NCBI RefSeq assembly: GCF_019633745.1
Contig: NZ_CP037968.1
Coordinates: forward strand, 912,789 to 936,788
Origin: Methanofollis formosanus
Lineage (GTDB): Archaea > Halobacteriota > Methanomicrobia > Methanomicrobiales > Methanofollaceae
DNA length: 24,000 nt
Direction of reading: 5' to 3'
Positions 1 through 24,000 of this stretch are shown one piece after another. Numbering within the stretch: position 1 is the stretch's first letter; each line of letters starts with the position of its first letter. The notes below the pieces were generated by a model. It saw only the letters and a program-made list of their open reading frames with translations, was not told the origin of the DNA and searched no databases. The translations under genes were made by a program, and so were the position numbers.

Positions 1-1
1 G

Positions 2-1657
2 TTAACTGGCGGGTTTTACGCCGAAGTCGAACTCGAGTACGGTGCAGGCCCCGGTGAGAGTAGGAGCAGCAGGCCCTTCTCTATCGTCAATCTCCGACCT
101 ATCCAGCTTTCCAAGCGGAACGTCCTCAAGGATCTGGCTCGCGGACGGCAGGAGATGACCACTCACGAGTGGAAAGAATTCCTGATCCGGAGTGTCGGCC
201 TCGAACCAAAATCCCTTGACGAGCGCGCCCAGAATGTCCTCTTCCTCCGAATGGTCCCGTTCGTCGAGAAGAACTACAACTGCATTGAACTTGGTCCGCG
301 TGGCACGGGCAAATCCTACCTTTACCAGCAGATCAGTCCATACTCGCACCTCGTCTCTGGTGGCAAGGCAACGGTGGCCAAGATGTTCGTCAACAACGCC
401 TCAGGCCAGCGCGGTCTCGTCTGCCAGTATGACGTCGTTTGCTTCGACGAGGTTTCAGGGATCAGATTCGACCAGAAGGATGGTGTCAACATCATGAAGG
501 GCTACATGGAATCGGGTGAGTTCAGTCGTGGCCGTGAGAGTATCCGCGCCGAGGGCGGCATTATCTTGCTCGGCAACTTCGACGTCGATGTCGAGCATCA
601 GCAACGCATCGGCCATCTCTTTGGTCCGATGCCGCCGGAGATGCGGGACGACACGGCTTTCATGGATCGGATTCACAGTTACATCCCAGGGTGGGACTAC
701 CCAAAGATCCACCCATCCATGATGACCGAGCACTATGGGCTCGTCAGCGACTTCCTAAGTGAGTCCTGGCGGCAACTCCGCAGCAGCACTCGACTCCACC
801 TCATCTCTGACCAGCTCCTCCTTGGCGACGCCCTATCTGGCCGTGACCGTCGGGCAGTCATGAAGACAATCGACGGCCTCCTCAAACTCCTCTACCCCTC
901 GGCCGAGACAGAGATCCCCGACAAGGATCTCGAATGGGCCACCCGCCTCGGGCTCGAGTGTCGGCGCCGGGTGAAGGAGCAGCAGAAGCGGATCGGTTCA
1001 GCGGAGTTTCGCAACACGATGTTCAGTTACCGGCTCGGCCATGGAGGCATTGAGCAGTACGTTGCCACTCCTGAATTGCACAAGGAGAACACGATCAGCC
1101 CTGACCCCCTCCCGTCCGGCCAATGCTGGGCTGTCGGTCCTGACGAGGAAGGAGGCGGCAGCGGCCTCTACAAGATCGAAGTAACGGTAACCCCCGGTTC
1201 GAGTATCCGGCTGATCAACGTCAAGGCGCCGGCAGGCCTTCGCGAGAGTCTCCGAACGGCGGAGCAGGTGCTCTATACTCAGTATCGGCATCTCGTTGGC
1301 GACCATGACCCGACCAACGTCGAGTACTCTGTCCAGGTCCGTTCGATGACGCCTGCCGGTGGCGGGGTTTCACTTTCGGTCCCAATTCTCCTAACACTGG
1401 TCTCGGCGACGCTCAACAAGAGCCTCAAAGGGGGCATGGTGATCGGCGGCGGGATGAGCGTCGGCGGGACCATCGAACCAGTTTACCATTCTCTCGACAT
1501 GGCCGAACTTGTGGTTGAGAAGGGGGCGACCATGCTCCTCCTCCCTGTCGCGAGCCGAAGGCAGATGAATGAGATGTCCGATGAACTCGCAACACGACTT
1601 ACCGTGGTTTACTACACTGATCCTCGTGATGCTCTGCTGAAGGCGATCGGAGAGTGA
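2..1657 (+). CDS. brxL: BREX system Lon-protease-like ATPase BrxL, 5'-truncated by the window edge (Met at 155 in the ORF track is internal)
   Basis: Frame 2 has no stop from nt 2 to 155. Walker A GPRGTGKS, Walker B VVCFDEV, and a C-terminal Lon-protease-like segment (GGGVSLSVPILLTLVSATL...GGMSVGGTIEPV). The overall sequence matches my recollection of BrxL, the last gene of type 1 BREX operons. Confidence 0.85.
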   Translation, partial: LTGGFYAEVELEYGAGPGESRSSRPFSIVNLRPIQLSKRNVLKDLARGRQEMTTHEWKEFLIRSVGLEPKSLDERAQNVLFLRMVPFVEKNYNCIELGPRGTGKSYLYQQISPYSHLVSGGKATVAKMFVNNASGQRGLVCQYDVVCFDEVSGIRFDQKDGVNIMKGYMESGEFSRGRESIRAEGGIILLGNFDVDVEHQQRIGHLFGPMPPEMRDDTAFMDRIHSYIPGWDYPKIHPSMMTEHYGLVSDFLSESWRQLRSSTRLHLISDQLLLGDALSGRDRRAVMKTIDGLLKLLYPSAETEIPDKDLEWATRLGLECRRRVKEQQKRIGSAEFRNTMFSYRLGHGGIEQYVATPELHKENTISPDPLPSGQCWAVGPDEEGGGSGLYKIEVTVTPGSSIRLINVKAPAGLRESLRTAEQVLYTQYRHLVGDHDPTNVEYSVQVRSMTPAGGGVSLSVPILLTLVSATLNKSLKGGMVIGGGMSVGGTIEPVYHSLDMAELVVEKGATMLLLPVASRRQMNEMSDELATRLTVVYYTDPRDALLKAIGE

Positions 1658-1941
1658 TCAGATGCCATGTGTGGATGTTCACCAACAGCATCCTTCTCTC
1701 TACAGGAAAAGTCACCATTAAGAAGGGGAGATGTCCATCTTTGTTGATCTGATGTCCCCCCCACGATGTCGATCGGCCCTACCAAGAATTCTTTACTATT
1801 CTCTCTCCCGTCATTAATCCTGTCATGGTCTCACTGCTAAAGGTTCGAACATCGTCGATGGAATAGTTCAGGGATGGAAACTCCGTTGACCTGGCTCGTC
1901 ATCGCCGTCAAGAAAATTATACAACCCTCTAAAATAACCTC

Positions 1942-2181
1942 TCAAGCACTTTTCTCCCCCGCATTCACCATCCCCACCCCCGCCGTCACCGCATAAAACG
2001 TAAACATCACTGTCACGTACACATTCCCGCTCCAGAACCCGTACGCCACCCACAACATATTCCCGCACACCCACACGCCAAACCCCGCCGTCCGCACCCT
2101 CGCACTCCGACACGCGACCAGCACCGCGCCCGCCATCCCGAGCACCACCGCCGGCGCGAGGAGAGGATCAAAAGGGATCAT
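1942..2181 (-). CDS. small integral membrane protein (79 aa, about 3 TM), unknown function; last gene of the mobile-element operon
   Basis: The ATG at 2181 overlaps the primase-helicase stop (ATGA, 2178-2181) and is preceded by GGGGAAGGGGAT. The translation MIPFDPLLAPAVVLGMAGAVLV...WVAYGFWSGNVYVTVMFTFYAV is hydrophobic. The upstream part of track ORF 1942..2229 is discounted. Confidence 0.6.
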   Translation of the reverse strand: MIPFDPLLAPAVVLGMAGAVLVACRSARVRTAGFGVWVCGNMLWVAYGFWSGNVYVTVMFTFYAVTAGVGMVNAGEKSA

Positions 2182-4991
2182 GAGATCCCCTTCCCCATAT
2201 TCCACTCCCGCACCAGCCGGGCAAAACACCCCTCGCAGAGCACCACCTGCCCATCACCCGACCGGTGCACCGCCTTCCCCTCGGCGCACACATCGCACCG
2301 GCCCAGGTCGGTGCTCACCCGCGTGAACTCCCGGTGGTCCAGGACACCCGGCAACGTCTCTTGCAACAAACCCTTCCGTTTTACAGCCGTTTGCAGCAGT
2401 TTGCGGAAGGCGCCGTCACTCAACGAGCAACACGGCGCGGCCCGATCCTTTTTTTCTCTGCTAGACGTCGAGATCACCGGATCAGTTGCAACATTTCGGG
2501 TTTCGCACACACACCCACCCACAGACCCATGAGGATCCCGGCCACCGGGTGGGTGTGGGTTTTGCTGGAAACGAGTACTAAGAGAGAGACGCGTCTCTCT
2601 ATCTGTACTAGTACTGTCAGTTACAACGTCGTCCTGCGCCGCTTGATCTTCGCGGCCGCTGCTGTAATCCTGCTGGAAACCTGCTGCAATGTTGCAAGAG
2701 TCGGCGGGGCCGGGACCATCGTCCCGGTCCCGGTCCTCACCGCCGTCTCTGCGGTCGTCGATCCACACCCCGGCCCCGCGGGCCCACTGCCGGTAGACCA
2801 TCAGGTCGAAGGAGAAGAGGTGCTCACGCCGGCGGATCGCACACCCCTCCGCGTCCTCCGTGACCGTCGTGTCGAAGTAACTGATCGCCGGACACTTCTC
2901 CAGGAGGCCGGAGTAGGTCGAGCCGCGGCTCGCATAGCCGTGGAGGATGCGGTAGACCTGGTGGTAGGAAAGCCCGAGGGCGTCCTGGAGCATCTTGATC
3001 GTGAACTGGTCCCAGCCCATCGCCGCCACCGTCTCCAGGGCAGCGGCCTCATTTTTTGTTAGTTTGGTCTCCTGCCCGCCAGAGTCGCCGTTGATCGCCG
3101 TATAGATCCTGGCGGCGATGGCGAAGTCCTCGCGGTTTGCCCGGATGCCGCCGTCGTAGCGCTCGCGCTGGAACCGGTGGAGCAGCGCCGAGGCCTTGAT
3201 GAGGTCGAAGAGCATGCCCGGGTTGCGGCGGTTGGCCGTCACCGAGAACTGCACCCGTTCGGCGTACGGGATGGAGACGTGGAGACGCTCCTCCTTGAGC
3301 ACCTCCCACATCGCCCGGCAGACCGGGAGGCCGGGGTCCTCGGCGTCGCCCTCCGCCGCCTCGCGGGCCTCGGCATGTTTCATGTGCTCGAGCACCCGTT
3401 CGTCCTGCTCGAGCGAGTCGTCGATCCAGACCGTGAGCATCCGGTTCATCACCTGGTCGTCGCCTGGGTCCTCGACGCGGGCGAGCCACCAGACGCACCG
3501 CTCCGGGAGGCGGCAGACCTGGATCTTGCGGTCCGGCGAGACGGTGTGGTGCTCGATCCGCTCCCTGAAGTTTGCCGTCGCGGCCTTGAGGACCTCCTGG
3601 AGATCGTCGGAGAGGGAGACGTCGTCGAAGAGGAAGACCGTGCCCGGGCGGAGGTTGTCGTGGTAGTAAAGCGCTTTGTTGCTCACGGTGCCGGCGAGAC
3701 GGTACGCCGCCGGGACCTGCTTGAGCATCGTGGTGCAGGCATGGCTCTTGCCCTTGCCCGAGTTGCCCGACACGGAGACGTGCAGGCCGGTGGTGTTCTC
3801 CACCGACTGCGAGGCGAGGGACATCACCAGGCACTCGGCGACGATGCGGTCGCCGACGTGCTCGCGGCCGAAGGTGTCGAGGAGGAAGGCGAGCGGGTCG
3901 CCCTCGGTGAGGATCTCCATCGCCTCCTCCCGGTCGGCCGGGTCGGGTGCCGGCGGGACGGGTGGGGGTGGTGGCGGCACCTCCTCCCGTTTTCTCCGGG
4001 CACGCTTCTCCCGCGGCTCATAGCGGTCCCGCAACTCAGGCCACCGCTGCACCCCGCCGCCGCAGCTCGCATGGTGGCACCCGGCATAGATCGCACCGGA
4101 GGGGAACTGGACGGCGAAGGCGCCGTCGTGGTGCGCACCGCTGAACGGGCAGTCCTCCAGGGCGTAGAGCGTCCCGCCCTGCCAGGGCCGGGTGTTCCGG
4201 ACGCCGAGGCCGTGGTCCCTGAGCCAGGCGCCAAGTTCGAGGGGCGTGCCGTTCTTCGGTGCGGGTGGCGGTGCCTCGATGGGGAGGCGGCCGGCGACCT
4301 TCTGGAGCACCTCGATGGTGATGATGTTCGTCTTCTCAGGCACCGAGAGGATCTTCGCCCGCCGGTGCGGGCGGGCGGGGGTGTGGTCGCCCTTGCGCGA
4401 GGTGGTCCCATACAGTTTCCAGATGCGGGCGGCGTTGAAGTTCGCCGTGTCGACGGTCACCGCGTCGTCGGAGAAGAGGGCGTCGAGGGTGACGAGCACC
4501 CGCTTCACCAGGGCGGCGGCCGCCTCGTCGTTCGCAAGGTCGATGCGGTAGAGCAGATGGGCGCCATTGCCCGAGTCGGCCATGATCGGATCAGAAAAGC
4601 CCTGCTCCGCGAGCCAGCGGGCGATCGTCTCGGCCCGCTGCAGCGCCGCCGCATGCTCCTCGTCGGTGGACGACACCCCGCTCGGCCGCACCGGGTCGAG
4701 GTCGATGGGAAGCCACCGGCGCCTGAGGATGTCGGCGTCGGCGGTGGTGGGGTCGCTTCGCGTCAACCGCATCTTCACGCGGTTTGCCCGCCTCGCGAGC
4801 AGCGCCGGGTCCACGACGTTGAGGGTGACGTACGTCCCCTTCACCTCAGGGTCGGCGTCGAGCGCCTCGGCGGCGTTTGCCAACTTCGCAAAATCGTCGA
4901 AGTAGCCTGAGTGGGTGAAGCGGTCGGCGAGTGCCCGCACCTCCACCACACCGCCCGCCGGGAAGAGGGCGGCAAGGGCCGCAGCGATCAT
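2178..4991 (-). CDS. replication protein: archaeo-eukaryotic primase (prim-pol-like) domain + zinc-binding region + P-loop NTPase/helicase + wHTH + C-terminal zinc ribbon (937 aa)
   Basis: Start ATG 4991 follows GGAGGGGTG and overlaps the stop of the upstream ORF (ATGA). AEP-like motifs: LPIDLD (DxD), SGNGAHLLY (sGxGxH), NAARIWKLYGT. Cys/His cluster CPFSGAHHDG...GCHHASC. Walker A GNSGKGKS and Walker B VFLFDDVS. C-terminal CDVC...CEGC. The Arg/Pro-rich 119 aa upstream in the track ORF (to 5348) is rejected. Confidence 0.8.
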   Translation of the reverse strand: MIAAALAALFPAGGVVEVRALADRFTHSGYFDDFAKLANAAEALDADPEVKGTYVTLNVVDPALLARRANRVKMRLTRSDPTTADADILRRRWLPIDLDPVRPSGVSSTDEEHAAALQRAETIARWLAEQGFSDPIMADSGNGAHLLYRIDLANDEAAAALVKRVLVTLDALFSDDAVTVDTANFNAARIWKLYGTTSRKGDHTPARPHRRAKILSVPEKTNIITIEVLQKVAGRLPIEAPPPAPKNGTPLELGAWLRDHGLGVRNTRPWQGGTLYALEDCPFSGAHHDGAFAVQFPSGAIYAGCHHASCGGGVQRWPELRDRYEPREKRARRKREEVPPPPPPVPPAPDPADREEAMEILTEGDPLAFLLDTFGREHVGDRIVAECLVMSLASQSVENTTGLHVSVSGNSGKGKSHACTTMLKQVPAAYRLAGTVSNKALYYHDNLRPGTVFLFDDVSLSDDLQEVLKAATANFRERIEHHTVSPDRKIQVCRLPERCVWWLARVEDPGDDQVMNRMLTVWIDDSLEQDERVLEHMKHAEAREAAEGDAEDPGLPVCRAMWEVLKEERLHVSIPYAERVQFSVTANRRNPGMLFDLIKASALLHRFQRERYDGGIRANREDFAIAARIYTAINGDSGGQETKLTKNEAAALETVAAMGWDQFTIKMLQDALGLSYHQVYRILHGYASRGSTYSGLLEKCPAISYFDTTVTEDAEGCAIRRREHLFSFDLMVYRQWARGAGVWIDDRRDGGEDRDRDDGPGPADSCNIAAGFQQDYSSGREDQAAQDDVVTDSTSTDRETRLSLSTRFQQNPHPPGGRDPHGSVGGCVCETRNVATDPVISTSSREKKDRAAPCCSLSDGAFRKLLQTAVKRKGLLQETLPGVLDHREFTRVSTDLGRCDVCAEGKAVHRSGDGQVVLCEGCFARLVREWNMGKGIS
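2440..2700. repeat. cluster of inverted and tandem repeats inside the 3' third of the primase-helicase ORF (candidate replication origin or hidden intergenic/regulatory region)
   Basis: Perfect 11-bp inverted repeat: 2510-2520 CACACCCACCC and 2547-2557 GGGTGGGTGTG. Perfect 18-bp palindrome 2583-2600 AGAGAGACGCGTCTCTCT, nested in arms AGTACTA 2574-2580 and TAGTACT 2609-2615. Three head-to-tail 11-bp repeats CTGCTGTAATC/CTGCTGGAAAC/CTGCTGCAATG at 2659-2691. An extra exact TGCTGGAAAC at 2563-2572. T7 run at 2449-2455. Confidence 0.6.
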
Positions 4992-5338
4992 GGGCACCCC
5001 TCCGGGATAAGCGGAAACAGCGGCGCCGAGGCCGCTTCGCCCCGCACCACCCGCTGCACACTCACCAGCGGCACGATGAAGTGGCCGGCGACGGTGAAGA
5101 CCTTCACCGACCGTTCGAAGACGTTCATCGCCGCGTGGCCCACGATCGCCGTCTCGGTGACCACCGACCCGTCCTCCATCTCCTCGGCGACGAGCCCCGT
5201 CACCGGGACCACATGGCCGTGGAAGAGGAGGGGTTTGAGGTCGTCGGCACCGACGCGGTAATGCTCGTCGCCGACGAGGAGGTGCAGGCCGCCGCGGGAC
5301 CCGAGGCGCAGCGTGCCGTTGACGGCCGCCTCGCTCAT
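4988..5338 (-). CDS. hypothetical protein (116 aa), mobile-element operon
   Basis: ATG 5338 is preceded by GGGGTGAGG. It overlaps both the upstream ORF stop and the downstream primase start by ATGA. I recognise no family (MSEAAVNGTLRLGSRGGLHLLVGDEHYRVGADD...). Confidence 0.6.
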   Translation of the reverse strand: MSEAAVNGTLRLGSRGGLHLLVGDEHYRVGADDLKPLLFHGHVVPVTGLVAEEMEDGSVVTETAIVGHAAMNVFERSVKVFTVAGHFIVPLVSVQRVVRGEAASAPLFPLIPEGCP

Positions 5339-5589
5339 AGGTCCTCACCCCGCACGATCAGCGTGATCTGATAGACGTGCCCGCGGGTCCGGTGGACGTA
5401 CATCTCAGAAATGGCGTCGCCGTACTGCTGCATCTCCCGGATGAGTGCCTGGGGGATGAGGTAGAACGGCACCGGATCGACAGATATTACATCTTCGCAC
5501 GACGACGGGGATGTGGCAGACCTCCGTGAACTCGTGTTGGAGCATGGTTCTACATGGGGGCTGCCATTTATCGGGCCGTCGCCTGACAT
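5335..5589 (-). CDS. hypothetical protein (84 aa), mobile-element operon
   Basis: ATG 5589 is preceded by GAGGT 6 nt upstream. The stop overlaps the next ORF start (ATGA at 5335-5338). The N-terminal half is Ser/Pro-rich, so the true start is uncertain. Confidence 0.5.
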   Translation of the reverse strand: MSGDGPINGSPHVEPCSNTSSRRSATSPSSCEDVISVDPVPFYLIPQALIREMQQYGDAISEMYVHRTRGHVYQITLIVRGEDL

Positions 5590-5711
5590 TTCTGTACCTC
5601 GTTGTGGGGGGTTTTTAATCTGGCTTTACCGTCCTGGATCCACTTTTCCCAGACCATCTTCGCGATCGGGTCGGGCATGTGGTCGAGGACTTCCTGAGAG
5701 ATTTCTCTCAT
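5568..5711 (-). CDS. small hypothetical protein (47 aa, MREISQEVLDHMPDPIAKMVWEKWIQDGKARLKTPHNEVQKCQATAR), first ORF of the mobile-element operon; not in the ORF track (too short)
   Basis: Hand translation. ATG at 5709-5711 is preceded by AGGAGGAA 9 nt upstream. It overlaps the start of the 84-aa ORF by 22 nt. Confidence 0.4.
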   Translation of the reverse strand: MREISQEVLDHMPDPIAKMVWEKWIQDGKARLKTPHNEVQKCQATAR

Positions 5712-5798
5712 AGTCTGGTTTCCTCCTGTGCGGCCCGCTTTGTGTCAGAACAGGTCGGGGGGACCGGCGGCACCGCACTAAGGAGAAGGTGGACGAGG

Positions 5799-5812
5799 GG
5801 ATATAAAAAGAA
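5799..5812 (-). promoter_or_regulatory. candidate archaeal TATA box (minus strand CTTTTTATAT) for the replication-module operon
   Basis: The only AT-rich box between the integrase terminator and the 47-aa ORF, about 90 nt upstream of ATG 5711. Confidence 0.3.
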
Positions 5813-5883
5813 GAGGTGATTGCTCCGAAAGTCGGGAAGTCGGGGTTTATAGGACACGGTTACGTATCGCCCGGGGCGATCTC

Positions 5884-5890
5884 AAAAAAA
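5884..5890 (-). terminator. oligo-T (T7 on minus strand) terminator after the integrase gene
   Basis: A7 run on the plus strand, 12 nt beyond the integrase stop (5902-5904). Archaeal termination uses oligo-T tracts. Confidence 0.5.
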
Positions 5891-5901
5891 GAGGGTGGGG
5901 T

Positions 5902-7122
5902 TCACCCCTGCCGGTCCAGGTCGCTGCGCAGTTGTTTGAGGAGGAGGTCGTACTCCTGGGAACCTTTGGCGATGGTGATGCACTCGTCCATGCTCTCGGT
6001 CGCCTCCTCGGTGAGCGTCCGGCCGCAAAGACTGCAGAAGTTTGAAGACGGACCGTTGACGGCCTGACAGTGTGGGCACTGTCGGGGTTCGAGCCGCGGC
6101 CGCCGGTGTCTCCCGTTGCCGTCTCCCTGGGCGATGCCGTAGGTCCGGAGGATCTCCTGGTCGATGTCGTGCCCGGTGAGATGGGCGTAGGTTTTGAACA
6201 TCGGAGTGGTGATGTCACCCCACATCATCAGTTTGATCACGCTTTCCGAGACTCCTTCGGTGATCATGTGGGTGATCCTGGAGTGGCGAAAGATGTGCGG
6301 CGTGATATGCCGGGTGATCCCGGCCCGTTTGGCGATGCGGGTGAGTTGTTTCTGGACAGTGGCGTGCGTGAGTGGACGGTTGCGCTGGTTCAGGAAGACG
6401 AGGGCCTCGCCGACAGGTTTGAACGGGTAGTCGGCACGCCACGCGGCGAGGTGCTCGCGGGCCATGACGAGCCTGATGTACCGGGGTTTGTTGGTCTTGA
6501 ACTTGACGTTGACCACCGCGCCATACTCGTCCATGAGAACGTCCTTCCAGGCGAGGGTGGCGATCTCGCCGATCCGGAACCCGCCTTCATAGAGCATCAT
6601 GATGAGGGCGCGGTCCCGGCTCCAGAAGCAGGCATCCATGATGGCCGTCACCTCGGCGGGCGTGAGGAGGTCGGCGGCCTCTTTGGTCATGGTGTCTTTG
6701 GCCGGGTTTTTGATGCGCTGGATCTTTCTGTGAGGAAGGTCGGTGTAGCCGTTCTCGATCATCCAGGTGTAGAGTTGCTTGAGGATGATGACGTGGTCGG
6801 CGACGGTGTTTTGCTTGAAGGGTTTGCCGCGGGCGCTGTTGGCGGTTTTGAGAAGAGTGATGCCCTGGTAGATGTCGGCCATGCGGTTCTCGAGGTACGG
6901 GCCGATGAAGCGTCGCCACCCGACGAGGGTGTAGACGAGTTTGTTGGTTCTGGCTGCACTGATGTTGTTGCAGGACTGGCATTCTGCAACGAACTCGCGG
7001 ATCAGGTCGGCGTCGCACGGGGTGAGGGTGCCGTTTGCAAGCCCTTTGGCGACGGAACGGTCCGCATACTCGCTCTTGATGCAATGAAAAGAGCTATCAG
7101 ATCGTGTTGGAGCAGATCTCAT
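5902..7122 (-). CDS. int: tyrosine recombinase / phage-type integrase with C-terminal zinc ribbon (406 aa from ATG 7122; alternative ATG 7188 lies inside the tRNA)
   Basis: Catalytic-domain motifs RIGEI (Arg), HIFRHSRITHM (HxxR) and KTYAHL (Tyr). C-terminal CPHC...CSLC. Located directly 3' of a tRNA gene, co-oriented with it. Confidence 0.85.
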   Translation of the reverse strand: MRSAPTRSDSSFHCIKSEYADRSVAKGLANGTLTPCDADLIREFVAECQSCNNISAARTNKLVYTLVGWRRFIGPYLENRMADIYQGITLLKTANSARGKPFKQNTVADHVIILKQLYTWMIENGYTDLPHRKIQRIKNPAKDTMTKEAADLLTPAEVTAIMDACFWSRDRALIMMLYEGGFRIGEIATLAWKDVLMDEYGAVVNVKFKTNKPRYIRLVMAREHLAAWRADYPFKPVGEALVFLNQRNRPLTHATVQKQLTRIAKRAGITRHITPHIFRHSRITHMITEGVSESVIKLMMWGDITTPMFKTYAHLTGHDIDQEILRTYGIAQGDGNGRHRRPRLEPRQCPHCQAVNGPSSNFCSLCGRTLTEEATESMDECITIAKGSQEYDLLLKQLRSDLDRQG

Positions 7123-7179
7123 ACATATGCCTTCGGTCAAGACGGGAAAAGCGTTAGGGATTTGGACCGAAAGTCGGAA

Positions 7180-7252
7180 TGCTGCCATGGGGATTCGAAC
7201 CCCAGTCGTCGGCGTGAAAGGCCGACATGATTGGCCACTACACTATGGCAGC
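7180..7252 (-). tRNA. tRNA-Glu (anticodon UUC), no encoded CCA
   Basis: Minus-strand sequence GCTGCCATAGTGTAGTGGCCAATCATGTCGGCCTTTCACGCCGACGACTGGGGTTCGAATCCCCATGGCAGCA. Acceptor stem GCTGCCA/TGGCAGC, anticodon stem TCGGC/GCCGA with loop CTTTCAC, T arm TGGGG-TTCGAAT-CCCCA, discriminator A. Confidence 0.9.
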
Positions 7253-7266
7253 AGAAGTGCCATACT

Positions 7267-7278
7267 CTATATGCAAAT
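7267..7278 (-). promoter_or_regulatory. candidate TATA box for tRNA-Glu (minus strand TTTGCATATAG)
   Basis: AT-rich box about 20-25 nt upstream of the tRNA 5' end. Confidence 0.3.
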
Positions 7279-7389
7279 TCTGGTACTTAAATTTTCGGTA
7301 CGCCGGCGGCCGCCAGCGCCCTCTCCCCACAACCTTCAAATAATCGGATGGCCACAGACGCATGCACACAAGAGGGGGGAGCAAAAGAA

Positions 7390-7773
7390 ATGAGTTTTGC
7401 AAGTCCGGTCACGGTGGTCCACCCACGGATTGTGGCCACCGACAGGATCATCGGCAAGAGGGTGAAGAACGCCCTGGGCGAATACCTCGGGGAAGTCCAT
7501 CACCTGATGGTGGACATGGCCTCGGGTTCGATCGTCTTTGCCGTCCTCTCGTCAGGCGGGATCATGGGCCTGGGAGAGAAGTTGTACCCCGTGCCCTGGC
7601 AGGCGCTCACCGAAGAAGAGGACGATTTCCTCCTGAAGATGAGGAAAGAGACGATGGAGACCGCACCCAACTTCGACCGCGGCCACTGGCCGAAGGCCGA
7701 CGACCTCTCCTGGTTCGAGCGGGTGTACCGGTTCTACGACTACAGCCCGCCCTGGGAGATCGAGATCAAATAA
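7390..7773 (+). CDS. PRC-barrel domain protein (127 aa)
   Basis: ATG 7390 is preceded by GAGGGGGGA. The translation (IIGKRVKNALGEYLGEVHHLMVDMASGSIVFAVLSSGG...LYPVPWQAL) has the PRC-barrel pattern. Confidence 0.75.
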   Translation: MSFASPVTVVHPRIVATDRIIGKRVKNALGEYLGEVHHLMVDMASGSIVFAVLSSGGIMGLGEKLYPVPWQALTEEEDDFLLKMRKETMETAPNFDRGHWPKADDLSWFERVYRFYDYSPPWEIEIK

Positions 7774-7804
7774 AAAAGAAGCAAAGGCTCTGTTGAATCA
7801 GGCA

Positions 7805-7978
7805 GAATGGACAAAAAATGTTCAGATCGGTGTTTCGAGGGACGGAAAGATCGATCCCGGATGGCACCGCTCAGGTGCCGCCCCCGCCCTATCTTCTCGC
7901 GAGATGGCGGTACAGATCCGACGACCCGGGGCGGCACGCCTGATCATGCTGAAGATACTTCCGTCCTCTGCCGATCAG
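7805..7978 (+). repeat. copy C3 of a dispersed structured intergenic repeat (inverted relative to C1/C2; lacks the GC-hairpin module)
   Basis: Perfect 10-bp outer arms GTGCCGCCCC 7875-7884 and GGGGCGGCAC 7928-7937. Palindrome TCTCGCGAGA. Blocks GCCGCCCCCGCC(C)TATC, CGCGAGAT, GGGGCGGCACGCCTGATCAT and TCCTCTGC.GATC are shared with the reverse complement of 16281-16786. Confidence 0.65.
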
Positions 7979-8043
7979 ATACAGGTGCAGGGAAGGGGTT
8001 GACCCCAGGCACACACCTCAGAAAAGATTGTGAACAGAGCCAC

Positions 8044-8049
8044 AAAAAA
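8044..8049 (-). terminator. oligo-T (T6) tract downstream of ilvE
   Basis: A6 on the plus strand, 12 nt past the ilvE stop. Confidence 0.4.
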
Positions 8050-8060
8050 CGAGGGTCCGA

Positions 8061-8927
8061 TCAGTAGATCGGGGTCCCTTCGTTCCTGGTGATCGCCGAG
8101 AACCCGGCCATCAGCTGCTTGGTGACCGGGCCGGGGGTGCCGGTCCCGATGGTCCGGCCGTCGATGGTGACGATCGGGCCGAGTTCGGCCGCGGTGCCGG
8201 TGACAAAGACCTCGTCGGCGGTGTAGAGGTCGAAGTAGCCGACGTCGCGCTCCATGACCGTGAGCCCGAGCGAGGCCGCGGCCTCGAGGACGACGTGTCT
8301 GGTGACGCCGCGCAGGTTGTTGAGGGTGTGCGGGGTGATGAGGACGCCGTTCTTGACCAGGAAGAGGTTGTCGCCCGAGCCCTCGGTGATGTTGCCGTGG
8401 GTGTCGAGGAAGATCGCCTCGTCGCCGCCCTTGTAGTTGGCCTCGATCTTGGCAAGGATATTGTTGAGATAGTTGAGGCTCTTGACGTTCGGCGGGAGAG
8501 CGTCGGCGGCGTTTCTGCGGACCGAGACGGTGATCGCGGTCAGGCCCTTCTCGTAGAGGTCGCCGTACATCGCGCCCCACCCGGTGGCGATGATGATCAC
8601 CGTCGGGGTGGCGCACTTGCGCGGGTCGAGGCCCAGGTCACCCTTGCCGCGGGTGACGATCGGCCTGATGTAGGCGTCCTTGAGGTTGTTCCTGCGCAGG
8701 GTTTCAAGAAGCGCCTCCTTGAACTCCTCCCTGGTGATGGGAACCTCAAGGTCGATCGTCTTGGCCGAGTCATAGAGTCGGTCGATGTGCTCGTCCAGTC
8801 TGAAGACCCGTCCGTCATAGGCCCGGATCCCCTCAAAGACACCGTCGCCGTACAGCAGGCCGTGGTCGAAGACCGAGACCTTTGCCTCCTCCTCGGGGAC
8901 AAACTCACCGTTGAGGTAAATGATCAT
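8061..8927 (-). CDS. ilvE: branched-chain amino acid aminotransferase (288 aa)
   Basis: From ATG 8927: [37 protein letters not shown]...YIRPIVTRG...[14 protein letters not shown]. This is the typical fold-type IV PLP aminotransferase sequence. The 222-aa upstream extension in the track ORF is low-complexity and rejected. Confidence 0.9.
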
Positions 8928-8961
8928 GCGTGATCTGTTGGCGCGACGAGGGTATAGAAGT

Positions 8962-10350
8962 TTATGGTCCGTTCCAGCGTTCCCTGCACCGGGAGACGAA
9001 TCCCCGGTACAGGGCGGCGCTCGCCACCGGGTGGAGGTGGGTGTAACTCGCGAGGACGTTGCCGCGGACCGCCCCGTCCATCCCGCCGGCGATCCCGGTA
9101 CCCCTGGAGAGGCGGTAGGCATAGGTCGTCCCTTCGGCGAGGTCGACCTCGGAATAATGGAACTCGTGCCCCTTGAACGCCCAGTCCCCGAAGGGACAGG
9201 CAGGGCCTGACCGGCCCTCGACGTAGCCCAGGGTCCGGCGGGCCGGGATGGCCGCTTCACCAGGGAGGACACCGCACATCTCGTAGACTTCCTCATGCTC
9301 CCGTCCCTGCCACCCGGAGCGCAGGACCAGGCAGTCGGTGAGATAGACGAGTCCGCCGCACTCGGCGTAGATGGGGACGCCGTCCTCGGCGGCGGCACGG
9401 AGTCCCTCCCGCATCCCCCGATTCTTCTCAAGCCCGGCGGCGTGGATCTCGGGATACCCGCCGCCGAGGATGTAGCCGTCGGCCTCCGGGAATGAGTCGT
9501 GGATGGGGCTGAAGGTGACGACTTCTGCCCCCAGCACACGCAGGAGGTCGAAGAGGTCGTTGTAGTAGAAGGTGAAGGCCTCGTCGTAGGCAACCGCGAC
9601 CCTGAGGTCGGGCGCCGCCCGCACCGGCGCGAAGATCTCTTCGGCCGGACCTTGCGGGGTGTACTCGACCATCAGCGCCTTCAGGGCGTCGAGGTCGATG
9701 CACGAGGCCACGACGTCCTGGACCGCCTCGACCCGCGCCAGGAAGTCGCCGCCTTCCTGCCCCTCGCGGTAGGGGACCAGGCCGAGGTGGCGCATCGCCA
9801 GCTGCATCCCCTCGTCCCTCGGGACCGCACCGATCACCGGGAGCCCGCAGTAGTGTTCGATGGCTCTCGTGGTCTTTTCACGGTGACCTGCGGTCCTGAT
9901 GTTGTTGAGGATGACACCGACGACCTTCACGTCTGGGTCGAAGCCAGCATACCCGTTGACGATGGCGGCGGCGCTCCTGGTGATGCTCCGGGCGTCCACG
10001 ACCAGGACCACCGGGAGATCGAGGGCCTTGGCGACCGAGGCGGTGCTGCCGGCGTCGCCGACGGCCTCGGCACCCTCGAAAAGCCCCCGCACTCCTTCGA
10101 CCAGGGCAAGGTCGGCGCCCTTCGCACCATGCTCGAAGACTCCCCGCATCTGGGCCGGGGACATTACATAGGAGTCCAGGTTCCGGCAGGGCCTGCCGGT
10201 GACCGCCGTCAGGTACGACGGGTCGATGTAGTCCATCGCCACCTTGTAGGTCTGGACCGTGGCCTCCCGCGAGAGGAGGGCGGCGAGGGCGAGGGTGATG
10301 CTCGTCTTCCCGCTGCCCGAGCGGTCGCCTGAGATGAGAAGCCCTTTCAT
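8962..10350 (-). CDS. cfbB: Ni-sirohydrochlorin a,c-diamide synthase (CbiA/CobB-family amidotransferase, 462 aa)
   Basis: From ATG 10350: [23 protein letters not shown] (P-loop), with a C-terminal glutamine amidotransferase part ([16 protein letters not shown]). Assigned to cfbB rather than cbiA from its operon context with cfbA/E/D. Confidence 0.8.
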
Positions 10351-10354
10351 CTGC

Positions 10355-11428
10355 TCACTCTCCCTCTGCCATGCTCCGCAACACCGCCCCGAACTCGCTC
10401 TCCACCATCTCCCTGACCCCGAGGGTCTTGGGGTGGAGGTCGACCTCGACGACGACCATGGCGTGGCCGATCGCCTTGAGGGGCGCGACCTGCCTGGGGC
10501 CGTTGGTGACCGAGATCGTCTCGATCCCGTCGGTGTACTCCGGCGGGACGGCGTGGGGCACGCCGACCAGGAAGGCGAAGTCGGGTTTGATCTCGCGGAT
10601 CCGTTCGCCGACGGCCGCGCCGTTCTCGCCATACTCGTCGAGCGAGCCGAGGAGTTCGGGGTCGAGCCCCCGCTCCTGCATCCCGGCCAGGACGCGCTCG
10701 CCGTCGGCCCGGACCTTCGGGAGACCGCGGTCCTCGAGGTTGGCGAGATAGGTGATCTCGGCCTCAGGGCAGGCCTCGCGGAGGGCGCAGAGTTCGTCGG
10801 CAAACATGTATGCCGTCTCTTTCTTGGCGTTGAGCACCGCGACCCCCCGTTTCCCGCTCCGCGCAAGGTCGAGGAGACGGCAGGCGGCGAGGTGCTTGAG
10901 GTCGCCCCGCGAGGGTTCGATGTACGGCTGCGAGGCCGCACCCCTGAGCCGTTCCACCTGGTTTGCCGCGGCGAGGAGACGGCGCTGCCGTTCGAGTTCG
11001 TCCTCGCTGATCCACCCGGCCCGTGCGGCCGGTTCGAGGACCGCAAGGACGCCTTCGATGTTCTCCCTGAAGCCCGCATGGATCTCGACGCCGATGGTCG
11101 GGGTCTCGACGCCCGACGCCTCGATGGCGGCTTCGATGTCCTCGCCGATGATCATCGAGACGCAGGTCCCGATCACCGCCATCCGCTTCGGGGAGAACTC
11201 GGTCTCGGCGTACCTGAGCACCCGCTCCAGGACGCCCTGACCACCGAAGATGAACTCGTTCTCGCCGAGCGAGGTGGTCAGGACCCGCATCCCGTCCTCT
11301 TCAAGGAGACGGGCGTGCTTGAAGGAGCAGCCCGATGGGCCGTGAAGGATCGCCACCTCCACCCCGAGGTCGCGGGCGGTGTACAGGGAAGCGACGATCG
11401 AGCTTGGGCGTGGTTGTACGTATTCCAT
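10355..11428 (-). CDS. cfbD: Ni-sirohydrochlorin a,c-diamide reductive cyclase, NifD/NifK-like subunit (357 aa)
   Basis: Nitrogenase component-1-like sequence without a P-loop (ILHGPSGCSFKHARL...VIGTCVSMIIGEDI). Lies 4-6 nt from its neighbours in the cfb operon. Confidence 0.8.
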   Translation of the reverse strand: MEYVQPRPSSIVASLYTARDLGVEVAILHGPSGCSFKHARLLEEDGMRVLTTSLGENEFIFGGQGVLERVLRYAETEFSPKRMAVIGTCVSMIIGEDIEAAIEASGVETPTIGVEIHAGFRENIEGVLAVLEPAARAGWISEDELERQRRLLAAANQVERLRGAASQPYIEPSRGDLKHLAACRLLDLARSGKRGVAVLNAKKETAYMFADELCALREACPEAEITYLANLEDRGLPKVRADGERVLAGMQERGLDPELLGSLDEYGENGAAVGERIREIKPDFAFLVGVPHAVPPEYTDGIETISVTNGPRQVAPLKAIGHAMVVVEVDLHPKTLGVREMVESEFGAVLRSMAEGE

Positions 11429-11434
11429 TCTATC

Positions 11435-12616
11435 CTATCTCCATGTCTTGACGGCAAGGACAATAGTCCCACCGTAGCTCATCTGCTCTGCTCTGTGGAT
11501 CCCGTCCTCCAGGTCGGCGGCCGTCACGGCGCCGGCCGGGAGGTCGTCTGCGTCGTAGTCGCCGACGACGACGGTGCGGTCGGGTGCGATCGCCGCCACC
11601 GCGGCCCGAACCTCCGCGGCCGGGAAGCCCTCGCAGATGGTCTGCCCCTCGGTCCCGATCACCAGGACGAGGGGGGCGGCGCCCCCGAGAGCCCGGGCGT
11701 ACGCGGCGGCGTCGACGGCGACCTCGCGGCAGGCGCCGCTGTTCGCGCAGTCGACGGTGAGGCGGCCCTCCTCGCGGGAGACCGCCATCCGTCCGGGAAG
11801 GGGAGCGAAGTCCGCGAGGCCTGCGGGATCGCGGCCGAGCAGGCAGGCGGCGGCGGCCGCCAGGTGCAGTGCCGTCCGGTAACCCCGCAGGGCAAGGAGC
11901 GGGTTCTCGAAGGAGCCTTTCGCATCGCCGTACCGGTAGGTGCAGCGCGTCCCCTCGACGACGGCGACTGCGTCGGCGGCGATCGCGCCCGGCACGTTCA
12001 CCCCGGTGGGGACGAGCACCCGCGGCGCGGCGGCGAGGGAGCGGACCTTCTCGGCGAGGGCCCGCTTCTTCCCGGCGGCGCAGGGGTAGTCGTCGCCCGA
12101 GGTGAGGACCGCAAGGTCGCCCACCCCCGAGACCCCGAGAGACTCTTCGGCGATCAACCACCCGCCGCACGCGACCGCTTCCTTCGCGGCCGGGAGGACC
12201 GAGGCCGGCGTGATGGAGCGTCTCCACAGACGCCGGCGTTCAGGAAAAACGAAGGTGCCCATCGAGGTGTGAAGCACCCCGGGGCCCCCGAGCAGATGCG
12301 CGAGGGCCGTCGCCGTGGTGGTCTTCCCCCTCGCACCGGTGACCTCGACCATCAATTCCGGGCGGCAGGAGAGAAGGAGGCGGCGGACCGCCTCATGGTG
12401 GGTGACGCGCTCAGGCGCCCGCCCGAGGAGAGGGTGGTCGGGGTCGAGGTGGACCGGGGCGACGACCAGGTCGTAGGACCGTCCCGCCGCCACGGCAGCG
12501 GGGATCCCGGTCTCGCCGCGGTAGACGTCCACCGCGTCGACGGTGTGCCCGGCCTCCTCCAGCGCCCCGGCGATCTCGGCGCCGCCGTGGATGGTGTCGA
12601 GGACGAGAATCTTCAT
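11435..12616 (-). CDS. cfbE: coenzyme F430 synthetase (Mur-ligase-like, 393 aa)
   Basis: Mur ligase ATP-binding motif VTGARGKTTT. The ATG directly abuts the cfbA stop (TGAATG). Confidence 0.8.
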   Translation of the reverse strand: MKILVLDTIHGGAEIAGALEEAGHTVDAVDVYRGETGIPAAVAAGRSYDLVVAPVHLDPDHPLLGRAPERVTHHEAVRRLLLSCRPELMVEVTGARGKTTTATALAHLLGGPGVLHTSMGTFVFPERRRLWRRSITPASVLPAAKEAVACGGWLIAEESLGVSGVGDLAVLTSGDDYPCAAGKKRALAEKVRSLAAAPRVLVPTGVNVPGAIAADAVAVVEGTRCTYRYGDAKGSFENPLLALRGYRTALHLAAAAACLLGRDPAGLADFAPLPGRMAVSREEGRLTVDCANSGACREVAVDAAAYARALGGAAPLVLVIGTEGQTICEGFPAAEVRAAVAAIAPDRTVVVGDYDADDLPAGAVTAADLEDGIHRAEQMSYGGTIVLAVKTWR

Positions 12617-13021
12617 TCAGACTTCTGCGTTGATCGCGTCTTCGGCGTTCTTGACCATCAGGTCGGCCAGGAGGGGGTCGGGCCCGATGGGGTTGGCATA
12701 GACCAGCGGGATCTCGCCGGTGGTGTGGGCGAAGAGCCCCTTCTTCTCGCCCTCGGGGAGGCCGAGGAGGGCCGGGATGTCCTTGAGGATGTGGATGCCC
12801 TTGGCAAGGAAGAGCGGGACGACGACGAGCATCTCGATCTCGTCTTCCTTAAAGAGGTTCAGGGCGTCCTCCACCGTCGGGGTGTTCATGGACATGAAGC
12901 CCGGCCTGACCAGGTATTCGGGGTGCTGGTCGGCGATGTGAGCGGCGGTCTTCTCGATGAGTTCCTTGTTGTAGGCAAGTTTGCTGCCGTGGCCGACGAG
13001 TAGTAATCCCTTTCGTGACAT
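12617..13021 (-). CDS. cfbA: sirohydrochlorin nickel/cobalt chelatase, small CbiX type (134 aa)
   Basis: From ATG 13021: MSRKGLLLVGHGSKLAYNKE...VVVPLFLAKGIHILKDIP, the CbiX(S) signature. The 25-aa upstream extension in the track is rejected. Confidence 0.8.
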   Translation of the reverse strand: MSRKGLLLVGHGSKLAYNKELIEKTAAHIADQHPEYLVRPGFMSMNTPTVEDALNLFKEDEIEMLVVVPLFLAKGIHILKDIPALLGLPEGEKKGLFAHTTGEIPLVYANPIGPDPLLADLMVKNAEDAINAEV

Positions 13022-13043
13022 ATAATAATGAGTACAACTTTCG

Positions 13044-13054
13044 TAGCATAAATG
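13044..13054 (-). promoter_or_regulatory. candidate TATA box (minus strand CATTTATGC) for the cfbAEDB operon, implying a leaderless or near-leaderless mRNA
   Basis: AT-rich box centred about 29 nt upstream of ATG 13021. There is no SD sequence in between. Confidence 0.35.
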
Positions 13055-13348
13055 TGTTACCGATTGGGTTTCCGGCCCGCCGGGCCGCCGGGGCATTGCC
13101 TTCCGACACCCGCACCTCCTGTGCGATGCAAGGGGACGTTCCTCACGGTCAACTCCGCCCGGTCGACGGGATCACGGTGTTTTCGGAGAAGGACAGACGG
13201 CACGGCCATCAGTCCATCGAATGCCGGACACGTCCGAGAACGAGGACTTCGCGAGGGGCATCCCGCTTGAACGCACCGGCAAGGCGTACACCCTCAACAG
13301 CCCGTAACAAAAGGGCTTTGTGATGACAGGGACAACATTGGAGGAAGC

Positions 13349-14485
13349 ATGATCGAGTGGTACGAACGCTGCGGATTGATCCTCAACGGCCAGGTGGTGA
13401 AGACTCCGGTTGTCATTGCATCGATGGCAGGGATAACCGACGCCGCCTATGTGCTGGCCAGAAAAGAGCATATCGGTGCCGCGTTCATCGGCGGATACTC
13501 CATCGACGCGGAGACGATGGAGGCGAGCCGCGCGATGGCGGCGGGGGGCCGGGACGAGTTTGTGTACGATGACCCGGTCGCCGAGTTGAAGGAACAGGTC
13601 AGTGCCCTGGAGGGAAGCGGGGTGTTGATCGGCCTGAACCTGCGGGGGAGCACGCCCGCCTCGTACGCGGCAGTCGCCGAGGAGATCGGGGACGGTGTGG
13701 TCTACGAGATCGATGCCCATTGCCGCCAGCCCCAGATGACGGCGATCGGGTGCGGCGAGGCCCTGCTGCACGAACCGCACCGGCTTGCCGAGATCGTCAG
13801 GGCGCTCAAGGCGCTGGACGTGACCGTCTCGGTGAAGATGCGGGCCGGCGTTGCGGAGAACGACGCCGCGCTCGCCCGTCTCCTCTGGAAGAGCGGGGCC
13901 GACCTCCTCCATGTGGACCTGATGGACTTCGGCTACGCACGGCTGCGCCAGATCCGGAATGCCTGCCCGTTGCCGCTCATCGCGAACAACTCGATCACTT
14001 CCTTCGACCGGGCGATGGACATGTTCGCCCATGGGGCCGATATGGTCTCGCTCGCACGACGTTCGGACGAGCGGACGCTGGCCGGGATCGATGCGGCGAT
14101 CTGCCGGCGGGCCGACGAGACCGGGTGGTACAACGCCCCCAAGCAGCTCTGCCGGGGCGGCGACATCAGGTCGCTCACCTTCTGCTGCCTGCCGGTGAAG
14201 CACTGCCCGCTTCTCCCGTTCCTGGAGAGATTGGGACTCACCAGGGAGGAGTATATGGCGATGAAGGCCGAAGCGGTCGCCGACACCCCGCTGGCCGACG
14301 GGAAGATGACCTGTTTCGGGAGTATGGCCTGGTGCTGCAAGTCGAGTTCGCCGTGCATGCTGCGCGGGATCGCGACGAAAGCGGCCGGAATCAGCGACCA
14401 GGAGTATATGCGCCTGAAGCGCCGGCTTGCCGACGAGATCATGGAGCGGATCTTCGATGGAGTGTCGGGCAAAGAAGAGTGCTGA
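13349..14485 (+). CDS. methanogenesis-marker-9-like fusion protein: Dus/DHOD-like TIM-barrel N-domain + Cys-rich C-domain (378 aa)
   Basis: ATG is preceded by GGAGGAAG. The N-domain has PVVIASMAGITD and IDAHCRQPQM...GCGEALL...VSVKMR (dihydrouridine-synthase-like). The C-domain has eight Cys, including two [FW]CC-x5-C motifs (FCCLPVKHC, WCCKSSSPC), as I recall for the marker-9 domain. Confidence 0.65.
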   Translation: MIEWYERCGLILNGQVVKTPVVIASMAGITDAAYVLARKEHIGAAFIGGYSIDAETMEASRAMAAGGRDEFVYDDPVAELKEQVSALEGSGVLIGLNLRGSTPASYAAVAEEIGDGVVYEIDAHCRQPQMTAIGCGEALLHEPHRLAEIVRALKALDVTVSVKMRAGVAENDAALARLLWKSGADLLHVDLMDFGYARLRQIRNACPLPLIANNSITSFDRAMDMFAHGADMVSLARRSDERTLAGIDAAICRRADETGWYNAPKQLCRGGDIRSLTFCCLPVKHCPLLPFLERLGLTREEYMAMKAEAVADTPLADGKMTCFGSMAWCCKSSSPCMLRGIATKAAGISDQEYMRLKRRLADEIMERIFDGVSGKEEC

Positions 14486-15278
14486 GCTGGCGCAGCTCGC
14501 GATGGCCCTGGAGGTCTCGGCCTCCCCGAAGCCGGGGAACGTGGACCGGGGCCACGACTATCCCGACACTCGTCTGGAACACTTCCTGGCCTCGGCAGTC
14601 TTCGCGGGCCGGGCCCTGGGTCTGGCCGAGGAGGGCGGGCCGGGGATCGGTGAGGTGATCCTGGAGGCGGTGAAGGACACCAACTGCCATGCCGGCGGGA
14701 ACACGCATTTCGGGGCGTTTATCCTGCTGGTCCCGCTGGTCCGGGGCGGCGGCGTCGACGGGGCCGTGCGGGCGGTGCAGGCGACGACGGTCGATGACGC
14801 GGTGGCCTTCTACCGGGCTTTCGGGGCGACGCAGGTGCGGGTGCTGGAGAGCGACGACCTGGACGTGAACGATCCCACGGCGCTGGAGCGCCTGCGCGAG
14901 GAGGGGATGACCCTCTACGATGTGATGGCCTACTCGGCGCCGCGGGACATGGTGGCGCGGGAGTGGACGAACGGCTTCGCGCTCTGCCGGGAGACAAAGG
15001 ATCTCCTCTTCGCCCACGGCAGCGGGAAGGAGGCGATCGTGCGGGCCTTCCTCGACCTGCTGGCGGCCCACCCGGACACCTTTGTCGCGAAGAAACTGGG
15101 CGACGACGCGGCCCGCCGGACGATGGAACGGGCCGGCGAGGTGAAGGCCGGGACGCTCTCGCTGGAGGCCTTCGACGAGGAGTGTCTGGCCGCCGGGGTG
15201 AACCCGGGTTCGCTGGCCGACATCATGATCGCGGGGATCTATCTCGCGCTCAACGAGGGGTGGGCATGGGATTCCTGA
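14457..15278 (+). CDS. triphosphoribosyl-dephospho-CoA synthase (CitG/MdcB)-like protein (273 aa)
   Basis: ATG 14457 follows GGAGCGGA. The sequence has PKPGNVDR, GGNTHFGAFILL and NPGSLADI, which are CitG-family motifs. It overlaps the upstream gene by 29 nt. Confidence 0.7.
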   Translation: MECRAKKSAELAQLAMALEVSASPKPGNVDRGHDYPDTRLEHFLASAVFAGRALGLAEEGGPGIGEVILEAVKDTNCHAGGNTHFGAFILLVPLVRGGGVDGAVRAVQATTVDDAVAFYRAFGATQVRVLESDDLDVNDPTALERLREEGMTLYDVMAYSAPRDMVAREWTNGFALCRETKDLLFAHGSGKEAIVRAFLDLLAAHPDTFVAKKLGDDAARRTMERAGEVKAGTLSLEAFDEECLAAGVNPGSLADIMIAGIYLALNEGWAWDS

Positions 15279-15835
15279 GAGAGGGGATCAACGAGGTGGT
15301 CGCGACGACCCGCGGCAATGCCGCACCGATGGGGATCATCTGCCGCAACGGCGCGCTCTCGATGGTCCTGTTCCGGGGTTCCCACACCGAGGCAAATATC
15401 AGACGGGACGGATGGGTGGTCGCCAACCTCACCGCCGACCCGGTGGTCTGGGTGCGCACGGCCTTCGAGGACCTGCCGCCCGAGGATCTGGTCGCCGAGG
15501 AGGTCGGGGGCCGGCGGGTGGAGCGCCTGCGGGCGTGCGAGGCCTGGGCGGCGTTCGCGGCGGAGGTGAAGCACGAGACCGCGGAGAAGACCCTGGTCGC
15601 CCTCACCCCGCTGGCGGAGCCGGTGGTCCTGAAGGAGGGGGTCTGCCCGGTGAACCGCGGGTTTGCCGGGATCATCGAGGCGACGGTGCATGCCACCCGG
15701 TATGTGCAGAACCGAGACCCGCATCTCAGGGCCCTCATCGATCATCACCTGGCGCTGGTGCAGCGGTGCGGGGGGCCGCGGGAGTGGGAGGCGGCGCGGG
15801 TGTTGAAGGGATTTCTCGGCGACGAGAAGAAGTGA
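15266..15835 (+). CDS. DUF447-family protein (189 aa), a family linked with CitG-like genes in tetrahydromethanopterin-related clusters
   Basis: From ATG 15266: MGFLREGINEVVATTRGNAAPMGII...NRGFAGIIEATVHATRY. It overlaps the CitG-like gene by 13 nt. The family call is from memory. Confidence 0.6.
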   Translation: MGFLREGINEVVATTRGNAAPMGIICRNGALSMVLFRGSHTEANIRRDGWVVANLTADPVVWVRTAFEDLPPEDLVAEEVGGRRVERLRACEAWAAFAAEVKHETAEKTLVALTPLAEPVVLKEGVCPVNRGFAGIIEATVHATRYVQNRDPHLRALIDHHLALVQRCGGPREWEAARVLKGFLGDEKK

Positions 15836-16280
15836 ACGTTCCGGGTGAACCGCGATCACGGGAAGACGGAATCGATCTCGTCTCTGGATCTGGCACTGAG
15901 GTCATCCCAAAACTCTCCGGCCCTCCTCCTCATTGATGATGACGATGGGGAGAGACCTGCTTCTCCGTCGCGCAACTCTGCATTCATCACCTTCCTACAC
16001 CGCCGCGCCGTGGGCGAGTTTGAGGGCGGCTCTCCGATAATGTTCCTACGTGGTGGCTTCTCCGAAGAGGGAGCACGATCCGTCCCTTCTCCTGATACTT
16101 ACGATCATTTTTGGCTGTGGGGTGGTGGATAAAGATTTTACCGCCCCAAGCACCTGCATGGACTTGATATGCAGAGGAAAGAAACACCCTCTGAACGATC
16201 AACCCTCTGCCTTCCCGGTCCTCTCTTCATCCCCGGCGGTCCGAGGGACAGCGCCCCCGGCACAAGGGTGTGGGAAGGCA

Positions 16281-16480
16281 TGATGATCAGGCGTGCCGCC
16301 CCTATCGCAGAATCTGTCCTGGTATCTCGCGCCGGGGGGAGACCCCCCGGACCCCCCACGACGAGGATAGGCGGGGGCGGCGAAGGAACACGATCCCCAT
16401 CGGTTCTTCAGTCTTGAAAAAGAGCGATCGAGCGACGAGAAATTTTCATCCCATATGCTTGAGACGTGCTTTCCCTTCAT
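16281..16480 (-). repeat. copy C1 of the dispersed structured intergenic repeat
   Basis: Outer arms GCCGCCCC 16295-16302 and GGGGCGGC 16374-16381. Perfect 8-bp GC hairpin CCGGGGGG-aga-CCCCCCGG at 16332-16350. Small hairpin core GACGAGAAATTTTCATC at 16434-16450. About 3/4 identical to C2 in ungapped blocks, by eye. Confidence 0.7.
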
Positions 16481-16560
16481 GTTGAATTACCATGAAAATG
16501 ATCCAGACGATCCTCTCTTCAAGTTTGCATGAGAGTTTGCACTCTTCATATCACGTTGAA

Positions 16561-16786
16561 GCCGATACGCAGAGGATAAAAAAATTCTTCTGATGGATCG
16601 ACCGCCCCCATCGTCGAGATTTCCCTGCCATCTCGCGCCGGGGAGTTTCACCCCCCGGACCCTCCACGGACCGAAGATAGGTGGGGGCTGCGATGGAACG
16701 AAGTCTCCACCAGTTCTCCTGTCTTGAAAAGAGAGAGAGCACGTGACGAGAAATTTTCATCACGTATGCTTGAACCCCACGTTCAT
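16561..16786 (-). repeat. copy C2 of the dispersed structured intergenic repeat
   Basis: Same block order as C1. GC hairpin at 16638-16658, which gives 8 bp including one G-U only when read on the minus strand. 9-bp hairpin ACGTGACGA-gaaattt-TCATCACGT at 16741-16765, again with a G-U pair only on the minus strand. A7 run at 16578-16584 (T7 on minus) at its 3' end. Confidence 0.7.
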
Positions 16787-16817
16787 GCCCGATTCTACAG
16801 AACCCTATAATCTCCTT

Positions 16818-17258
16818 TCATTCGGACGTGAGTCGAGAGATCGTGAGAAACGGGCATCTTTTGAAATCATTGTCAAATGTTGCGATCTCAGGGATCGCAT
16901 GCTGAAGACATGTTGCGGCGATAAGAGCATCGTTCGGCAAAAGGCCGTACTCTCTCATCAATTCTCGCGCCTTCTGCTCTTCAGAATGGGTGAGGGGGAT
17001 GGTCTGAGCAATATCAATAAGTTTTTCGACTTTCTGGAGTTCTGTTTTTATTTCTGTTATAATATCGGGATTTGTTTTTATTTCATGAGGTTTTTTGCCG
17101 GTGTACAGGCGTATAAACACATGCATGACTTCGCTCCCGACAATTGCATTTCGGTAGATCCGCTTTTTCTGACTGAAGGCCAAAAAATGTCGAGAGATCT
17201 CTTCATCTCCTTCCAGTATCTTTAGGAAGACATTTGAATCAATAAAGGCCCCATTCAT
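16818..17258 (-). CDS. vapC: PIN-domain toxin (VapC-like ribonuclease, 146 aa)
   Basis: [15 protein letters not shown] (N-terminal acidic D), ...[13 protein letters not shown]...ATFDNDF. This is the PIN acidic-residue pattern. It overlaps the upstream antitoxin gene by 20 nt. Confidence 0.8.
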
Positions 17259-17436
17259 TTTCCATCTCTTTCAGCGCTTTTTCAGTATCTTTCCCTTTCA
17301 AAAGACCGAATGCGGCATCGATGGTGTTGGATGGTTCTTCTATGGCGATCCGGATCCGTGTCCCCTCCTTCAGGTCGATCTTCTGGAGGGGCCTGAGGAC
17401 GCCGGATTCATAGATGGCATCGATCACTTTTGTCAT
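17239..17436 (-). CDS. vapB: small antitoxin of the DUF104/AF2212-like type paired with PIN toxins (65 aa)
   Basis: [34 protein letters not shown] is the typical pattern of this archaeal antitoxin family. SD GAGAGGAGAAG lies upstream. Confidence 0.7.
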
Positions 17437-17574
17437 CGTCTTCTCCTCTCGGTTGTACCATGAAAGATATTTCTGGAAGGTTTTTCCCTCACCGACAGGG
17501 TATGAGGGTGTTGATGATAGATCATCAGTCTCCGGGAATGAAGACTCGATGGCATCATCACGTGATGGTTCGTA

Positions 17575-17847
17575 CTATCGTATTGGTACATAAGGATTTG
17601 GACGGGCCTGATAGGGGGTCTCCGGGGTGGTGATCCCATCGATTGGCGGGATGGAAATTCCCCTCCTCAGCTGGATCACAAGCCAGTCGTCGACGACTTC
17701 GGCCAGATTTTTCCGGCACTCTTCCAGGGTCGTACCGGTGGCCCATACCCCCGGCAGGTCAGGGATCTCCCCATAGTAGGGTTCTTCGCCCTCGATGATC
17801 TCATAGTGGGCATGCTGCAATGCCGCCGTGATGTATTCGATGATCAT
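17575..17847 (-). CDS. HicB-like (UPF0150) antitoxin-family protein (90 aa from ATG 17847; GTG 17853 possible)
   Basis: YYGEIPDLPGVWATGTTLEECRKNLAEVVDDWL matches the HicB N-domain pattern (vPdlpGc.t.GeTleEa..n..eai..w). No HicA-like ORF was found beside it. Confidence 0.65.
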   Translation of the reverse strand: MIIEYITAALQHAHYEIIEGEEPYYGEIPDLPGVWATGTTLEECRKNLAEVVDDWLVIQLRRGISIPPIDGITTPETPYQARPNPYVPIR

Positions 17848-17966
17848 GTCCACTCAAGAGGGACCATGGATCCCTGAGAAGAATAAGACTTTGCCATATG
17901 AGGGGATGGACGGTCCTGTCGCCGGGTCCGGGAGGGTGGTGCTGGTGGAGTCAGAGTATGTACCTT

Positions 17967-18497
17967 TCATTCTTTACCAGGCCCGTCCTCCCCGATGCAC
18001 GACATCCCATCCTCCTCTCTCTCATTCTCTTCTTCTGTTCCGCGGGAGATGATCCACGCGACGCCGAGGAGGAGAGGCACGCCGACCGGCACGGAGAAAC
18101 CCGCGGGCCCGTGGAAGAGCGGGCCGTACTGCGCGATCACCGCGGCGAGGTAGGCGATGCCGGCGCCGGTGACGAGGAGGGAGAGGGGTTTTCTGAAGGT
18201 TTCGTATTCCTCGTGCCGTTTGAGGACGAGGCAGGCGACCGCGACGAGGAGGAGGAGGGTGCCGCCGAGCCAGAGGAGGACGGAGAGTGCGGAACGGCCA
18301 GCAAGGATGCCCGAGGTGACATAGTCGAGGTCGCGGAAGAGGGTGATGAGATTTGTGCCCATGTAGGTCTGCTGGTACCGGAAGAGGGCGAACTGGATGC
18401 CGGCACCGATGCCGTCGCCGATGAGGTAGATGTTGGTGGGCAGGGCGAGGGTGAGGGCGAGGAGGGCGGCGAGGAAGGGGCGGGTGGTCGTCGTCAT
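17967..18497 (-). CDS. integral membrane protein (176 aa, about 4-5 TM, acidic C-tail), unknown function
   Basis: ATG 18497 is preceded by CAGGAGACG. The translation is hydrophobic. It is co-oriented with, and downstream of, the 584-aa membrane protein gene. Confidence 0.6.
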   Translation of the reverse strand: MTTTTRPFLAALLALTLALPTNIYLIGDGIGAGIQFALFRYQQTYMGTNLITLFRDLDYVTSGILAGRSALSVLLWLGGTLLLLVAVACLVLKRHEEYETFRKPLSLLVTGAGIAYLAAVIAQYGPLFHGPAGFSVPVGVPLLLGVAWIISRGTEEENEREEDGMSCIGEDGPGKE

Positions 18498-18639
18498 CGC
18501 AGCGTCTCCTGCCGGCAGGATGGTCGTGCGAGATGGTGTTGGTCAGAGAGAGCGTCGGTCATTCTCCTGAAGAAGAGGGCGTGTACAGAGAAGAATCTGC
18601 CGTATCCGGTCTCATTCCAGAGAGATGGCCATCCCCTCA

Positions 18640-20394
18640 TCAGAAGGGGAAGAGCCAGTACTGGATGTACCAGATATACTGCACCGCCGGGATCCAGAAG
18701 TGGTAGCCTTCCCAGCAGGTGGTGGCGAAGCGGAAGTCCACCACCAGTCCCCATGCAAGGGAGAAGATCATCAGCACCGGGACGGCATAGGCGAGGGCTC
18801 TGGAAGGGATTTTGTTGAGGAAGACCCCGCAGAAGAGCGTCACAGTCACCCCGAGGTAGAGATAGGTGAGATACATCAGGAAGGCGATCTCTCCGGCCGC
18901 CCATGTACCTGAGATGACCAGGAGGACGACGTAGATGAGAGGCAGGTCAAGGAGCACGAGCCAGAAGAGTGTTTTCAACGAGGTCTTGATCTCGCCGTCG
19001 CCGAAGCCCACGTATTTGAGGGCATAGAGGCCGAGGACGAGCGTCGGTAGGTAGAGGGGGGAGAGGTAGCGCATGTCCGGGACGATGCCCGGGCTTGACG
19101 GCATCCAGGCGACGGAGCGGAGGTAGGTGATCATCACCAGGACCGCGGCCAGGGCGAAGAAGGCGAGGAGATGGAGATCTCGCTGAGGGATGCCGATATC
19201 GCCCTGACGGTAGAGGGCGTAGCCGACAGTAATAGCCAGGATGAGGGCGAAGAAGGAGAGCGAGGAGACCTGGAAGATCCCGGCCGAATTTCCAGAGACC
19301 GGGTCGATGAAGGCGCCGTAGAGGCCGGAGAAGAGGTCGCCGGAGGAGGGAGTGAACTGCCTGATCACGTTGAACAGGAGGCTCCCCATTCCCTCCGGCA
19401 TCTGCGAGGAGGTGGCCGAGGCGTAGCCTGCGACCCAGGGGAGGAGGAGGGGGTTGCCGCAGAGGGCCAGGTTGTTTACGAAGAGTGGGAGAGCGCCGAG
19501 CGGCACCCCGAGGACGGCGAGGGCCGTTGTTCCGGCGGTGCGCCACCCTTTCCGCACCGAGAGCGCGAGGGCGAAGAGGAAGAACCCGACGGCCAGGGCG
19601 GGCCCCAGTTCAGGCCGCGCCCATGCCGTCCACCCGACGGCGATGAAGGAGGCGAAGAGCCAGAGGGGCCGGTCGCGGGAGATCCAGAGGGTAAAGAGGT
19701 ACAGGGCCGTCGCAAAGAAGAGGGCGACGAGCATGTGATCCTTGGCGTTCCCTGCCCAGAAGAGATACGACGAGCAGCAGACCGTCGCCACCAGACCGAA
19801 GAGTCCCCAGCGGTCGGAGTTGAAGACTTCCCGGAAGATGAGGCAGGCAAGCACACCGAAGAGGGCGAAGGCCACGCCGTTGGTGAAGACGATCGCGGCG
19901 ACCTCGGGATAGACGCTGAGGTCGTAGGGGTGCACCCCCCGCACGAACCAGAAGGGGCGGTAGAGTGCCATGTTGAGGACGAAAAGCACTCCCCACGAGA
20001 TGATCCCCGCGTAGGTCCACGGGATGCCCTGCCAGCGGGCGTACTGCGGGTACCAGAACTCGATCATGAGGAGGAGAAGGAGCAGCAGGGCCGACCAGAG
20101 GAGGACCACGACGAGGCGGAAGTCGTCGCCGAAGAGTGAGAAGAGATAGTAGGCAGGGAGGGAGACGACCGGCAGGGCGAGGGTGTAGCAGAGGCAGTCG
20201 TGATGCGACTGTGCGTACCCTCCTCCGCCATAGGGTTCGTAACCGAAGAGGGGGTCTTTGCCCTCGACCAGGTGGTTGAGTTGACTGGCCGAGATCCATT
20301 CGTCCGTCAGATACAGGGCGGGATAGCCCACACTGCAGGCGAGCAGTACGCAGACGACAAAGATGGTGCAGCAGTCCCGAAAAAAAAGGTTCAT
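18640..20394 (-). CDS. large polytopic membrane protein (584 aa, roughly 14+ TM); GT-C-fold-like putative glycosyltransferase (tentative)
   Basis: The translation is almost entirely hydrophobic. An acidic pair sits in the first loop after TM1 (YLTDEWISASQ), where GT-C enzymes carry DE/DxD. ATG 20394 lies 7 nt after the pilin-1 stop (TTG 20409 is the track start). No WWDxG motif, so it is not an AglB/STT3. Confidence 0.75.
   Translation of the reverse strand: MNLFFRDCCTIFVVCVLLACSVGYPALYLTDEWISASQLNHLVEGKDPLFGYEPYGGGGYAQSHHDCLCYTLALPVVSLPAYYLFSLFGDDFRLVVVLLWSALLLLLLLMIEFWYPQYARWQGIPWTYAGIISWGVLFVLNMALYRPFWFVRGVHPYDLSVYPEVAAIVFTNGVAFALFGVLACLIFREVFNSDRWGLFGLVATVCCSSYLFWAGNAKDHMLVALFFATALYLFTLWISRDRPLWLFASFIAVGWTAWARPELGPALAVGFFLFALALSVRKGWRTAGTTALAVLGVPLGALPLFVNNLALCGNPLLLPWVAGYASATSSQMPEGMGSLLFNVIRQFTPSSGDLFSGLYGAFIDPVSGNSAGIFQVSSLSFFALILAITVGYALYRQGDIGIPQRDLHLLAFFALAAVLVMITYLRSVAWMPSSPGIVPDMRYLSPLYLPTLVLGLYALKYVGFGDGEIKTSLKTLFWLVLLDLPLIYVVLLVISGTWAAGEIAFLMYLTYLYLGVTVTLFCGVFLNKIPSRALAYAVPVLMIFSLAWGLVVDFRFATTCWEGYHFWIPAVQYIWYIQYWLFPF
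20380..20387 (-). terminator. T8 tract (minus strand) 14 nt after the pilin-1 stop, lying inside codons 2-5 of the 584-aa membrane protein gene; possible attenuating terminator
   Basis: A8 on the plus strand. The other pilin paralogs carry T5-T6 tracts at comparable distances after their stops (21177-21182, 21978-21983, 22411-22415). Confidence 0.35.
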
Positions 20395-20401
20395 TTCAGG
20401 A

Positions 20402-20845
20402 TCAGACAAAGGTGTCCAGGATGACCTGCTCGTACCCGTCCTTGAAATGACCTGTCACGACGACGTGATTCTTACCGTCACCGCCAGCGCCAGTAAATGT
20501 CCATGCTTTGCCTACAGGGACACGGCATCCACTCACTTCAGACTCCGCGGGTGCGCTAGTACCAGTTGAACCCGTATCGCCGACAGTATAACAGAGGGCT
20601 TTGTCCTCAACATTCATTATCAGATAACTTAATTCGCCGTTGTCCGCCCCGCCCTTATAGGTGATAATAATATCATCATTCTGCTGAATGGCGGTGGCGG
20701 CGACGATCTTGGTGGTCGAGACATTGCCGGCCATGCCGAAGACGAACGCGGCGATGACCGCCGCGAGGATCACCGTGATGGCGACCATCAGGATGACGCC
20801 GATCACCGGAGATACCGCTTCTTCATTTTTTACGAACTCTTTCAT
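20402..20845 (-). CDS. archaeal type IV pilin-like protein, paralog 1 (DUF1628-type, 147 aa)
   Basis: Class III signal peptide MKEFVKNEEA|VSPVIGVILMVAITVILAAVIAAFV. SD GGAGGAAGGAAGGTGA upstream. C-terminal motif HVVVTGHFKDGYEQVILDTFV is shared by all four paralogs. The 33-aa extension in the track ORF is rejected. Confidence 0.85.
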   Translation of the reverse strand: MKEFVKNEEAVSPVIGVILMVAITVILAAVIAAFVFGMAGNVSTTKIVAATAIQQNDDIIITYKGGADNGELSYLIMNVEDKALCYTVGDTGSTGTSAPAESEVSGCRVPVGKAWTFTGAGGDGKNHVVVTGHFKDGYEQVILDTFV

Positions 20846-20900
20846 CGGTTTTTCACCTTCCTTCCTCCGGGGAGTCAGGATAGCATATGCTTCATCGAGG

Positions 20901-20912
20901 AAATATAATAAT
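20901..20912 (-). promoter_or_regulatory. candidate TATA box for pilin paralog 1
   Basis: AT-rich box about 57 nt upstream of the ATG. Equivalent boxes sit at the same distance upstream of paralogs 2 and 4, each followed by a conserved GCATAT.CTATCC motif. Confidence 0.4.
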
Positions 20913-21194
20913 ATTTTTAATTTATCACGAGATTCTAAACACATGATAATTTATATCTTGTGTTTTGAGTTCTGCAATTTCACCACCCACCGGGCAGATC
21001 TTCTGCCCCGAGGAGGGGCACAGACAGAGAAAAAAGATCAGTACAGCCTCATCGGCAGCCCGCAATTCCCGGACAGATCGCGCCCATTCCTCCCTCGTTT
21101 TCAGCCCTAGGTCTGCGCGGTGACGACAGGCATCGGAGCAAAGAGCGAAGGTATCGTCGGGGTGTGCTGTTATGAGAAAAAATAGGAGAGACGT

Positions 21195-21638
21195 TCAGAC
21201 GAAAGTGTCAAGAACGACCTGTTCGCTGCCGTCTGTGAAGTGGCCGGTTACGACAACATGGTTCTTGCCGCTCCAGTCACCATCACTACTCTCCCTCATC
21301 AGCACCATAGAACTGCCAACCAAGGGCCCAGTAGCACCTGAACTGCTTGCGCTAAGAGTGCCCTTTTTACTGGTAGTATAATAGATCGTACCGTTTGGTG
21401 CGGTTACACTGAGCCATTCTATCAACTGGTGATCAGCACCGCCTTTGTAGGTTATGATAATTTCATCACTGCCCTGTTGAGTGGCGGTGACGGCGACAAT
21501 CTTGGGAGTCGAGATATTGCCGGCCATACCAAGGACAAAGGCGGCGATCACGGCCGCGAGGATCACCGTGATGGCGACCATCAGGATGACGCCTATAACC
21601 GGAGAGATTGCTTCTTCATTCTGGACGAGATGATTCAT
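21195..21638 (-). CDS. archaeal type IV pilin-like protein, paralog 2 (147 aa)
   Basis: MNHLVQNEEA|ISPVIGVILMVAITVILAAVIAAFV. Its SD/5' leader is identical to that of paralog 1. C-terminal HVVVTGHFTDGSEQVVLDTFV. Confidence 0.85.
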   Translation of the reverse strand: MNHLVQNEEAISPVIGVILMVAITVILAAVIAAFVLGMAGNISTPKIVAVTATQQGSDEIIITYKGGADHQLIEWLSVTAPNGTIYYTTSKKGTLSASSSGATGPLVGSSMVLMRESSDGDWSGKNHVVVTGHFTDGSEQVVLDTFV

Positions 21639-21695
21639 CGGTTTTTCACCTTCCTTCCTCCGGGGAGTCAGGATAGAATATGCTCGCCCAAAGCA

Positions 21696-21707
21696 GTATA
21701 AATATAT
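21696..21707 (-). promoter_or_regulatory. candidate TATA box for pilin paralog 2
   Basis: Minus strand ATATATTTATAC, about 59 nt upstream of ATG 21638. Confidence 0.4.
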
Positions 21708-21995
21708 TATTAATTTAATTTTGAACTTTTGATTGGCAATAATTTATATCTTATGTTTTGAGTTCTGCAATTCCGCCGTCCTCAAGGCAGATCCTCCGCC
21801 CTGACGAGGAGGACGGACAAGGGAGAGAAAGAAAAGAGAGGAGTTTCAGCACCATTATTCAAGGATATCAGGATGTATAGCGGCCCCTGCGCCTTCTTCC
21901 CCGCCCCCTAACCTGCGCGGGCGATGGCAGGCATCGGGACCGAAAGGAGAGAGGTCGCCGGGGTACGCCGTTATGAGAAAAAAGGGTAAAGATGG

Positions 21996-22388
21996 TCAGA
22001 CAGAGGTGTCCAGAACGACCTGCGACGAACCGTCGTTGTACGTCGCGATGACCATGACCCGGTGCTTCTTCCCGGGATCTGCGGATGTCGTCGCATTGAC
22101 GGCCACCGACCCGATCGTATGGTCGAGCAGGTCGGCCTGTTCAGCCCCATCGATCGTCCAGTTCAGGTGATCGACCGCGGCCGACCCATCGCCGCCGAGA
22201 TATGTGACCTGAATCGCCCCGTCATCCGTCCTGACAGCCTTTGCCCCGACAAGCCCATTTTCAGGGATATCCCCGAGGGTGCCGAGCGAGAAGGAAGCGA
22301 CAAAAGCGGCGAGGGTCACGGTGACGGCGACCATGAGGACGGTGGCGACGGTCGGGGAGACCGCGTCGTCATCTCCAGACCGAATCAT
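21996..22388 (-). CDS. archaeal type IV pilin-like protein, divergent paralog 3 (130 aa)
   Basis: MIRSGDDDA|VSPTVATVLMVAVTVTLAAFVASF. C-terminal VMVIATYNDGSSQVVLDTSV. Only 36 nt separate it from paralog 4. SD GGGTGGAG upstream. Confidence 0.8.
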   Translation of the reverse strand: MIRSGDDDAVSPTVATVLMVAVTVTLAAFVASFSLGTLGDIPENGLVGAKAVRTDDGAIQVTYLGGDGSAAVDHLNWTIDGAEQADLLDHTIGSVAVNATTSADPGKKHRVMVIATYNDGSSQVVLDTSV

Positions 22389-22424
22389 AGGTCTCCACCC
22401 TCATAAAGAAAAAGGGGAAGAGGT

Positions 22425-22883
22425 TCAGACAAAGGTGTCCAGGACGACCTGGTCGGAGCCATCCGCGAAGTGGGCGGCAACGACGACGTGGTCCTTCGCT
22501 GCAGATCCCTTGTTGTCAAACTTCTGACTGTAACCAACAGGAATGCTCCCAACAACAGGAGAGCTAATCTGATCCACTGAGGTCACATTCATAACTCCCG
22601 TGGAGTTCGCATAGTAGTAAAACGAATTGGTACCGTCAGGAGAAATCCTCAGATACTCGACATTGTTGGAGTCTGCCCCACCCTGGTAGGTGACGATAAT
22701 GGCGGAACCCTGCTGGGTGGCGGTGGCGGCGACATTCTTGGTGGACGACATGTTGCCGGCCATACCAAACACGAACGCAGCGATGACCGCCGCGAGGATC
22801 ACCGTGATGGCGACCATGAGGATGACGCCGATAACCGGCGACACAGCCTCGTCATTCTTTTCAAACTTCTCGAACAGTTTCAT
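22425..22883 (-). CDS. archaeal type IV pilin-like protein, paralog 4 (152 aa from ATG 22883; the track start 22892 is GTG)
   Basis: MKLFEKFEKNDEA|VSPVIGVILMVAITVILAAVIAAFV. SD GGAGGTGA 5 nt upstream. C-terminal HVVVAAHFADGSDQVVLDTFV. Confidence 0.85.
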   Translation of the reverse strand: MKLFEKFEKNDEAVSPVIGVILMVAITVILAAVIAAFVFGMAGNMSSTKNVAATATQQGSAIIVTYQGGADSNNVEYLRISPDGTNSFYYYANSTGVMNVTSVDQISSPVVGSIPVGYSQKFDNKGSAAKDHVVVAAHFADGSDQVVLDTFV

Positions 22884-22939
22884 CGGTTTCACCTCCAGAC
22901 CTCAGGTGAGGCTGGATAGTATATGCTCTCAAGCGAGCA

Positions 22940-22949
22940 GATATAAACC
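22940..22949 (-). promoter_or_regulatory. candidate TATA box for pilin paralog 4 (and probably 3)
   Basis: Minus strand GGTTTATATC, about 58 nt upstream of ATG 22883. Confidence 0.4.
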
Positions 22950-23273
22950 TGCCGATTTTAATCAGAGATAATTTCACAATTATAATTCGATTTTGAGGAT
23001 TTATCTCCAGTAAATGCCATACCGGCCAGAAAAGTCGGGGGATCGCAGGGACGGAGAGCGGAGGGGCAACGAGGAGGTGGAGACCCGGGACCGTGCCGAA
23101 ATTCACGACATATACCCAGAGATATTCCCGATCCGGGACATTGAGGAGCGTATCGTCCTCTCCGGCGGAGCGGGTGCGGGCGAGCAGATGACCCCGCCAT
23201 AGCATGAATCAATATTATAAGTTTTTCCATCAGATCTTGGCCTTCGAACCATGCAGAATTTGATTGCAACCCT

Positions 23274-23281
23274 AAAAAAAA
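23274..23281 (-). terminator. oligo-T (T8) terminator downstream of thiD
   Basis: A8 run on the plus strand, about 37 nt past the thiD stop. Confidence 0.5.
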
Positions 23282-23317
23282 GAGAGATTGAACATCGTCA
23301 TGACAGAAACAGAACGA

Positions 23318-24000
23318 TCAATTCCCACCCCTGCCGCACCGCCACAGCGGGTTCACCGACCGCCTCCCCTGCAGGTCGGGGACGGCATGGGCGATGGCAC
23401 CTTCGATGAAGGACTTCGCCCTGACAAAGGCATCTCTTGGGGACATACCGAGAGCGAGGCCGGCGGCAAGGGCCGCGGAGAAGCAGCACCCGGTGCCGTG
23501 GACCGCATACGGATGGCGCAGACCGGAGAGGAGCACCTCCCCGTCGGCGTCCATGAAGAGATCGGCCGGCGCGCCCTCCAGGTGACCCCCCTTCACCACC
23601 ACGGCGGCCGCCCCCATCGCGAGGACCGCCGCCCCGGCCGCCCGCATCCCGTCCATGCTCCTCACCGGGAAACCCGCGAGCACCCCGGCCTCGGGAAGGT
23701 TCGGGGTCACCACCGCCGCCCGCGAGAGCAGGTCGTCGACCAGGACGTCGAGGGCGTCCCGGGCCAGGAGACGGGTGCCCGAGGTCGCCACCATCACCGG
23801 GTCGACGACCAGGGGCACGCCGCCGGGCAGGGCGGCGGCGACCGCCCTGATCACCGATGCATCCGCAAGCATCCCGGTCTTGAAGGCCCCGACCTGATAG
23901 GCCTCGGAGACCGCAGCGATCTGGGCGGCCACCGTCTCGGGCGGGAGCGCCCAAGACCCCCGCACCCCCCCAGGGTTCTGGGCCGTCACCGCCGTCACCG
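23318..24000 (-). CDS. thiD: hydroxymethylpyrimidine/phosphomethylpyrimidine kinase, N-terminus beyond the window edge
   Basis: TAVTAQN...KTGML...LVVDPVMVATSG...VVTPNLPEA...VVVKGGH...HGTGCCFSAALAAGLA, the canonical ThiD (ribokinase-fold) motifs. The frame is open to nt 24000. Confidence 0.9.
   Translation of the reverse strand, partial: VTAVTAQNPGGVRGSWALPPETVAAQIAAVSEAYQVGAFKTGMLADASVIRAVAAALPGGVPLVVDPVMVATSGTRLLARDALDVLVDDLLSRAAVVTPNLPEAGVLAGFPVRSMDGMRAAGAAVLAMGAAAVVVKGGHLEGAPADLFMDADGEVLLSGLRHPYAVHGTGCCFSAALAAGLALGMSPRDAFVRAKSFIEGAIAHAVPDLQGRRSVNPLWRCGRGGN

What the first reader, a model, noticed from the sequence alone, without database searches (positions are those of the whole stretch)
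16281..16786. Two diverged copies of a ~190-nt structured element in a 1-kb gene-free region downstream of vapBC
Seen in the sequence: 15836-16817 has no convincing gene but contains two co-oriented copies, C1 (16281-16480) and C2 (16561-16786), with the same block order. By eye, one 49-nt ungapped block has 36 identities. Each copy has:
- Outer GC arms (C1: GCCGCCCC 16295-16302 and GGGGCGGC 16374-16381).
- An internal 8-bp G/C hairpin with different loops (aga in C1; a longer loop in C2).
- A conserved hairpin core GACGAGAAATTTTCATC, extended to 9 bp in C2.

In C2, two stem positions are G-U pairs only if the RNA is the minus strand; they would be A-C mismatches on the plus strand. That points to a minus-strand transcript. 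C2 ends with a T7 run (minus strand) and begins 32 nt after the vapC stop.

The long ORFs overlapping the copies do not keep a common frame between copies, because the indels are +2, +2 and +1 nt.

Inference: this is a noncoding structured RNA or protein-binding repeat family (REP/BIME-like 3' intergenic element, MITE-like element or sRNA gene) that I cannot assign to any family I know.
Basis: seen in the sequence. Interest (0 to 1): 0.7.

Follow-up and report, generated by a model that had tools for sequence, protein, structure and literature searches.

The report
IS5-related MITE copies in Methanofollis
The two look-alike "structured elements" are copies of a small transposon without a transposase gene (a MITE) whose ends match an IS5-family insertion sequence of methanogenic archaea, so this is an ordinary kind of selfish DNA, not a new RNA gene.

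Summary
C1 and C2 are real, co-oriented, about 77-81% identical repeats with the GC stems and hairpins described. They are longer than reported: C1 is about 16113-16488 and C2 is 16484-16804, and they abut head to tail.

A third copy, C3 (7786-8041, minus strand), lies between convergent PRC-barrel and ilvE genes. Further copies occur at other, non-orthologous sites in Methanofollis aquaemaris, a Methanofollis MAG, M. tationis (fragments) and two metagenome contigs.

The copies end in GGCTCTGTWGAAW. This is also the terminal inverted repeat of a roughly 1010-bp IS5-family insertion sequence (ISMepa1-like) that makes 8-bp target duplications. One metagenome contig physically joins that transposase gene to a C2-like element.

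The closest relative has only 19 nt where C3 sits, and the inverted repeats bound the extra DNA exactly.

There is no Rfam match, no covariation, no conserved terminator and no protein-family hit.

[quoted passage not shown] It is a new member of a known kind and of low interest.

Two points remain open. The target duplications of the MITE copies are not recognisable. The GC-rich palindromic core is unusually conserved, including a 40-nt block identical between species.

The parts
16113..16488 (+). MITE copy C1 (about 376 bp). The right arm runs to ...CCCTTCATGTTGAATT and lacks the last ~10 nt of the right inverted repeat. Homology to other copies is secure from about 16148/16171 onward. The left end at 16113 (GGCTGTGGGG...) is only a putative, degenerate inverted repeat.
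   Evidence: 75.7% identity over 222 nt to the M. aquaemaris copy Maq1, window 16171-16381. A 40-nt block is identical to Maq1. A 20-nt block is identical to C3 (I24, 85). The termini are tabulated.
16484..16804 (+). MITE copy C2 (about 321 bp). The left tip is missing and the copy is joined to C1 at a shared GAATT. The right end carries a complete inverted repeat.
   Evidence: 85.9% identity over 205 nt to the element fused to an IS5-family transposase gene in metagenome contig L096, compared with 76.7% to C1. The right terminus matches the IS terminus.
16484..16488 (+). C1/C2 junction. GAATT is shared by the inner part of C1's right repeat and C2's left repeat, and the two facing tips are deleted.
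   Evidence: Read from the sequence. The same junction type...AAGGAATT|ACCATGAAAATG..., joins an IS copy to a C2-like element in L096, whereas the otherwise 99.7% identical IS in L099 ends ...AAGGAATTCTACAGAGCC.
16791..16804 (-). Right terminal inverted repeat of C2, read on the minus strand as GGTTCTGTAGAATC.
   Evidence: It is one of only three matches in 24 kb to the IS terminus GGCTCTGTWGAAW with up to 2 mismatches. The independent Logan contig L001 ends at 16803, exactly at this tip.
16295..16381 (.). GC-rich imperfect palindromic core of C1. It has an outer stem GCCGCCCC/GGGGCGGC, a middle stem ATCTCG/CGAGGAT, and a G/C hairpin at 16332-16350.
   Evidence: (MFE -52 kcal/mol, z = -2.3).
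16602..16691 (.). GC-rich palindromic core of C2, with its G/C hairpin at 16638-16658.
   Evidence: D18; z = -3.3 on plus, -1.9 on minus.
16434..16450 (.). Hairpin GACGAGAAATTTTCATC in the right arm of C1, repeated at 16745-16761 in C2. It is part of the long subterminal repeat of the family.
   Evidence: In M. aquaemaris (Maq1) the inverted counterpart of the neighbouring right-arm sequence (C2 16758-16801, CATCACGTATG...GATTCTACAG; the 16745-16761 hairpin itself is matched only in its last few bases) forms the left arm: 84% over 44 nt in reverse orientation.
7786..8041 (-). MITE copy C3 (256 bp), complete with both terminal inverted repeats: 8041-8026 GGCTCTGTTCACAATC and 7799-7786 GATTCAACAGAGCC, both as read on the minus strand. 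It lacks the internal G/C hairpin, and in its place is the palindrome TCTCGCGAGA.
   Evidence: M. aquaemaris has only 19 nt between the PRC-barrel and ilvE stop codons, where the window has 287 nt. The nhmmer core profile gives E=6e-11.
15854..15900 (-). Remnant of the 3' end of a RelE/ParE-like toxin gene (...EIDSVFP*). It is not part of the MITEs but lies in the same gene-free region.
   Evidence: 86% identity over 36 nt to the sequence just downstream of DUF447 in M. aquaemaris. The translation is compared with the 90-aa M. aquaemaris protein.
15897..15931 (-). A short repeat fragment ('Y', GGAGAGTTTTGGGATGACCTC). It also occurs inside Maq1 and next to the element in L096. Its nature is unexplained.
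   Evidence: 84-89% identity over 35-37 nt.

Best explanation
[quoted passage not shown] Each element is 250-470 bp and has no transposase gene.

Anatomy. The elements end in GGCTCTGTWGAAW (as an inverted repeat). In some copies this extends into 20-45-nt subterminal inverted repeats. The ends enclose a GC-rich imperfect palindrome.

Relation to the IS. The terminal sequence is the same as that of a roughly 1010-bp IS5-family insertion sequence (ISMepa1-like, DDE transposase) that inserts with 8-bp target duplications.

Inferred mechanism. A transposase from such an IS elsewhere in the genome binds the shared ends and moves the MITE in trans into AT-rich intergenic DNA. Copies survive mainly between convergent genes, where they do no harm.

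The 1-kb gene-free stretch. It is a small graveyard made of a toxin-gene remnant, a repeat fragment and two MITEs of different subfamilies. The two MITEs inserted head to tail, and their facing tips were lost at a shared GAATT.

The stems and hairpins.

Shown here: the repeat family, the shared termini, the physical IS-MITE link, presence/absence at orthologous sites, and the lack of RNA-gene signatures.
Inferred: trans-mobilisation, the insertion history, and how the junction formed.
For: 1. Dispersed family. There are three copies in the window and two in the M. aquaemaris locus L089 (1320-1786 and 13480-13573). There is one in the Methanofollis MAG locus L102, two decayed fragments in the M. 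tationis locus L105, and two on metagenome contigs L095 and L096. None is at an orthologous position.

2. Termini. The termini of C3 (both), Maq1 (both), C2, L095 and L096 align with the inverted repeats of the IS copies in L099, L104 and L098. The only three matches to GGCTCTGTWGAAW in the 24-kb window are the two ends of C3, facing inward, and the outer end of C2.

3. Physical link. L096 carries an IS5-family transposase 3' end fused to a C2-like element (85.9% over 205 nt), and that element ends in the IS-type repeat. The transposase part matches Pfam DDE_Tnp_1 at E=4e-21 and is 76% identical to ISMepa1. L099 has the same IS, 99.7% identical, without the element.

4. Presence/absence. The PRC/ilvE gap is 19 nt in M. 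aquaemaris and 287 nt in the window, and the extra DNA is bounded by the inverted repeats. Conversely, copy Maq2 sits in a 500-nt gap that is absent from the window, where the two genes overlap.

5. Independent insertions. C2 is closer to L096 (86%) than to its neighbour C1 (77%). C1 shares a roughly 100-nt segment only with Maq1 and L102.

6. The IS is a working transposon type. Three copies have perfect 8-bp target duplications: AAATTAAA, GAAAAATT and GGTTCCAA.

7. No coding or RNA-family signal.

8. Fit to the published description of prokaryotic MITEs (PMC10969869): under 500 bp, TIRs, AT-rich intergenic targets, stable stem-loops, clustered and nested copies, and direct repeats that fade with age.
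Against: - No MITE copy has a recognisable 8-bp target duplication. C3's flanks are GAAGCAAA and ACAAAAAA, 4 of 8 identical, and the other copies are worse.
- C1's left inverted repeat is doubtful, and C2 has no left tip.
- The internal sequence of the MITEs shows no similarity to the interior of the IS, so derivation from that IS by deletion is not shown. Only the ends are shared.
- No transposase gene lies in the window, and I could not examine the rest of the source genome, so a cognate transposase in this organism is unproven.
- Copies are 72-86% identical and several are decayed, so the family may no longer be mobile.
- The GC-rich core is more conserved than I would expect for neutral junk. 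A 40-nt block is identical between the window and M. aquaemaris, against about 76% overall.
Confidence: 0.85

Rival explanations
1. IS debris rather than MITEs. On this reading C2, and perhaps C1, are left-over 3' tails of a long variant of the IS (as in L096: transposase gene, then a ~330-bp tail, then the right repeat) after the transposase gene was deleted in place. They would never have moved as small elements.
For: C2 starts exactly where the L096 element joins the transposase gene (GAATT|ACCATGAAAATG) and has no left terminal repeat. C1's left repeat is doubtful.
Against: C3 and Maq1 are complete small elements with both repeats, and C3 fills a site that is empty in the sister species. 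Upstream of C2 there is another element (C1), not IS sequence. The 99.7% identical IS in L099 has no tail, so the tail is an addition to the IS, not part of it.
Confidence: 0.1
2. A structured non-coding RNA gene or cis-acting RNA. On this reading the conserved GC-rich core is transcribed, on the minus strand as a vapBC 3'UTR or sRNA, and acts as RNA. The transposon-like ends would be incidental, or the RNA rides on a MITE.
For: The stems are conserved while the hairpin loops vary (AGA, TTTCA, ATGCA, AAA, AA). There is a 40-nt identical block between species. Folding energies are somewhat below shuffles, with z down to -3.3. MITE-derived sRNAs are known in bacteria (PMC10969869).
Against: There is no Rfam match, even at E up to 10. 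RNAalifold found 0 of 21 pairs with compensatory changes. With 8 copies, covariation measures are matched or exceeded by 24-60 of 500 shuffles, and the best-kept helices never vary. Both strands fold equally well. The T7 run and the flanks are not conserved. C3 lacks the hairpin entirely. Copies are absent from orthologous sites.
Confidence: 0.04
3. A REP/BIME-like element: short extragenic palindromes spread by a RAYT (IS200/IS605-type) transposase or kept by the host as protein-binding or terminator sites.
For: The copies lie between convergent genes and are palindromic and GC-rich. The G/C hairpin motif also survives in otherwise decayed fragments in M. tationis.
Against: The units are 250-470 bp, not 20-40 bp. 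They have IS5-type terminal inverted repeats and are physically joined to a DDE (not HUH) transposase gene. The G/C hairpin was found only inside these elements in about 105 kb examined.
Confidence: 0.01

Closest known systems
ISMepa1-like IS5-family insertion sequences of Methanomicrobiales (NCBI name 'IS5-like element ISMepa1 family transposase', Methanosphaerula palustris)
   Same: The terminal inverted repeats are the same, GGCTCTGTWGAAW. One contig joins the transposase gene to a C2-like element. Targets are AT-rich.
   Different: The window elements have no transposase gene and are 250-470 bp rather than about 1010 bp. Their interior is unrelated to the IS interior. The 8-bp target duplications that flank the IS copies are not recognisable around them.
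Archaeal MITEs such as SM1-SM4 of Sulfolobus solfataricus and those of Halobacterium and Haloquadratum (listed in PMC10969869)
   Same: They are small non-autonomous elements with IS-like inverted repeats, multicopy, intergenic, and presumed to be mobilised in trans by resident IS transposases.
   Different: The host lineage differs (Methanofollis, Methanomicrobiales) and so does the sequence. The core is a GC-rich palindrome rather than AT-rich. I found no paper describing this family, but the library searched is incomplete.
Bacterial hairpin-forming MITEs (Correia/NEMIS, ERIC, RUP/BOX/SPRITE clusters)
   Same: They have long internal palindromes that fold as RNA or ssDNA. They insert next to or into one another and sit in 3' regions of genes (PMC10969869).
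   Different: Effects on transcription or RNA processing are documented for those elements. None has been tested here, and archaeal termination relies on oligo-T rather than hairpins (my own knowledge, not tested).
REP/BIME elements
   Same: They are extragenic, palindromic, GC-rich, and lie between convergent genes.
   Different: REPs are about 35 nt and depend on RAYT (my own knowledge). These units are ten times longer and carry DDE-IS termini.

Membership tests
MITE (miniature inverted-repeat transposable element) | Small (typically <500 bp) and without a transposase gene | tested here: met
   C3 is 256 bp, C2 about 321 bp, C1 about 376 bp and Maq1 about 467 bp. No overlapping ORF has a Pfam hit, and open frames differ between copies.
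MITE (miniature inverted-repeat transposable element) | Terminal inverted repeats | tested here: met
   C3 has GGCTCTGTT at both tips. Maq1 has 17 of 20 nt complementary at its tips. C2, L095 and L096 have the right repeat. C2's left tip is missing and C1's is doubtful, so the feature is met for the family but not for every copy.
MITE (miniature inverted-repeat transposable element) | Termini shared with an autonomous IS that could supply transposase | tested here: met
   The termini align with the inverted repeats of IS copies in L099, L104 and L098. The IS-MITE fusion in L096 contrasts with the IS alone in L099. Related IS5-family transposases are annotated in M. tationis and M. formosanus.
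MITE (miniature inverted-repeat transposable element) | Target-site duplication of the length made by the partner IS (8 bp) | tested here: not met
   The IS copies have perfect 8-bp duplications. C3's flanks are GAAGCAAA and ACAAAAAA (4 of 8), and no other copy does better. The review notes that direct repeats fade with age (PMC10969869), so this weakens the classification without excluding it.
MITE (miniature inverted-repeat transposable element) | Multicopy, dispersed, with presence/absence at orthologous sites | tested here: met
   There are 8 copies plus 2 fragments in about 105 kb of Methanofollis DNA and two metagenome contigs. The site filled by C3 is empty in M. aquaemaris, and the site filled by Maq2 is empty in the window.
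MITE (miniature inverted-repeat transposable element) | Cognate transposase present in the same genome, and actual mobility | not testable with these tools
   The window has no transposase gene. The source genome is not in the collections I could scan (one search found only chance bacterial hits).
Structured ncRNA / sRNA gene | Compensatory base changes supporting a conserved secondary structure | tested here: not met
   RNAalifold found 0 of 21 pairs with changes on both sides. On 8 copies there are 6 single cells with double changes, and 34 of 500 shuffles do as well; the structure was derived from C1, which biases the count towards it. The sample is small.
Structured ncRNA / sRNA gene | Match to a described RNA family | tested here: not met
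   Rfam 15 cmscan finds nothing at gathering score. At E up to 10 there are only chance-level hits, the best being Clostridiales-2 at 19.7 bits against a 58.6-bit cut-off.
Structured ncRNA / sRNA gene | Conserved position and own transcription signals | tested here: not met
   Copies are absent from orthologous sites. The T7 run in C2 is not present in C1, C3, Maq1, L095 or L096. Archaeal promoters could not be scanned with the tools available.
REP/BIME | Short (~20-40 nt) palindromic unit associated with a RAYT transposase | tested here: not met
   The units are 250-470 bp with DDE-IS termini. The G/C hairpin never occurs outside these elements in the loci examined. The presence of a RAYT gene could not be tested.
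Autonomous IS5-family insertion sequence | Encodes a DDE transposase between the inverted repeats | tested here: not met
   There is no DDE_Tnp_1 or other Pfam hit in ORFs over C1, C2 or C3.

The most novel reading that the evidence does not exclude
The GC-rich palindromic core is a functional module and not junk. The core runs ...GCCGCCCC...ATCTCGCG-[CCGGGGGG-loop-CCCCCCGG]-ACCCCCCACGACGARGATAGG..GGGGCGGC. It is kept across MITE subfamilies with different arms and includes a 40-nt block identical between two species. It could be a MITE-borne small RNA, a binding site for the transposase or a host protein, or a bidirectional transcription barrier between convergent archaeal genes. The IS-MITE fusion seen in L096 would then show how an IS picks up and spreads such a module.
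Probability: 0.08. Interest if true: 0.5.

Novelty: new member of a known kind. Interest (0 to 1): 0.2.

Why it matters
Practical value. The result prevents about 700 nt of transposon debris downstream of vapBC, and 256 nt downstream of ilvE, from being annotated as a new RNA gene. It also explains why short-read assemblies of this organism break there: a Logan contig ends exactly at the tip of C2.

Biological value is modest. It adds a MITE family, with an identifiable IS5-family partner, to Methanofollis, in the Methanomicrobiales, an order for which the review and paper searches used here turned up no MITE report (the review does say less is known about archaeal MITEs in general). It gives presence/absence markers between closely related Methanofollis genomes. 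It also provides one example of an IS and a MITE fused through their facing inverted repeats, which is a plausible route to new element variants.

Tried and rejected
- The genome-contig scan with CCGCCCCN{20,23}ATCTCGCGN{4,34}GATAGG returned 79 hits, all bacterial and all chance-level. The pattern was too loose for GC-rich genomes and the source genome is not among the representatives. That scan was wasted.
- Viral-contig scans found only chance 17-mer hits, or nothing.
- Plasmid and phage BLASTN found no match.
- I first read the start of C2 (GTTGAATTACCATGAA) as a plain left inverted repeat, and later as the end of a transposase ORF. Comparison of L096 with L099 showed it is a junction at a shared GAATT.
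- I considered a local tandem duplication of C1 into C2. I rejected it because C2 is closer to a metagenomic copy than to C1, and C1 has a segment that only Maq1 and L102 share.
- I considered a small conserved protein on the minus strand (93-aa and 70-aa ORFs). I rejected it because there is no Pfam hit, the frames are broken by indels, and the frames differ in other copies.
- I considered derivation from tRNA-Glu or att sites because of the nearby integrase. I did not test this with any tool; reading the tRNA-Glu sequence against the element by eye, I saw no clear similarity.
- I searched for 8-bp target duplications around every copy and found none convincing.
- P0138 (the M. formosanus transposase) could not be located on a contig.
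- Literature searches for ISMepa1 or Methanofollis MITEs found nothing specific.

Full report
**1. Context**

The window is from a Methanofollis species. The DUF447 protein encoded at 15266-15835 is 91% identical to that of M. aquaemaris, and the gene order is the same as in that genome. That order is: F430-biosynthesis genes, a Dus-like gene, CitG, then DUF447.

The finding lies between DUF447 (plus strand, stop at 15835) and a vapBC pair on the minus strand. VapC is a PIN-domain protein at 16818-17258, and the AF2212-like antitoxin is at 17239-17436. The region therefore sits between convergent genes.

**2.

C1 and C2 align at 81% column identity. BLASTN gives 76.7% over 172 nt with E=3e-29. 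None of the ORFs over the region has a Pfam match.

**3. The repeat family is larger and dispersed**

- A 20-nt perfect inverted match (I24) led to a third copy, C3, on the minus strand between the convergent PRC-barrel gene (7348-7773) and ilvE.
- BLASTN and an nhmmer profile of the core found two copies in the 20-kb M. aquaemaris locus L089 (about 1320-1786 and 13480-13573).
- They also found one copy in a Methanofollis MAG (L102 2874-3087), two decayed fragments in M. tationis (L105), and two copies on JGI metagenome contigs (L095, L096). None was found in M. liminatans.
- None of these copies is at a position orthologous to another.

**4. The ends identify the element**

C3 is bounded by GGCTCTGTTCACAATC and GATTCAACAGAGCC. 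Maq1 is bounded by GACTCTGTTGAATCGGGCATGA... and ...TCATGAGCGATTCTACAGAGC. C2, L095 and L096 end in (G)ATTCTACAGARCC.

Read on its minus strand, contig L096 carries the last 197 codons of a DDE transposase. It matches Pfam DDE_Tnp_1 at E=4e-21 and is 76% identical to the 'IS5-like element ISMepa1 family transposase' of Methanosphaerula palustris. This is followed by a C2-like element (85.9% over 205 nt) that ends in ...AAATTCTACAGAGCC.

Contig L099 has the same IS, 99.7% identical over 589 nt, but it ends directly ...AAGGAATTCTACAGAGCC. Its left end is GGCCCTGTAGAAACC.

Full IS copies in L098, L104 and L106 are about 1010 bp. They carry the repeats GGCTCTGTTGAAA and perfect 8-bp target duplications: GAAAAATT, AAATTAAA and GGTTCCAA.

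So the repeats in the window carry the terminal inverted repeats of this IS family. In the whole 24-kb window, the only three matches to GGCTCTGTWGAAW with up to 2 mismatches are the two inward-facing ends of C3 and the outer end of C2.

**5. Evidence for insertion**

In M. aquaemaris the PRC-barrel and ilvE stop codons are 19 nt apart. In the window they are 287 nt apart, and the extra DNA is the 256-bp C3 plus a few A-rich bases.

The reverse case also occurs. Maq2 lies in a 500-nt gap in M. aquaemaris, while the corresponding genes in the window overlap.

DUF447 in M. aquaemaris is followed after 4 nt by a convergent toxin-antitoxin pair. The window keeps only a remnant of the last codons of that toxin gene (15854-15900).

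An independent short-read contig, L001, is 100% identical to window 16803-19649 and stops exactly at the tip of C2. This is what one expects at the edge of a repeat or a polymorphic insertion, but it is only suggestive.

**6. Anatomy of the 982-nt gene-free stretch**

| Coordinates | Content |
|---|---|
| 15854-15900 | Toxin-gene remnant |
| 15897-15931 | Short repeat fragment 'Y', also found inside Maq1 and beside the L096 element |
| ~16113-16488 | C1 |
| 16484-16804 | C2 |
| 16805-16817 | 13-nt spacer before the vapC stop |

C1 and C2 are not a local duplication. C2 is closer to L096 (86%) than to C1 (77%). C1 shares a roughly 100-nt segment, itself an inverted copy of the hairpin region, only with Maq1 and L102.

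At their junction, C1's right arm stops at ...CATGTTGAATT and C2 begins at ACCATGAAAATG. The same kind of junction joins the IS to the element in L096.

My inference is that two elements abutted with right repeat against left repeat, and the palindromic junction collapsed between the two GAATT pentamers. A site-specific insertion into the repeat cannot be excluded.

**7. Tests of the RNA-gene reading**

- Rfam 15 gives nothing at gathering thresholds and only chance-level hits at E up to 10.
- RNAalifold on six copies finds no pair with compensatory change.
- On eight copies, the structure derived from C1 has 77% of cells paired against 75.7% in shuffles, and 34 of 500 shuffles give as many double changes. 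The two best-kept helices are kept by plain sequence conservation.
- Both strands fold about equally, and z-scores are modest, from -1.2 to -3.3.
- The strand argument from G-U pairs is not robust. The 17-nt hairpin has one mismatch and one wobble on either strand, and L096 has a wobble that favours the plus strand.
- The T7 run is specific to C2.
- C3 lacks the G/C hairpin. There the flanking sequence forms the perfect palindrome TCTCGCGAGA, so the hairpin looks like an insertion into, or a deletion from, the centre of a larger palindrome.

**8. What remains odd**

- No MITE copy shows the 8-bp duplication that the IS makes. The copies are old (72-86% identical), and direct repeats are known to fade (PMC10969869), but C3 has well-kept tips, so this counts as a real weakness.
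- The MITE interior is unrelated to the IS interior.
- The core is unusually conserved. C1 and Maq1 share 40 identical nucleotides and C1 and L095 share 30, while the hairpin loops differ. This could reflect function, recent exchange or mutational bias. I give a functional core about 8%.

**9. Comparison with known elements and verdict**

The family fits the published description of prokaryotic MITEs (PMC10969869). Its partner is an ISMepa1-like IS5-family element. The 8-bp duplication recalls the ISH1 group of that family, but this is from memory and was not tested.

Archaeal MITEs are known in Sulfolobus, Halobacterium, Haloquadratum and others. I found no description of this family in Methanofollis, though the literature library is incomplete.

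Verdict: a real feature, correctly observed, explained as MITE copies. It is a new member of a known kind and of low interest (0.2).

Noticed in passing
window 155-7253: There appears to be an integrated island at tRNA-Glu(TTC) (7179-7253, minus). A tyrosine integrase with a C-terminal zinc ribbon (5902-7188, minus) abuts the tRNA. Further in lies a BrxL-like Lon ATPase gene (155-1657), suggesting a BREX-type defence island. M. aquaemaris keeps only the two flanks (L089 1183-1276 and 1830-2004), with MITE copy Maq1 between them.
   Followed up: partly
window 20402-22892 (minus strand): There are four tandem paralogous genes for archaeal type IV pilin-like proteins (Pilin_N). They form a repeat unit of about 793 nt, including conserved upstream sequence (D1-D3 and D8).
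   Followed up: partly
window 15854-15900 (minus strand): A remnant of the last codons of a RelE/ParE-like toxin gene (...EIDSVFP*). It is homologous to the 90-aa gene that directly follows DUF447 in M. aquaemaris. The toxin-antitoxin content downstream of DUF447 differs in every Methanofollis genome examined.
   Followed up: partly
window 15897-15931 (minus); L089 1687-1721; L096 47-104: A short conserved motif, GGAGAGTTTTGGGATGACCTC (it translates as GEFWDDL), recurs in three different contexts: beside the toxin remnant, inside MITE Maq1, and just outside the right repeat of the L096 element. Its origin is unexplained. It could be another repeat family or a gene fragment.
   Followed up: partly
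L001 (Logan SRR17713754) = window 16803-19649: This short-read contig is 100% identical to the window and ends exactly at the outer tip of MITE C2. Its other end falls inside a membrane-protein gene. The first break is consistent with a repeat or an insertion polymorphism at the MITE boundary.
   Followed up: no
L096 (Ga0172377_10476897) versus L099 (ERZ27250894 k141_2024248): These are two 99.7% identical IS5-family IS copies. One has a normal right end. In the other the right repeat is interrupted after GGAATT by a ~330-bp MITE that supplies a new right tip. The result is a natural IS-MITE fusion that could transpose as one unit.
   Followed up: yes
L106 9692-11369 (GCA_032774505.1): An ISMepa1-like IS copy is inserted in a DUF6198 gene, splitting it into two called ORFs, with a perfect 8-bp duplication GGTTCCAA. 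This points to recent activity of this IS family.
   Followed up: partly
window 8962-13096 (minus strand): This is a coenzyme F430 biosynthesis-type gene cluster (CbiX-like, CfbE-like, nitrogenase-like Oxidored_nitro, CbiA-like amidase). It is conserved in order with M. aquaemaris and M. liminatans. It is ordinary for a methanogen.
   Followed up: no
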